From Guillardia theta CCMP2712 (Eukaryota > Protista > Cryptophyta): a DNA stretch of 64,000 bases. The notes under the pieces were generated by a model that ran no database searches, had not been told where the DNA came from, and saw nothing but the letters and a program-made list of their open reading frames with translations. The DNA is taken from contig NW_005434657.1 of assembly GCF_000315625.1 (NCBI RefSeq), positions 846,130 through 910,129 of the forward strand, written 5' to 3'. The translations under genes and the position numbers were made by a program. Shown one piece after another: positions 1-64,000 of the stretch (within the stretch, counting starts at the first letter, position 1; every line of letters begins with the position of its first letter).

Positions 1-651
1 GCTGCTTCGAGTCTAGGAAGGTCACATGGTTCGTCGGCTTTCCCCGGGCGTCCCAAGAGGTCGAGACGAAGTAAGCGCAGATCTTGGACTCGTCCTGCAC
101 CCGGTCGAAGCAGCTCAGAATCGTCTCGATGTTGATGTTTTCTGTCCTTTTCTTCTTCAGCCGCGCATCGACGGCGCTGGTGAAGTACCTGGGCGTCGTC
201 CATCCGTCAGATCTTGCAAGGAGCGGGAGAGTGGCTAGGACGTGGAGGAGAGCACAAGGGAGGGGATTCAGTGAGAGAAAAGTAAGAGGAACGGGGATGG
301 AGGGCGGAGAATGACATGAAATAGGAGGAGGGAGGAGGGAGGAGGGAGGAGGGAGGAGGAAGACATGTAATTTCTTCACCAAGCAGCCGGGTATCCATTC
401 TTGTAAATAATCGTGTCGGGAATGCGGACAAAGGCATGTTTCACTCCCTCAAGTAGGATCTGCCTTATCTTCTTGTTCACAAAGTCTTCGCTGGTGAGAT
501 CGTTCTTCCTGTGCAGCAGCTCGAAGACAAACGACACGTCGTACAAGTAAGCCTCGTTGTTCGTCTTTGCAGTCGACGCCATCTTGTACCTCTCGGTCGA
601 TGAGGACTGCGTCGACGATGTTCGTACACTCACACTGTCTCTATGAGACAT
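1..651 (-). CDS. Conserved-looking protist hypothetical protein, 5' part (continues past the window start)
   Basis: ATG at 651. Exon 651-380 (…IPDTIIYKNGYPAAW) is joined by a GT-AG intron (379-189) in frame to YFTSAVDARLKKKRTENINIETIL…, which stays open to position 1. Confidence 0.65.
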
Positions 652-775
652 GGTCGGACCCTTCAATTCACCTTCTCTCGAGGATGAAACGCTACTGGAT
701 TAGGCCAGCATGAGATGTATGGTTCTTCATCCTGTCAAACTGTCAGACTGACAGTTGTATGCTCGTCTAAAACCT

Positions 776-925
<150 letters not shown>

Positions 926-1606
926 CACTCCTCTGTCTCACTCCTCTGTCTCTCATACTCCCTTCTCCCTGATCTCTTCTCCCTGATCTCTTCTCTCTTC
1001 TCTCTTCTCTCTTCTAACCTCTCTAACTTCATTTCCATTCTGTCATTTGTGTTGGCGCACGTCAGTTGATTTTTTGGTGTTTGACTCGCCCTCCTAACAT
1101 CCACCACCCTACCCCCAGATTCGAAATGTAGTTTATGACCACCCATATTTGATCGTTGAAAATCACTGTTGAGTACCCCGTCCATGACCACCCCACCCCT
1201 CATTCATGATGTCTTTCACCCCTGGTAATCAACGAGTGCGATGTTGAAGAAACTTGGGAACTTCAGAACACAACAGACTCGATGAGAGCAAGAAGAAGAT
1301 ACAAGTTCAGATGACACTGAGATGAGAGGGGCGACGTTTTCATGTCGTGACGGGAGGAGCAACGGAAACAAACCCAGAAAGGGCAGGAGCACACTAAGAA
1401 GTCTCAAGAAGAATCAGCTGAAGAAAAACGCAGGAGTAGCGACAAAGTGAAGTGAGGTGGCGGGCAGGATAACAGGAGGGATGGACCGACCTGCCGACCA
1501 GCTAATAAAATATTTTTCATTGCTAATCATCAGAAGAAATAAAATATCAAACAGGAATTACAAAGTTTCCATATCTACAAATCTGAACAGGGAAAGTGAG
1601 GAGCGC

Positions 1607-2578
1607 TCAGAAGGAACTTCTTCGAACAAACATGTTTGGCATCTCAGGGTTGTTCTGATCGCTGTTTGTTGAGCATGCGGAGTCTTTGCGAACAAACTCA
1701 ACCTCGTTTGCGTTGCTAAGCGCCCTGGTAATCCCTTCTTCAGCCTTGGCCTGTCTTGTCAACCGGCCGTGCAAGGTGCTCTTCTGAAAACGGTCGACGT
1801 TGCTGCTGCCCACGGAATTGCGCGAGCGGAACGAAGAGCCGACAACATTCGAGGAGGATTGCCTCCAGGTCTTCCTGTCGCTGCCTTGGTTCTTGGAGGA
1901 ATCCGTGCAATGTAGGAGGCACTGGACGAGGATTGCGCACGCCTCTCCTTCGAGCTTCTTGTTCTGAATCATCTTCGAGATGTTGAGAACGTTGTTGGCG
2001 TACTTCGAGGCGAGGTCATGCTGGTTCTGATGGAGGTACACCCTCGCCAAGATCTCATGCGCCCTTCCCTCCATGAAAGGGTCCTGGCAATGTCTGGCAA
2101 TCTCCAAAGCCTGCATGCTTGCACGGACCGCACGTTCGAGCTCCAGGACCGAGAGACACTTATCAGCCAGCATGATGGATGACATGCACTCCAGCTCCTT
2201 GTCGCCCGTCGCAAGCGCGTGCGCGATCGACTCTTTCAAGGACTTGATCTCCAGCAAGGTAACAGGGTCTATGCTCGACGAGTACACGGAACCCCGGCGA
2301 CCGTCAAACGAACCTCTCTTGGATACATCATCCATCACCTTTCCTTCAACTTCTTTCGAAGATTCGGCATGCTGTGACGCGCCGGTGTTGTCTGAAACCT
2401 CGTTCTTGCTGCGAGACGACCTCCTGTACGACTTGGTGTGGCTGAATTCGTCTTCGTAGTTTTCAATCCAGAAACGAAGCACCCAATATCCGATTCCGAA
2501 TGTGACCATGACAAAGACCAGGATAGTCAACGACGATGCGTGAACACCCAGTGCGTATGGAAGGCCAAGTGTCACCAT
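1607..2578 (-). CDS. Membrane-anchored TPR-like repeat protein
   Basis: 323-aa single-exon ORF. N-terminal hydrophobic segment (LTILVFVMVTFGIGYWVL). TPR/SNAP-like helical repeats (QALEIARHCQDPFMEGRAHEILARVYLHQNQHDLASKYANNVLNISK…EGEACAILVQCL). Confidence 0.7.
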   Translation of the reverse strand: MVTLGLPYALGVHASSLTILVFVMVTFGIGYWVLRFWIENYEDEFSHTKSYRRSSRSKNEVSDNTGASQHAESSKEVEGKVMDDVSKRGSFDGRRGSVYSSSIDPVTLLEIKSLKESIAHALATGDKELECMSSIMLADKCLSVLELERAVRASMQALEIARHCQDPFMEGRAHEILARVYLHQNQHDLASKYANNVLNISKMIQNKKLEGEACAILVQCLLHCTDSSKNQGSDRKTWRQSSSNVVGSSFRSRNSVGSSNVDRFQKSTLHGRLTRQAKAEEGITRALSNANEVEFVRKDSACSTNSDQNNPEMPNMFVRRSSF

Positions 2579-4189
2579 GGCGGCTCAACTTGTTGAAGAA
2601 GTCGGACGCAAAAAGCAAGCAAGCTGTGTCAATGTGATCAAGTCCCAAAGATAGCTCTTGTCCACACAACGAAAACAAATCTTCGTGATCAAAGACCGAG
2701 TATGCTCCAAGGAAGTGATAGGAAGCGGCTTCAAACAAAGATGATCGACAGGGAAGGAGCGTGAAACAAGCCACGGGTGGGCAGCAGGGTAGGGAACGAT
2801 GGAGGTAACGAATGGATGAAGTGTATATGATGTTCGTGGGATGTGGGGTAGGGGTGGACAAAAAATCTGAAGGGGGCCTTCAAGCGGGGTGGGGTTATGA
2901 TTTTGCAAGTGGGTAAGCTGTGAGAATTGCCAGGCAATCAAAAGACAGGGAGAGGGCATCGATATGTATAGAACATCATTATGCTTATAATGGATACCTG
3001 GACCCTTTACGCTTGGAGCAAACGGCAATGAAACGATTCAGGGAAAACATGGGTGGGTCCAATCATTATAGGCTGACTGGGGTAGGGTAGTGATTGTCCT
3101 TGGGCTCCCAAAGGCCATGCGGGGCACCGGTGCTATAACATTGTAAAACGGTACTTAAAAACATTATTGCAACCAATAATTGTTGTACGCTGCCCTGGTG
3201 GACACGTCCAGGGCTTGGCTGGAGGGGATGACGTTAGGAATTTTCATGGTTCATGAGTGGGGTAGGGTAGTACAAGACGGGACGCCTCTTTGATCCCGAA
3301 GGCAGGGCTCGGAGCGAGGGTGGGGTCCATGGAGGGGTTTATTTTGAGGTGGGACTAACTGTTTGATAGGGGTAGTCATACGTGCAGGTGGGTGGGTTTG
3401 CAGGGTAGTGGTGGGGCAAGGTGGCTGTTTACCATGCCGTTGACTTCGATGTAGAACGTTCGAGGAAAGCACCAAGGTGGGTGGTGGGGATGGCAGGGGC
3501 TGAAAGGGGTTGGTCCTGAAGGTAGAATGAGGGGGTGGGGTCATTTTTCAGGAGGGGGGGTACCACTCCTGGAGTCCTTTATTAATATTGAGAGAAGACA
3601 GGTAGAACTCCAGCTGGATCCTCAACGTAAACTTCCTGATGTCTCCTCATGAATTTTGTAATCATGCTCTTAACTTTGAAATTTCAAGATCATCATTCAG
3701 AAACCGCAGTCCGAAACTGTTGGCTGCTGTAGTAAAGAAAACCCGAATGGTCATGTAGTAAAGTAATACGAAAATCTGAAAATCTCAAGTTTCATTTCAT
3801 GTGCCGGAGTCATAGGGACAGAATCTTTCCTAGTACCAGGTCCTAGGTAATCTCCCCTGGTAGATCTCTTGTGACCAGAAGTTATCTGAAAATAAAAAAG
3901 AAAATGTGGATGATTTAGGCACAATTGTGAAATCTGATCTGTATACTTCAATTTTTAACAACAAATTTGGGGCTAGAGCTCGAAGGTTTTAAAGGTATGT
4001 ACTGCACGGTCTACCGTACTAGTGAAGCGACTGGTACTACCACGGCTGGCTGTCACGGGCACCATCGGAGTGATCAGCAGTGCACTAGAGCGCTTATGTC
4101 ACAGCTGAGGGTGACAGCGCAGCCTCCTTGAGTCAATACCAGGACAAGCACTACCGTACTACTACATCCGGGGGTGCTGCTACTTGATG

Positions 4190-4330
4190 ATCGGACCAGT
4201 CACGGCCGGGCCGCTCCGGAGGCTCAGGCTATCCGGGGGCCGCAGGCCGGCCCCGGCGCCGGGCTGCTAATGAATCCTTGACGGAGTCACATAAACGGTA
4301 CTGATTTTTAACTTAACTTTGAGTAAAGGA
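4190..4330. repeat. CCGG-rich intergenic element copy carrying the CTTTACTCAAAGTTAAGT motif (reverse orientation)
   Basis: GC block at 4201-4265. The reverse complement of 4306-4328 is identical to 58189-58211. Confidence 0.6.
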
Positions 4331-4851
4331 GCCTAGTCACATGGAGTCACGGCAGATCACTCAGTACGAGTAGGATATCGGAGCCCACTGGCCCAGTGCC
4401 CAGCCCAAACTGAGAGAGTCATGACAGATGTAACTTGAAAACTGTACAGCAACGGATATTCTGCGACCAGAGGAAGCATCCTCGGGGTGGGCTGACCCCC
4501 GGGCCTGGTGAAGACTTTATAAGTGTGGGGGCACCTCTAGTCCTTCTCTCTCCTTCTCTCTTTCCCACCCTCTCTCTTTCCTCTGAGTCTCTCTTTTCCT
4601 CCTTCTCTTCTTCCTTACTTAATCTCAGTTACTTCGCTCCGTTCTTCTACTCTTTTCCTCTGCTTCATAAATACTCTTATCCCAGAAGTCAATCACCTAC
4701 CTGCACCCTACTTCGCTACTGCATACAATCCATCGGTTATACCGTACTCTACTACGCCAGGGCTGACTTCTTTCTCCAATACGGCCTTGCTCAGTCTTGG
4801 GATATTCCTACTTTGGTGCACCTACTGCACTGTTCGACTCATCTGTTCAAT

Positions 4852-7800
4852 CTACAAAACATTATCTGACTGGAAAGGACGCAGATTCGTATACTTTCCA
4901 TCATTGCTGAACCCGTTCAGCAGAAACAAATCGTCGGTTAAACAATTCAATGGCACGACAGACTGGACAACCCTCGTACTACCTTGCTGCTGTCTCCGTG
5001 CTGTTCTCCATCCACTTGAGCAGATCAGCTCTACAGAACATCCTCCTCGACGCGACAGCAACCAATCTCTCGTAGAGGTTCTGCTCCTTCAAGTCAGCAG
5101 CGTTACACACACAGACGCTCCTCCCCCTTGCCTCTCGAGGTGTGTCGAACACGATGCTGGCGTTGGCGAGGAAAGAAGTGAGGTACCACCCGCCTTCGTG
5201 GATCTCTCTCTCCAACTGCAGTGGGCCCCATGCAGCAAAGCCGTTGAGCAGCAGCTCATTGGCACAGGTCCTCTCCCCAATGGCAGCGGAGGCAGGAGGG
5301 GGGTCCTCCTTGTCACCCTCCTGCATCTCGTCGAGCTGAGAACGATTCTCCTCCCCTACCTGAGAGTCGTTCCTCGTACTCGATGTTGACGTCTGCGAGT
5401 CAACAGAAACCAGGTTCACGCTGTCCGTCCTATCGTCGTCGCTGTACATGTCCCCAGGCTCCTCGAAGCTGAGGCCCACAGGGCGACTGTGCAGCTTGTA
5501 CGGGGAGGGGAAGACGTAGACGTCGTCGGTGATCATGGTGACGTTCTCTACCTCCCGCGGGACGGTCTTGGAGAGGATCTGTTTCGGGTTCACTCGGCGC
5601 TGAACAGGAGGAGGGCAAGCTCTCATACCATCCTGCCATGCTGATCGTCGTTGAGGCTCACGGGGCCTCCATAGAGGAGAGCGATGTCTGTCAGGGGAGC
5701 TGTCAGAGGAAGAGACGACCCCAGCAGCCCTCCAGCTGTGTTTCACCTCGACCGTTCAGCCCGTCGGTGGAATTTGGAGGGTACATGCCACCGAGGCTGA
5801 GAGAGTCAAGGTCCTGGTTGATGATGACTCCGATAGTTCGCATGTCATTGTGCTCGGTTATCAGAACAACACTTCTGCCAAAGGCGTCGTCTTGCTGCGA
5901 TGCAGTGTAAGACACTGACGAGGCATGCACGAACTGTGAACATCATCCCACCTCACTCCTTTCACTGATCAACAATGTTCCACGTCGAAGTTCAGGGATT
6001 CGTATCCTCCCTATCATCTCCATGATCTTGGGGAAACCCTCAGCTTCTGCGGTCGGCAACAAGGATGCAATCATTCACCACTTGCAACCGCCATATCGTG
6101 CTCGTTGACTGTTTCAGCAGCTGATATGCCCTGCGAGGCATCTGCAGCACGTCCACTGTCAAAGTCTGTCAGGACCAGCATGGACCAGCAAAATTTGGGA
6201 GTCTTGATGACCTAGCTTGCTACTTCCTTCGAGCGAGAGGGTTTCAGGATCGATAGGCAGGCCGTCGTGCCCGTCTTCTGTCGTTCGCAAGACGTTGGTC
6301 AAGACCAGGGGGAGCTGAAAAGGAAGGTGAGAAGGATGCAAGAGAAGAGTTCAACAGAAGACCATCGTCTTCGCAACGTAATACATAGACTGTAACGTCT
6401 GCGGCCATCGCGTCAGTCCACGTAAACATCCTCAATAGAAGACAACACCCGCAGGTCCTCTTCAATATTGTCACTGATTCGGACACCCCTCCCAAAGTAG
6501 ATTCTCATCTTGGCGCTTTCGTTGCTGCGATCCTCGACCTTCAACCACCATCAAAGACCATCGCTGCGTCTTTTCATCTTCACCTCTGTCAACTTCACCC
6601 TTGCGAGCGATCGCATCTGTACTGCATATTGATTCTCCACCTGATTTCCAGTCAAGTTCAGAGCAAGAACAACACCTGCACAGTGCCTGCATTCCAGGAA
6701 ACATGTTGGATATGTTCAAGGACTGGAACTTGCTGATCTGAGATCTCACGCAGTTAATATACCAGGTTAAGATTAGCTTAAGAATGTAACGGTCGTGGGG
6801 GAAAGTGAAATGCACACCTCGCACTCCATCGCAATGCAGCCCGGAGCAGAGTAGCCTGGGCTGAAGGTGGCCTCACGGTTAGAGTCCATGTACAAGATGT
6901 TTGATTGAGATTCGAAACTCCTTCGCAGTGTTTCCAACAAGGCAAATGAATCCGGGAGAAGCCACAAGGCCTCACTGCCTGCAGGTGCCATGGATTCATC
7001 CGCGAGGAAAAACACACAATGAAGCCATACCCGGGGTGAGGATGATGTGTCCGCAGAAGATGGGAATCGGCGGCTTGTCCAACAGGGGCACATGGCTCAG
7101 ATCTTGTACCTCCTAGAGGTGGACATAGCGCTTGTCAATTGACGGCAGTTCAAACTGAGAGATGGTCACTTTCGCTATCTTCTCCATCTCCGTCGGGAAT
7201 ATCAACTTGCAGACTGACGCTAAGGCATAGTTGACGCGAAGAAAGACTGCTATTCCAACACAAGTCAAAATGGTTTCTTGATGTTTAGAATAAATTCATA
7301 CCAGCACTGCCGATCGGGAAGCGGCAAAGTGGGCAGATAGCGTTCTGAGACAAGAGCCAGGATCGGATGCATCGACGACAGAAAGAATGTCCACACTGGG
7401 AGCCATCAATGTGTGAACGCAGGAGGATTAAAAGGAGGCACCTCAAGCGTGGTTGGCTGATAGAGGAGGTTAAGACACATGGCGCATTCGAGAGATTTCT
7501 CCACTTCTTCCCTCCTACCGCTATCGGTGAAGACCGATAGTCAACTTGCCACAGCTTGTACCTGAGGTTTTCTGTGCCATCTTCGGCAACCTTGACGTTC
7601 TTTGAGCTCGACTGATGGAATGGTATCCCTGGCCAGCCCCCTCGCAGCCTGCAACCAACATGTTTGGGCATGGACGAAGGAAGGAAAGTCGGCTCAACAT
7701 ACCTCAGCGAGAAGACTCTTCCTTCTGGTGTTGGAATGCTTGCAAGCTGCTCAGCACGTGGATCAGAGAGCGGCCAATCACCAGAGATCACTTACCCCTA

Positions 7801-7894
7801 TCTTCCTATGTGTAGTCTGCACTGCGGTGAGTTGGACGATGTTTAATAGTGTAACAATCAAGGCTGTGTTGCCGACGGTATGGCGTGCTTGCAT
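4852..7894 (-). CDS. Signal peptide + LRLRGG + C3HC4 RING + Lon-N-like + DUF179 (AlgH/YqgE) protein, multi-exon
   Basis: ATG at 7894 (MQARHTVGNTALIVTLLNIVQLTAVQT). RING: LECAMCLNLLYQPTTLE|CGHSFCRRCIRSW…CPLCR (~7495-7310). IPIFCGHIILTPG resembles the Lon-N start. DUF179 motifs: RRGTLLIS…DDAFGRSVVLITEH…GVIIN and NGFAAWGPLQLEREIHEGGW. Confidence 0.75.
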
Positions 7895-8384
7895 CGATCA
7901 AGGCGTGCTATTTTGATCAATAAACTCTAAATTGCACACCTGAAACATTGTTAGATAACGGAATTTTCTAATTTCGCTCGTAATCCTGCACATGCGAGAT
8001 ATCCACTAATGCGTTCTTCGATTCTTCCTCACCCTTGTCATTGATTTTGTTGCTGATGCTTGTTACATACTCATTGCCCCTCCTCCCTGCCTCCTCACTT
8101 CCTTGCTGATCCATCATCAATCCTCTCCTCCTCCTCTCTCTCCTCCTCTTTACTGTCTAGCAGCATCTCGATCTCTCGTTCGCATGACCGCCATCATCGA
8201 TCCTCCTGTTGCGTCAAGCCATGGTTGAAGCTGCAGGGCCGCAAGAAAATTTTCTCATGTAGAATATCAAAAACAAGTCCGCCTCAGGTATACACATATC
8301 AAATAAAAAAGGCATTAAATTTCTGTTAGGCCGATATTAAACTCGCACTTTCACAGTATGGTCCGCCTCATTTAGGGTTAGCGG

Positions 8385-8630
8385 CTGCTCCGGGCCGCGG
8401 CCCCCGGGCCCGGGGGGCCGCCATGGCTCCACTGCCGTGTTATTATTGTACCTGACCACTCGAAAGTTCGTTTTTGACGGGTAAAAGTTCAGTAACTCCC
8501 GTCAAATGTTCGTGGTAGAGCGTAAAAGAAAGTTTGTAGCCCCTGAAAAGCTCATGTCCTTTCTCCGAAAGTGCGTATTGCCCGGGAAAAGTTCATAGTT
8601 TACTGTCATTGTGTCGTCAAAAGTTCCTTT
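8385..8630. promoter_or_regulatory. CCGG-rich block followed by a phased AAAGTTC array, between divergent genes
   Basis: GC block at 8388-8422. AAAGTTC-like units recur about every 21 bp from 8463 to 8626. The region lies between the starts at 7894(-) and 9038(+). Confidence 0.45.
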
Positions 8631-9037
8631 ACTAACGACCGTTTCATTTCCAGGACCCTCCCACACTCAACCATAGGCATAAGTACCCCCTGGTTCATAG
8701 AGTAATAGCGGCTGGAGTCTAGGGGTACCTCTATGACGGTACCCACCCTCTGTCCACGAGGACCCCATCGTTCTTCGTCAATGCATATTGTGCCCTGCAA
8801 TACGGAGGGGTAGTGGGATTAACATTCAGGGTGGAGGTGACATGGGGGTACTACCAGCATGGTAGGGGTTGTTTGTTGACGGGTCCTTGCAACTTGGTGT
8901 CATCCCGAAACCTGTGGGGTGATAGAAGCGTAAGTTTCACAGGTGGGTAGTTTATTCAAGGGGTAGGGTACATGGTGGAAGAGGGTAGGGGTCAAGTTGG
9001 GCCGGGAGCGGACCGATAGGGTGGGCGTGGAGCGAAA

Positions 9038-12000
9038 ATGATGGAGGAGATGGAGGAGGGAGAGGACGGAAAGATGGGCGACATGAGCGGATCCCCTTTG
9101 GTTCGGTCGCTACGAGCTCGTCTAGAACGCGCTGAGGATCAGTGAGTGGCTTCATGCCTCCTCCTGCTTTCTTTCGGTTTGACTTGCTCGTTGCAGAGTC
9201 CGGCGAGCCCGCGAAAGGGAAAAAGCTCTTCGAGAAAGATTGGAAGGAGATGATATCTCACATTTGCTTGCTGCACAACGCTCACAGGCGGAACTCTTGA
9301 GGTCAACCATTTCCAAGCTGTACACGTTGCATGACGATCGGTGATACTCAGGAAAGAGAATCAGGAACTCAAACATAAGATCGAAGAGCTTAATTCAGGC
9401 AAAAGCGTAGATTTTGAAAGCTCCCCGAATCGGTATTGCTGACAGCAAACAGTTATGTCATAGATTGATATGAATCTATGCAGCGATCAGCTGAAAGAGG
9501 CTCATCGAGTCGCCGACGAAGCACACGACAAATATCGACAGCTATTAAAAGAGCATGGCGAATGTCAAGAGAAGTTGATGGAAAAAGAGCAAGAGAATTC
9601 GAAGGTATACACGAGCCATTTCAAATCTAACTAAATCGTATATCAACAGCTGCAAATGAGTCTGAACGAAGCAAAGAAACAGCTTGAGAGCGTGAGCGAG
9701 CTAGAGAAGAAGGTGATTCTCTGTTACCTGCTGCTACTTTGATTATTAATCCCTCAATGGAAGGTTCAAGACTTGACTAGGCAACTGGAAGATGCCTCCA
9801 ATGATTTGGAATTGGCTGCGGTTGACTTGGATGTTCTGCTAAAGACATGTTGTGACATTTTGAGTAGGAAAGTGATATGAAGAAACAGCGCGAAATAGAA
9901 AATCTGAGTCAAGAAATTGAAATGCAGCAAATGGATATCTTGGCTTTGCAACGACAACTTGCTGAGTCTGCCACGGAAGATGCAGGTGTCTGATATATCG
10001 GTGCTACAAAGCAACACTCACGGTGGACTTGATTGAATTCAGCGCTGATTGTTCAGAGAGATCACGAGATTGCAAGCATGCGAAAAAGCATGACATCTAA
10101 TGAGGTCCATACTTTCTGTTGGGTGATTGCCCTGAGGCTGAGTTTCGATGTTAGGTCCTCGAACAACTGCAAAAAGATTTGGACGACTCAACGAACCTTT
10201 CAAGGTATTCGATGCAACAGAACAGGCGAGAGAATAAGAGATCGCTGTTTCAGATCACGTCAAAAGAAAATTTCCGAGTTGGAATTGCAATTAGAAGATG
10301 CTGGAGTGATGTGGAGAGCTGCTGTGGCTGACGGGCAGGCATTGCGAGCAAAGTTGAATGAGGTAGAGCAATGGGCCTCAAAGGTATCGCAATGCTCTCA
10401 TTTCTCTTGAGCTAATCATGTTCTATCAGTCGATGCATTACAAACAAGAGTTGGAACTCAAGGATAAGGAGTTGACGGAGATCAAACGCGAGATGCAAGA
10501 TAAGACCCTGGACTATGAATCCATGAAGGGGAGGCTGGAAAACGCGCATGCCGACCTGCAGGAATGTCGCGAGAGGATCGCAGAGCTCCTCGAAAGTCAC
10601 GTGAGCAGAGCAACAATGAAGAAGGCATTGCAGATCTCGGCAAGCACCCCTTCCCGTCACTTGTTTCTTACTGATAACTTTGGGTCCAGGAGAAAGAAAT
10701 AGAGGAGAAGGCTGAGGAGGTAACAAGTCACGTTTTGGACGAGAACCCTGAGACAGGTTGTCTTGCGCAGGAAGTGAAACTCAAGGCAGAGCTGTACATG
10801 TCTCGAGAAGAAATTTCAAATTTGAAGTCACAAGCGCACAATACACGAGCTCGTCGAATAAAGAGGCTCCTACAGATGAGGAGTTCCTTGCACGATGTAA
10901 ATTAAGATCGGAGATCATTGCATCGGAGTGATTTCTTTCTTTTATGGTCAGTTTGAACAAATGTTGACAAAAGTTCATAAATCATCCATGCTGCTTGAGC
11001 AGAACAGTATTGGAAAGATCGATAGGTAATCAATTGCTTTTTTTGGAAATGTATTTCTGATCGTGTTCAGGCTGCAAAAGCAAAAACAAGAACTTCTCAA
11101 AAATTTGACCAAGGTATTTGAACAAGAATCAAATCATTCGCAGATGAATCCATTTCTTTGTTTTCCAGACGAATTTTGCATTGGAAGGAAAACAAAAGCT
11201 TGAGCAGCTTTCAAACAAAGACGTATCTGCTCAGATTAAGTATCAACTTACGATGCAATACATCACCTTCTCACCGTATTTCAACAGATTTTTCAAAAGC
11301 AGACTGATTGAGATGGAACAAACAAGTCAAGTCGACAAGGACAAATTGGAAGATTTCGATCACTACGCTTCTGATTTGAACATCGGGCTGATACGAGTCG
11401 AGGAAATGGTGATAATGTGTGAGAACCGTTTGAAGGAGGTCATCAGGAAGTTGAAGGTGTAGCCTCAGAAAGGAGAGAATGCTTGTCGCGACTGAATCAC
11501 ATCCAGATGAAAGGATTTTCCGTGATAGGTGGGATGTTTGACTATCACAGAGACTCGGGGATTTCCAAACAGAAGAACAGGTTGTCCCCAGTTCACCAGC
11601 TGTTCCTTGAACTACAGGATCAAGACGATTTTCTTGACCCTGTCAACATTGACTTTGCTCCCGTGAGCGAAGCTGAGTCCAGAGATGTTGAGAGCTACAA
11701 GAGGAGGGTGTGTCCATTTTGACCCGCTTTGAGATTCCATTCATTCATTGTAGGTTGAGGAGTTGGAGGAGAAATTACAGCTTCTACGCTCAAACTCTGT
11801 CCCTATCGAGGAATACAAACAACTCTCAGAAGGAGTATTGAACGAATGTGCATCTGTTCAAAAGAATGCGATGCAAAACATCAGCGAGAGGTTTGCTTTC
11901 AACTGTTATGTCATAGAAAATGATCTGGTTCGTGGTTCTGATAGGTTCCGAAAGCAAGGAGACGTAATCGCGAATCTGGAACGTGAAAAACGTATCCTTG

Positions 12001-13778
12001 GATGCTGCTTGCTTTCCTGTCTTACTCAAAAGACAGGAGAGCTTTCTCAGTCCCTCCAGACTGCTAACTCAAACCTGAGCCATTTCAGGTGACCTCGAAC
12101 GCTTCTTTGCTGAGGCTGGAATGACAGAAGAATGTTTTGAAATCAGATCCTCGCTTGCTTACTACAAAAGTACTCTTCAACAAGCACAGAAGGAATACGC
12201 AAGACAGAAATCAGAATTGATGGCAACGGTATCCAATCTGCAGAACAGGTGTGATCAGCTTGTCAAGAAGGCGTTACAAGAGTGTAACATGGAATTTTGA
12301 AGGTTGAAACAGACGCAAAAGGAATTAGAGGATGCGCAAGATCATATCAACAAGAGAACACAGTCAACAGAACAATCTTTGCGTGATTTACAGGTATTCA
12401 ACAACAGCTGCATGTGAAATTTTCTGATGAGATCTCAGCTTCAACTCAACGATGCACGGAACGGCAAAGCTTTGGTTGAAGCAGAACTACACTCGGCAGA
12501 GCAGGACATAATTAAGCTAAAGTCCGTCATTAAGTATGCAACCGACGCTGTTCGCAAAGCTGCGGAACAGAGATCCGAGTTGACTGCGATGATCAACGAA
12601 GGTTGAATATGTTTCTGCTGGGGTTGGATAGTCATTGGAATTATGGCAGGTGAAGTTGAGAAGGAGAAATTTGAAGAGATGAATGCAAAACTTGCCGAGA
12701 TCGAGCAAGATCGATCAGAAATATTTCAAAAACTGAGCGAAAGTATATACAGAGAACATCAAGCCCTTCGGCAGTGAGTCCTAGGAGTATGGGAGGGAAT
12801 GGATCAGGAGTGATGGTGGTTCAGGCTGGATGAAGTCAAACACCGGGAAGGTATAGCTCTCGAAGAGTTGGAACGATTGCGGAACGAAGTGAAAGAGAGC
12901 AAGTCGAGCGGGGACAGTCAACACCTGCAGGTGAGGGGCAGATGTTGATGTGGGTTGTTGGACCTGATCCTTGAACAGATACAGGAGAAAGCGCAGGAGA
13001 TGAACCTGTTGAGGATGAACACAGCTCCTCTTGCCAGGAGCATCACGGAGGAAGTCAGATCCATTCGTGAAGATCTTCAGAAGAGCGCAGCTCTGTGGAC
13101 GCTGCCGAATGAGCGACTGCTGGAGGAGCGAGCGAGGTATCGTGACCAAATCATTCGGTTGGAAGGACAGATCTCCGAACATACAAGACAGATGCTTCAG
13201 GTTCTTGTTCTGCCCTGTCCCGCCGACGACTGACATGTCCGATTCACCAGGTGACGCAAGACTATGAAGAAAGATTGAGGAGAGCTGAAGGGCAGCGTGT
13301 GCGTCGGAGCTGGGCACAAACACAAGAAGCGAGCAAGGCCGAGGTGAACAGCGTGAAGCCTGAGAAGCCCAAGTCAACACCCAAGGAGAGGAAGGAGAGG
13401 AAGGTTGAGGGTAAAGTCTCACCCCAGCGCATGAGAGCAGCCATGTCTCCGCTTCGATCGCCGAAACCTGTCAAGTCGGACAGCGACAGCGACAGCGACG
13501 AGTCGAGGCTGGCGAGGAGGATGAAGCGAGTGAGCGCGGCACATAAGGCAGAGGCGACGAGGAGGGAACAAGTTAGGCAGGCAGTGGATGAGGAGTCCAA
13601 CGATGAGGACGACTACGTCCGATCCAGCAGAGTTCGTTTCTCTCGCGATGGGACCCCAGCCAAGGCGGTGGAGGAGCGAGGGGGCCAAGTGAAGGAGGAG
13701 AAGGTGAACGGAAGGCCGTCGCTGGGAAGCTCGTTCCTCGCGGCGATGGAGATAGAGCAGAGGATGTTCGGACGATGA
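9038..13778 (+). CDS. Large coiled-coil protein (many short exons)
   Basis: ATG at 9038. Series of E/K/Q/L-rich heptad exons separated by ~50-nt GT-AG introns. The last exon ends …MEIEQRMFGR* at 13778. Confidence 0.75.
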
Positions 13779-13867
13779 TGGGGGAGGGGAGAATCACTTG
13801 TAAATTCAAAGAGATGAGCTTGTTAAGAAGCAAACAATAATGTCAAGGTGTTTCAGGTGTCAAGGTC

Positions 13868-16678
13868 TCAACGAGGCTCTGCCGTCTTCTTCCTCTTGAC
13901 CTCTTCCCCTCCTCTTCTCACTCGCTCGAGCGACTGTCGGAAACGCTGGATGATCCCCATGACCTGCAGGCCTTGAAACCTCCCCAGCCAGCCTTGCGCG
14001 CAGCTGACTTCATCGAATCGCATCACAGAGTCCGACAAAACTTCCTCCTCCTCCTCCTCCCCTCCGTCGTTGAAGGGACGCTTCTTGGATCCGCCCTGCC
14101 GTATCTCACCCTCCCCCCCCGCCGTCCGGAGCTTTGAGGCCACTGCCTGCAACGCGTTGACGTGTCAGGGTGCAGGCGCGACCGTGACGATGTATGAAGG
14201 CAAGCTCGGAAGAAGTTGAAGAGGAGAAGAAGGCAGGAGGGAGAAAAGAGAGGGAGATCAGTTGGTGATGATGGAGGGTGAGAAGGAGGGCGGAGAGACA
14301 GTGGTGGTGGCAGGAGAGGAGGAGGAAAAGTCAGGAGGCAGAAGAGAAGATGCGGAAGGGAGGGCGAGGAGAGCGCGAAATGAGTTGGCGGTGATAGAGG
14401 AGGAGGAGGGAGGAGGGACAGCAGTGGTGGTAGTGTGAGAGGAGGAGTACAGCATGCGAGACCTTGACGGGAGCGATGGAGAAGGGAACGGGCTCAGCGC
14501 TATGGTCCCCGTATGCGACAGGGGTAGAGTGATCCCCCGTCACGCAGATGACGAAAGGCTTCCCTGCTGGAAAGATGAGCCGTTGTGAAGGGGAGGATTC
14601 AGGAGATCGCCTGTCTCTTGCTCTATCTCCGCCAGTCCCTTTGCTAGCTCACCAATCATGTTGTCAACCTTCTGCATGCCGGCAGTCAGCACCTCCTCCT
14701 CCTCCTCCTCCTCCTCCTCCTCCTCCTCCTATCTCCCCCCGCCCTCAACCCTCCTCTTCCTCCTGTAGACCTTCAAAAACTTGAGCTTCAATTCCGCACT
14801 CTTATCATGACCAGCATCCTGCACAGAAACCTTGAGTGGATGGAAAGAGAATAACGAGGAAACTAGTTTCGGGATTTGGATGAAGGGATAGCACCAAGGT
14901 GGAAGACACGGATGGAATGGAGGCAAGAGAAACGCAGGAGACACAAGTGATGATTGTTCTAATTGTGATGGTGATAGTGATGGTGATAGTGATGGTGATG
15001 GAGATGGTGATGGTGGTAAATAGGAAAGAGGGAGAGGGGGAGGAGGAGAGGGGAAGGAGCAGAGGAAGAGAAAGGACAGCAAAATTTCCTCACATCAACT
15101 GCCTTGACGTGAACAAAACCAAGCTCATACTCAGGAGTTTTCTTTTTGAAGGTTGCGAGAGCTGCGAACATGTGTCAATAGAATCTCAGATCCTCCCTTG
15201 CCCGCTCCTTCCTTGCTTGCCTTCCTCTCCTCCCTTCCTCTCCCTTCTCTTCCCTCGTACCCCCTCACTCCTTCCTCATCTACCTGTCCTGGCCTTCGAC
15301 TGCAGGTCGGTATGATAATCTCCCGTGGCTCCGGGAGCATCAACGATGTCCATCTCTAGCGACATGCCGAGCCCGCGGATGAGGCAGGTGGGAGCAATCA
15401 TGAAGCTTCTCATCCCGTGCTTCTCCTCGAACGTTGGCACCTTCTCCCAGCTCAGCACCCCAGCAGCAGCTCAGATCAAGACCTTCACGCGAGCCCCACA
15501 GCCGCGTAGGAGGACGGCGTTGGCCGGCAGCTTGCCTTGCTCCACCCGATCCTTGTTAATCTGGTGGTCCTGTAGAGCTTCGGTGATCGCCTGCACCACC
15601 ACAACCAAGACTGTGAGGAGGAGGAAAATTTGCTCGCTGCAGGACCTGGGAGAGCGAGTTGACGAGCTTCGCTGTGAGCTCTGCCTCCTCGGAGGAGTCT
15701 AGCGGGCAGGAGCGTCGGAGGGGGAGCTTGTCCTTCAGCGGGTCGGTCCCAGTGATGTTGTCCGATAGGCTCGGGCCCCTCACCCGCAGCCCGCATCTGT
15801 GCTCGGTCGCGTACTTGACAGCCACGGAGTGCTGCTCGTGACAAGGTCAGCACGAACAGGAAGGGGGGACGGGGGGGGGGCGAGCCTGTGGGAAGGAGGG
15901 AATGGCGATCCCGTTGAGAAAGTCACATAGGATGGGTCCAACCTGCAGGAATTGAGTGAGGAGGAGGGAGGGAGGGAGGGAGGGAGGGAGGGAGGGAGGG
16001 GAGGGGATCAGACATTCTCGAAGTTTCTGTCTGCACGCCGAGACTCGACGATCCCGTCCTTGCCCAGGTAGGCGAAGTTGCACTGGACAAGACGCTCAGT
16101 GATTCCAAGAGCAAGGGATGAAGAGAGGGAAGAGGAGGGAGTATCAATTGGACAAGGGAGCGGAGCAGAGGACAGGAAGAGGGAGGGGGGCAGGGAGATG
16201 GGGAGGGAGGGGGAGAGGCAGAGGCAGAGGGACAATCAGTTCTACAGTCTCATCACCTTGAAGGCAATGTCGCCTGGCTGCATATCTAGCCCTGCACCCA
16301 TAGTCTCGAATGCTCCCCGACCCCTGTAGTACCTGGAAGGGTGAAGGTGTGAGTGAGAAGGAGGGGAGGGAGGGAGCACAAACTTTCTTGGGTCGTAGCC
16401 GAACATGGAGAGGTGGGCTGTGTCACTTCCGCATGCCAGACCTGCGCGCGTTCAGTTCCCGCCACCAGCTCTTCTTTTCTCTTGCCTGCTTGCACCGGAT
16501 CCATCAGCCCAGAGATACCCGAGGATGCTACCGAGCAGCAGGCGTCCATCTGAGCGATGTCCAGCAGGCTCCTCTTCACACTCTCCTCTTCCTCCTCTCC
16601 TCCTTCTCCTCCTGCTCCTGATCCTCCTCCCCTTCCGATGTCGCCGACCCCATCGATGAGCACCCAACACACGCCCAT
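13868..16678 (-). CDS. apgM: 2,3-bisphosphoglycerate-independent phosphoglycerate mutase, archaeal ApgM-type (metalloenzyme superfamily)
   Basis: Motifs across exons: [128 protein letters not shown]. Confidence 0.92.
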
Positions 16679-16963
16679 GCCGCCCCTATGTCCGTTACGT
16701 CCTCGTTGCTGACGTTACATTTATTGCAGCGAGGCAGGCTTGAACCTTTTTTTAAGCTTGTTCCAGGTATGCTTCATAGATTCGATGTATTGCTGATAGC
16801 GCTGTCCTGGAAGTGCGGAGAGCTTGGTATAGTCCAGGTAAGCCTTGTTGTTGCTGTCTTCCATGCCTTGTCTTCATGACCACCGGTTGTAAGGAGGACT
16901 ATGTGGGTAGGGGTGATAAATGGGGGAACAGTATAGTGGTGGTTGCGCCAATACAAAAGGGCA

Positions 16964-17716
16964 ATGCGGATAGTGCGGGCATGGAGGCTGAAGCGAGGAA
17001 GCGGATGGGGAGGAGGTCACCATGCACTCTCAAGCGCGCAGGAGAAGAGTATGAACTCAAACAACCATGCATGGAAGATTGTGCACCTCATGAGACATGG
17101 GGAAGGAGAGCACAATGCCGCATGTGATATTGCCGGCGATGAAGACCTGTATGAAGACGAACGATATTTCGATGCAGGACTCACGAATGATGGCAAAGAG
17201 CAAGCACGGGACGCAGGTATCCAGCTTCAAGGATCAAAGCTTGATGCAGTGGTAGCATCGCCTCTATCTCGCGCTCTCCAGACAGCCATGATCGCTTATC
17301 GGGCATGGAAGGACCACTCGCAACCAACGCTATCAGATCCGCGCTTCGTCTGTGTGGAATGGTGTCGAGAGGGCATGACTTACGGTGTACATCCATGCAA
17401 TCGCCGGAGAGCGATATCAGAAGTTAAGTCAGAGTTTCCTCAGTTCGATTTCTCCCACATCGCTACTGACGAGGACGAGATCTGGCGGCGGGACGGGTCG
17501 GAGTCTCAGCAAGACTTGAATCATCGGGTTTCCTTGTTCTTGGAATGGCTTGAAAACCTGGAGGCAAAGCACGTGCTCGTCTGCACTCACTGTGTCTTCC
17601 TGCATGCACTCTTTGCCAACTTCGTCAGAGAGCAAGACAATGCCGTCAATTCCTGGTTTGGACGAGGAGAGCTGCGATCGTTTGTCTTCGAGTTCCAGAA
17701 ATCCGAAAGTCCCTGA
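16964..17716 (+). CDS. Histidine phosphatase superfamily protein (phosphoglycerate mutase-like, PMU1-like)
   Basis: Motifs VHLMRHGEGEHN, DAGLTNDGKEQA, SPLSRALQTA, CRE…HPCNRRR, LVCTHCVFL. Start is at 16964 or 17051. Confidence 0.9.
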   Translation: MRIVRAWRLKRGSGWGGGHHALSSAQEKSMNSNNHAWKIVHLMRHGEGEHNAACDIAGDEDLYEDERYFDAGLTNDGKEQARDAGIQLQGSKLDAVVASPLSRALQTAMIAYRAWKDHSQPTLSDPRFVCVEWCREGMTYGVHPCNRRRAISEVKSEFPQFDFSHIATDEDEIWRRDGSESQQDLNHRVSLFLEWLENLEAKHVLVCTHCVFLHALFANFVREQDNAVNSWFGRGELRSFVFEFQKSESP

Positions 17717-17939
17717 TGAGCCGCCATGGAACACTCTGACATGCTCCACCTCCGATCGTGATGGAGTGCTCACTTCTGTCCGAAGTTCGGATGCTGCGGA
17801 CTTGATGGCATTTCTTGATGCAAACCAGGGCTGCAGTCTTCACTTTCCGAAGTTGTTGAACTGAATGAACTATGCTTAGTCTCTTCGGGAGCCTGTCTGG
17901 TGTGAGTTTCACGTTTCTTGTTTGCGACACTCAGGAGTA

Positions 17940-18245
17940 ACGGCCGCGGCCGCGTCGTTCTTCCCTCCGACACACTGACATGTCACAGTCCGAGCCCACT
18001 GCCGTACTTAGTGGGTGACACTCACGGTGAGATTGAGCATTGAAGTTCGGACCCGGCCGGGCTGCGGCCTGCTTCAAGCGGCCACCGGCGGGCCGCGGGC
18101 CCGCTTGCTATAACCGGGCCGGGTGCCAGGGTGCCAGGGTGCCACGGGGACGGTGACCGGGCCGCGGGCCCGGCCGCTTGCGGCCGCAACTTGCCTTAAC
18201 ACCGGCCCAGGCTCTAACTTTACTCAAAGTTAAGTGAAAGTTAAC
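17940..18245. repeat. CCGG-rich intergenic element copy
   Basis: ACTGCCGTAC…GTGACACTCAC…GAAGTTCGG, then a CCGG/GGCC block, then CTTTACTCAAAGTTAAGT at 18218-18235. Confidence 0.65.
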
Positions 18246-19227
18246 CATGACACCGGGCGTTTTAAAATGTGGTTATTGCTCTTTCTGATCATAGTACTAT
18301 AATTTTATTTTTATATTCATTATTTTGTAACTTCGCATTAAATACTACTTGCAATACATATCTTCCCTAATGATTGTTGGTATCAAAGATATATATATAT
18401 TACACCCCACAGTACAACAATAATACTTATTGATTCCTTGTAGTCAACTCTCAAGAGGTTTCACGGATTTTAAAAGTCGGTTTTTAAAACTCCTGTTTTA
18501 ACCTGGGGTATGGCGAGAGAATGGGGGATGGATAGGGGGGAGCGAATGGGAGACTCTTAGAGAGGCAGGAAGACGTAGAGGAGGGATGAAGCTTGAAGTT
18601 TAGATAAGAACAAGGCTGAGAAAGACATCATCAGCTCATGAAATGGTGCTGAGGTCGCCCTTGAGCTCAATGAGCAATCGGAGAAGTACATATTTGGGTG
18701 GTGGATTGAAGAGGACAGGTAGAGGAAGACGAATAGATAAATTTCCATAGATGAATTCCAGACATAATAGTGATGAATAACCGTAGACGCCGACAAGAAG
18801 CTCGAAAAGATCATGGTGCTCTTGTCCAGGTTTGGAAAGCATAGCAGGCATGTCAAGAAGATCATAGCCTTGTCAATTACCAGAAAGAAAGACATCGTGT
18901 ATCAGTGAGTCTTTCGTGATGAATATGTTTTGAAGCATAGAGGGCAGCAGATTGTTCAAACCTCCCCAAACGATCAGAAATGCGAATAGTTGTGAGGTAG
19001 AGCTAGGATAGCAACTGCATCAAAACTATGATGTGATTTGTTGCGATCGGGTACATTCGTTGAGTGGAAAGACGTCATGGGCACTGTCCATACGAGCATG
19101 AATGATCGGCTTGCTGACTTTGGTTGTTTCCAGACCTCAGGAAGCGAACGGGCCTTGAATCATGTTGAATCAGCTAATGAGACGGCTGGGAAATATGGCC
19201 ATATAATCCTGTTTGCTCTAATATCTG

Positions 19228-22200
19228 ATGAAGAGCCCTGTCTGCCATCACAACAAAGATCTCACAGGCATACTGAATGGCTCGGGCAGAGTGAAGAAGA
19301 AACATATCAACTTGTTCTTTCTCACGTTTGCCATTGTAACTCAATGCTCCTTCTCTGCTCCTCTTCCTCTCGTGACCAAATCACCTGAGCATCCTGTGAC
19401 TTCCAACTTTCGTCGTGTGAATGGCTGTGATGGAGTCACATGCAAGGTATGTGATCACCCTTGTTTGCAGCTTCAGGCTCTGACTTCCTCCTCCTCCTCT
19501 TCCTCGTCTCTTGCATCAGACTTGCTCCTGCTACACCAGCTCCTGCTACTGCACAGTCTCCTTCTCCAACCTCATCGTCGATGGAGTTCTGAACAACCCG
19601 GCATCGAGCGGCTCTCCAACTTCTTCCATCAACGCCATCAGGTTGACAGTCTCCGTCGGCTGCGCCTCCCTGCTCCGCCCCTCCACCTCTATTTCGGACA
19701 TCACCTACTCCCCCAACGTCGTCGATAAGGTTGTTCCCATCAGCAACAGCGCCGTATGCAGCGACTGCACGTCCTCCTCCCAGATCGCCTACCTCGAGAT
19801 TTCTCAGAGCACCATAAGCAGCGTCAAGCTTGCAAACACACCCATCAGCGTCACTGTCGGGAAGGCGTCTGCTTGTCAAACTTCCTCTGCTCCCAGCTCC
19901 TGCCAGCCCTGCGTCAACGTCACGAGCTACCTCGATGTTCAGGTGTATGCAGAGTTCAGCTACGTGGCCACGAACAATGGGTCGCCTACTCGGCTCCTGC
20001 TGGGGATTGTGTTTGCGATCGTGTGGACGATCATCATGGTGGTTCCTGTCATTATCTGGCTCCGCAGGCGCCGCTCCAACAGCATCGAGGACCCAGCTGG
20101 TTTCCAGCAGCTCCACGTCATGATGCCGACATCACGCCGATCTGCGCGGCGGCGAGCGATCCGGACGCGCCCTCGTCGGTTCAAGGCGATGAAGCAGGTG
20201 GAGTGGGAAGGAGAGCGAGGAGAGAACAGGAGGCGGCATGGTTGGGTCCTGTCGAGTTCCGACATCGCCGAGCAGTCGAAGGAGATCCTGGAGAGGAACT
20301 CGTCCATCCTCGGCAGGAACGCACCAGCAGCTGTCGTGTGCAAGCTCGAAGACGGATGGTGCAAGATCGTGCGGGCTACCGAGAGGGGGCAGCCGCGAAA
20401 GATCCAAGTGAGCAGCGAAGAGATCGAGGTACTCGCTCCTCCCCTCGTGCTCCTCCCTTGCCCCCTGCTCACATGCCGTCCTTCTCTCTCCTCTCCTTGC
20501 TCACTGATCGGTTGCACTCGTCCTTCATCGTTCCCTTCTCCTTCCCTCCCGCTCCTCTCGCTCCCGCCCTCCCGCGTCCATACTTCTGCCGCCTTGTCCA
20601 CAACCCTCATCCTGCCTCCTTCTCCCCCCTCCCCTCCCTTTCCTCTCTCTGACCCTCTTCCCATGTACAGAGAGAGAGCATGCAGAAGGAGGGATACGTT
20701 CTCATCACTCTCCCTCAATCTGTCCGCTACGGACAGGTGAAAACTTGCCCTTGCGCTCCCTGTGACCCTGACAGTCCTCCAGGGAGTGTCGGGCGACATT
20801 CAGGTTGACATCTTCGGCAACATCATCCCTTGGAGCCACTGCAAGGAGTCTGAGGACTTGAGGACCAAGATAGACAAGTGAGATGGGAGGGTCTGTTGGA
20901 GGAGAGAGAGACTTCAGCATGTTGCGATGGGAGATGTTGAGATGATGTGGAGGAGTTGATGATCGAGGCTGATGTACGACAAGTACATTTACTTGGATGC
21001 TCCTGACTTGATGTCCCTGAAGCTTCCGAACTGTGCTGGACAACTTCCGATTCTCTCACTTTGGGAATGATCGCAAAGAGCTGCACATTTCCATCGAAAG
21101 GTTCAAACCATCTCGTAGCTTGCTTGCTGGCCCTCATGCTCGTGATTTCAGGTCAACCCTCTGGCAGAGCTCCTTTGACACTGTCATGAAACTTTCCAAC
21201 ATCGACATGCTGCGGACATTTCATATCCAAGTGAGCAGGACGAGGGAGGAGGACGGATGGTAGTGGGTGCAGGGAGGAGGGGAGGGGGGCGGGGAGTACG
21301 GAAGAGGTGAGAGTGGAGCAGGAGCAGGGAGATACAAGCAGGAGCAGGTGGTGGTAGAGGATCATTGATGGAAGCGTGAAAGTGTTTTGGCCTTGTCTGA
21401 ATGTTTTTTGTTTCAGTTTGTTGGTGAAGAAGGGTCGGACTTTGGCGGGGTGAGACGCGAATGGTATCATCTGATCACGTTGGAGTTGGTTAAGGTGAAT
21501 GATCTTTCCTCTCCCTCTCCCCCTTCTTCCTCTTCTACCACTTTTGTTTCATCTTCATCATCTCTATTATGATCCATACCACTACAATCTTCTTCTCCTC
21601 TGCTGCCGTGACCTGTCGCTGCTCTGTGAAAACAATCGTCATCATTCCGCACCTGAACTTCCTTCCTTCTGCTCCTCCTCCTCTTCCCTTACTTATGACT
21701 GCAGCCGGAGTATGGATTGTTTGAATTCAGCGATGAATCTTACCTCTATCAGCTCGCAAGCCACATCGACTCCAAGGTGAATCACTCCCTCCTGCATGCT
21801 GGCCTCCCCTATCCAGTCTCCTCCTCTATCTCGGCCCTCTCCTCTCCTGCCTCCTCCTCCTCCCTATCCCCCTGCTCTCTTCCTCTTCTTCTCATCGCTA
21901 CTTCCACCACCACCTGCCGCTCCCTCATAACCTTTTTAGGCGGGCGAGACCGCCGTAGGAGCACAAGCTGTGGTACGAGGCGATTTGGTCAAGGTAACTG
22001 AGATTCTCTCCTCCCTCCTCCCTCCTCCCTCCTCCCTCCTCCCTCCTCCCTCCTCCCTCCTCCCTCCTCCCTCCTCCTCCTGCTTTTCCATCCCTATCCT
22101 ATACCTTCTTTGCATCTCCTCCTTTCCCTTGTCTTGTCCTGCTCCTCCTGATGACATGTCTGTAGCTCCTCGACTTCTTCTCTTTCGCCGGGAAGATTCT

Positions 22201-23557
22201 CGCCAAGTGCATCGTCGACCAGCAGATTTGCAGCGTTCAGTTCACGACGGCTGTCTACAAGAAACTTCTGCTGCTCCCGTTCACGGTGAGAGGGAGAGAG
22301 TGAAAAGGAGAGGGAGGGAAGACCAGGGGGCAGTGTGCACGAGGGAGGAAGAGCAAGAAGGACAGGGAAGAGCAAGAAGGGGAAGGGAGGGAAAGGGAGA
22401 GGGAGCGCGAAGGGAGGGGAGCGAGAGGACGGGACAGGGGGTTGAGCAAGGTTGCGACGATGGCGGGGGAGAGGGAGGGATAAGGGGGAACGGGGATCAT
22501 TGACAAGTTCTCCCGCAGGTGGAAGACTTGGAGTCAGTTGATCGAGAGTTGTATCACTCCCTCGAGTGGGTCCTGGAGTGCAATGCAGATGAAGAGGTCT
22601 GCTGTGACATTTGCTTCTCCGACCCCCTCCTCCTCATGCCTGCCCTTCACCAGTTCCTCATCTTCCTCCTCTTCCTCCTCTTCCTCCTCTTCCTCCGTCG
22701 CTTCTTTTTCGTGCTCCCTTTTCTCTCCCCCCATTCTCCTTCTATCCTCGCTCATCCTCGTCCTTCCTAGTCTCGACTGATCTCTTCCGCTGCTGCTCTC
22801 TTTGTTCTCTTACCCCCCTGCAGGATCTTGCCATGTATATGTGTGTGGATACAACGGATGTGGATGGCAACTATGTAGGAGGAGGAGGAGGAGGAGGAGA
22901 GAGGGGAGGCGGGGGGAGTGGGGGGAGTGGGGGTGAAGGAGGAAGAAGAGAAGAGGTATTCTTGTGATGACGTATCGTTAACAGATCACGATCGATCTCG
23001 TGGAGGGAGGCCGAGACATCCCGGTGACGGAGGCCAACAAGCATCAGTTCGTGCAGAAGATGATCAACTGGCGCCTCGTCGACCGCGTTGCCGTCCAGAC
23101 CGACGCCTTCGTCGCCGGCTTCCACTCCGTCCTGCCCCTCGAGTACCTCCAGCCCTTCTCGGCCGGCGACCTTGAGCTCCTCCTGTGCGGCTCGACTGAG
23201 ATCGACATCGAGGACTGGAAGGTGAACACGCTCTACAAGTCAGGCTACAGCAGCGAATCCGACATCGTCGGCTGGTTCTGGGAGCTCGTGAGGAAGATGG
23301 ACAACGTGGAGCGGATGCGCCTCCTCCAGTTCGTGACCGGCACCACCGCCATCCCCAGCAGAGGCTTCGCGCATCTCCAGGGGTCAGACGGGGAGAGGAG
23401 GTTCAGCATCATGAGGGTTGTGGATACGAGGAGGCTGCCGCAGGCGCACACTTGCTTCAACGAGCTTGTGCTGCCTGAGTACGCCACCCAGGATGAGTTC
23501 GAGGCGAAGCTGCTTAAGGCGATGGAGCATGTCAACGATGGGATTCTCCTGCGTTGA
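19228..23557 (+). CDS. Transmembrane HECT E3 ubiquitin ligase (hydrophobic leader, Cys-rich ectodomain, TM, NEDD4-like HECT)
   Basis: HECT motifs: FVGEEGSDFGGVRREWY, YGLF, FAGKILAK, DLESVDRELYHSLEWVL, IPVTEANK, WFWELV, LLQFVTGT, LPQAHTCFNELVLPEY (catalytic Cys at 23453-23455). TM at 19994-20062 followed by RRRR. The N-terminal start is uncertain. Confidence 0.88.
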
Positions 23558-23893
23558 CGTCCCAGCAACCTGTGTAGATTATGTGCGAAGACACTGTGAA
23601 ATAATACCAAGACAAACACTGAGAGGTCGGAAGTTCCTCTAGAACCACCTTGAGTTGTACACTCAAACCAACATGTTGATAGCATCCAACATCGGATGGT
23701 CGTTTAATGAGCCTTCTCGGGCAGCAGCGCCATATCCTCACTGACAGCAACACCAATCAAACTGCATCATAGGGTCACGAGGTGAAGGCAGCTTCGCAGC
23801 TCGTTGGCTCTTGGCTGCTCATCACTGTCATATCCGTTCGCGCCATCATCGACACTTCACGTTCATTTCATCCTGGTGAGCAGGCGAACTCCT

Positions 23894-25145
23894 TCAAGGA
23901 GCTCCTCTCCTGCAGCCGTCCACGATGATGGGGCGATTGACAGCATCCACTGCAGGATACCTGAGCCAACCTCAGCACAACACATCCAGCACCGCCTTCA
24001 TGTTACTTGGAGTTTCCTCGCTTGATCTTGCGAAACCCTGCTTTGTCTTTGTGTCCGTGCTTGCCTGCTATGGCGTCAGCGACTCGATTCCACACCAAGA
24101 TCAACCACCAGTCGCCTGCACAATCTGCTCGATGGCAGTCTGAGCAAGGAAGACACAGTGCTGAGGCCCAGTGATGACAAAGACAGGATCTTGACCGCGC
24201 TGTGGAGGTCAAGGTCAGCAGGACGGATGGTTCGAGTTGTTTTTACCTTCGGGCTTACAATGGTTGTGCACGTTTGCAGTGCGATGCCCTGAATGACGCT
24301 ACCCGATGGCCCAACAACCAATCCGACTCTATCCGCAGGTACCTGTTGTTTTCTTGCATCAGATCGCTGAACAACGGGGTTCAAACATCGGCAAGATCTC
24401 ACCGATAAGTTGATCGTTACGTTTTCTACTGACTCTTGCCATGGAACAATGCTAGCCTGAGAGAGGAGAAGTCAGCATCTTGCGATGAGAGAAGGATCAC
24501 GCCGCAAACATCACTCACCTGATAGACTTTGGCTTCGATACAAGCTTTCGCCGCTTCTATGCAGATTGGCGTCCCAGTGACCTCAAACTCAGGTTTCCCA
24601 CCCTTGATTGGACATTTTATCTGCGTTCTGCTCTGGTACGCGATGGTATCGATGACCACGTGTTGTGAGCCCATTACGAATCCTACCAAAGACTCCGGGA
24701 CCACCACCACTGACGTGCGAGTGGCATCCTTGTGATCCTTTGCTTCCCTTTCTAACGCCTCATGCTCCTTCGCCCTGATCAGAGCCGATGCAGCATTGAC
24801 AAGAACCTTGGCTCCCGAGATGACGAAGATGGGCTCTTCCCCTTTGCGCGGAGAGAAGATCGTAGTCTCCGTCTGCTGCGCGATCTCGTTTATCACGCGC
24901 CCCTTCGGACCCACCACGAACCCAGCACAGTCTTGCCGTACTTTCAGCTTGATTGTGGTTATAGCCTCGTTTCCTCCCGCACTCCCAGCATTCTTTTTGT
25001 CGCTCCTATCGACTCCGTCATGGCGTGCCTTCGCTTGATTTTCATGCCGTTGCATTCCCTTCGGCTCAGAATTCCGAGCTTCTTGCTTCTCGCGCTCACG
25101 CTCAGCTGCCTTCGCAGCCCACACATTCGGTGCTGGAGCTGCCAT
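23894..25145 (-). CDS. RNA-binding protein with three MEX-3-like KH domains
   Basis: AGFVVGPKGRVINEIAQQTETTIFSPRKGEEPIFVISG; VGFVMGSQHVVIDTIAYQSRTQIKCP…EFEVTG; VGLVVGPSGSVIQGIALQTCTTIVSPK|RGQDPVFVITG. Stop is at 24003 or, if spliced, 23894. Confidence 0.85.
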
Positions 25146-27490
25146 GGTTCCCGCTGTACTTTGAAAGAAAGATACTCAAACTCAAGGTATGCCCGTCTTG
25201 GCGCCTTCAGAGAATGTGCAGAGAATGTGCTGCGTCTTACAGTCTTCCAGCAATAAACTATGCAATACCAATGGATGCCTGATGCAACGTGCAACAATCG
25301 GACAGCACTGAGTTCAACTACCTTGTTTCACTCAGTCAGCTTTCCCTAGTTTCAAGCATCTCAAAGTTACCAGGATGTGAAAAGAGGGTTCACGAGCAGA
25401 TAATTACGGCTGCATGGAGTTCCAGGAAGAATTCTCCGCTGGCCTACACGTTACAAGCTCAGAACGGACACAATTCCTTGCTGGGATCTAAATCATTGTG
25501 TGTTTCCAACCAAAACCAAACAGCGAGTGAACTATGAATTTTCAAGCTGAACCAGCAAATCCTATACGTAGTCTAGCTCTGAGTCTTACGGTTGAGTTTT
25601 CACTTCAGAAGTCACATTCACCAGACAATCGAAAGAAGTAGAGCAGCTAAAATCCTCAGCTTTCTTTCTTTTTTGGACAACACCCACTCACAACCACCAA
25701 CGAGATGCCGAAACGAAATGAAAGAAGGAAACAAAGATGATGATGAAACATCAACATAATACATCAAGAAAATCTCAGCAGCATGCAAGAGAGGCTTTGA
25801 GGGAGAGCAAAAGCTCATGTTGCAATCTCTTCAACTAGCGCGATGGCCTTCACGAGATGGGGCTGGAGGGACACAACAGGCATCAGAGGAGAGGAAAATG
25901 GATATGCATCTTGCAAGGGTGAAGAGATGAAGAGGAGGAGGGGGAGATAACAGGAAGGAAAGAGCCATAGCCGCGTCTCCTCCCGCCTCCCCTCCCTGCC
26001 GCCGACATCCGCGTCCCTGCAATACCCTCATGACTCACACCACCCCACCCCCTAAAATCATCTCACTGTGATCCCACCCACCCACCACCCCACCCCTTCT
26101 CCTCCTTCATGAGTGTTGTATATGACCCCCACCTCCAAAGTAATCCTACTTGGATAAGCACGAGGATTATACATGGACCCCTCCAGTACATACCCTACCC
26201 CCATTTCTGATATTCAACCCCTCCAATTACCTGGAATATACCCCACCTTTTGAAATATCATTCTCACCCTACCCTATTTTTGGAGTCCTGATCGTACAAG
26301 TACCCACCTCATTGATATCCAATCCATCGAAGTACCCCACATTTCCCCACAATTCTTGTACCCTACCCCCATTCAAAATTGTGGTCGCCCGATTTCGAAG
26401 GTCAATATATTACCCAAAATAGGGTAATAGATGGGGTGGTCCACCCCATCCCCGCAGCTTCCTCCACCCACCCCACTCTTATCTCAAGGATTGACCACCC
26501 CACACCACCATCCCCAATACTACGACCGGTACCGTATCCCCGGTTACATCAACCCACCACCCCCTCTAATGCTTTCCTCACCCAGTTTTTTCCTCTGCTT
26601 GGAGAAGGTGGGGTAGGCCAGTGCACGAGGGTACTACCCCTACCCTACCCCCACATTTCCCCCTTCATCGTGCCCCACTACCCCCAACCCCACCCTCACA
26701 TTGTAAATCAAGTCCGCCTCAGCGTTTGGGCCATAGCGCAAAATGCACTGTGAACTAGGAGGTAGTAGGAAAGTGAAGCGCCCAAAAGAAGCGCGCGAGG
26801 CTGCAGAAACAAGGTCAGGAGCAGAGCATGCAGTCAACACGACCTAATGTTGGAAGCTCTCCGAGGCTCTAGGAGGACACTGCATCTGCGAGCGCGGGCA
26901 GCAGCGGTTCAATGTTCACATGACATCCCATTTTAGCATCTTGGACGGACAGAGGACGTATGAAGGAAAGAATGTTTCAGCATGCGATGTCTTGATCGAT
27001 CTCCGTGGATCTTTGATGCTGCTGACTCCGGCTTCAACTGGCATTCTGCGGCTGGCGTATGAGGGAATCGTACTAGACGATCGCATTGGAGGACGAGGGC
27101 CTTTGGACATTGATGTACTCTTTCGATGATCGGTTGTCGCTCACATATGACGACGTAACCCACTGTTCACGTCGTTGGGTTGGGTTGTATACAATTTCAC
27201 CAGGGAGGTGAAGTGAACTGCAAAGTCGCCGATTCATAGCTGGACGAAGATAAAGTGTGGTGGAGGGGCTGGGGAGGAAGGGCGGGACAGTGATGATCTA
27301 GTGGAAGAGGAAGACAGACCCTCTATGAGATGTCGTCATTACAATCTGCTATGGACATGATCTCGCTGTCACCTCAGAGGGGAGGTCTATTTAGAGGAGC
27401 CTGAGGAGGGCGACAAGGGTACCGATTAAGTCTTTATGATCTTACAACGATGACAGCAGCGTCATCAACAAGAATAAATGAAAGAGTTGG

Positions 27491-28781
27491 TCATTGCACG
27501 ACACACTCGCATGAGCAGTGCTCATCGTTCACCTCGTCCATCGTACGAGCTCCGCTCAGTATCTGCTCACGTCGGGTCACTGATGAGTAACAAACATTAC
27601 CACCCCACCTTCTGCTTCGCAGCTGCAAACTCCTCGTCGTTGAGCTTGCCCTCGTCGTGCAGTTTGCACAGCTCGTTGATCGTCCAGATCACCTGGGATG
27701 AGGGATGACGGGAGTGAAGACAACCGCTGCAGGCTCTCACGTTGCAACTCCGCTTCGTTTCGGCATGGACCGAGTTCTTGCAGATGGTTTCTTGGACGGG
27801 AGCGACAGCTGTGTTCTATGGAAGCAACCGTTAGCACAAGCGAGAGGAAGGAGGACAAGAGGAAGCCAGGAAGATGAAGGAGAACGAGAGACATGGGAAT
27901 GCACATACTCCTTGAGCTTCGTCCGTCCTGTTGGCCATGAAAAATCAGACCACAATTTCATCATAACTAGTTATGAATGCTGAAAACTTACATCAGATGA
28001 TTGCTGCCTGCGTCTTCTTCCTGATCTGACGGTGGAACCTTGCGAGAGGGTAAGAACACATCTCCTCCTCCTCCTCCTCCTCCCCCTTGCATTGCTTCTG
28101 CCTCCCTATCCGATACTAGCTCCTCCTCCCCTCCTTGCCCCTCCTCAACCTCCTGCTCCTCCTGCTCCTGCTGCTCTTACGTTGCATTCTTCACGCACAC
28201 TGTCTGCAAGGATCCACACTCCCCATGGCTCGCTGATCTGGAACTTCTTCCCGGCTCCTCCACGCCATGCTCCATCCACCAGCCCTTCCCGCTCCTCCCA
28301 GTCGCCCCGCACGTCATGGCTAGTGCGTGATCTGACAGCAAGTCAGAAAAGCTTGAGAGCAGCAGGCACGCCCACATCTCTTGGGAACGCTCGTTCTCCT
28401 CCTCCTCCTCTCGGAGCGCAGCTCCTGTGGATCTGCATGCACGGTGTCAGGGGCAGGAGCAAGAGGAGCCGGCATGCCGCTACCCCTGCAGCGAGAGGTG
28501 GGAAGACTCGAGCAAGGATCGCTCGATGAGGGAGGAGTTGATGATGTCGTACATGTTGCGCTCCTTACAGGCATCGCAGTGAAAGGAGGGCTGCGGTAGC
28601 ATCAGCCATATCGTTTCCTGCCATCGCCACCGACCTGATGCGACTTATCGTAGCACAGGCAACATGCAGGCGCTGCTGCTGCTCCATGAGTCGTTGGAGC
28701 CCGCAGGGCCTCGCAGAAGTTGGAGCAGTGCATGCACTCTCCTTCATTCACCTCCACCGCGATCTCATCCTCGTCTGCCAT
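27491..28781 (-). CDS. Hypothetical protein with an N-terminal Cys cluster and a C-terminal SHOCT-like domain
   Basis: Spliced reading: MADEDE…CMHCSNFC…CCLC…HCDAC…; near the end, INELCKLHDEGKLNDEEFAAAKQK matches the SHOCT pattern. Confidence 0.6.
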
Positions 28782-29342
28782 GGCCGTCAGAGGATGGGGT
28801 GGACGCACGGACCCTCACTCGCGCTACCTGCATGCAGCAGCGGAGCCGCCAGTCCTTCGTTGACGGGCATGTCTTCAGTCCTCTGCACGCGACATGTCAA
28901 GTGTCCTCCATGCCCCCTCTCCTCTGAGATGTGCTCTTGGTTCTTTGCCCCCTCATCCTTTTCCTCCCTCCTGCTGCTCCTTCCCCATACCATCTTTCTA
29001 CCCATCCCCATCGTCCTTCTCCTCCACCACATCCACACCTTCCCATCCCTTGCTCCTACATGCCCTCCCTTTCTCGCTCCCTCTCCCCTCCTCTTCCCGT
29101 CCTCCCCTGGCTCCCTCCCTTGCATTGCGCCTCCTGCGAGAAATAGAATTAGGATCCTAGGGAGTTTTCCCGTCCCGCCCCCACGCTGCTGCCGCTACCG
29201 CCGTCTCCTCCTCCTTCCTGTTGCACTCACACGAACCCTCCTTGCTCTCTACCGTGTCCTCTCCCTCTCTCTGAGCCTGCTTCCCCGCCCCCCCCCCCTC
29301 CCCTTGTCCCCCTTCACCTCTCCTCTCTTAGTCGCGCTCAGC

Positions 29343-29892
29343 ATGAGGTACCTACGGGAGTGGACTATCCTCCTCTTCCTCTCCTCCTCCTTCGTCTGCT
29401 CTTCCCACGTCAACTTGATGAAGGCCGGCATGATGAGGCAGACGGCGAGGCTGCGAGGAGGGATGGTGATCCATAGTGTCAAGTCAGCCCGTCACTCACT
29501 CGCCATGGCAGCAGCAGCAAGCCGACTTCATGCGCGAGATGATGGAGGCGATGCACAGATCGATCGATGGTGCGTGAGCGTCTCAGGCGCTATGGCAACC
29601 TGACAGCAGCATGCCGGGACAGGTGACGGCGACGAGATGGATCGCAAGAGAGCGGAATGCAACACGGTGCAGGACGTGGAGAGCATGCTTCCTCCCCGCT
29701 ACTGGGCAGGAGGGTCCGGGCACTTCCCGCACAAGAACCAGTCGTTCAGAGAGATTGCCAAGTGGACCAAGAAGCAAGACAGGTTGACGAGAGGAGCAGA
29801 GAGCGAGCGAGGAGAGAGGAGCGAGGAACCGAGGAGGGAGAGAAGAGAAGAGGTGGTTGGGAGAAGGAGAAGGAGAAGGAGGGGGAAGATGG

Positions 29893-29955
<63 letters not shown>

Positions 29956-32014
29956 TCAAGAGGGGGAGGAGGTAGGAGACGATTTAAAAGCTTGTCAGAT
30001 TGGCGCCTCTGTATCCTGGGGATCGAGTGCTGGTGGTACCAGAGGACAGCAAGAAGTCAGCGTACATGGCGACGGTGACAGATCTCAAGACGCTCCTCTC
30101 GGAGCACGTGCCGAGCGATCCCTGTGCTGGCAGGAAAGAAGCTGTTGAGGGAGGAGGGAGGAGGGGANNNNNNNNNNNNNNNNNNNNNNNNNNNNNNNNN
30201 NNNNNNNNNNNNNNNNNNNNNNNNNNNNNNNNNNNNNNNNNNNNNNNNNNNNNNNNNNNNNNNNNNNNNNNNNNNNNNNNNNNNNNNNNNNNNNNNNNNN
30301 NNNNNNNNNNNNNNNNNNNNNNNNNNNNNNNNNNNNNNNNNNNNNNNNNNNNNNNNNNNNNNNNNNNNNNNNNNNNNNNNNNNNNNNNNNNNNNNNNNNN
30401 NNNNNNNNNNNNNNNNNNNNNNNNNNNNNNNNNNNNNNNNNNNNNNNNNNNNNNNNNNNNNNNNNNNNNNNNNNNNNNNNNNNNNNNNNNNNNNNNNNNN
30501 NNNNNNNNNNNNNNNNNNNNNNNNNNNNNNNNNNNNNNNNNNNNNNNNNNNNNNNNNNNNNNNNNNNNNNNNNNNNNNNNNNNNNNNNNNNNNNNNNNNN
30601 NNNNNNNNNNNNNNNNNNNNNNNNNNNNNNNNNNNNNNNNNNNNNNNNNNNNNNNNNNNNNNNNNNNNNNNNNNNNNNNNNNNNNNNNNNNGGGAACACA
30701 CCTTTTTTCAAACCCTTTTTCTTGTGCACACTCGTACAAGAGAGAAGTGTGTCGTCGTAGACATGTACACAGTGCCTCGGTGCTGAGATCCCGTGCCTTA
30801 AGCCCTGCTCCGGGAATTCCTGGAGAAGTCCGTGCACAGTCCCATAGGGAACGCAAAGCATAGGAAGTTCCAAGTTCGATTACCCATCCCCACGTTCTGG
30901 TATGTCGGACCTCAGCTCGCCTACAAGTCTCTTCCTACGGAGGCAAGGGCGGATTACCTTCCTTCAAAAATTTCGAGGACGGCAGTGTACGGGAGTTTGA
31001 GGAACTCGTCTGGTGGGTTGGGTTCCACTTCGACCGAGTGATCACGAGGGTCTCCTTCTATCTCCTCGTTCCTGCCTAACTACATAGAGGAGAGGCACCT
31101 GCAGGAGGTAAAGCTGTCAATCGAGAGACACCTCCGCATCTCCGTCAGCAACCTGGCGAGACAAACCAAAGAGTACAAACCTCAGGAGTTGTCTCAACAT
31201 GTTCTAGCAATGGAGGCCATCGACTGGCTCTGTCGCGGTTGCAACGCCATCAGATCGGAGAACTTCCATCGCAGCTACCCGTTCTTCGACATGCTCATCC
31301 CAACTCCCGTCAAACGCTTTTGCATCTTCCCCACCGCTCTGAGTGGGATCAAGACTTTGACCTCTACAGCAGAAGATGAAAAACTTCCGCCGCAGAGTTG
31401 GAGGATTTCTTGTGAGATGATGCTTGTGTCAAATCTTGTGCTTTCGCAGGGAATGAACATGGGAGGAGAGGGGCAGGGGGAGGGAAACGGGGACGGGGAG
31501 GAGGCGGTTGGGAGTAGAGGAAGGGAGTCTGAGGGCAGATGTAGGACAAGAAATCTCAGCGACCTGTGGACCTGACGGATGAGGAAGAGATCTTGAAGCT
31601 GCTCAACGAGACGACGAAGAAGTGACAAACTATCTTCTTTCCTCCCTCCTTCTCACCCTTTCTTGCAGAGATCAAGTCAAGAAGGTAGAGGATAACCCCT
31701 TCCTCCTCCCCTCCTCCCTCCCCTCCCTCCCCTCCCTCCCCTCCTCCGTCCTCTCTTCCCATTTCCTCGTCATGTTCCTCCTTCCAGTTTCCAGCTTCTT
31801 TCTTCTTTGATGTTTCTACCTCCTCCTCCTCGGATCCCCTCCCTCTTTCCCTGCTTGATCCTCCCCCCTCACGCGGCATGGCTGCTTCCTCTCCTCTCCT
31901 CCCTCCTCACCTCAGCGCTCACTGCCTACACCATCGCAGACGTTGGAGATTCAGCAGGAGATGAGAAATCTGATGCAGCAAGCGGAGCTTTTACTGTCGT
32001 CAAAGCTTTCCTAG
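29343..32014 (+). CDS. Signal-peptide protein with an RLRGG motif, unknown function (spans an assembly gap)
   Basis: MRYLREWTILLFLSSSFVCSS…ARLRGG. Spliced exons continue across the gap to …QAELLLSSKLS* (TAG 32012-32014). Continuity across the gap is assumed. Confidence 0.55.
30168..30691. other. Assembly gap
   Basis: Run of N. Confidence 1.
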
Positions 32015-35000
32015 AGGGTCTCCTCCTCCTCCTCCTCCTCCTCCTCCTCTTCTATTCGTCTCCCCTTGCTCCCCCGTCTTCGAGCTTTCTCCAGCGCCTC
32101 CTACTCTAATGTCAGCAAGCACAACATACCTCTCCCCTTCCTGCAACCTTTCTTTCACTATCCCCTACCCCCATCTACTCCCTGAATCCTCTGCTCCTCG
32201 CCCCCTCCCCTCTCCCCTCCTCCTCCTCCTCCTCCCTGCCTCCTTCCGCTCACCTCTAGCTGCCTGATCTTCCCAGTGTAGAATCGCTTCAGCGCATTCT
32301 CCCGCGTCTTGTCGGACGGCGAGACGAGGAAATTTCCCTCCTCCCCCCTCCTCCTCATCACAACCGTATAGCTCCCGCAGACAACCCTCACCTCCCCAGT
32401 CCTCCCTCCTTCTCTCGACGTCTCTGCATCCCCTCCTCTTCCCCTCCCTCCTGGCTCGACATCGTGCTGCGCGTGCTGGTCTAGCGTCGAGGCAAGCAGA
32501 GGCTCCACAGCAGGGGAGGGGGAGGGAAGGAAATGATTGTCCTGCGAATACTCAGAGACAGTTGGGAGAAGAGGAAGAAGAGGAGAGGAGAGGAGAAGGG
32601 GGGGGGAGGAAGATAGAAAGCAGAAGGGAGGGAGGGAGGAAGGGAGGGGAGGGAGAGGAGGAGGAGGAGGAAATACGTCGTTCAGAATCGACGTATCCTC
32701 TGTCAAGCTCCGAAGCAGATCCGGATCAAGTGCCCCCGACATGTCTATCGAGCTGAGGGCAGCCAGCAGGTTGGGATCAACCCCTTCCCCTCGTCCTCCT
32801 CCTCATCCTCCTCCTTCCCCTCCTCCTCTTCGCTCTTCCCTCGTGGAGCCATGCCGTTCTCTTCCAGTGGGTCCCACTTGATCTCACCGTCCTCTCCAAA
32901 GAAGAGCAGCCCCTCCCCCTCCCCCTCCTCTCTCTTCCCTCCCTCTCCTCCTTCCTCCTTGTGCCCTCCCTGCCCTCCTGCAGTCACTCCTGCAGATTCT
33001 CGGGTTACAGCCCCAGCGGATGCGAAGTCATCGAGGAAGAAGAAGAGAGGGGAGGGAGAGTCGTCGTCCGAGGTCTGGGGCAGCGAGTTCAACATGTAGA
33101 AAAAGAGGGGAGGAGAGAGGAGGGGAGGAGAGAGGAGGGGGAGATGATGGGGGGAGGAGAGGAGAGAGGAGAGGAGAGGAGGGGGAAGTAGAGAGGAGAG
33201 GAGAGAGGAGGGGAGAAGAGGAGAGCAGGGGAGGGGAGAGGGGAGAGGGGAGGAGAGGGGAGGATAGGGGAGGAGGGGCAGGAGAGAGGAAGGAGGGAAG
33301 AGGAGGTCACCTTGGGTACGATGGCATTCTTCACTGTGTTTGTGAAAGTTCTCAGGTCCTCGTCTGTCTCCTTCAGCTTTTCTTCCTCTCTCTGCACCTC
33401 GTCGATCGCCTTTCCGCTCACAGCAGCTGGGGTCTGGCTGGGGTTGACCTGCAGGTCGCTGCCAAAAGATACTTACAAGGGGGAGAAAAGAGAAGGGGAG
33501 AAGTGAGGACCTGTGATGATCCTGTGAAGTCTTGGATGTTGGAGCTTTCAAGCATGCCGTATTGACATTCTCTTTCTGCAGCCGCTCACACCTCGCCTCG
33601 AGCTCTGAGCAACTTGAAGATGGGAACACACGTCAGAACAAGACCACGATGGGCAAAGGAGAGATTCTCACCGAAACTGCATGTCCGCCAGCTGTTTGGT
33701 CAAAGACAGCACCTCACTGCTGTGCTCTTTCCTCCCGCAAGTCTGACTTGTCTCCTCCATCGACGCCCTGCTGGCTTCCGAGGGAATCTTCTGCATGTTG
33801 GGCGAGAGCGACATGTGAAACTTTGTGAAGATGTCGCAGATGTCTGAAGACGACTTCATCATCCTCTCCGACACTTGCTTGCTGGGTTGCAGGCCTGACG
33901 CAGGGACATTGACATCAGAGGAGGCAAAGACAACAAGAGCAAGAAACCTGCCAGCCGATCGTAGTCATTCTTGTTCTCTAATGAATGAACAAACTCCACG
34001 AGCAATACAACCAAGTCCCCGACATTCTCCACCGCCTCCCGCACAATCATTGTCAGAAACTCCAACCTGTTGCTCCTCTCCCCGCCATTCAACTTGTTCT
34101 GCAGGCTTTCAGCTGCCTTAACGAGACCCTGCAGACTCCTCTCGAGCCTCCCATTGGCTGCAGCCACATCCTCTCTCCTCTTCCCCTCCTCTCCCAGGCA
34201 AACTCGTGCAAGAAACTCATTGTCAGCTCGCAGCAGTGAAGTCCAGTCACCGCCCAGTCGCAGGAAACAAGTCAGAAGGGCGTCCACAGCCTCGAAGAAC
34301 TTGTCGTAGACAACCTCCTCCGCGATCGTCGCAAGGGATGCAGTTTGACTGATGCTTGCAACGGGGATGATCATCCTCTTTGACGTGGGCTTCTCGCGCA
34401 TGAACGACCTCAAAGACGCTGAGGACGTGTGAAGCGACTTCAATGCATTCTGTGCGTTTGCGAACGATCGTGACAGACTTTGAGCCGTGTGCTGGATGTC
34501 TTTTCTCTCTGTTGACAACTTGAGCAGCAGCTCGCATGCGGCGAGTTGGTGAACGTTGAAGATTGTGACTACCTGCCTGGTTGTCGGAACCATCAGGTCA
34601 AAGAAACCCAGCAGCTCGCTTCTCGATAGACCATTCTCGCTGACAGAACTTTGACTGGTGCTCGAGTTGTTCTCAATCGGTTCGAACAGCGCCTTCTTCG
34701 CCATCAGCTGACTTCGGGTGCTGATGTGAAACAGACTGTCTGCTATGCTCGCGGTCGCACCCTCCAGTTGCGAGAGGATCCTGTCCAGACTATCTCTCTT
34801 GATCCCTTGTAAGTCTTCCTGCACCTCCTCTACCTTGTGCAGACCATGGCTCCCATCGGACTGCAGGAGCTCGAGCTGCGTCTCGAGCTCATGCAGCAGC
34901 TCCTGTACGTCTCGTTGCTCAGCGATCACATGGCTGCCAGAGGCGCGCTGCTCTCCTCTCCTCTTCACCAGGATCTCCAGATGACGCCTCCATTCTTCTC

Positions 35001-35163
35001 TCTCGCTCTCAAGCTTCGTCCGCTTCCTCTGCTCTTGCAGGACAGCTCGTTTTAGAAGGTCGTTATCACTTCTGTCATGCAGGTCAAACCAACAGGATCA
35101 CGGGCACTGGGCTGACCTCAACTTGTCGAGGACGGTCTTCGAAGCCTCTTCTGCTTGACCCAT
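32011..35163 (-). CDS. Coiled-coil hypothetical protein
   Basis: ATG at 35163, a 369-aa helical exon (33859-34968) and further exons. The last exon reads [29 protein letters not shown]. Confidence 0.65.
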
Positions 35164-35337
35164 CTTCAGCTCCTACTCTCCTCCTCCCTCATTTTCCTTC
35201 TCCTGCTAAAAGTTGCTGCTCAGTTGTGCTTCACATGAGGCCCTTCATCGCGCTCCTCTACCTCCTGCTTTAATCTCTTCTTGTTCCCCCCGCCCCCGCC
35301 CCTGACCCTGACCCTGTTCCTGCTAAAAGTTGCTGCT

Positions 35338-35418
35338 GCTCCTGCCCCTGCCCCTGCCCCTGCCCCTGCCCCTGCTCCTTCTCCTTCTCCTGCTCCTGCT
35401 CCTGTCCCTGTCCCTGTC

Positions 35419-35481
<63 letters not shown>

Positions 35482-35545
35482 CCTTACCCTCCTGCTGCTC
35501 CTGCTGCTCCTGCTCCTCCTGCTGCTTACCCTCCTGCTCCTGCTC
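35338..35545. repeat. (GCTCCT/GCCCCT)n hexamer repeat
   Basis: Tandem repeat read directly. Confidence 0.93.
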
Positions 35546-35663
35546 TTCATCGTTCCCATCTCCTTTGTCTCGCATAGCTGTTCCGTGCTACCTTGGCATT
35601 ACGAACTTCGTACCTGAAAACCATTGACTAAAATCGGTCAGTAGCGGGGAGAGTTCCGTCCCC

Positions 35664-35797
35664 ATGCCGACGCGGGATTCGGCTCCGTCCTCCCGCTTTT
35701 CCTCCTCCGCGTCCTCCTCTCCTTCCCCACCCTCCTGCTCGTCACTTGCTGCCTCTCCCTCCTCTTCGTCTCCCACGTCACCCTCGTCCTCATCCTC

Positions 35798-35870
<73 letters not shown>

Positions 35871-36253
35871 GCGGTCCTTTCGTCAGAATCTCACTCTCCG
35901 CCTTCCTCTTGTATCTCCTCTCTTTCCTCTCATCTCGACTCCTCCTGGGCTCGAACCGTCTGCATCCTCGTCCTAGTTTGTCTACAGCTCGATGCTTGCT
36001 CAGCAGCTCTTCCTCCCTTCGTGCCGCAAACTTCCTTGCGCCTGACCAGATCCTTGGGCTTCATCGCGCAACAGCCGAGCAACGACAATGGGCAGGTCAA
36101 GAAAGGATCGTATGGGAGGGGGGAGCAGAGCGCGAGCAGGAAGATTTGGAATCAGTGTGTGGCGGGATATCTAGGAGGACTAAGCAAGTTTGTGATCGTC
36201 CATCCTCTCGACACGCTCACTACTTTGCTGGAGGTCTCAAGAAGGTAGGGAAA

Positions 36254-36292
<39 letters not shown>

Positions 36293-36356
36293 GGAGGAGG
36301 AAAAGGTGGGGGAAAGAGAAAGGAGAAGGAAAGCTGGGGAGGGGGGGTGGGCTTGA

Positions 36357-36392
<36 letters not shown>

Positions 36393-37598
36393 AAGGAGGA
36401 GCGGGAGGAGCGGGAGGAGCGGGTAAGGTGGGACAGATCTCCTTACATGTTTTCTCCTTCTCAGAGAGAAGAACTCCCTCAACCTGTTCCAAGTCCTCAG
36501 CCGTCGCATCAAGGAGGAAGGATCGGCCTCTTTGTTCTACGGGCTGAAGACAACGGCTGTCATGGCGCTCCCCTATGCCTTCTTGTTCCACCTGGGTCAA
36601 GGCCTGACTACAGGTTTCTTCTCTCCTCTCTCCTCTCCTCTCCTCTCCTCTCCTCTCCTCTCCTCTCCTCTCCTCTCCTCTCCTCTCCTCTCCTCTCCTC
36701 TCCCTACCCCTTGTTCCCTCCCTTTCTCCCTCTTCCTGTACCCCTCCTCCGCTGAACGCCCTGTAGAACTGGTCGGAGACGAGAGGCTTGTTCGTAAGCT
36801 GCAATGGCTGCCGGGGGCAAGGAGGGTTCTGCAAGACAACTCCTTCATCGACCTTGTCAGCGCTCTCATGGGCAGCACGTTAGCCACGCTCGTCGGGGTA
36901 CCCATGGAGTGCATCAAGCACCGGGTTCAGCTCGGAGGGGGGGTGCTGCACACAGACAAGCGGTTCCTGTCGCTGGAGTACCTGCGCGACATCTACTCGG
37001 GCACTAAGGCGACGCTCTTGAGGCAACGTGCCCTCGATCTCCCCGCCGTCACCAGGCACTGCTGACGTCATCTGGCAGGAACGCCGTCTACAACGTGGTC
37101 CAGTGGACGACTTATCCCATTGCGCTGAAGCTTCTGAGTGGGGAGAGAAGAGGTACCACTTGATGGTTTCGATGAGACGCTGAAGCTGAGCTGGGATAGA
37201 GCTGGGGTCGGTACCGCACTGGAACCAGATGCAAGCAGGCTTCCTCGCTGGCATCGCCACAGCCTTCGCCACTCAGCCATTGGACACGATCAACACGCGC
37301 TTGCAGACGCAGAACCTCAAGATGGTGAGAAATTTCCCGGCTGGCGGCCGGTCACTGACTTGACCCTCTGCTGCAACAGGCCAGCGCTCAGTACGCCGGT
37401 ATCAGGAATTGTGCTATGACCATCATCCGAGAGGAGGTGAAGCTTTCCTCGCCTCGCCTCGCCTCGCTCACTCCTGAGCTTTCACAGGGCGTCTCGGCGT
37501 TATATCGGGGGGTCGTCCCTCGAGCGATGAACTTTGGGATCGGAGCCGCCTGCTTCTTCTTCATGTTTGAGAAGATCAATAAAGCTCTAGCTTCTTGA
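35664..37598 (+). CDS. Mitochondrial carrier family (SLC25) protein with a long N-terminal extension
   Basis: Three Px[D/E]xx[K/R]-type signatures (HPLDTLTT, VPMECIKHRVQ, QPLDTINTRLQ), plus ALYRGVVPRAM…FFMFE. Confidence 0.88.
35799..35870. repeat. (TCA)n microsatellite, encoding poly-Ser in the carrier leader
   Basis: Tandem repeat read directly. Confidence 0.95.
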
Positions 37599-37650
37599 TA
37601 GGCTTCGATGCTCCTGTTGTACTACATTTTGTTACAAGCTATTTACAAAC

Positions 37651-39464
37651 TTATGTCTTCCTCGCAAAGCATGCCACAAAGAATCCGTGCATGAGGTCCT
37701 GTCAGGACGTTGAGCACGACAGAGCAGAGACGAGTCCGTTCTCACCTTGTCCGGGTCTGCTCGAATGCAACACTCTGACAAAGCAGACGGAAAGGAAGCT
37801 GACGGAATTCCTCGTCGCTTCCATTGGGGCAATACATGTTCGAGGTGAAAGCGATCCCCTACCGCCTGCGCATTGTGAGACGCGGACAACAAGATTATGA
37901 GAGAGTATTACGTTCAAGGCCGACTCAACAACTTCCTCGTCCTCCTCCCTACTCTCATGATCACCAGCATGCAAGTTTTCAACGCAATAGCACACCTGTG
38001 GACGGAGCATGTACTGTAAACCACGAACTTGACACTGGGAAACGAGAGCGCGTGGATCAACGCCTTCCTCTGAAAGTCAGAAAGTCCCCGCAAGCGACTG
38101 GGAGAGGCGTCCATCGCATCTCTGAGGACTCCTGAGTTAGAGCAGGAGGGGTCGACAACGATCGCGTCCGCTTGCGATAAGAGCTCGTCGTCGTGCGAGA
38201 CTTGCAACCAGTCTCTCCGATAGACGCGGACTGACGTACAGCCCATTCTCCGCAGCGTCTCCCGAAGCAACTTCTCCCTCTCAGGGGACTTCTCGATGGC
38301 AACAAGAACCCCTTTGTCGGGTTGTAGAGCTACTGCCGCGAGGTGCGAAGCCTGGCTCGACCTGTTTCAGAGGTGCGCACAAGATTCATTTAAGAGTCAA
38401 ACCTTGTTACCAGGAGCAGCGCATGCATCGATCACGAAATTGAACTTTCTTTCAGAATGTAAAGTCCCGGTGCCAATCAGTGCATGAACAGGAAAGGTAC
38501 TTGCTTTGTCCTGCTGGAGAACAAGCCCACTGGTAACGAGGTGATGATTGTGCAGATCAACTTTGTTCCATATCGTCAGAATGTCTGGAATGATTTCATC
38601 TTCCGAGAAGCATCTCTTCTTGTCCTGCATTCCCAGTGGACCCACAGAGACATGATTAACCCTCGTGAAGCCTTCGTCTTCAAGAGATCGGGCCACGGAT
38701 TCTCTTGTAGCTTTGAGCAAGTTAATCCTCAAAAACCTGCCAGGTTTGGATTCAGCCTCTATTACCTTGTGACAAAGGTCAAAACCTCGGATGATTTCGT
38801 ACCGCAGAAGAGTTTTGACTTTTCGAAGACACAAATTCAGCGACCGATTTGTGCCCTAATAACGTTATCAGACCGATATTTCACAAATCAAACCTGGTCG
38901 TACCACTCAGCTGAAGGTACTCTTGAAACTTTTGATGGATCTGAGATTGGTTTCTTCGCAATGACCGCATGACCTCGTGCAAGACGGGATCATGGCCTGA
39001 CTTTGATAACTTTCCACTCCCAAATAGCAAATCAGTAGTGACTATTCTCCGATACAAGGAATCATCCGATGGCAAAGAGTTTCTGATTGTAGGATCTTTG
39101 AATCCATTGTCTTGTACAGGGCTAGCAAGATTCAAAGAATTCAATAATCCGTCGATCACTGACTCTCCATATAACAAAGTTTTTGACGAAAGCGAAAGCG
39201 TTGCTGCTTTTCTTCGAATGTCAGGTTTCAACGAAAGAGATTTCAAACTTCCTCGCTTTCCATGATACCCGTTCAAGACTTTCTTCACATCCTCGTACAG
39301 ATAGGATTGCCTCACTTTATTTTCATCTTGAGATGAAAGTTTGTACACTGCTCTGGAATTTATCCGATCAGTTCTAGGCAGTACATTGCTCTCCCTCCTA
39401 TTTGCAACATAGCAGCTTGAAAGGTACAGTAAAGACTTTGAAAGAGGAACTTTTGAGCAGAGCC
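37651..39464 (-). CDS. NSUN5: NSUN5/Rcm1-type LSU rRNA m5C methyltransferase (apparently the C-terminal part of a fusion with the upstream DUF296 domain)
   Basis: Motifs: LYEDVKKVL…GSLKSL, PGRFLRINLLK, LVLQQDKAS, VIDACAAPGNK|ASHLAA, VDPSCSNSG, LSDFQRKALIHALSFPSV..VVYSTCSVH, LPQWKRRG, HGFFVACF. Stop at 37651. Confidence 0.9.
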
Positions 39465-39511
39465 CTTTGCCTCTGATCAGAGAAATGTTAAAAAACATGC
39501 TTGATTCAGAC

Positions 39512-40331
39512 TTTGGTATCCTTGCCTCGCATCCCCGTCTCCTCCTTTCAAACGGAGCAACCCTCCATGCAGGTATTTGAACAGACGTTCGAGGGCTGTC
39601 CCCTCGTTCTCAGCCGATTCCTGAGGCGAACAGCAGATGGTCAGAATGCACTTGTGAAATTTCAAGTATCACCTGATCCTTTGGCACAACCAACTCTGGA
39701 TAGCCCGTTCGCTGATCGTGAATTCTTGACAGTTTGGTACTTTCAAGCTCTCCCAGCAGGATTTCTGCGGTGGTGAATATGGTAGCATTCATGAGATGGC
39801 CTGATGATTGACTCAGAGAAAAGAAACCTTAGGGCAAGAATGAACAACTTACCTCCAAGCACGTGCCCATCTTTGTCTGCTAATGAAATATGCAGATGCA
39901 TCCCATCATCTTTAGATCACGATTAGCCTTGTGGAAGAAACAAACATAACTTTACCGCAAATTGAGCCAACCAGGCTCACAATTTCGAACTTTTGCTTCA
40001 GAACCTTGATATCATTGGTTGTGCTTGAGCCCGACTTCAAGTAGTTTGCACAGCGAATCGTTGCGCATGAGACTGATCCGACACAAGATAGCACGAACAT
40101 GCTTCTGCCCGAGCATAGCTCCCCCAAGCAGCTTTTCAATTCGTCACCAGGGTGAAGCCTTGTGGCTATGTACTTGAGGTTGCCTCTACTGTACATTTTC
40201 TGCGGGTGGTTGTCTGAGCCCTCGAACGCTGCCACCATTGAGCTCTCTGAGCCTCGGACGAAGACACAAAAGCATACGGCGAGCAAGCAGATATTGCCGG
40301 GTTTCATGGATGCCCTTGTATGCCCCACCAT
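39512..40331 (-). CDS. Signal peptide + PPC/DUF296 domain + LRLKGG linker
   Basis: MKPGNICLLAVCFCVFVRGSES; RLHPGDELKSCL; VLSCVGSV; FEIVSLVGSI; HLHISLADKDGHVLGGHL; TTAEILLGEL; DQRTGYPELVV. Confidence 0.85.
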
Positions 40332-40664
40332 TCTTGCGCTTCCTGTATCCTTCCTCTCCCACCGTCACTTGTTTCCACTTGCTGCTGCTCTTCCTTCTCG
40401 GCTCCTCGTCTGCCCGCGACCTTCTCGTCTTCTCCTCTCACTCTAGTTCCTTCACCTTTGCCCTGATCTGCATTGCGCCCCACCCAAAAAAGAATAACTG
40501 TAAAAGTTTAAAAAAACCTGATAAACAAAAAGAAACAAAAAAAAAGAATCTTGAGAACCCCCCGAGAACATTCGGGTCATGACGATGGTGGGGAGCGATG
40601 CGACGGGCTTGTGAGATGGACATGCTGAAGAATTGACGCTGAAGAGAGGAGCAAGACGTAGACA

Positions 40665-42140
40665 ATGACCTCTTTGAGATGCAGCTTGTGCCATGCTCAG
40701 ATAGAAGGATCATACTTGAAGAAAGATGGCAAGGCATACTGTTCCAAGCACAAAGACCAACTGCTGGAAAAGTGTACGAAGTGCTTAAAACCAATCAAGG
40801 ACAGATACCTCAAGGTGGGCAACGGCGAGATGTATCATCCGGATTGTTTATGCTGCGAAGTCTGCGGAAAGGCGTTCCAAGATTCCAAGTTCACCATCTT
40901 CAACGGAAAGAGGATACACCCCACTTGCTTGCGTTGCTGTGTGCCGGGCTGTGAAGCAACCTTAGACATCAATGGGTTCCGACAAGAAGAAGGGAAGCCA
41001 TACTGTCAGAAGCACTATGATGAAAAGTTCACCAAGAAGTGTGAATTCTGCGGCAATTACCTTCGAAAAGAATTTATTCTTGTTGGTGTGGCTGACAAAC
41101 CAGGCTCGAAAACTCAAAAGAAGCGAGCATGCCATGAATGTTTCAAATGTGTTCAGTGTGGAATGTCCCTCGAAAAACAAAAATTCTTTGTACATGAAGG
41201 GGATTTCTTTTGTGAGAAGGATTACCAAACGAAAGTTTCCCCAAAATGCATGGTCTGCAGCAAGTATGTTGAGAGTTTTATTCAGCACGAGAGTGGAGAG
41301 GTTTACTGTGAAAACGATTATCACGCTAACCCAGTGTGCTTTTCATGTGCACGACTGGTGTTTGGTACGCGCAAACACGCGCTGGACTTGCCAGATGGAC
41401 GTGTGATTTGTGAGAGATGTAACCAAGATGCAGTTTGGAAGTCAGAGGATGCTGCTGCTCCTTTCCGCAAGGCGAAACAGTTCCTAGCGGATGTCCTGGG
41501 CATTGCAGATAAGGAGATCGACTCTGTCAGTTTACGTTTTGTGGAACGAAGTGACGTGGCGGCCTTGCGGGGAGAGCATTCGAGGAGCGTTCATGAGACA
41601 CAGGTCACCGACAAGAAGTCCTACACCATGGGAACGACGATCATCGTAGAGGAGACGGAGAACGACGAGATCGTGAGCCGCCAAGTGGAGGGGATCAACC
41701 TCCTCTCGGGGCAGACAGCCATGCAGCTGACGTCTACGCTAGTCCACGAGCTGATGCATGTCTACCTGTTCTCAAGACGGTTCGGCAAGCTTGATCCTCT
41801 GGTGGAGGAGGGCATCTGCGAGCTAGCTGCTTTCCTATGGCTGGACAAGTTCGCCCCTGAAGGTTAAGGGGTTCGCTCGACCTCTCCTCCTGTCTGACTT
41901 GCGATCCTGCAGGTATGGAACGGAGCATGCGGCTGAATCAGAGGCTGTTCAACAGCTCCAAGGTCTACAAGGCCGGTCTCGCTGCCTCGCAGAAGAGGTC
42001 TGTGCATTCATGTGATCGGGGTCGTCCTGAGGAGTTTCGTCCTCCTTCCCAGGTTCAAGGAGCTTAACGGCGACAAGGATGTAAAGGCGGTGTTCCAGAA
42101 GATCCTCAACGAGGTGAAGGAGCTCAGGACGTTCAGGTGA
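40665..42140 (+). CDS. LIM-domain zinc metallopeptidase, DA1/DAR-like
   Basis: Several LIM-type CxxC…HxxC…CxxC…CxxH/D fingers, a DA1 LIM-like CFSC…LPDGRVICERC unit, HELMH (41745-41759) and VEEGICEL. Two short 3' exons end at TGA 42140. Confidence 0.85.
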
Positions 42141-42452
42141 TCCCTTCGAATCTTGTCAGGGACATCGAGCTCGTGTGAGCTGTCTGCTCCTCCTCCTCCT
42201 CCTCCTCCTCCTCCTCCTCCTCCTCCTCCTCCTCCTCCTCCTCCTCCCCTCTTCGTACCTTGCTGGCCGTAGTTTCCTTGTTTTCTCGGGAACGATTGTC
42301 GGGGAGCCCTAACTAGCGTGGGTGGGGTATACAGACAACCCCCTTTGTTTCCTGATTAAAGTACCGGTACTTGAGTAAACAAGAGGGTCCAGTCGTGAAG
42401 GTCTTGTGCGATGGTGCAGGAATTTCCCTGAATGGCGCGATAAGAAGAAACA

Positions 42453-42453
<1 letters not shown>

Positions 42454-42516
<63 letters not shown>

Positions 42517-42568
42517 CGAGGCAGGCAGGCGAGGCGAGGCGAGGCAGGCGAGGCAGGCGAGGCGAGGC
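42454..42568. repeat. (GCAG)n/(GCGAG)n microsatellite bordering a gap
   Basis: Tandem repeat read directly. Confidence 0.95.
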
Positions 42569-42668
42569 NNNNNNNNNNNNNNNNNNNNNNNNNNNNNNNN
42601 NNNNNNNNNNNNNNNNNNNNNNNNNNNNNNNNNNNNNNNNNNNNNNNNNNNNNNNNNNNNNNNNNNNN
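42569..42668. other. Assembly gap
   Basis: Run of N. Confidence 1.
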
Positions 42669-43390
42669 TTTTCCCCTTCTGTTCTTCAATGTCATCCCGG
42701 CATATTTGACATTGTTTGGATTTATAGATGCAGGAGGAGTAGTCGGAGATTGGGTTTCCGGCTCGATAACAGCCTCTGAGAACTCAGGAGTTCTTGTCTA
42801 CCCTGCGGAACATGTAGGCATAGTCATGATATTGCAGCATTGAGTGCAATCCACTTTTAGCCTTCTTCACATAAGCGATGTGAGATCCCTCGCCGGAACT
42901 CACCGCCTTCAATACGTGTCGTCAAGTCGTCCCGTCTAGCCATATGGGACCTAAGCTGGTTTAGAGGAGGTGTCAAGCTTTTGGAATATGGTTTATTCTG
43001 TGGGAGGAAGAGGACACAAGCGCGTTCATAGCCAGGTGCACAGTTATGGCAACTTCTCCCCAGAGCAGCTGTAGGGGGGAGGGGATGGGGTACACATTCC
43101 AATTTACTCATCCCAGGGGATTCAATTCTTGGAGGGAGGAGAAGGGCGGCAGGTCTACATCAGGGGGGAGAGTGAGGGGGCGGATATTCAGGACAACATG
43201 ATTTGGGGCAAGGGTGCGAGTGAATGTTGAGAGCGAGGGTACTTGAGAGGGCAAAGGGGAGGACGCCAAGACGGAAAGGGAGAGTGTTTGGAGGCACAGA
43301 GAGAGGGGCAGGTGATGATGCTGGGCAGGTCGCTGGGGACTATGTGAGCAGCTAGAAATCTTTGAGGGCCCGCGTCCTGGGGGGAACAAC

Positions 43391-46300
43391 ATGGATAGCA
43401 CAAGGAGCTCGCGGCATCGGAGGCATCGGGGCAGAGGAAAGCCGAGGAGAGCCAACGATGATGGTGACGGTGAAGGACCAGAAAACTCTCGCCGTGATGG
43501 GCAGTCCGTGGCTCAGTTTCTCGCAAGAGCGAGGGACTGGCAGAGTATGAGCGAGGAGGAGGCGGTGCCAGCGCTCACGATGGTGGGAGAGACGAAATTT
43601 TCAGAGTTCGATGCGACGGAGGCAAGGGAGGCGAAGGAATGGATTGACAGTGGGATCGAAGAAGTCGTCAAGAACCCTACGAGTGACTTCAGTCAACATT
43701 TCCCAAGACGAAAGCTTTTCTTGATAGCTGTGCAGAACCTGCTGTAAGAATCTGTCTGTCTGCCTGCCTGCCTGCATGTGTAACTTAACGGTGTTTGGTC
43801 TCGTGGCTGAGTGACAGAACTCAGATGTGATTTTTCGGTATTTCAGGTTTCATAAGCGAGATCTAGTCGATAGAGACTGGTACAGGAAGGTAATCTCCGA
43901 TGAAAAATTCTGAGGATGCTTTCTTGAGTTGACCTTTAGGTTCTGCCGCCTCTACTTTCTCTGCTCCGAGAAGTATCGTCTGCGAGTTCTGGTGATATTT
44001 GATGTTCCTGCGAATGACTCTGCAGATAACACGACGTGATAGCAGCAACTAGGATATACCTCATCGAAATCCTCAAGACTTTGGAATCTGTTGTCTACAA
44101 CCAGACTGAGCCGAACAGGTTGAGTTGCATACAGGGGTTCAAGGGTTGCTAAACTAGCTTGCAGCGGCTTCTTCTCTGTCGTCATCAACGATGTTATGCT
44201 GATGTTGGAGAAGATTGCGAGCAAAGTGACAAAATCCGTTCCCCCTTTCCCCTATCTCTTTCCCTTTCCCTTTCCCTTCTCCATCCCCTTCCCTTCCTCT
44301 CCTCTTCCCCATTTCACCCCACCCCCTTCCCCTTCTCGATCTGCTTCCATCTGATCACCAAGGGCAGGAGATAGAGGACTTTCAAGTTCGCAGCGCAGCT
44401 CTAGCCTTGGTTGGAAGGTTTGTTCAATACCCCTCCCTCTCCCTCTTCCGTCTGCTTGATCTGCACTGCTCTCTTTCTCCTCTGCTCACTTCATCCTATT
44501 CCCTGATCCACATGCTCCCTCCCTCCATCCATCCATCCATCCATCCTCCCTCCCTCCCTCCCTCCCTCCCTCCATCGATCCCACACCCCCTCAGTCAGGA
44601 TCTTTCATCCAACACCCTCCTCCTTGACTCATACGTCCCTCCCTGTTGTCTCCTGCCTCACTCTTTCTCCTTGACTTCTTCGCTCAGCGCGGTGATGGGC
44701 CAAGGGAAGCTCCTGGAGGATGTGCCACAGGAGGCAAGCATGACAACAACTCCGAAGAGGAGGGATGTGAAGTCACCCACCCACAGATGTTCATGATGAT
44801 CGCCGTCAACCTTGAGCTTGCCATGAGGGTGCTGGAGAAGGTGGAGGCCTCGAGCTCGGAGGGGCTGTCGGAGGAGGCAGCGCAGCTGGTCGCCAGCTGT
44901 TTGCGGACGTTGCAGATCATGTTGTTGGAGGTGAGGGAGCGAGAGGTGATGACGTCAGCTGAGAGTTGTCAAGGTCACCACGTCGAGCTCCTCCGCCTCC
45001 AAGATCTGCACAAAACTTTCTGCGATGAGCAGGTGGGGAGGGACTATAGGGAAGGAAGAGAAGAGGGTGAGGAGGAGGAGAAGTTGGTGGAGGAGGAGGA
45101 AGAGGAAGTGGAGGGACGGGGAGGAGGAGGAGGAGGAGGAGGACTGATCGATTTGCATCTTCCTCCTCAGCGGGAGATTTCTTCCACAGCTCGCAGAGAT
45201 TCTTGTGAAAATCTTTCTGCGCGAGTCCTCTGCCTACAGAAGCCTGCGGGAGTCGAGCCAAGGGGAGAAGGAAGGGGTGGGGGAGGAAGGATCCGATAGC
45301 GACGCCTCCTATAGGAGCGCGACCAACAGCATGGGAGGCAACACGGATGACTCGACCGCCGACCAACTCGCTCGTCCCATGATAGTCAACGCTTGCAAGA
45401 CGGCAGGGAAAGTGAGATTGTACTCCATCCTGGCCATCCAGGTGATGGTTGAGGAGGACGAAGGGGGGGGCTGGGATGAGAGAAAGAGAGCGAGAAAGAA
45501 GAAGAAGAGGGGGAAAGATGATGACGACAAGAGGCGAGGATCGAACAAGAGGCAGGGGGGAGGAAGGAGGAGCGAGTGCTTGACGGAGGTTTTCAGGGTC
45601 TCGCGAGGATGCAGCCTAAGATTTTTCATCCTCTGTGGCCGATGCTGCTTCCTCGTAAACCCTGCCTCTCCTTTCCCTCCTCCTGACCTCCTCGACAGAC
45701 GCGGGCAGTCGACAGAGCTCGCTCCTCTCTGCCGTAGCGCTCGACCCTTCCCCGAGGACGCGCATGGCTGCAGCTGTGACCATCCATGTAAGGGCGAGAC
45801 AGGAGGAGAGAAGTGGGCAGAGAGGGAGAGCGACGGGGAGTGGGGAAGAGAGACAGAGGGAGAATGAGAGACCCTGAGCATCTTGCAGGCGCTCTTCCAG
45901 CGGTCGAAAGTTTTCATGGCAGCGGCAGAGGAGCACAGGGCGACGAGTTTCACGTCGCTGTCGCAGGTAGAGGAGGGGAGACATGCGAGGAGGAGGAAGT
46001 AAGGGAGACAACAGTCCCTGGCCATGACCATAACGAGCATGCACACGGGCCTCTGCTCTGCCGTGATGAGCGAGACGCATCTCGGAGCTGCGCAGCATGT
46101 GAGGGGAGAGGAGAGGAGGGCGAGAGAGGAGAAGAGGGCAGAGGAGATGGAGGGGGAGGGGGGGGGACAGGAGGGAAGGGGGGAAGGGGAAGGGAGGGGA
46201 GGGGGATGTCGGTGGAAGTTAGGCGANNNNNNNNNNNNNNNNNNNNNNNNNNNNNNNNNNNNNNNNNNNNNNNNNNNNNNNNNNNNNNNNNNNNNNNNNN

Positions 46301-49300
46301 NNNNNNNNNNNNNNNNNNNNNNNNNNNNNNNNNNNNNNNNNNNNNNNNNNNNNNNNNNNNNNNNNNNNNNNNNNNNNNNNNNNNNNNNNNNNNNNNNNNN
46401 NNNNNNNNNNNNNNNNNNNNNNNNNNNNNNNNNNNNNNNNNNNNNNNNNNNNNNNNNNNNNNNNNNNNNNNNNNNNNNNNNNNNNNNNNNNNNNNNNNNN
46501 NNNNNNNNNNNNNNNNNNNNNNNNNNNNNNNNNNNNNNNNNNNNNNNNNNNNNNNNNNNNNNNNNNNNNNNNNNNNNNNNNNNNNNNNNNNNNNNNNNNN
46601 NNNNNNNNNNNNNNNNNNNNNNNNNNNNNNNNNNNNNNNNNNNNNNNNNNNNNNNNNNNNNNNNNNNNNNNNNNNNNNNNNNNNNNNNNNNNNNNNNNNN
46701 NNNNNNNNNNNNNNNNNNNNNNNNNNNNNNNNNNNNNNNNNNNNNNNNNNNNNNNNNNNNNNNNNNNNNNNNNNNNNNNNNNNNNNNNNNNNNNNNNNNN
46801 NNNNNNNNNNNNNNNNNNNNNNNNNNNNNNNNNNNNNNNNNNNNNNNNNNNNNNNNNNNNNNNNNNNNNNNNNNNNNNNNNNNNNNNNNNNNNNNNNNNN
46901 NNNNNNNNNNNNNNNNNNNNNNCCGACACCCAACAAGGTGGCCTCGACCCATGTGTGCATAAACCCGCCACCACAATTTCCCCCCACCACAGGAAACCCT
47001 CCGTGACGGGGAACGGAGGGGAGGGGAGGAAGTGAATTAGCAGCAGATCGTGAAGGCTCTGACTGCCCTGATCACTCACGCGCCCTACAAGCGGCTCAAG
47101 AGGTTGTCGATTTCACAATGATGCGCGGAAATGTTGTTGTCGATTTTTGTGAACAATGGTTGAAGTTACCATGTTCGTTGATGGTATCGTGCTACTGTAT
47201 GTTGTCGATGTTGTGAATTTAATTGTGTTTTTTGATATCATGGCTATGTTTGCGCTTATCATCGTTGATGAGCTATGAGTGTGTCCTAAATGTCTGAACC
47301 ATCTCATTGTGTTCTGCTCCTCACCTTTCACCTGCCCCAGAGGCTATCTCTCCCTCGGGGCTCGTGCGATGCTGTCAGTCTTAAACTGCGAGGTGAGAAA
47401 CAGAAGCAGCTGAAGTGCGTCTGCTGAGACTTTTCCTCTTTCCTCTCTCGTCTTTCTTATCCTCACTTGCTCCTTCCACTCCTTCCTTCTCCCTCCTAAA
47501 TTCTTACTTCCCTCCCTGTCCGAATTCCCTGATTAATATCATCATTACCCTCGTCCTCCTCTTTCTCCTCCTCTTTCACCACCACCACCTCCTCCTCTCC
47601 TCCTCTTTCACCACCACCACCACCTCCTCCTCCTCCTCCTCCTTCTCCTTCTCCTCCTCCTCCTCCTCCTCCTCCTTGTTACTTCCTCCATCCCTCAGGA
47701 CAAGGAGAGACGGCAGGACGTTTCCCTCCGCACTGCCTGCATGAACTGCCTTGCAACCATCTTGGAGAATCAAATCTCAATCTCAGAGCTCAAGGAAAGC
47801 TCGGCCGACTGGGAGAGCCGGTTCCCTCCCTCTTCACCTTATACCATCATTGCCATCACCTCTTACTCCTTCTCTCCCTTGGTCGTCGCTTCCTGCATCG
47901 CGGCCCCTTTGACTTCCCTCGCGTCCTTCCAACTCGCTCATTCACTTTAATCTTCAGAGGGTCCACGTCCAAGATCAAGGAGAGGAGCAGACAGCAGCAG
48001 CAGCAGCAGCAGGCGCAAGGGAGGTCAGACAGCAGCGAGCTGAAGAGAATCATCGACGACCTTGTGGACGTCATCCGCGGGATCACGGTCTCCTCCTCTA
48101 CTTTCTCCCCTCAAATACACCTTGTCTCCTCCTCCTCCTCCTCCTCCTCCTCTTCCCCCTCCTCCTCCCCCTCCCCCTTCCCCCCTCGCCACCACTCCCT
48201 CCCTCCTCCTCCTCCTCGTCGCCTGGTCCATTCTCACCCTCGGGCCCGTAGGGAGACGCCAACCCCGTCAAGATCGAGGCGATCAGAGCGCTGGCGGGAG
48301 TGCTGAGGTGAGGGAGCAGCGAGAGGAGCAGGAGATTGAGGAAGCGACAGGAACGACAACGACATCTTGACGGCGGAGTGGCGGAGACTTGAAGATATCG
48401 TGACCTGCCAACTCGCTGCTGCTCCTCCTCCCATCCGCACACACATCGCCAAGGTGATGCAGACGTAGACAGGAGGAGGAGGAGGAGGAGGAGAAAGGAG
48501 GAAAGGGGAGGAGGAGTAGGAAGGGAGGAGTAGGAAGGAGGATGGAGGGATCTTAAGAGGCAGTGAGGCACCAGGATGGGGTGTAAAATGTGTGTGCTGG
48601 ACCCATTGGTAGAGGGCAGAAAAAGGACGAGGAACAGAAGAACGAGTACGAGCAAGTGTGCAACGAAATGATCATGAGGACGATGATTGTTCTTATGAGA
48701 CACGATAAATTATGGACAATGATGTGATGATATCAACGATGATGATGATGATGATGATGAGAATGAGAATGAGAATGATGATGATGAGACTGATGATGGA
48801 GAATATGATAATATTGATGATAATACGACGACGATGACGATTATGACGACATCATGGTTCCAGCTCGTTGAATTTTTCGTCGGGGCTGGAGAAGATCACG
48901 AGGAGGAGGAGCTGGAGGAGGTGACGACAAAGTCGCATTACAGGCAACGAGCTGATCGAACTTCCTCCAGACTCTGCAGTCTCCTCAGAGTACAAGGAAT
49001 GTGAAATCGAAAGATGATGAGAGAATTGGTTTCATCCTGCGAGATCAACGCTGTTCCTCATGTCACTCGTTGCAGTTGTCAAGTCATTGCCCGACGACAT
49101 CTGGAACAAGGTGAAACTTGCCAAGAGCCTTGCTAGGTGATGAGGAGATCTGTTGGCACTATCAGATAATCGTCGATATTCTGAGCACGATGTTCAAAGA
49201 CACTGTTGCTGCTGTCCGTGCCAGGTAACGAGAGAGTGTGAGCAATCTTTTGATGTAAACCAGTCCAACAGTGCGATGAATGCTGTCGCGTTTCTTCCAG

Positions 49301-51194
49301 TGGAGCACAAGGTAGGAGACTTAGTGAAGGGAGAGGGAGAGGGCGATAGAGATTGGAATATGAACATGAGTTGTAATTGCAGCCACGAAGTAATTTTGAT
49401 TTCTCTCAGGGTTTTCTTCGATGTTTACAAGAAGTTTGGTTGAGTGCAAGGCCGGGCGATGCGAACGATAGCGCATCCCGAGGAGCAGCATTGAAGACTT
49501 TGGGTTGACCTCCTGCTCATTCCTTTCCTCCCTCCTTCTCCTGACTGATCCTCCACCTCCTCCTTCCTTGACTCCCTTGCTCTGATATCCTCGTCTTCCT
49601 CTGCTCTTCTCTTCTATCTTCATCCTCCTCTCCCTTCCCTTCCGCATTCCGCAATTGGGCCCTTCCAGTTTGTTTGCTCACCCTCCCTTCCTGTTTTGCT
49701 CTTCTTCCCTTTCCTCCTTCGTCTGTTCCTTCTCATGCTAGAGGCCGCAGGTATCTTGTCGCAGGTAACTCCGTTCCGTGAAGATGTAAATTTCCTTATC
49801 AAGGTGAATTTTCTTTTCTCTGCATCATCTCCGATACCACCAGCATCATGATTATCATCAATACCTCGATTATGTCACTATCATTATTATCATCACCATC
49901 AGTAATAATCATGATCATGATATCATTATTTTCAATGAGTTTCATCATGATATTACCTGCATCAACATCGTGATCTTCACGATTTATGATTGAGCATGAT
50001 TCGATCATCTCTAACATCACCGGCATAACTCTCATAAGTGTCAAGCTTGTCGACATTGTTCTCGTCGTTGCTTCTGACAATTTGACTCAAAAGGCTTCTG
50101 ATGTCCTCGAGAAATGTTCTCATGATTCCACCCTCGCTGTGCGGATCAAGGTCGAACAACTTCTTCCGTTCCTCCACTGCCTCCTCCTTGCTCCTCCTCT
50201 TCCTCATCTTCCTCACCATTGTTTTCTCAGGCTTGTTTTTCTCTTGCCAACATCTGCGAGCGAGCTTTTATCATCCAGCAACTCGCTACATCGGTACTTC
50301 TCCCATCTCCTCTCTTTCCTCGTTCTCTCCCTTTTCTTTTCCTCTCCCCGCTCCTTCCTCTTCCCCCCTCTACCCTCACGCCTCTCTTGCTTCCCATTGT
50401 TCCCCGCGACTGAGCTTGAGGATCGCAGGAATACCTCAAGCACCATGCTGGTCTGACTCTCGCTCGTCTGGCAGAGATCGCGTTGCGTGCCATGGCAGAC
50501 AATGACAAGGCAAATTGACTTCCCCTTCCTCCCTCCTCCCTCCTCCCTCCTCCTTCCTCCTTCCTCCTTCCTCCTTCCTCCCTCCTCCTTCCTCTTTCCG
50601 CTCTCCCCCCATCTCCTTCCCTTCATCTCTCCTCTCCTCTCTCGCTCTCCACTCTGCCTCCGCCTCTTTCCGCCTCTCTTCTCACAATCTGATTATCCTC
50701 CGCAGATTCGAGTGTACGGAGCTCGAGCGTTGGGATATGTGGCCAGCTGCTCCAACTTTTACGAGCTAGTCAGGGGAGCCACGTCCTCGGTTCGTTCGGC
50801 TGCTCCTCCCCCTTCCCCCTGAGCTTCATGACAGGAGGCAGCATCCAACCTAAGCTCCAGAATCGAAGTAAGCTCCTCCTCCTCCTCCCCTTCTCCCTCC
50901 CTTCTTACTCGCACCCCACAGGCTGCCATCTGCGGCATGGTGAAATCAACAGACTACTCTGTCAAGGTGATGGAGGAGGGGTGGGAAGGAAGGGGAAAAT
51001 TCAGGATGACCGAACCGGAAAGAGGACGAGGATGAGGACGAGGACGAGGACGAGGAGTATCGTGAATTTACTGAGCAGGTTCGGTGGAACGCTTGTCACG
51101 CGGCAAAGTTGATCCTGCAGTCGAGCATTGCGAATCACATGAGCGAACGAACGCTCATCCATGCTCTCAAGGCCGCAGCACTCGAGGTCAGAGC

Positions 51195-51231
<37 letters not shown>

Positions 51232-51991
51232 AGGAGGGGGGATGAGGGCGAAGGAGGAGGGGGGGGCGGGGGGGGAGCTTTGACTGTGGTCGTCTCCTCA
51301 CTTGGAGCAGGGGAAGAACTTCAAGGTTAGGATTCAGGCGACGAGAGCGCTGAGGGAGTCAGCAGAGAGCAGGCTCTACGGGGACGAGCAGCAGAGGATG
51401 GAGGTTTGGGCCTCGAGAGCTTCTCAGCTTGCTGACGTCTGTCCCAGCTATGGCGCGAGCTGGTGCTGAGCGTGGAGGAGCGCCTAGATCTCGACGATCC
51501 CTCGCAGTACAAATACAAGGACGCGCTGAAACAGGAGCAGCGCACGTGCCTTGTCATCCTCACCCCCCTCCTTCTGCGGGGCTCCGCTGCTGGTAGCTGC
51601 TCCCTCGCTTGCACGTGTGACCCTCTGCTTGCCAGAGCCCTCGGGAGCCCTCCAGGAGTCGATGTGCATGAAGAAGGAGAGGCATGACAGGAGCGTCTCG
51701 TGGGAGGAGGGAAGAGTCGTCTTTCATACCCTACATGCTGTGCAGGGAGGCAGCAGACAGCTGGTCGAAGCTTGTCGACAAGCTGCCGCAAGCGTTGTGG
51801 GCCTGCTGCCGAAGAGATCGAGGGTGGAGGAGGAGGTTTGAGCGTCAGAGGACTTGCTGATTGCTGACGTCACAACCCGACAGGAGGTGGAGGAGCACGT
51901 GGAGATTCTGTGTGGGCTGCAGAAGTACCTCGATGAGGAGGAGCGGGACAAGGAAAGCGAGTCAGAGCGAAGGTTTCTTACGTTGCAATAA
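43391..51991 (+). CDS. HEATR6: HEAT repeat-containing protein 6-like (DUF4042)
   Basis: Motifs: KVRLYSILAIQ, SFTSLSQ|SLAMTITSMHTGL, LITHAPYKRL, RVYGARALGY, VRWNACHAA, KNFKVRIQATRAL, QYKYKDALK. Many exons. Start is approximate. Confidence 0.78.
46227..46922. other. Assembly gap
   Basis: Run of N. Confidence 1.
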
Positions 51992-52524
51992 AGACGCCAA
52001 GAGGTTACCGACGGCAGAGGGCCAGCGGGGCCTGAAGAAAGAGCTGTGAAGACGAAGAGCTGAGAAGAAGAAGAGCTGAGAAGAACTGAGGACGAGCTGA
52101 GAAGAAGAGCTAACTGATGAGAATGATAGTAGAGCTGAGAGAAGAAGAGCGAACTGACAAAGTCGTGCGACTGAATTTCGTCCAGAGTTTCGTGGCAGGT
52201 TTCGTCAAGAGGTTTCGTGGGCCGAGAAGGAGCGGGGATGAGGGTAATTAACGGATTTCCGAAAATGTCGGGGAAAGCAGGCAAGGGAATCGGGAAGCCG
52301 TCGGAGAAGAGGAGGAGAAGCCAAGCGAAGACGAAGGCAGGACAAGACGAAGAGAGCAAGGTGATGAGGAGAGAGGTCGAGAGCATGGACTAGTTACTGG
52401 AAAGAAGAATGTGGCATGGAGGGGGAGAGGAGTTGGGTGGGAGGAGGACGGAGGCATTGCTTGCTTTGCCTGCAAGGTTTGAAATCAGAAGATGGTGAAG
52501 CTTTGACAGGACAAGAAGAATGAG

Positions 52525-53874
52525 ATGGACGAAAAGGACAAGCCCGTCGTTAACTTTGCAAATCGCGGAAAGTACGGGGGCAACTGGGATGGTACCAAGA
52601 AGTAAGTAGCTTATCAATGACTTTGGACTCATCACGTACGCACAGGTCAGATCCTGAAGGTTTGATCCAGAGCTGTAAGTCCACGACAGAGTTCCCACGG
52701 GCCATGTCTTTGATAGATGTACAGATGTTTTGAGAGTGGAGGAGAAGAACAGGTTGGCTGAGAGCGAGTGGAAGAAGGAGAGTGCTTCTTGCTTCCATGC
52801 AGACTCGCTGCCTGACTCGCAGCACATCAGATCGAAGAAGCCAAGAAAGCCAAGGCGCTGGCAGATGAGAAGGTCAGGCAGAGGACGAGGAGGAGAATGG
52901 TCAAAATTCGATTCCTCAGGCAGCCAAACGCAAGGAGGAATGGGATCGGACAGGCTTCTATCGCTACCAGAACGCGGCGAGCAAGAGGATCGCGCAGGTG
53001 GAGAGGACATGTGGGTTCAGGAACTCAGGCCATGGCAGCAACGGATGGACTGGTTCTCCCAGCAGCAGAAGGAGAACGAGAAGAGGCTGAGCCTACAGCA
53101 TGGTACTGCCATGTCCCTCCTCCTCCCTGTTGATGTCTCACAGCCCAGTCTGCCGCCCCCACGAGGAGCTCTACGGGCGGCATGCCGAGAGATGCGGAAG
53201 CGGCAGGAAGATGCGCGGACTGGGTTCAGCAGCTGGTGAAGGTCAAAACGTCTCAGCAGCAGCTGAACTGCGTCCTAGGATGAGCAACCGTTCGTGCCTG
53301 CGAGGAGGAGGAGGTACCTCAAGCTAGAGCACAGTAAGCTCACTCCCTGTCTTCTGTAGCCTGTGACTTGCGCGTGCTGCTCAGCTCCCAAGGCGCCGAA
53401 GCCTGTGGTGAGACGATCCTGCCGGTCCTGGTGCCCAAGCTCGACTGATCGCAAGTGGGCAGCCAGTGATGAGGAAAGTTTGGCCGTCGAACGTCTTCCG
53501 TCGGGAGGAGGAGCAGGTGGAGCAGAAGCCCGAGTCTGCTCATTCTAAAGACGTACAGCAGGGAGCAGCGGAGAAGCCGCGTTCGGCCTCAGCTGCCAGC
53601 CTCCAAGCCGCTTCAGGAGGGCGGGGAGAGGAGCGAGCATCGAGGACTGGCGGCAGCACGCGGTCTCTGCGATCAGAAGGCTCAAGGGGCCGCATCATCT
53701 CAGCTGGTTTGTCTCGTCCTTTGATTTATTGAAGCATCGCCGGATATCACCTCTTCGATCTCTCCCTGCGATCAACGGTCACGAAAGTCCAGCACAAGCC
53801 CAGCAGCGGCCCAGCAGACCTGGAAGGGTCGACCTTCAAGTGATTGCGGTACAGCAAGAATGACTGCTGCTTGA
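52525..53874 (+). CDS. Hypothetical low-complexity protein (multi-exon)
   Basis: MDEKDKPVVNFANRGKYGGNWDGTKK with GTAAG donors and in-frame downstream exons. No recognisable domain. Confidence 0.45.
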
Positions 53875-53974
53875 CTGCTGCTCGGGAAAATCACGAGAGG
53901 AAGTGGAGGGGGGAGGGGAGGAGGTGGACAGCGGAGCGATGGAAGAGAGGGGGGCGAGGCACGACAAGGCAATA

Positions 53975-56900
53975 TCACTCACTGCTGTCAGACGCAATCC
54001 TTGCTGATCGTCGAGCAGCATTCGCCATCTGCAGCACAAAAAAATGACCCGAGAGATGGGGGTGTTGAGGAGGAGGAGGAGGAGGAGGAGGAGGAGGAGG
54101 AGGAGAAGCCGAAGCAGCAGCAGCCATTCACCTCCTGCTTGTTGGCCTCCTGCAGTTTTTTTCGCATATTGTTGGTCACCGTCATGTAGCGATTGGACAA
54201 TTTTTCATACAATTCTCCTTCTCTCAACCCTGCAGCCTTGGACAATCAGGGCGGCAGCAGCAGCAGCAGGAAAAGACAGGGAGAAACATGAAGGAACATG
54301 CAGGAACTAGAAGGGGGAGACGGAGACGGAGACGGAAAGGAGGGGCTGACCGTGTGGGTTGAGGAAGGCAAGGAGCGCGTCGATTTGATCAGTGCGGTCG
54401 TAGTATCCCCAGAACTCACTGATGGAGGCATCTGCTACACTCGCGTCCGTCGCTTCCTCGCTGCTGTTTGACTGCGACGAGCTAGTGGGATCGTAGACGA
54501 AGATCCGCGAGTCCTTGGAGGAGAAGAGCCAGTAGGACCGCCTGGAAGCAGTCAGAGAAGGGGGACATGAATGAGATTCCTCACTTGCTGCGATCGAACC
54601 CTAGAGGAAGCACCCGGACCACGTGCTTCTCCAACTCACTCTCGAGCTTCCTTCGCAAATTTTCTTGCTCCTCGCGCTCCTGAGACATCTTGACATGAGA
54701 CATGACAGTCGTTGTTCACTATCTTCCACCTGCTCCTGTTTCTTCGCGTCCTTCTCTTTCTGCTCAGCAAGAGCTTGCTTAGCTGCTGCTGCAATCTGTT
54801 TGAAATTTCTGAGCCAGAATTCAAAACGTGAAGAATGCACCTTCTTCTGTTTCTGCTTCTCATCCTCCTCTTGAGATTTCTTCTGCTTTCCTGACTTTTT
54901 CGTCTCCTCCTCTTTCTCAGCTCCTTCTCCCTTAGCTTCCATCTGGATCTGAATCTCCGCCTGAATCCTCTCCTTCGCCTGCTGCTTTTCCAGTCTTGCC
55001 TGCGCCCTCCACGTCACTCGTCCTGGGAGGTTCAGAGCGCGTCTCACTTCTTTCTTCTGCTCTTTTATCTTCTGCTCTTCCTCTCGCAGCCCTTTCTGTG
55101 AGCAAGAGAACGTCAGCCCACCAGGAGCTGCGCGGAAACCTCATCACCTGAATCTCCCTCGTCTCTTCAAACGCCTGACAGCCACGTCATCGCTTGGGTC
55201 TCCCAGCATCGCATATTGACATTCACCTGATTCAGCTGCTGGTGTATCCCCGAGGTGGCGCAGGCGTCGTCGCACAGCAGGCACATCACGTCCACCCGCA
55301 TCTGCATCGTCATCTCGTCAAATCCTCCAGTCTCGAGCACCTGCAGCACCAGGAGGTTGAGCTGACGACCGAAGACTCTACTTGTCACCTCGAGAGTTTC
55401 GCTGGGAAGGGAGGGAAGAATGTCCACGGCTGTCGATCTGCTGGCTTGCAGGTATGCTACTAGAGTACTCGACCATCGAGTTTCATCGACAGCTGAAGGT
55501 TTGGGCATGGGGATCGTCGATTCAGACCACGCGTTCTCGTCATAGTCCTCGTCCTCTCGCTTGAACTCTCTTCTATCTGAATCCTCCTTCGCTTGGGCCT
55601 TGCAACGCTCAGGATCAGCCATCACCAGCGCTTGGGCTCACACTCACCTCCATGGACTGATGCAGCAGATATCTCAAGAACGCACAATGAAACTCTGTTG
55701 CCAAAGGAGTCTCGGTCGGGTAGCACACAGCACCTGCCAGATCCTCCAAGGAGAAGGGAGACAATCTGACAATCTTGTGGTATCGCTGAATGAAGTCCCA
55801 GATCTGAAGAACCTGTACCACTTGTTCAGTCTGAAGGGTTTCAGGAGGACGGAGAGTCGATGACCTTCCCCAGCAGCTCAGAAGGAAGAACAAGATCGCT
55901 GTCGGGAACAAACAGTGACGTGATGGGTTGCGGCCGTTCCTCCAGCGAAGGATCGGGCGGGAGCATAGTGTCTTCCACCTGCAAGAAGAATCATCTCAAG
56001 GGCAGAACTGGGAGAGAAAGAGACCGGAAACGGCAAGAAAGATTTCTCAGCATCTTGAGGCCACACAGACAAGACCAACTGAATCATCTCGTAGATCTTT
56101 CCGCATCAAAGTCAATGTGTTGTCAAACTAGAGAAGAACCTACATCGTTGAAGTATTGCTCTGCTGTCAGGCCAGCTTCTATTCCCCTGCCTCAACTCAT
56201 CAGACAACGGAAGAGGCTCTGAGGAACAGGATGTAAGGATCAAACGTCACCTGCTCCCGTCACCGTGTAACCAGTCTTGATACAAGCTTTGGGCGATATC
56301 AAAAACTGACATATCCGACGTGGTGCTGAGTTTCCCAGTCCTTCCGATTTCCCAGATGCGCTTTTGAGCTGGAGTTTTCAAAACTTGCCTGCAATATATC
56401 ATCACAACCCAACAAGCGGTTCGTTGTCTTTCACCTCATGATCTTCTGAGGATCCTTGTCTACATCTGTCGATTTCTTCTTCTTCTTCTTCACAAGTTCG
56501 GACGGATCAACGCCCAACTGCAAGCCATGTTGAGAGTGTGTGGAAGAGAGGCACAGCAAACCTCAGCGAGAGCTTCTTTGTCAAGCTTGCCGACCCGCAC
56601 CTCATACTGAAGTTGCAGGCGCCGCATGTGGGGGGGGAGCTCTTCTCGAAGACCGAACCTTGACACGAGCTCGGGCTCGCAGAGGAAGGGAGCTTGCCAG
56701 TAGCTTTGCCTGGACCCGACGGTTCTGAGTTTTGACTTGAGAGTAATCCTCGAGATGTTCCGCGACTTCAATCGGCGAAGCTGAGCAGCCTCGATCTGCA
56801 GGTACCTGGCCTCATTCTCCTCGGTCTCGCCGGGTTCGTCCATCATCCCGTTCAGGCTCTCAGCATGGTCGTGCTCCATCTCATCAGCGACTGGCAGCCC

Positions 56901-57454
56901 CTCCTCTGACAGCAGCTCCACGAGGTATCTTGACAAGAGATCAACCATCACAGATCTGCAGGAAGCACAACATTGACGTACCTCGTGGGCAAGGGAGCCT
57001 CCGCATCGATGTTAGTCCAGAAGTCATCCTCGACGTCCAGAGGTCTGACGATGCGAGCGAAGAGAGGAGGCTGATCTCCGCGCAAGTACTCGACCTCCTC
57101 TCCGTTCATGAAGCACTGAAGTCTCTTATAGACAAACTCGATGAGGTCGTCCATCCTGGTTTGCGACATATGAACCATCCGACAGAGGGGCTCTACGAAG
57201 AACTCCGGGAAAGCATCGTCAACCTTTTTCTGTGCTGTCCTCTCGCTCAGCTGTGCTTCTTCAAACGTCAACTTGCTCTTTCCCGTCAGACCACAAGACC
57301 AGTTTCTGCTCTGATATGCCAAAAGCTGCTCTATGTACTCCTCGTAAGTTGAGTACAGCTCGCCAGTAAAGCGGATCCGGAAGCAGCGCTCGTGCAGTTG
57401 AATATGGTCCGAAGCTTTTGGCTGATGAGCCTTACGTTTCTTGTCCATCGGCAT
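53975..57454 (-). CDS. ISWI-associated WAC-DDT-WHIM/WSD protein (Itc1/ACF1/BAZ1-like, no PHD or bromodomain seen)
   Basis: WAC: FRIRFTGELYSTYEEY…WSCGLTGKSKLTFEEAQLSE. DDT: LQIWDFIQRY..IVRLSPFSLEDL. WHIM1: FDEMTMQMRVDVMCLLCD. WSD: PLGFDR..RSYW…LLASLNPH|GLREGEL. Confidence 0.88.
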
Positions 57455-57669
57455 CTTCAAACTTCGAGAACAATTGGGAGCGAGAGAAATCGAGCTGAGA
57501 TCAAGCACAGAGGGTGCACGAACGAAGGAGAACAAGGATCGAGCGAGCAAAAAGAAGAAGACAAGGAAGGCAAAGAAAAGGAGGGGAGGATGGGCTGACC
57601 ACTAAGCCCGGATGAAATCCCAGGGAGGAAACAATGGAACCAGAGGAGGATCAGGAACAAGAGCAGCAG

Positions 57670-58215
57670 GACCAACGCCGGGCCCCTGCATGCTCTGCTC
57701 TGGGATCTATCGTACTTCGGATACCCTCCCGGATACTTTCACGGATAACCTTTCGGATACCGTACCGTACACTGGCACCGGGGCACTGCGGCGGCGGTGG
57801 CACTGCGCCGCCCGGCCGCCGGGTACTCACGGTACGGTACTACCGTCACTGTACCGTACAGTGTAACGGTACCGGGCCGCCGCGGGGGGGCCGCTGACCG
57901 CCGCCCGCTGTCTGACGGTTTTACGTAAGTTCCTCTCGCACTCCCGGGAACAAGAGTTCCGAGCCGGAGTCCACTCACGGCCGCGCGGGGAAACAGATAG
58001 GGAAACTCAGGCTGACCTGGGCGCAGCCGGCCGGGCACCCGGTGACCGCCGTGAGGGCCGGGCCGGGATCCTAGCCGGGCCGCCGGGCCCTCGGAGCCTC
58101 GGAGTCCGGCATTTAGCCCGGGCCGGCCGCCGGCGGCGCCCGGCGGCCGGGGTACGTGCCCGCCGGTACAAGGCTACTTCTCAAAAGTCTTTACTCAAAG
58201 TTAAGTTAAAACTTC
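57670..58215. repeat. CCGG/GTAC-rich intergenic element copy ending in CTTTACTCAAAGTTAAGTTAAAA
   Basis: Long GC block, four CGGATA repeats at a 12-bp period, and the shared motif at 58189-58211. Confidence 0.65.
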
Positions 58216-59136
58216 GAACATTCCATGCACAGGAGGGCGGGCAAACAATTCTGCAAACCTCACTCGTGTTCAAGCGACAAATGATTTTTTCGTCTTCATC
58301 ACTCTCCCCAATTGGGCGGTGTTGTCTTGTTTCAGATGATTCGAATGCAGGGTATATAGATGAAAGTTCATCACTCTTTATGGTTCTCTACTCTTCTTTC
58401 TCTGTGCCTTCCAATCATCCTTTCTGAGTGTAGCGTGTGTTTTCTATAGATATGTGGCGATGAGCATATGTATAATCACACATACCTCACTTATCAGAGC
58501 GATTCATTTTCTTTTCTGTGCTTGCCGCGCTAGACACATTTACATGTCTTTGGTTGATGCGCAGAGGGCAATGACTTATTTTGAAAAATAGTTTGTGACA
58601 ATAGGTAGCAATGAATGTCAATCGATGACTCATTTTGCAAGGTTTGCGGAACGATCCGACGCGGGCTGCTTGGCTTATGCAGGGGCAATCAGAAGAGCAA
58701 TAGGACTTCAATATGAAGATAACAGCTGAGAACATTTTACAACAACCAGCAACAATCGTGGCTATATTTCTCTTCGTCCCTGTTCTCCTCAATCTTTCCA
58801 GATGGGCGATTCAAGAACTTATTCTCCAACTTAGACGTGGCAGTACAGAGCCTAGATCGAAACGAGAATAGAACATGCTGTAAATGCCTCGAAATGCCTT
58901 GAGGCAGGGTTTCAGTATATAGTCAAATAATCTTACTGTTCGTCGAGTTGAGATGTTGGTACAGAGTTTCGTGCAAAAACATTTTATGTATATTCTCGCT
59001 AAAACAACTCACTTCTGAGAGCCGTGGGGTTTTCGGATAATCGAACAAGTGCGATCCGTCAAATGCAGAGATAACGACGCCGTATGATGAATGATTCATA
59101 GTGTTGACACAGAATTCGCCTGTCTCCGCTAGCTAC

Positions 59137-59660
59137 CTAAGTGCAGATTCCGTCCGCTGCCCTGCAATAAAGGCTGTTAACACAAAACGCAACTTTCCTT
59201 CAAGTGCAAATTTGTACCAAGTGGGATGAATCTTTGTCTTGTATGCACCTCTATAGATACAAAAGAATTAAAATCAAAAACTTAGAAGCCAGCGACAAGA
59301 AGAAAGAACAAATACTCACCCGCAATTCATGTAAAGCATTTCACAAGCGCACGGTTCGTTGAGACAATCTTGCCGATACTTGAGATAGTAATGTCCCAAA
59401 TTGTCAGCACTGCACTCATTCACAGCTGCAGACGCCTTATTGTTGCATGCCTTCATGCATGTTTCTCTGAACTCAAAGTAGTCTTGAAGATTTACACGTG
59501 CTGGTACAACATACATGAGAGCCTGACCAGTGAAAATCTGGAAAAGCGAACTTGTGCCTGTGGATCTTCTTGATTGCACAAGAGTGATGCAAACAATTGC
59601 ACAAACAAGAATTGATAAACCAGCTACTAGTATCTTCTTCGATGCATGTGTTTTGAACAT
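59137..59660 (-). CDS. Small Cys-rich type-II membrane or secreted protein
   Basis: MFKTHASKKILVAGLSILVCAIVCITLV, then a Cys-rich domain. Two in-frame GT-AG introns lead to …CGGAYKTKIHPTWAADGICT*. Confidence 0.65.
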
Positions 59661-60449
59661 CGCTGGTGCTGGTAAACCGCAAGTACCTGCCAAAGAAAAC
59701 TCAAAACTCCAATCAACGCGAAAATAGAACTAATCAATCAGCCATTCAAACTATGAAATACGAAGTGCTTGTGATCCCCGCACCACCCCTCCCCTCCCTT
59801 CCTCCAATTGAATACCTTGCTGCACACAAGACTAGAAAACATAGAACGATCCAACCAGAACCGACACGAGGAAATTGTTCTTAGCTTCAACCATCCATAA
59901 ACCTTGTAGTTTCCAATGTACGAACTTATCTTGCCCTATATCACTTAGGAATATACATTCCAGCCTATATCAACTTCTCGCGAAATAGCTTTTCCTCATT
60001 TTTACACTTAGTGCAATCTTCCTCATTTCAGTACATCGTGCTATCGTTCACGCACTTTCATCAAGCATTTCATGACATATCATAGTTTTTCTTTGCAATC
60101 TTCTTTGGAATTGCATAATCAAGATCGGATCTAAGTTTATCCTTCATTTCCGCCTTATTATTCTTATCCTCCCTTCATTTCGGTAGTTCCATCATTTCCC
60201 AAGGGCCAACATGTGTGCCACTACCCGTGGTTATATAGGGCATATCCACCCGTCCACCCATTGCTGTATACAAAATTAATATAGTTATTAATATCATACG
60301 TGTTAGAAATATTTTTGAGATATTTCATACTATTCTTTCTTTTAAGTAATGAAATCGACTCCTAAATTTTACACATTCAAGCAATACTAAAATTTTCTTT
60401 TGTACGGGAGTACAAATCAAGTGACTCTACTGCCACACTCAAGTGATAT

Positions 60450-60625
60450 ACTACTGCCGTACAAAACCGTGACAGTCACTGAGTGTTCTAGGGCCGAAGT
60501 TCGGTTCCCGCCGGCCGCGGTGGGCCGGGGGCCGGGCGGACTCGGACGATGGGTACCGGCTCGCCGCGCTGCGCCGAGCCCGGCGGGCCCCTGCTAGGCT
60601 AACACTGACTTGCTGCAGCGGCCGA
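60450..60625. repeat. CCGG-rich intergenic element copy
   Basis: ACTGCCGTAC…GTGACAGTCAC…GAAGTTCGG…CCGGCC, collinear with the copy at 17998-18060. Confidence 0.6.
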
Positions 60626-60650
60626 GAAACTCCGTTTTCGAGTGAGCCAT

Positions 60651-62093
60651 TTATGACTTGAACAAATTTTCGAATAGCGAGTCGGCAAATCCTGGGCGCC
60701 TGCAGGTTCAGAAATCAGTTCAGCTGGCAGCTTGAGGCTTTTTCAAGGATCAAGTTCTTGCCTGTCAGGCAGTGGAAACATGAAATTGACCAACTTGGGT
60801 TGGATGTCGTACCTTAACTTCCTGCCTTTCGACGCCTGATATTCTTCATCAATATCAGGACACCACCGCAAAGGCATACCTTGGTATCAACAACCCTCCC
60901 TGATTTCCCTGCCTTCTTTCTTGCTGCACGGAGCTGGGCCTGCAGTCATTTCAGCACACTCTTGTTTGTCTCGACAGTTTTGATCTGCAAACTTCTTCAC
61001 CTGCAGCTCTGCAGTTTGAGACTGCGAGCTTGACTCGATCAAGTCTCTAAGAAGCAGCTGATAAAAGTCTGTGTCGTCGTAAGCCTCCTCATCTAACTGT
61101 TGGAACGCATGAGCAAGGATCGGCCAGCGGGGTCAGCCGGACCTCTTCCTTGAGTGATCTCCTCGCGCTCTCTTGCACATTCTCGTCGTTTGTTGGTCCA
61201 TCGGCAGTTTCTGGAGCATCTTTTGTACCCTCGGACTTCTTAATGGACAGATCCGATCCGAATACTTTATAAGAGCTCCTCTTCACTTGAGTTCGACGGA
61301 CCAGTCTTTGAGAGCTCCGTCAATAGGTGGAGAGAGATAACTTTGCTCACCTGTCAAGGTCTTGCATGACAAGTTGAGTCTGAGACAAGATAGATTGATT
61401 CAGAGCTTTGAATTGGTTGCCGATTCCGCTTCCGTGCCCGAGCTTCACCTAGTGGTTTGAGGAATCAGCGTGCAATCGACACGTTGTGTGCAAATGAAGG
61501 TACCTTTGAGCTCCACTTGTCAATGGTCATGTCTCGAAATGGCTCCAAGGAAGAATCTGCAGCGGAGATTCTATCCCAGATGTGCTCAGCATATTTTCGC
61601 TTCTGGCCTGGTGAGCTGTCAAAAGTGAAGGTTTCTGATGCCCTGCTCCATTCGTCCGGTTTGGGTAATTGAGGGTTTTGCTCCCACCTGAGCCGAAGGG
61701 AGTCATAGGGTGACGGGGCGGATTAAGCATAATTACAAGAGAGCTCGTAGAGAAACCAATTCGTCGATCAAACTCATGACTTCCTCACAACAGCCTCGAA
61801 GTTGCTCTTCAACTCTAGGATTGTTGGATGCAAAGAAATTGAGGACTGGATCGGTCGGAATTCTAGCTGCCCAGCTGAGTGGCTTTTGCAGCTTGATCCT
61901 TGATTCCAGGAAAGAGTCTGTCAAAGCGCGCTGATTTCTAGCATGTGCAGCTTTGTCTTGATCTTTTTCCTATCAACAAAATGAATGGACATCAACACTC
62001 GACACCAGGCAAACCTGCACTGCTACAAGCTTCAGGACATTCTCCTGATGTTCTGCTTCGATTTCCTCAGCTGTTCTGGTTAATTCTTTCTTT

Positions 62094-62146
<53 letters not shown>

Positions 62147-62880
62147 ACCTTCTTCCTCCTCATCACTCCGATCGTCATCATCCTGCATTGCGTTTTTAAA
62201 GTGAGTCGAAAGGTTCATTGTTGACCTGTCTGGCATCGCTGTCATCTTCATCTTCTAAGCCATCATCGTCATCGTCATTATCATCGCCTCGATCCCCAAA
62301 AACTTGTTTTCTTGACACAGCTTTGCCCTTGTACCTGACCAAATCCTTGAGAAAACACTCGAATTGGGATATACAAATGGTAGTACTCTTCATCGTCGAT
62401 ATCGATGCTAGCTCTGTAAGGAAGTTTCTCTTTGGCGCTGCAGATGCATGTCACAACGAGCAACTGGCAGTGAAATGCTAAGAACTCACCTCTGGGCTCG
62501 CTCATTCGGCTGAACTTGTTCGAACTCTGCAAGAAGGGCATGAGCTCCAGCAAGTCGGCGAATCAGTGACAAAGATTACTCACCATCAAGCTCATCATCA
62601 TCGTCTGCGCCTTTTAGATCAGCCTGATGATCGTCGAATGCGTCGGGGTCGTACTGCTCCGCTGGTGCTGGACCACTGCAGAGATGGGGCCGCACGTGCA
62701 AGCAGAAACCACATCAGGGTGGAGGCAAGCCATGGGAGACAAAAGAACAGGAAGGGGGGAGAGTAGGGAGGAGGGAGAGAGAGAAGACACAAGATCAAAG
62801 CATAAAAGAACATCATCATGCGCATCTGCTCACCTCAGCAGCGCCTTGAGCTCCTCGTGCAGCGACTTCTTCTTCACCAT
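60651..62880 (-). CDS. AATF: AATF/Bfr2 (SSU processome factor)
   Basis: Motifs: YKGKAVSRK, acidic tract, FLESRIKLQKPL, and TRAUB domain YDDTDFYQLLLRDLIE…KGRKLRYDIQPKLVNFMFP…LFENLF*. Confidence 0.92.
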
Positions 62881-63818
62881 GGCTCCGCACCAAATATTTT
62901 TACTCAAGTGCGACAGGCGGGGCGGTTACATTAAGTTACTTTTCGGTTATTATTTCATGCCTAAGACCGTTATGTAAGGGTACGTTTGTCAAAGGTGGAG
63001 AATTTCCCTACCCCCACCCCTAGATTCCATGACCTCGAGGAGGTGAAATCGGACTCATGGTGCCAGGGGTGACCCACCCCCAACTCTTTTTGAATACCCC
63101 CCACCCCATGCCATGAATCCCCTACCCCCGCCAACAATTGATCCCTAGGAATGGGCTGTGAGATCCAATTTTTTCATCAAATTCTACCAGTAAACTTCAA
63201 AACATTGCGAATTATTGATTACTATTGCAACACGAGCTGAGATTTGACGAGTACCCCTACCCTACGAGATATTTCTTCACCCCTTCACAGTATACCTCAC
63301 CCCAGGAACTTCCAGAGGGAGGGGCGCCAGGCGGGATGGCGAGGGAGCGTGAGCAGGAACTGTGAAGGGAAGACAGAGGATCAGGTGCGTGCAGTCAGTC
63401 TGCTTCTGAAGATTTGTTTCATCCTCCCTCGCTTCCTTTCCTGCCCTTCGTGATACCCAACCTTCTCTTCCTCTTCCACCATTTCCCACCGCTGCCGCTT
63501 GTTCCTTGCTGATGCGATGCCCCTGGTGTTTGTCGATTCTCTCTTTCTTCCTGTCCATTGTAGTGTTCCTCTTGTGAATTCGTTCTTTTTCTTGCAATGA
63601 ATTATCTCTCAATCCTGTTGTATGCTTGAAAAGAACAGAAGACATAGTTTTGACATGTTTTCCACGTGCTGCCTCCACTTACGTCACTCTCCAACTTGAC
63701 TATCCCCCCACCTTCTCAACCGGCATGCTGTCTGACTCTATGTTGACTTGCAGGTACATTCTCTGAAGTGCTTGGAGCCTGAAGGATTGGGGAAGGAACA
63801 CTTCTTCCATAAGCCATC

Positions 63819-64000
63819 ATGCTCACAGACAACTTTGAAACACATGCAAACCGTTTTCTTGATCCTGATCTTCCTGCCAAAGATCGACTTCAGCTGGCCC
63901 AGGAGATCAGGGAAAGCATTGAGATCGTTCAGACATCAGAGTATGGAAACTTTCTCCAGCATTTCGTGAAAGCATTCGACACATACCTTCGAGGAACGAG
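63819..64000 (+). CDS. TRRAP: TRRAP/Tra1 N-terminus (continues past the window end)
   Basis: MLTDNFETHANRFLDPDLPAKDRLQLAQEIRESIEIVQTSEYGNFLQHFVKAF resembles the Tra1/TRRAP N-terminus. The frame is open to the window end. Confidence 0.8.
   Translation, partial: MLTDNFETHANRFLDPDLPAKDRLQLAQEIRESIEIVQTSEYGNFLQHFVKAFDTYLRGT

Follow-up and report, generated by a model that had tools for sequence, protein, structure and literature searches.

In this study, a gene for a HECT ubiquitin ligase with a predicted membrane anchor was investigated in the cryptophyte alga Guillardia theta, within a window of 64,000 nucleotides, that is, the whole stretch of DNA that was analysed. Three-frame reading together with checks of the junctions joined 13 exons into one frame of 823 amino acids, with GT-AG at all 12 introns and no internal stops. 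The features recognized at the locus are as follows:

19132..19133, forward strand: acceptor AG for trans-splicing of a spliced leader, marked by loose 5' ends in runs X1 and X3
19162..19206, forward strand: upstream open reading frame of 14 codons in the 5' UTR, with three ATGs, in the same frame as the gene and with its stop before 19228
19228-23557, forward strand: the gene
19228-19446, 19520-20428, 20671-20736, 20783-20877, 21023-21100, 21152-21230, 21417-21494, 21705-21776, 21940-21993, 22166-22285, 22519-22596, 22824-22874 and 22985-23557, forward strand: exons 1 to 13
19228..19446, forward strand: exon 1 (aa 1-73), with the start, the predicted signal peptide and the first ectodomain cysteines
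19520..19993, forward strand: ectodomain part of exon 2 (aa 74-231), Cys-rich, predicted beta-sandwich
19994..20062, forward strand: predicted transmembrane helix (aa 232-254), 23 residues, with G235-x6-W242-x6-P249 on one helical face
20063..20161, forward strand: RRRR stop-transfer and Arg-rich, Lys-free tether (aa 255-287), from residue counts; pLDDT is low in part
20162..20877, forward strand: folded cytosolic linker domain, predicted (about aa 288-430), from the end of exon 2 and exons 3 and 4
21023..22874, forward strand: exons 5-12, HECT N-lobe, from transcript joints and residue alignment
21417-21494, forward strand: exon 7, with E486, D490 and E497 read as Rsp5 E491, D495 and E502, and H500 and L501 as F505 and L506
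22985..23557, forward strand: exon 13 (aa 634-823 and stop), remainder of the HECT domain, Pfam PF00632
23622..23624, forward strand: poly(A) addition site

Transcript evidence came from eight of the 21 sequencing runs listed. X1, X2 and X6 are runs from three studies whose RNA status was guessed by the tool, but their contigs are spliced: introns 2-11 appear as ten GT..AG joints in one contig from each of the three, and introns 1 and 12 are supported by record coordinates rather than by listed joints. A single X6 record (19198-23430) covers both the helix and the HECT exons, and the length of one X3 record, 2644 nt, is roughly what the complete mRNA should measure. Because the X1 and X2 contigs extend beyond 23900, toward a convergent KH-domain gene, they do not on their own delimit the transcript. 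The 3' end was located in X18, recorded as RNA, with 237 raw reads that lie mostly at the 3' end; loose ends consisting only of A were found in four reads at 23622 and three at 23624, and the genome around these positions is not A-rich. Coverage in X12 was restricted to the upstream neighbour gene, and X13 spans 16638-20618 without splicing, as expected of DNA. These data show that the gene is transcribed and that its RNA, trans-spliced and freed of introns, carries the Cys-rich segment, the helix and the HECT domain in a single frame. A first-pass annotation, made from the letters alone, had proposed an in-frame GT-AG exon chain with the transmembrane and HECT exons on one transcript, in the order leader, ectodomain, transmembrane helix, linker and HECT, and the spliced contigs and the 823-residue frame agree with it on these points.

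At the 5' end, contigs of X1, X2, X3 and X9 begin at 19132-19135, and ahead of 19132 those of X1 show 19 letters, and those of X3 13, that are non-genomic. Joined to the AG at 19132-19133, these letters agree with the 17-nt spliced leader of cryptomonads described for G. theta and Hanusia phi in the available part of PMC5619915, and no exact copy of this leader occurs within the 64-kb window. The mature mRNA starts at 19134, after the leader. Since the leader is joined at 19132-19133, the segments at 18600-19130 are absent from the mature mRNA; an N-terminal extension from exon-like segments at 18600-19200, which the first-pass annotation had entertained, is ruled out by the trans-splice site and by an in-frame stop upstream of the ATG. 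The start it had placed at 19228 agrees with that stop, which lies just before the ATG, and with the cDNA protein of H. phi, which begins at the equivalent methionine.

By an eye match to exons 7, 8 and 10-13, the gene is the G. theta model Gt_67610 of a 2013 HECT survey (PMC3673628, supplement 2), published, according to the available part of that supplement, without the first 482 residues and exon 9, as a HECT-only fragment. A second paralog, Gt_144150, is close to sequence P0069 and has the leader, Cys-rich segment, helix, linker and HECT; its end, as given there, looks mis-modelled. Of the 25 HECT models of G. theta examined in that supplement, these two belong to the family. Homolog searches returned no full-length protein from the G. 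theta gene itself. The H. phi ortholog (P0002) is an MMETSP cDNA protein of 820 residues with the same layout, and the H. phi sequence stands in UniProt under a generic HECT name. Full-length or near-full-length members are P0002, P0003, P0016, P0017, P0004, P0015 and the divergent P0069; P0004, from Teleaulax amphioxeia, is N-terminally incomplete, and P0015 begins at the helix. A profile of the non-HECT part gave 32 matches among 1.84 billion representatives (E <= 0.001), mostly exon fragments, and 21 of the new sequences from the profile search were inspected. In two of four metagenome loci a single contig contains exons for the ectodomain, the helix and the HECT, and the other two end before the HECT. 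Both species-named members are cryptophytes, and the family is likely restricted to that group. A tree of 27 HECT parts placed nine members together on one branch (100/99), in which P0069 is long-branched; the family branch is separate from the 17 animal C2-WW rows that served as outgroup. The tree was built with 95 further C2-WW hits set aside and with no rows from HUWE1, HACE1, UPL5 or other HECT classes. A related branch, P0183 and P0188, has almost no ectodomain and a putative linkage to HECT. P0101, labelled Coleochaete scutata, is a HECT protein whose N-terminus has a short hydrophobic segment and which lacks both an ectodomain and the family linker; membrane-anchored HECTs therefore occur outside the family too.

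The predicted signal peptide has a long n-region of 26 residues, a hydrophobic region at about residues 27-38 (29-38 on the Kyte-Doolittle scale) and a likely cleavage near residue 43; such a region is present in 18 of 19 family rows, which were picked as having N-termini. The ectodomain (aa 44-231) comprises 188 residues, including 12 Cys and 29% Ser+Thr, so that the hydrophobic leader and the Ser/Thr/Cys-rich segment of about 180 residues recognized earlier are recovered here. The N-x-T sequon reported with them is real at N206, but it is absent at the equivalent place in the H. phi protein, and P0003 has no sequon at all. Structure prediction folds the ectodomain as a beta-sandwich, and six of its cysteines are nearly fixed across the family, with the reservation that aligners favour Cys matches.

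The whole protein displays only one hydrophobic segment in a 19-residue window (aa 227-256, Kyte-Doolittle), with RRRR directly after the helix, and this agrees with the 23-residue transmembrane segment and stop-transfer first described. The helix motif G-x6-W-x6-P is retained in 15 of 15 main-subfamily rows, and its W also in four divergent rows. Lys and Arg together are more numerous on the C-terminal flank of the helix in 19 of 19 rows; by the positive-inside rule, the protein is predicted to cross the membrane once, as a type I protein, with its HECT on the side of the host cytosol, which supports, at the level of prediction, the cytosolic HECT assumed before. Over 15 related rows the tether holds 138 Arg and no Lys, compared with 141 Arg and 104 Lys in seven HECT parts, a bias to which GC-rich coding could contribute. 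The linker domain that follows, of about 150 residues, matched no Pfam family, and its predicted topology weakly resembles C-type-lectin/Link modules.

Arg-rich juxtamembrane stretches can cause ER retention, and a helix of 23 residues is a somewhat better fit to later membranes. An AREL1-like ligase resident in the ER or Golgi, serving quality control or contact sites with a luminal domain that detects misfolded cargo or acts as a spacer and is no surface receptor, would draw on the Arg-rich stretch of the G. theta protein and on the precedent of AREL1, an ER HECT with one transmembrane segment that ubiquitylates a V-ATPase subunit (PMC12864862). The length of the helix speaks rather against it, the AREL1 HECT is a weaker match than ITCH (E 2.6e-42), and AREL1, in the available part of the same source, has its transmembrane segment at the very N-terminus, the rest cytosolic and no luminal domain. 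We consider this reading improbable; it differs from the capture of a membrane partner, favoured below, mainly in location. That the protein acts in the periplastid membrane as the E3 of SELMA, the machinery for plastid import, appears highly improbable: cryptophyte plastids are complex and the SELMA E3 was termed elusive (PMC12412216), but a protein that has a signal peptide, a domain of disulfide type and a stop-transfer helix would expose its HECT to the host cytosol and not to the periplastid space, and cryptophytes possess a nucleomorph Hrd1 according to the available part of that source.

Comparatively, identity to H. phi is 61% in the ectodomain, 96% in the helix, 90% in the linker and 95% in the HECT; to four distant full-length or near-full-length members it is 16-19%, 64-92%, 46-52% and 60-71%, and to P0069 it is 14%, 24%, 27% and 38%, respectively, the last helix value making the conservation of the helix specific to the subfamily. 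These values bear on the ligand-gated sensor proposed in the first-pass annotation, in which a soluble ligand, extracellular or luminal, on the beta-sandwich would switch the HECT across the membrane, for instance via dimerisation of the helix, and so produce a ubiquitin signal. Such a sensor would suit the receptor-like layout, the six cysteines kept in an ectodomain predicted to fold, a heptad G-W-P face that could serve as dimer interface, and the sharing of the ectodomain layout by at least two G. theta paralogs beside the related branch that almost lacks it. But an ectodomain of such low identity, with long insertions among the distant members, is not what one would expect where a conserved ligand binds, and no large paralog expansion was seen among the 32 representatives and the 25 G. 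theta HECT models. We therefore hold the sensor unlikely, though it deserves weighing; the pattern of conservation agrees no less well with the recognition of a partner in the membrane than with ligand sensing by the ectodomain.

With reference to the catalytic part, the last exon matches the Pfam HECT profile at E 2.8e-61, exons 10 and 11 match weakly, and the H. phi ortholog covers positions 2-300 of 306 of the profile at E 2e-85. The catalytic Cys is C790 in AHTCFN (HTCF loop; codon 23453-23455), so the complete HECT first reported is indeed present, and by domain and catalytic residues the protein is a HECT E3 ligase. The Cys, His, Glu and Asp of the domain are retained and the tail length is constant across members. 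The position at -4 from the C-terminus is Ile820 (codon 23543-23545); this residue is Ile or Met in 9/9 family members, versus Phe in 112/112 C2-WW hits, and P0101 also has Phe. On our reading of the shared motif with Rsp5, the F505-equivalent is His, Ser or Asn across the family and the L506-equivalent remains Leu. In Rsp5, the -4 Phe is required for ligation and acidic N-lobe residues are needed too; its F806L mutant forms the thioester with ligation blocked, and an aromatic residue at 506 rescues it (PMC3738095, available part). No family row has an aromatic at the L506-equivalent position. The Ile-Leu-Leu tail may substitute for the lost -4 Phe contact.

The -4 substitution, the changed F505-equivalent and the Rsp5 mutant that makes thioester and fails in ligation would agree with a non-canonical HECT, in which Cys790 is loaded and discharge is slow or dependent on a partner, as in a regulated trap for ubiquitin or E2. 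We find this quite improbable, as the domain is highly conserved from H. phi to the distant members and keeps its catalytic residues and tail length; moreover, HECTD3 is active although its C-terminus is unlike that of NEDD4 (PMC13018541, available part), and P0101 also lacks the F505-equivalent.

Among known ligases, the best HECT matches are in the NEDD4 family (ITCH, WWP1/2, NEDD4L, Rsp5), the closest solved relatives being ITCH and WWP1/2, and the catalytic Cys and acidic ligation residues are common to both. The NEDD4 family is defined by C2 and WW domains (PMC3673628, available part), whereas Pfam scans of full-length members of the G. theta family give HECT only, with a predicted integral membrane anchor, Ile or Met at -4 and a branch apart from the 17 C2-WW rows tested. 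The protein is not a member of the NEDD4 family: C2 and WW domains are absent from the full-length members scanned, and the -4 Phe from all nine members compared. The label 'NEDD4-like' of the first-pass annotation thus holds for the best sequence similarity (ITCH, E 2.2e-82) and fails for the domains; the family also lies outside the 17 C2-WW rows tested. AREL1/KIAA0317 likewise combines one transmembrane segment with a membrane-anchored, cytosolic catalytic domain, predicted as such in G. theta, and a membrane-anchored HECT as such is already known from this human protein, on the evidence of the available part of PMC12864862. However, AREL1 keeps the -4 Phe and its family has Filamin repeats, for which Pfam gave no match in members of the G. 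theta family, and the G. theta helix follows a 188-residue segment; membership of the AREL1 family is thereby ruled out.

Receptor-type E3s are type I proteins with RING domains that ubiquitylate receptors (PMC12458338), and GRAIL binds its substrates through a luminal domain (PMC4021871), both in the available parts of these sources. The type I plan of leader, outer domain, one helix and cytosolic ligase, predicted here, is the same as in RNF43/ZNRF3, GRAIL/RNF128 and PA-TM-RING proteins, and a beta-sandwich beside the membrane, predicted in the G. theta protein, is also found in the membrane-adjacent MEGF8 stem of MEGF8-MOSMO-MGRN1 (PMC12458338). The G. theta protein differs in its HECT thioester chemistry, its extra folded linker and its occurrence in a single-celled alga. 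A Pfam scan found neither RING nor PA domains, which rules out PA-TM-RING membership, and the contrast drawn earlier with RING-type membrane E3s stands with the available part of PMC12458338. No type I HECT with an ectodomain was found in the literature searched. The word 'transmembrane' occurs nowhere in the main text of the 2013 survey, of a 2026 HECT review (PMC13196369) or of PMC11354881, and a preprint, in its available part, mentions in passing that membrane E3s have their RING and HECT domains turned toward the cytoplasm (10.1101/2020.03.18.993998). The architecture of this expressed, conserved gene is apparently undescribed so far, and the protein probably works like a receptor-type E3.

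The reading that we favour, with modest confidence, is a type I membrane ligase which captures a membrane partner through its helix and outer domain and ubiquitylates the partner's cytosolic tail for removal. Since the helix roughly equals the enzyme in conservation and the ectodomain does not, the fixed contact probably lies in the membrane, and for this reason capture and ubiquitylation of a membrane partner appear most likely; this pattern, read from alignments, would favour such capture over the sensing of a conserved ligand. From the signal peptide and helix, the beta-sandwich, rich in disulfides, is predicted to be luminal or extracellular and the HECT to lie in the host cytosol. Within the membrane, the G-W-P face would bind a substrate or co-receptor, and the ectodomain, which changes fast, may contribute specificity or control. 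The Lys-free tether and the folded linker would hold the HECT beneath the membrane without sites for self-ubiquitylation, and ubiquitin would pass, as known from the family, from E2 to the Cys790 thioester and on to lysine; the tagged partner would then undergo endocytosis, sorting to lysosomes or ER degradation. The mode of action would resemble that of RNF43/ZNRF3/GRAIL, carried out by HECT chemistry, or that of a NEDD4/Rsp5 ligase with the membrane adaptor built into the same chain. Counted against this model were the 26-residue n-region, the loss of the -4 Phe, the missing rescuing aromatic and the low helix identity of P0069. Partner capture, sensor, ER ligase, non-canonical discharge and SELMA partly overlap as readings.

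The conservation of a HECT of predicted type I topology suggests that the plan of a receptor ligase emerged once more, by a different chemistry, in a single-celled lineage, though its reach seems limited to one algal group. It would offer a natural single-chain model of how partners or signals across a membrane control a thioester ligase, and a natural test of the generality of the -4 Phe rule. A bolder idea, which we regard as doubtful, is a single-chain ubiquitin-ligase receptor gated from outside the cell: with the -4 Phe anchor abandoned, ubiquitin would wait on Cys790 until the ectodomain and the G-W-P face recruit another copy or a partner and the ligation site is thereby complete; if true, it would be a ubiquitin counterpart of the receptor kinase, independently evolved in cryptophyte algae, with a new lectin-like domain in the cytosol as relay. 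In the published survey, which called architectures by Pfam only, the truncated gene model and these calls hid the protein (PMC3673628). Similar proteins may therefore be hidden in other protists. The HECT repertoires of stramenopiles are large and poorly described. The linker domain, the loss of the -4 Phe and the trans-spliced 5' end had all been overlooked in the first-pass annotation.

The transcript contigs of the HECT gene extend beyond position 23900, toward a convergent KH-domain gene, and the 3' ends of these two genes may therefore overlap. This gene and the other features recorded in the window are as follows:

1607-2584, minus strand: TPR-like ORF
16937-17716, plus strand: 5' neighbour of the HECT gene, a one-exon gene of the histidine phosphatase superfamily (PF00300, E 3.4e-19)
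24076-25175, minus strand: KH-domain gene (PF00013), 3' of the HECT gene
40662-41867, plus strand: ORF with a LIM domain and a DA1-like peptidase (PF00412, PF12315)
56948-57601, minus strand: exon with a WAC/Acf1 chromatin-remodelling domain
30168-30691, 42569-42668 and 46227-46922: N runs (three assembly gaps), all outside the HECT gene

The LIM and DA1-like peptidase family is ubiquitin-related and is known chiefly from plants.

On the 5' side, the histidine phosphatase superfamily gene is covered by transcript-like contigs from the sequencing runs X3 and X9. A stretch of about 100 bp at 16758-16877 is likely a dispersed repeat, since non-identical copies of it occur elsewhere among the contigs of X3, X9 and a third run, X13. 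Just 5' of the trans-splice site (the spliced-leader acceptor AG), exon-like segments interrupted by stops were observed at 18500-19130, where coverage is unspliced and of low depth; the Pfam scan of these segments returned no match, and they are possibly an outron or a decayed gene.

Among the protein records from the profile search, P0183, P0186 and P0188 are divergent relatives displaying the leader, a very short Cys-Cys stub, the helix and the linker motif, with the ectodomain nearly absent, and their sequences end ahead of any HECT. In the 2013 eukaryote HECT survey (PMC3673628, supplement 2), the Guillardia theta model Gt_114449 harbors, N-terminal to its HECT, a hydrophobic region that looks mitochondrial-carrier-like by eye, and the HECT C-lobe of Gt_106160 is similar by eye to those of the HECT-gene family and of P0101, a HECT labelled Coleochaete scutata.

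What the first reader, a model, noticed from the sequence alone, without database searches (positions are those of the whole stretch)
37651..40331. Apparent polyprotein: signal peptide - PPC/DUF296 - LRLKGG - NSUN5 rRNA methyltransferase
Seen: after the DUF296 end (…TGYPELVVPKDQ), a 52-nt GT-AG intron (39672-39621, with a CTGAC branch-like site) joins in frame to ESAENEG…LLRLKGGDG…YQ. A second intron (39511-39465, or 39511-39471) then joins in frame to the NSUN5 exon. There is no intergenic space, and the only ATG that could start NSUN5 separately (39498) lies inside that intron. Established: NSUN5/Rcm1 is normally a stand-alone nucleolar enzyme without a signal peptide, and DUF296 is unrelated to it. 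Inference: two proteins share one targeting signal and are separated at LKGG. If the host is a cryptophyte, this could supply the nucleomorph ribosome-biogenesis machinery from the nucleus.
Basis: partly seen in the sequence, partly recalled or inferred. Interest (0 to 1): 0.8.

Follow-up and report, generated by a model that had tools for sequence, protein, structure and literature searches.

The report
Cryptophyte NSUN5 behind PCC-domain import leader
In the alga Guillardia theta, one spliced gene makes a single 729-residue precursor that joins a signal peptide, a bacterial-type PCC/DUF296 domain, a ubiquitin-tail-like LRLKGG box and a complete rRNA methyltransferase (NSUN5); other cryptophytes share this design, which probably serves the relict endosymbiont compartment, but no cut at the box has been shown.

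Summary
The core observation holds. Spliced RNA-derived contigs from three studies cover the whole stretch as one transcript with ten short introns removed, leaving one ORF of 729 codons (40331..37651, minus strand). The second is not the proposed GT-AG intron but a GC-AG intron, 39525-39473, so the junction reads ...LRLKGGDGDA-R-GKGL....

The genome is Guillardia theta, a cryptophyte. It has two further NSUN5 paralogs without any N-terminal extension, and this is its only PCC locus.

The order of parts is conserved:
- A close relative (about 96% identical DNA) has the same gene. There the intronic ATG is out of frame.
- Cryptomonas-like metagenome contigs encode PCC, linker and NSUN5 N-domain in one uninterrupted exon.
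- A marine cryptophyte has the same order.

In all four lineages the otherwise divergent, disordered linker keeps L-x-G-G, followed by a basic, Ser/Thr-rich stretch.

This scan had already noted, on other DNA of this genome, that periplastid import leaders end in LxLRGG. I confirmed this on two published periplastid proteins (Dre2, Nbp35).

Best reading: a periplastid/nucleomorph-directed NSUN5 whose leader carries a functional PCC domain. Cleavage at the box, and the destination, are inferred and not shown.

The parts
40332..40484 (-). 5' UTR. Spliced contigs begin at 40477/40484 (a third at 40408). It holds one upstream ORF, ATG 40473 to TGA 40438 (11 codons).
   Evidence: the upstream ATG is kept in the relative L005
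40251..40331 (-). Start codon and signal-peptide-like N-terminus (residues 1-27: basic n-region, 12-residue hydrophobic core, small residues at VRG/SES).
   Evidence: kept in L005, in Hanusia phi P0002 and in the Cryptomonas-like contig L006. No dedicated signal-peptide predictor was available.
39673..40169 (-). PCC/DUF296 domain (residues 55-187), split by introns 39955-39910 (46 nt) and 39852-39801 (52 nt). It keeps the H-L-H...G-G-H motif (39898-39796).
   Evidence: PF03479, E 1.8e-9; introns; profile and fold of the homologue P0007 match the bacterial PPC proteins 2p6y, 2hx0, 2dt4, 2h6l; 10 synonymous against 5 non-synonymous changes versus L005
39621..39672 (-). If retained, the frame stops at 39612-39610.
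39526..39620 (-). Exon 4: linker (residues 188-218 plus two bases), with no Pfam family.
   Evidence: one silent change versus L005; unique in the genome
39540..39557 (-). LRLKGG box (residues 209-214), one residue different from ubiquitin's tail LRLRGG.
   Evidence: L-x-G-G is kept in four lineages; it lies in a disordered stretch of the P0007 model; the same kind of box ends the leaders of periplastid Dre2 and Nbp35
39473..39525 (-). Intron 4, GC..AG, 53 nt. It holds ATG 39498 and the stop at 39479-39477.
   Evidence: (the same joint in three runs). In L005 a 1-nt deletion puts the ATG out of frame with exon 5.
39313..39539 (-). Basic, Ser/Thr-rich stretch after the box (residues 215-272, net charge +6), interrupted by intron 4.
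   Evidence: the equivalent stretches of P0005 and P0007 have net charge +5 and +6
37654..39312 (-). NSUN5 proper (residues 273-729): N-domain, ferredoxin-like domain and RsmB/F methyltransferase. Its introns are 38903-38856, 38785-38737, 38402-38352, 37995-37949, 37911-37866 and 37745-37699. Motif I DACAAPGNK is at 38429-38403, motif IV DPSCSNSG at 38153-38130, and motif VI TCS at 38012-37998.
   Evidence: canonical NSUN5 proteins start where this one reads RQSYLYED (alignment)
37613..37653 (-). Stop codon TAA (37653-37651) and a short 3' UTR, seen as far as 37613.
   Evidence: The convergent mitochondrial-carrier gene on the plus strand has its stop codon ending at 37598.

Best explanation
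This is one nuclear gene of Guillardia theta with 11 coding exons. It encodes a 729-residue precursor made of five parts in order: a signal peptide, a bacterial-type PCC/DUF296 domain, a disordered linker ending in the ubiquitin-tail-like box LRLKGG, a basic Ser/Thr-rich stretch, and a complete NSUN5-type 25S/28S rRNA cytosine-C5 methyltransferase.

It is the third, cryptophyte-specific NSUN5 paralog; the other two have no extension.

Proposed mechanism:
1. The signal peptide takes the precursor into the ER lumen, which in these algae is continuous with the outermost plastid membrane.
2. The precursor is passed on to the periplastid compartment.
3. The box, which ends the import leaders of other periplastid proteins of this alga, marks where the N-terminal part is removed.
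4. This frees NSUN5, which acts on the nucleomorph-encoded large-subunit rRNA. The PCC domain arrives as a second, co-imported product.

Shown: the single spliced mRNA and ORF, the domain content, conservation of the order of parts and of the box, and the signal-less paralogs.

Inferred, with my estimates: signal-peptide function 0.8; periplastid/nucleomorph destination 0.65; cleavage at the box 0.5; the substrate rRNA.
For: - One transcript and one ORF: three spliced contigs from three studies, with arithmetic and translation checked.
- Domains and catalytic motifs are intact.
- The genome is G. theta (87,145,349 bases in 669 contigs; GUITHDRAFT protein hit).
- There are three NSUN5 loci and one PCC locus. 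The C59 paralog starts at the canonical N-terminus, and the C4 paralog also shows no leader.
- The fusion is conserved. L005 shares synteny and exon structure, with substitution rates of 0.034 in exons against 0.074 in introns, exon indels in frame, and the intronic ATG out of frame. P0005 and P0007 hold PCC, linker and NSUN5_N in one genomic ORF. The marine contigs L009 and L011-L014 have the same order.
- These sequences form one clade with Cryptomonas paramecium (98 SH-aLRT).
- L-x-G-G is kept in all four linkers. The joint chance from composition-preserving shuffles is 1.5e-5. The box sits in a stretch with pLDDT about 30, between two confident domains.
- The box is a leader end elsewhere. 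Periplastid Dre2 and Nbp35, listed as PPC factors in PMC6105332, have a signal peptide and a basic spacer ending in ...LCLRGG and ...IRLRGG just before the conserved protein. The second Dre2 locus, which I take to be the host cytosolic copy, has none.
- A further example turned up in a random 200 kb sample.
- The residue after the box is D, S, D or A in the four lineages, never aromatic or Leu. This fits the published rule for periplastid leaders (PMC6105332).
Against: - No protein-level data exist: neither cleavage nor localisation has been seen.
- In ordinary periplastid leaders the basic transit-peptide-like spacer lies between the signal peptide and the box. Here a folded domain and a neutral linker lie there, and the basic stretch comes after the box, so the import logic is not the standard one.
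- After signal-peptide removal the new N-terminus is not transit-peptide-like (net charge about +1 over 29 residues in G. theta; almost no spacer in L006).
- K, C or R at the position before GG, and weak conservation of the residue six before the cut, make this a looser box than LxLRGG.
- Periplastid Nar1 has a signal peptide but no visible box in its first exon, so the box is not universal.
- The Cryptomonas paramecium fragment P0009 shows no box in the 45 residues before the NSUN5 start; it may be truncated.
- Contigs cannot exclude minor isoforms, and the raw RNA run gave only 12 reads.
- The signal peptide was judged by hydropathy only.
Confidence: 0.5

Rival explanations
1. The protein is a stable two-domain enzyme and is never cut. 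The PCC domain serves NSUN5 as a nucleic-acid-binding, metal-binding or oligomerising accessory. The G/R-rich motif (LxGG...RG) is a flexible RNA-binding or nucleolar-type linker, not a processing site. The destination may still be the periplastid compartment.
For: PCC and NSUN5 have stayed joined in every cryptophyte lineage sampled, in one exon in the Cryptomonas-like contigs. The genome has no free-standing PCC gene. PCC proteins are annotated as putative DNA-binding proteins and plant AHL proteins pair the domain with basic AT-hooks. A motif R-G-[KL] follows the box in three lineages.
Against: The same box sits exactly at the leader/mature boundary of unrelated periplastid proteins, which a linker role does not explain. 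The linker is long, disordered and unconserved apart from the box. The AlphaFold model shows no contact between the two domains (pTM 0.46).
Confidence: 0.25
2. The precursor enters the secretory pathway but does not go to the periplastid compartment. It is an ER-lumenal, secreted or membrane-tethered protein, and the basic stretch released after cleavage acts as a nuclear or nucleolar signal for the host nucleus.
For: There is no transit-peptide-like sequence directly after the signal peptide. The basic stretch after the box resembles a nuclear localisation signal as much as a transit peptide.
Against: An rRNA methyltransferase has no known substrate in the ER lumen or outside the cell. Two leaderless NSUN5 paralogs already exist for the host nucleolus. 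The box is shared with published periplastid proteins.
Confidence: 0.1
3. These are two genes, or a bicistronic message. The PCC protein ends at the stop at 39479-39477 (intron 4 retained) or 39612-39610 (intron 3 retained), and NSUN5 is translated on its own from ATG 39498.
For: In this strain ATG 39498 is in frame with exon 5. GC-AG introns have weak donor sites. Contigs drop rare isoforms.
Against: All three assemblies show only the spliced form. In the close relative L005 a 1-nt deletion puts that ATG out of frame, with an immediate stop. After splicing, the next in-frame Met inside NSUN5 lies deep in the N-domain. The Cryptomonas-like genes have no intron and no stop between PCC and NSUN5.
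Confidence: 0.04
4. The finding is an artefact: a chimeric transcript assembly of two overlapping neighbour genes, or a genome mis-assembly.
For: Logan contigs are assembled from short words, and the tool warns that a contig spanning two genes does not prove a single transcript.
Against: The splice joints E3-E4 and E4-E5 must be present in reads, and exon 4 is only 95 nt. The same structure appears in three studies, in an independent metagenome contig and as a single exon in other species.
Confidence: 0.01

Closest known systems
NSUN5 / Rcm1 (25S/28S rRNA cytosine-C5 methyltransferase)
   Same: Residues 273-729 are colinear with canonical NSUN5 from its first residues. The ferredoxin-like domain, the RsmB/F domain, motif I and both catalytic Cys motifs are present.
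   Different: It has a 272-residue N-terminal extension holding a signal peptide, a PCC domain and the box. The N-domain is so diverged that Pfam misses it in the window. It is a third paralog found only in cryptophyte-like sequences.
Bipartite targeting signals of periplastid proteins in cryptophytes and diatoms (signal peptide plus transit-peptide-like region; PMC6105332)
   Same: There is a signal peptide at the N-terminus. The residue that would begin the mature part is non-aromatic and not Leu. The leader ends in the same ubiquitin-tail-like box as G. theta periplastid Dre2 and Nbp35.
   Different: About 185 residues, including a folded and selectively maintained domain, lie between the signal peptide and the box, compared with about 30 basic residues in the usual case. 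The basic Ser/Thr-rich stretch follows the box instead of preceding it.
Ubiquitin-fusion ribosomal proteins (Ub-eL40, Ub-eS31), cut after LRLRGG by deubiquitinases (my own knowledge)
   Same: A hexapeptide one residue away from LRLRGG is followed by a basic protein of the ribosome-making apparatus. The N-terminal moiety would be released with a free ...GG end.
   Different: There is no ubiquitin fold before the box. Pfam finds nothing in the linker and the model shows two helices plus disorder. What lies upstream is a PCC domain.
Plastid-targeted polyproteins of euglenids and dinoflagellates (LHC, RuBisCO small subunit; PMC4938576 and PMC3480386 listed, otherwise my own knowledge)
   Same: One N-terminal targeting signal would serve more than one mature protein, separated at short conserved linkers after import.
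   Different: Those are tandem copies of the same or related proteins joined by a repeated decapeptide. Here two unrelated domains are joined once, the linker exon is unique in the genome, and cleavage is unproven.
Bacterial and archaeal PPC/DUF296 proteins (VCA0587 2p6y, Salmonella 2hx0, PH0802 2dt4, AF0104 2h6l) and plant AHL proteins
   Same: The fold and sequence family are the same. Identity to stand-alone metagenomic, apparently bacterial, homologues is 35-47%. The H-x-H...GGH motif is kept.
   Different: This one is eukaryotic, interrupted by introns, preceded by a signal peptide and fused to a methyltransferase. Of 80 metagenomic PCC loci fetched, none carries NSUN5.

Membership tests
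NSUN5/Rcm1 | NSUN5 ferredoxin-like domain (PF21148) | tested here: met
   51.7 bits, cut-off 24.5
NSUN5/Rcm1 | RsmB/F-type SAM methyltransferase domain (PF01189), with motif I and the motif IV and VI cysteines | tested here: met
   33.3 bits, cut-off 27, on one exon alone. DACAAPGNK, DPSCSNSG and TCS were read in the translation.
NSUN5/Rcm1 | NSUN5 N-terminal domain (PF21153) | tested here: inconclusive
   No Pfam hit on exon 5. Only sub-threshold hits in P0005 and P0007 (17.6-17.8 bits, cut-off 27.8). The alignment with canonical N-termini is colinear, and the P0007 model folds confidently there.
NSUN5/Rcm1 | Methylates the conserved cytosine of large-subunit rRNA (yeast C2278) | not testable with these tools
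   Needs bisulfite or direct RNA sequencing of host and nucleomorph 28S rRNA.
PCC/PPC (DUF296, PF03479) | Profile match above the curated cut-off, and the PPC fold | tested here: met
   38.4 bits, cut-off 25, on exon 1 alone. The homologue P0007 scores 74.6 bits. Its model matches 2hx0, 2p6y and 2dt4 with probability 1.00 and target TM 0.67-0.74.
Periplastid bipartite targeting signal (cryptophyte type) | N-terminal signal peptide | tested here: inconclusive
   The hydropathy and charge pattern fit and are conserved in four lineages. No signal-peptide predictor was available.
Periplastid bipartite targeting signal (cryptophyte type) | Transit-peptide-like region directly after the signal peptide | tested here: not met
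   Residues 26-54 have net charge +1 and run straight into the PCC domain. L006 has almost no spacer.
Periplastid bipartite targeting signal (cryptophyte type) | First residue of the part following the cut is neither aromatic nor Leu (PMC6105332) | tested here: met
   Ser after the likely signal-peptidase sites. D, S, D and A follow the box in the four lineages.
Ubiquitin-tail box at the end of periplastid leaders (noted by this scan, not found in the literature) | L-x-L-R-G-G at the border between leader and conserved mature protein | tested here: inconclusive
   LRLKGG fits with K in place of R, but 58 further non-conserved residues precede the canonical NSUN5 start. The box is present in Dre2 and Nbp35, was not seen in Nar1, and one more case was found in 200 kb.
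Ubiquitin-fusion precursor | A ubiquitin (beta-grasp) fold immediately before the GG | tested here: not met
   No Pfam family in the linkers of four lineages, even at E up to 10. The model shows helices and disorder.
Euglenid/dinoflagellate-type plastid polyprotein | Repeated mature units separated by a repeated conserved linker | tested here: not met
   There are two unrelated units and one linker, and exon 4 has no second copy in the genome.

The most novel reading that the evidence does not exclude
The ubiquitin-tail box works as an internal processing site. A periplastid deubiquitinase-like protease cuts a heterologous precursor, so one signal peptide delivers two unrelated proteins to the relict endosymbiont cytoplasm: a PCC-domain protein left with a free ...LRLKGG end, and an NSUN5 for nucleomorph ribosomes. 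This would be the first heterologous import polyprotein in a red-lineage complex plastid. It would also be a natural substrate for finding the unknown leader peptidase.
Probability: 0.3. Interest if true: 0.85.

Novelty: new variant of a known kind. Interest (0 to 1): 0.66.

Why it matters
How proteins reach the periplastid compartment and nucleomorph, and where and by what enzyme their leaders are removed, is still unresolved for red-lineage complex plastids. This gene is a natural experiment. A leader-end box lies 185 residues from the signal peptide, behind a folded and conserved domain, and in front of an enzyme whose only sensible substrate inside the plastid complex is the nucleomorph's own large-subunit rRNA.

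- If the precursor is cut at the box, it gives a clean assay: two products of distinct size, and a GG-to-AA mutant as a control. It would also show that import leaders can carry cargo.
- If it is not cut, it is a new domain architecture for an rRNA methyltransferase.

Either way it identifies which of the three NSUN5 genes probably serves the endosymbiont-derived ribosomes.

Tried and rejected
- Separate NSUN5 start at ATG 39498: rejected. The ATG is spliced out in all contigs and is out of frame in L005.
- Raw RNA reads (run X21): only 12 reads mapped to the region, so they say nothing about isoforms or transcript ends.
- Ubiquitin or any other known domain in the linker: none found.
- A repeated linker cassette elsewhere in the genome: none found.
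- More fused homologues:
  - The search of 1.84 billion representative proteins with exon 5 gave only 6 hits.
  - The JGI metagenome scan returned only stand-alone, bacterial-type PCC genes.
  - The ESM Atlas has no cluster combining PCC and NSUN5 (one search failed).
  - Contigs of the P0005 cluster all end just after the fused exon, so their catalytic part could not be read.
  - Contigs of P0007 and P0003 had no DNA available.
- Red-algal versus host origin: not resolved. No named red-algal NSUN5 came back from the two word-index searches. The quick tree places the fused clade beside the canonical cryptophyte clade (SH-aLRT 90) and puts the C4 paralog on a very long branch.
The count of 3 against 0-1 for permuted motifs is only suggestive, and one of the three was included on purpose.
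- Literature: no paper in the library links NSUN5/Rcm1 to cryptophytes, or 'LRGG' to Guillardia. The G. theta genome paper is not held. PMC6105332 has no supplement held.
- Joined protein: it was not sent to any search, family, fold or complex tool. Exons were searched by reference.
Full report
**Scope and limits.** I read 37300-40800 on both strands, laid public reads on it, and compared it with the rest of the same genome and with related contigs. The spliced protein has no reference, so I searched it exon by exon, by reference. The joined 729-residue sequence was built only inside scripts, from window.fa. There it served the frame check, charge statistics, coordinates and two trees. It was never sent to a database, family, fold or complex tool.

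**Transcript.** The run search listed RNA-like runs holding about 0.65 of the sampled words of the stretch, the share expected if introns are missing.
- I laid four runs. Three assemblies from three different studies (X1, X2, X5) each gave one minus-strand contig of 2328, 2237 and 2305 nt. These start at 40477, 40484 and 40408 and reach as far as 37613.
- All three show the same ten joints.
- On the minus strand the introns are 39955-39910, 39852-39801, 39672-39621, 39525-39473, 38903-38856, 38785-38737, 38402-38352, 37995-37949, 37911-37866 and 37745-37699.
- They are 46-53 nt long. All are GT..AG except the fourth, which is GC..AG.
- The runs are only guessed to be RNA. But a contig that lacks ten introns at exact splice borders must derive from spliced RNA, and the genome has a single PCC locus, so a processed DNA copy is not the source.
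- The one true raw-read RNA run gave only 12 reads and says nothing about ends or minor isoforms.

**Gene model.** The coding exons add up to 2190 nt, which is 729 codons plus TAA at 37653-37651, with no internal stop.
- The second is not. The real donor is GC at 39525 and the acceptor is AG at 39473. The protein therefore reads ...LLRLKGGDGDA, then an Arg codon split across the joint, then GKGLCSK....
- ATG 39498 and the stop at 39479-39477 both lie inside this intron.
- The 5' UTR carries one 11-codon upstream ORF.

**Content of the precursor.**
- Residues 1-27 look like a signal peptide. The n-region has two basic residues. The 12-residue core has mean hydropathy 3.3, the most hydrophobic window of the whole protein.
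- Exon 1 alone passes the Pfam threshold for PCC/DUF296.
- The PCC domain ends at residue 187.
- Residues 188-214 form a linker with no known family, ending in LRLKGG (39557-39540).
- Residues 215-272 are basic (net +6) and 18% Ser/Thr.
- From residue 273 (RQSYLYED) the protein is colinear with canonical NSUN5, whose proteins begin exactly there.
- The NSUN5 part has the ferredoxin-like domain, the RsmB/F domain, motif I and both catalytic cysteine motifs.

**Organism and paralogs.**
- The assembly has 87,145,349 bases in 669 contigs. This fits what I recall of the published Guillardia theta CCMP2712 nuclear assembly.
- A paralogous locus hits GUITHDRAFT_112468 of Guillardia theta CCMP2712 at 93% identity.
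- The genome has three NSUN5 loci and only one PCC locus.
- The contig-59 copy begins MYPLYQDA..., at the canonical N-terminus, and has a Hanusia phi orthologue.
- The contig-4 copy also shows no leader.

**Conservation of the fusion.**

1. *Close relative.* A 4788-nt metagenome contig (L005) is about 96% identical, with the same neighbour gene (DA1-like/LIM) and the same exon structure.
   - Substitutions per site are 0.034 in exons, 0.074 in introns and 0.081 in UTRs.
   - The only exon indel is 18 nt, in frame; the intron indels are 1 nt each.
   - The 27 linker codons are identical.
   - A 1-nt deletion in intron 4 puts the intronic ATG out of frame, with a stop six codons later. An independent NSUN5 start is therefore not conserved.
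2. *Hanusia phi.* It has a signal-peptide-bearing PCC fragment and a fragment of this NSUN5 paralog. Their names carry the same transcript number. I infer one transcript from the names only.
3. *Cryptomonas-like contigs.* The search of 1.84 billion representatives with exon 5 returned only six proteins.
   - Two of them, P0005 (a 15-member cluster from lake metagenomes) and P0007, hold the PCC domain, a linker and the NSUN5 N-domain in one uninterrupted genomic ORF.
   - The contig L006 adds an upstream exon with a short hydrophobic N-terminus preceded by RRGR.
   - This supports a fused protein without relying on any splicing call.
4. *Marine contigs.* L009 and L011-L014 carry PCC exons, a linker ORF, the NSUN5 N-domain and a 424-residue NSUN5 ORF, in that order.
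   - That ORF is 46% identical to this paralog over 209 residues. Its matches to the other two paralogs are 29-35% over their main stretches.
5. *Tree of the N-domain.* All of these, plus a Cryptomonas paramecium fragment, form one clade (98 SH-aLRT). The marine sequence groups with Guillardia and Hanusia (97). The marine organism is therefore most likely a cryptophyte.
6. *Outside cryptophytes.* None of 80 metagenomic PCC loci, which are bacterial in type, carries NSUN5.

**The box.** The linkers are otherwise unalignable, yet each keeps L-x-G-G:
- LRLKGG|DG in G. theta
- GLKGG|SG in the marine contigs
- RLCGG|DS in P0007
- ALRGG|AS in P0005

- Composition-preserving shuffles give 0.097, 0.038, 0.013 and 0.30 for at least one such motif, a product of 1.5e-5. 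Because the linkers are homologous, this measures constraint and not independent origin.
- In three of the lineages (G. theta, P0005, P0007) a basic Ser/Thr-rich stretch follows the box. In the marine contig the residues after the box are Arg-rich, but their charge was not computed.
- In an AlphaFold model of P0007, the PCC domain and the NSUN5 N-domain are confident (pLDDT about 90). Residues 159-194, which hold LCGG at 168-171, have pLDDT about 30.
- Pfam finds nothing in any of the linkers, and in particular no ubiquitin.

**What the box may be.** The notes of this scan changed my reading here. They report many times, on other DNA of this genome, that leaders of putative periplastid proteins end in a ubiquitin-tail-like LxLRGG. 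These are unchecked notes, so I tested the claim on a published set. PMC6105332 lists nucleus-encoded periplastid versions of Nbp35, Dre2, Nar1 and others in G. theta.
- *Dre2.* One of the two Dre2 loci encodes a signal peptide and a 31-residue basic spacer ending in ...LCLRGG, and then the mature protein. The other locus, which I take to be the host cytosolic copy, has no such motif.
- *Nbp35.* A ParA-family locus encodes a signal peptide, an intron and a spacer ending ...FIRLRGG|SS, directly before the Nbp35 cysteine motif.
- *Nar1.* It has a signal peptide, but I saw no box in its first exon.
- *Random sample.* In 283 kb of this genome, signal-peptide-like ORFs with [LIVM]RGG numbered three, against 0-1 for each of eight permuted motifs. 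One of the three was Dre2, included on purpose. Another is a clear new case...SRLSLRGG|SSD.
- *Literature.* No paper in the library holds both 'LRGG' and 'Guillardia'.

I therefore accept, with moderate confidence, that the box marks the end of periplastid leaders. That it is the cut site has not been shown by anyone.

**Interpretation.**
- *Firm part.* This is one conserved cryptophyte gene for a precursor with the order signal peptide, PCC domain, box, basic stretch, NSUN5.
- *Likely part (about 0.65).* This paralog serves the endosymbiont-derived compartment. It is the only one of the three with a signal peptide, it carries the periplastid box, and the residue after the box is never aromatic or Leu (rule in PMC6105332). 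Text searches of the 2019 re-evaluation of nucleomorph proteomes found no NSUN-type enzyme.
- *Open part (about 0.5).* Cleavage at the box.
  - In favour: the box is the only conserved element of a disordered linker, and it sits at leader/mature borders elsewhere.
  - Also in favour of two products: the PCC domain is under purifying selection (10 synonymous against 5 non-synonymous changes) and keeps its H-x-H...GGH motif. It therefore looks like a product and not a mere spacer.
  - Against the standard import logic: there is no transit-peptide-like stretch between the signal peptide and the PCC domain. The basic stretch comes after the box, the reverse of Dre2 and Nbp35.
  - The never-cut two-domain enzyme remains a serious rival.

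**Origin.** A quick tree of 38 NSUN5 sequences places this clade (93) next to the canonical cryptophyte clade (90), and both next to green plants (96). The contig-4 copy sits on a very long branch. No red-algal sequence could be sampled, so the question of red-algal versus host origin stays open. A duplication within cryptophytes followed by retargeting is at least as likely.

**Comparison with what is known.**
- The enzyme is a member of NSUN5/Rcm1.
- The N-terminal domain is a member of PCC/DUF296, of the bacterial type.
- The whole works like a periplastid preprotein but fails one defining feature, the transit-peptide-like region directly after the signal peptide.
- It resembles a ubiquitin-fusion ribosomal protein only in the hexapeptide.
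- It resembles euglenid and dinoflagellate polyproteins only in the idea of one signal serving several products.
- I found no description of a PCC-NSUN5 architecture.

**Verdict.** It is a new variant of known kinds, and its central inference can be tested directly.

Noticed in passing
window 40438-40473 (minus strand): An 11-codon upstream ORF lies in the 5' UTR of the fused gene. Its ATG is kept in the relative L005, where indels change the peptide but an ORF remains.
   Followed up: partly
window 37598-37651: The convergent mitochondrial-carrier gene (plus strand, Pfam Mito_carr) has its stop codon ending at 37598, only 52 nt from the NSUN5 stop. An NSUN5 contig reaches 37613, so the two 3' UTRs nearly abut or overlap.
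   Followed up: partly
window 40484-40665: A divergent neighbour, a LIM plus DA1-like peptidase gene, starts at ATG 40665 on the plus strand. Its contigs reach down to 40564-40588, while the fused gene's contigs start at 40477-40484. The shared promoter region is therefore only about 80-100 nt.
   Followed up: partly
window 39473-39525 and L005: The GC-AG donor of intron 4 is conserved in the relative. GC donors are often linked to regulated retention. Retention here would give a PCC-only protein that ends after the box.
   Followed up: no
L097 (G000:C8:981773-984841), minus strand: Periplastid Dre2 has a signal peptide and a basic spacer ending ...LCLRGG, then the mature protein. The other Dre2 locus on C16 (L096), which I take to be the host copy, has no such motif.
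   Followed up: yes
L125 (G000:C39:405360-408668), plus strand, 963-1190: The periplastid Nbp35 candidate has a signal peptide, a 57-nt intron and a spacer ending ...FIRLRGG|SS, before the N-terminal cysteine motif.
   Followed up: yes
L111 (G000:C1:260001-270000), minus strand, from 4919: An unannotated ORF has a signal peptide and a basic Ser/Thr-rich spacer ending ...SRLSLRGG, followed by an acidic stretch. It is another leader of the same type, found in a random sample.
   Followed up: no
L100 (G000:C33:6078-9401), plus strand, 935-1147: The Nar1 locus that has a signal peptide shows no LRGG-type box in its first exon. This is either an exception, or the box lies across an intron.
   Followed up: partly
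L002 (G000:C4:1188330-1191605), minus strand: The third NSUN5 paralog has an acidic insert in the methyltransferase domain and a very long branch in the tree. Its role is unknown.
   Followed up: partly
window 37439-37474: A short (GAGGC)n-like repeat lies inside the carrier gene region. The reads tool skipped it as a repeat.
   Followed up: no
P0003 / P0024 (contigs of 1449 and 1371 nt, no DNA available): A further eukaryote-type PCC fragment, 54% identical to the marine cryptophyte PCC, is followed on its contig by a 200-305-residue gene of unknown content. It may be another fused gene.
   Followed up: no
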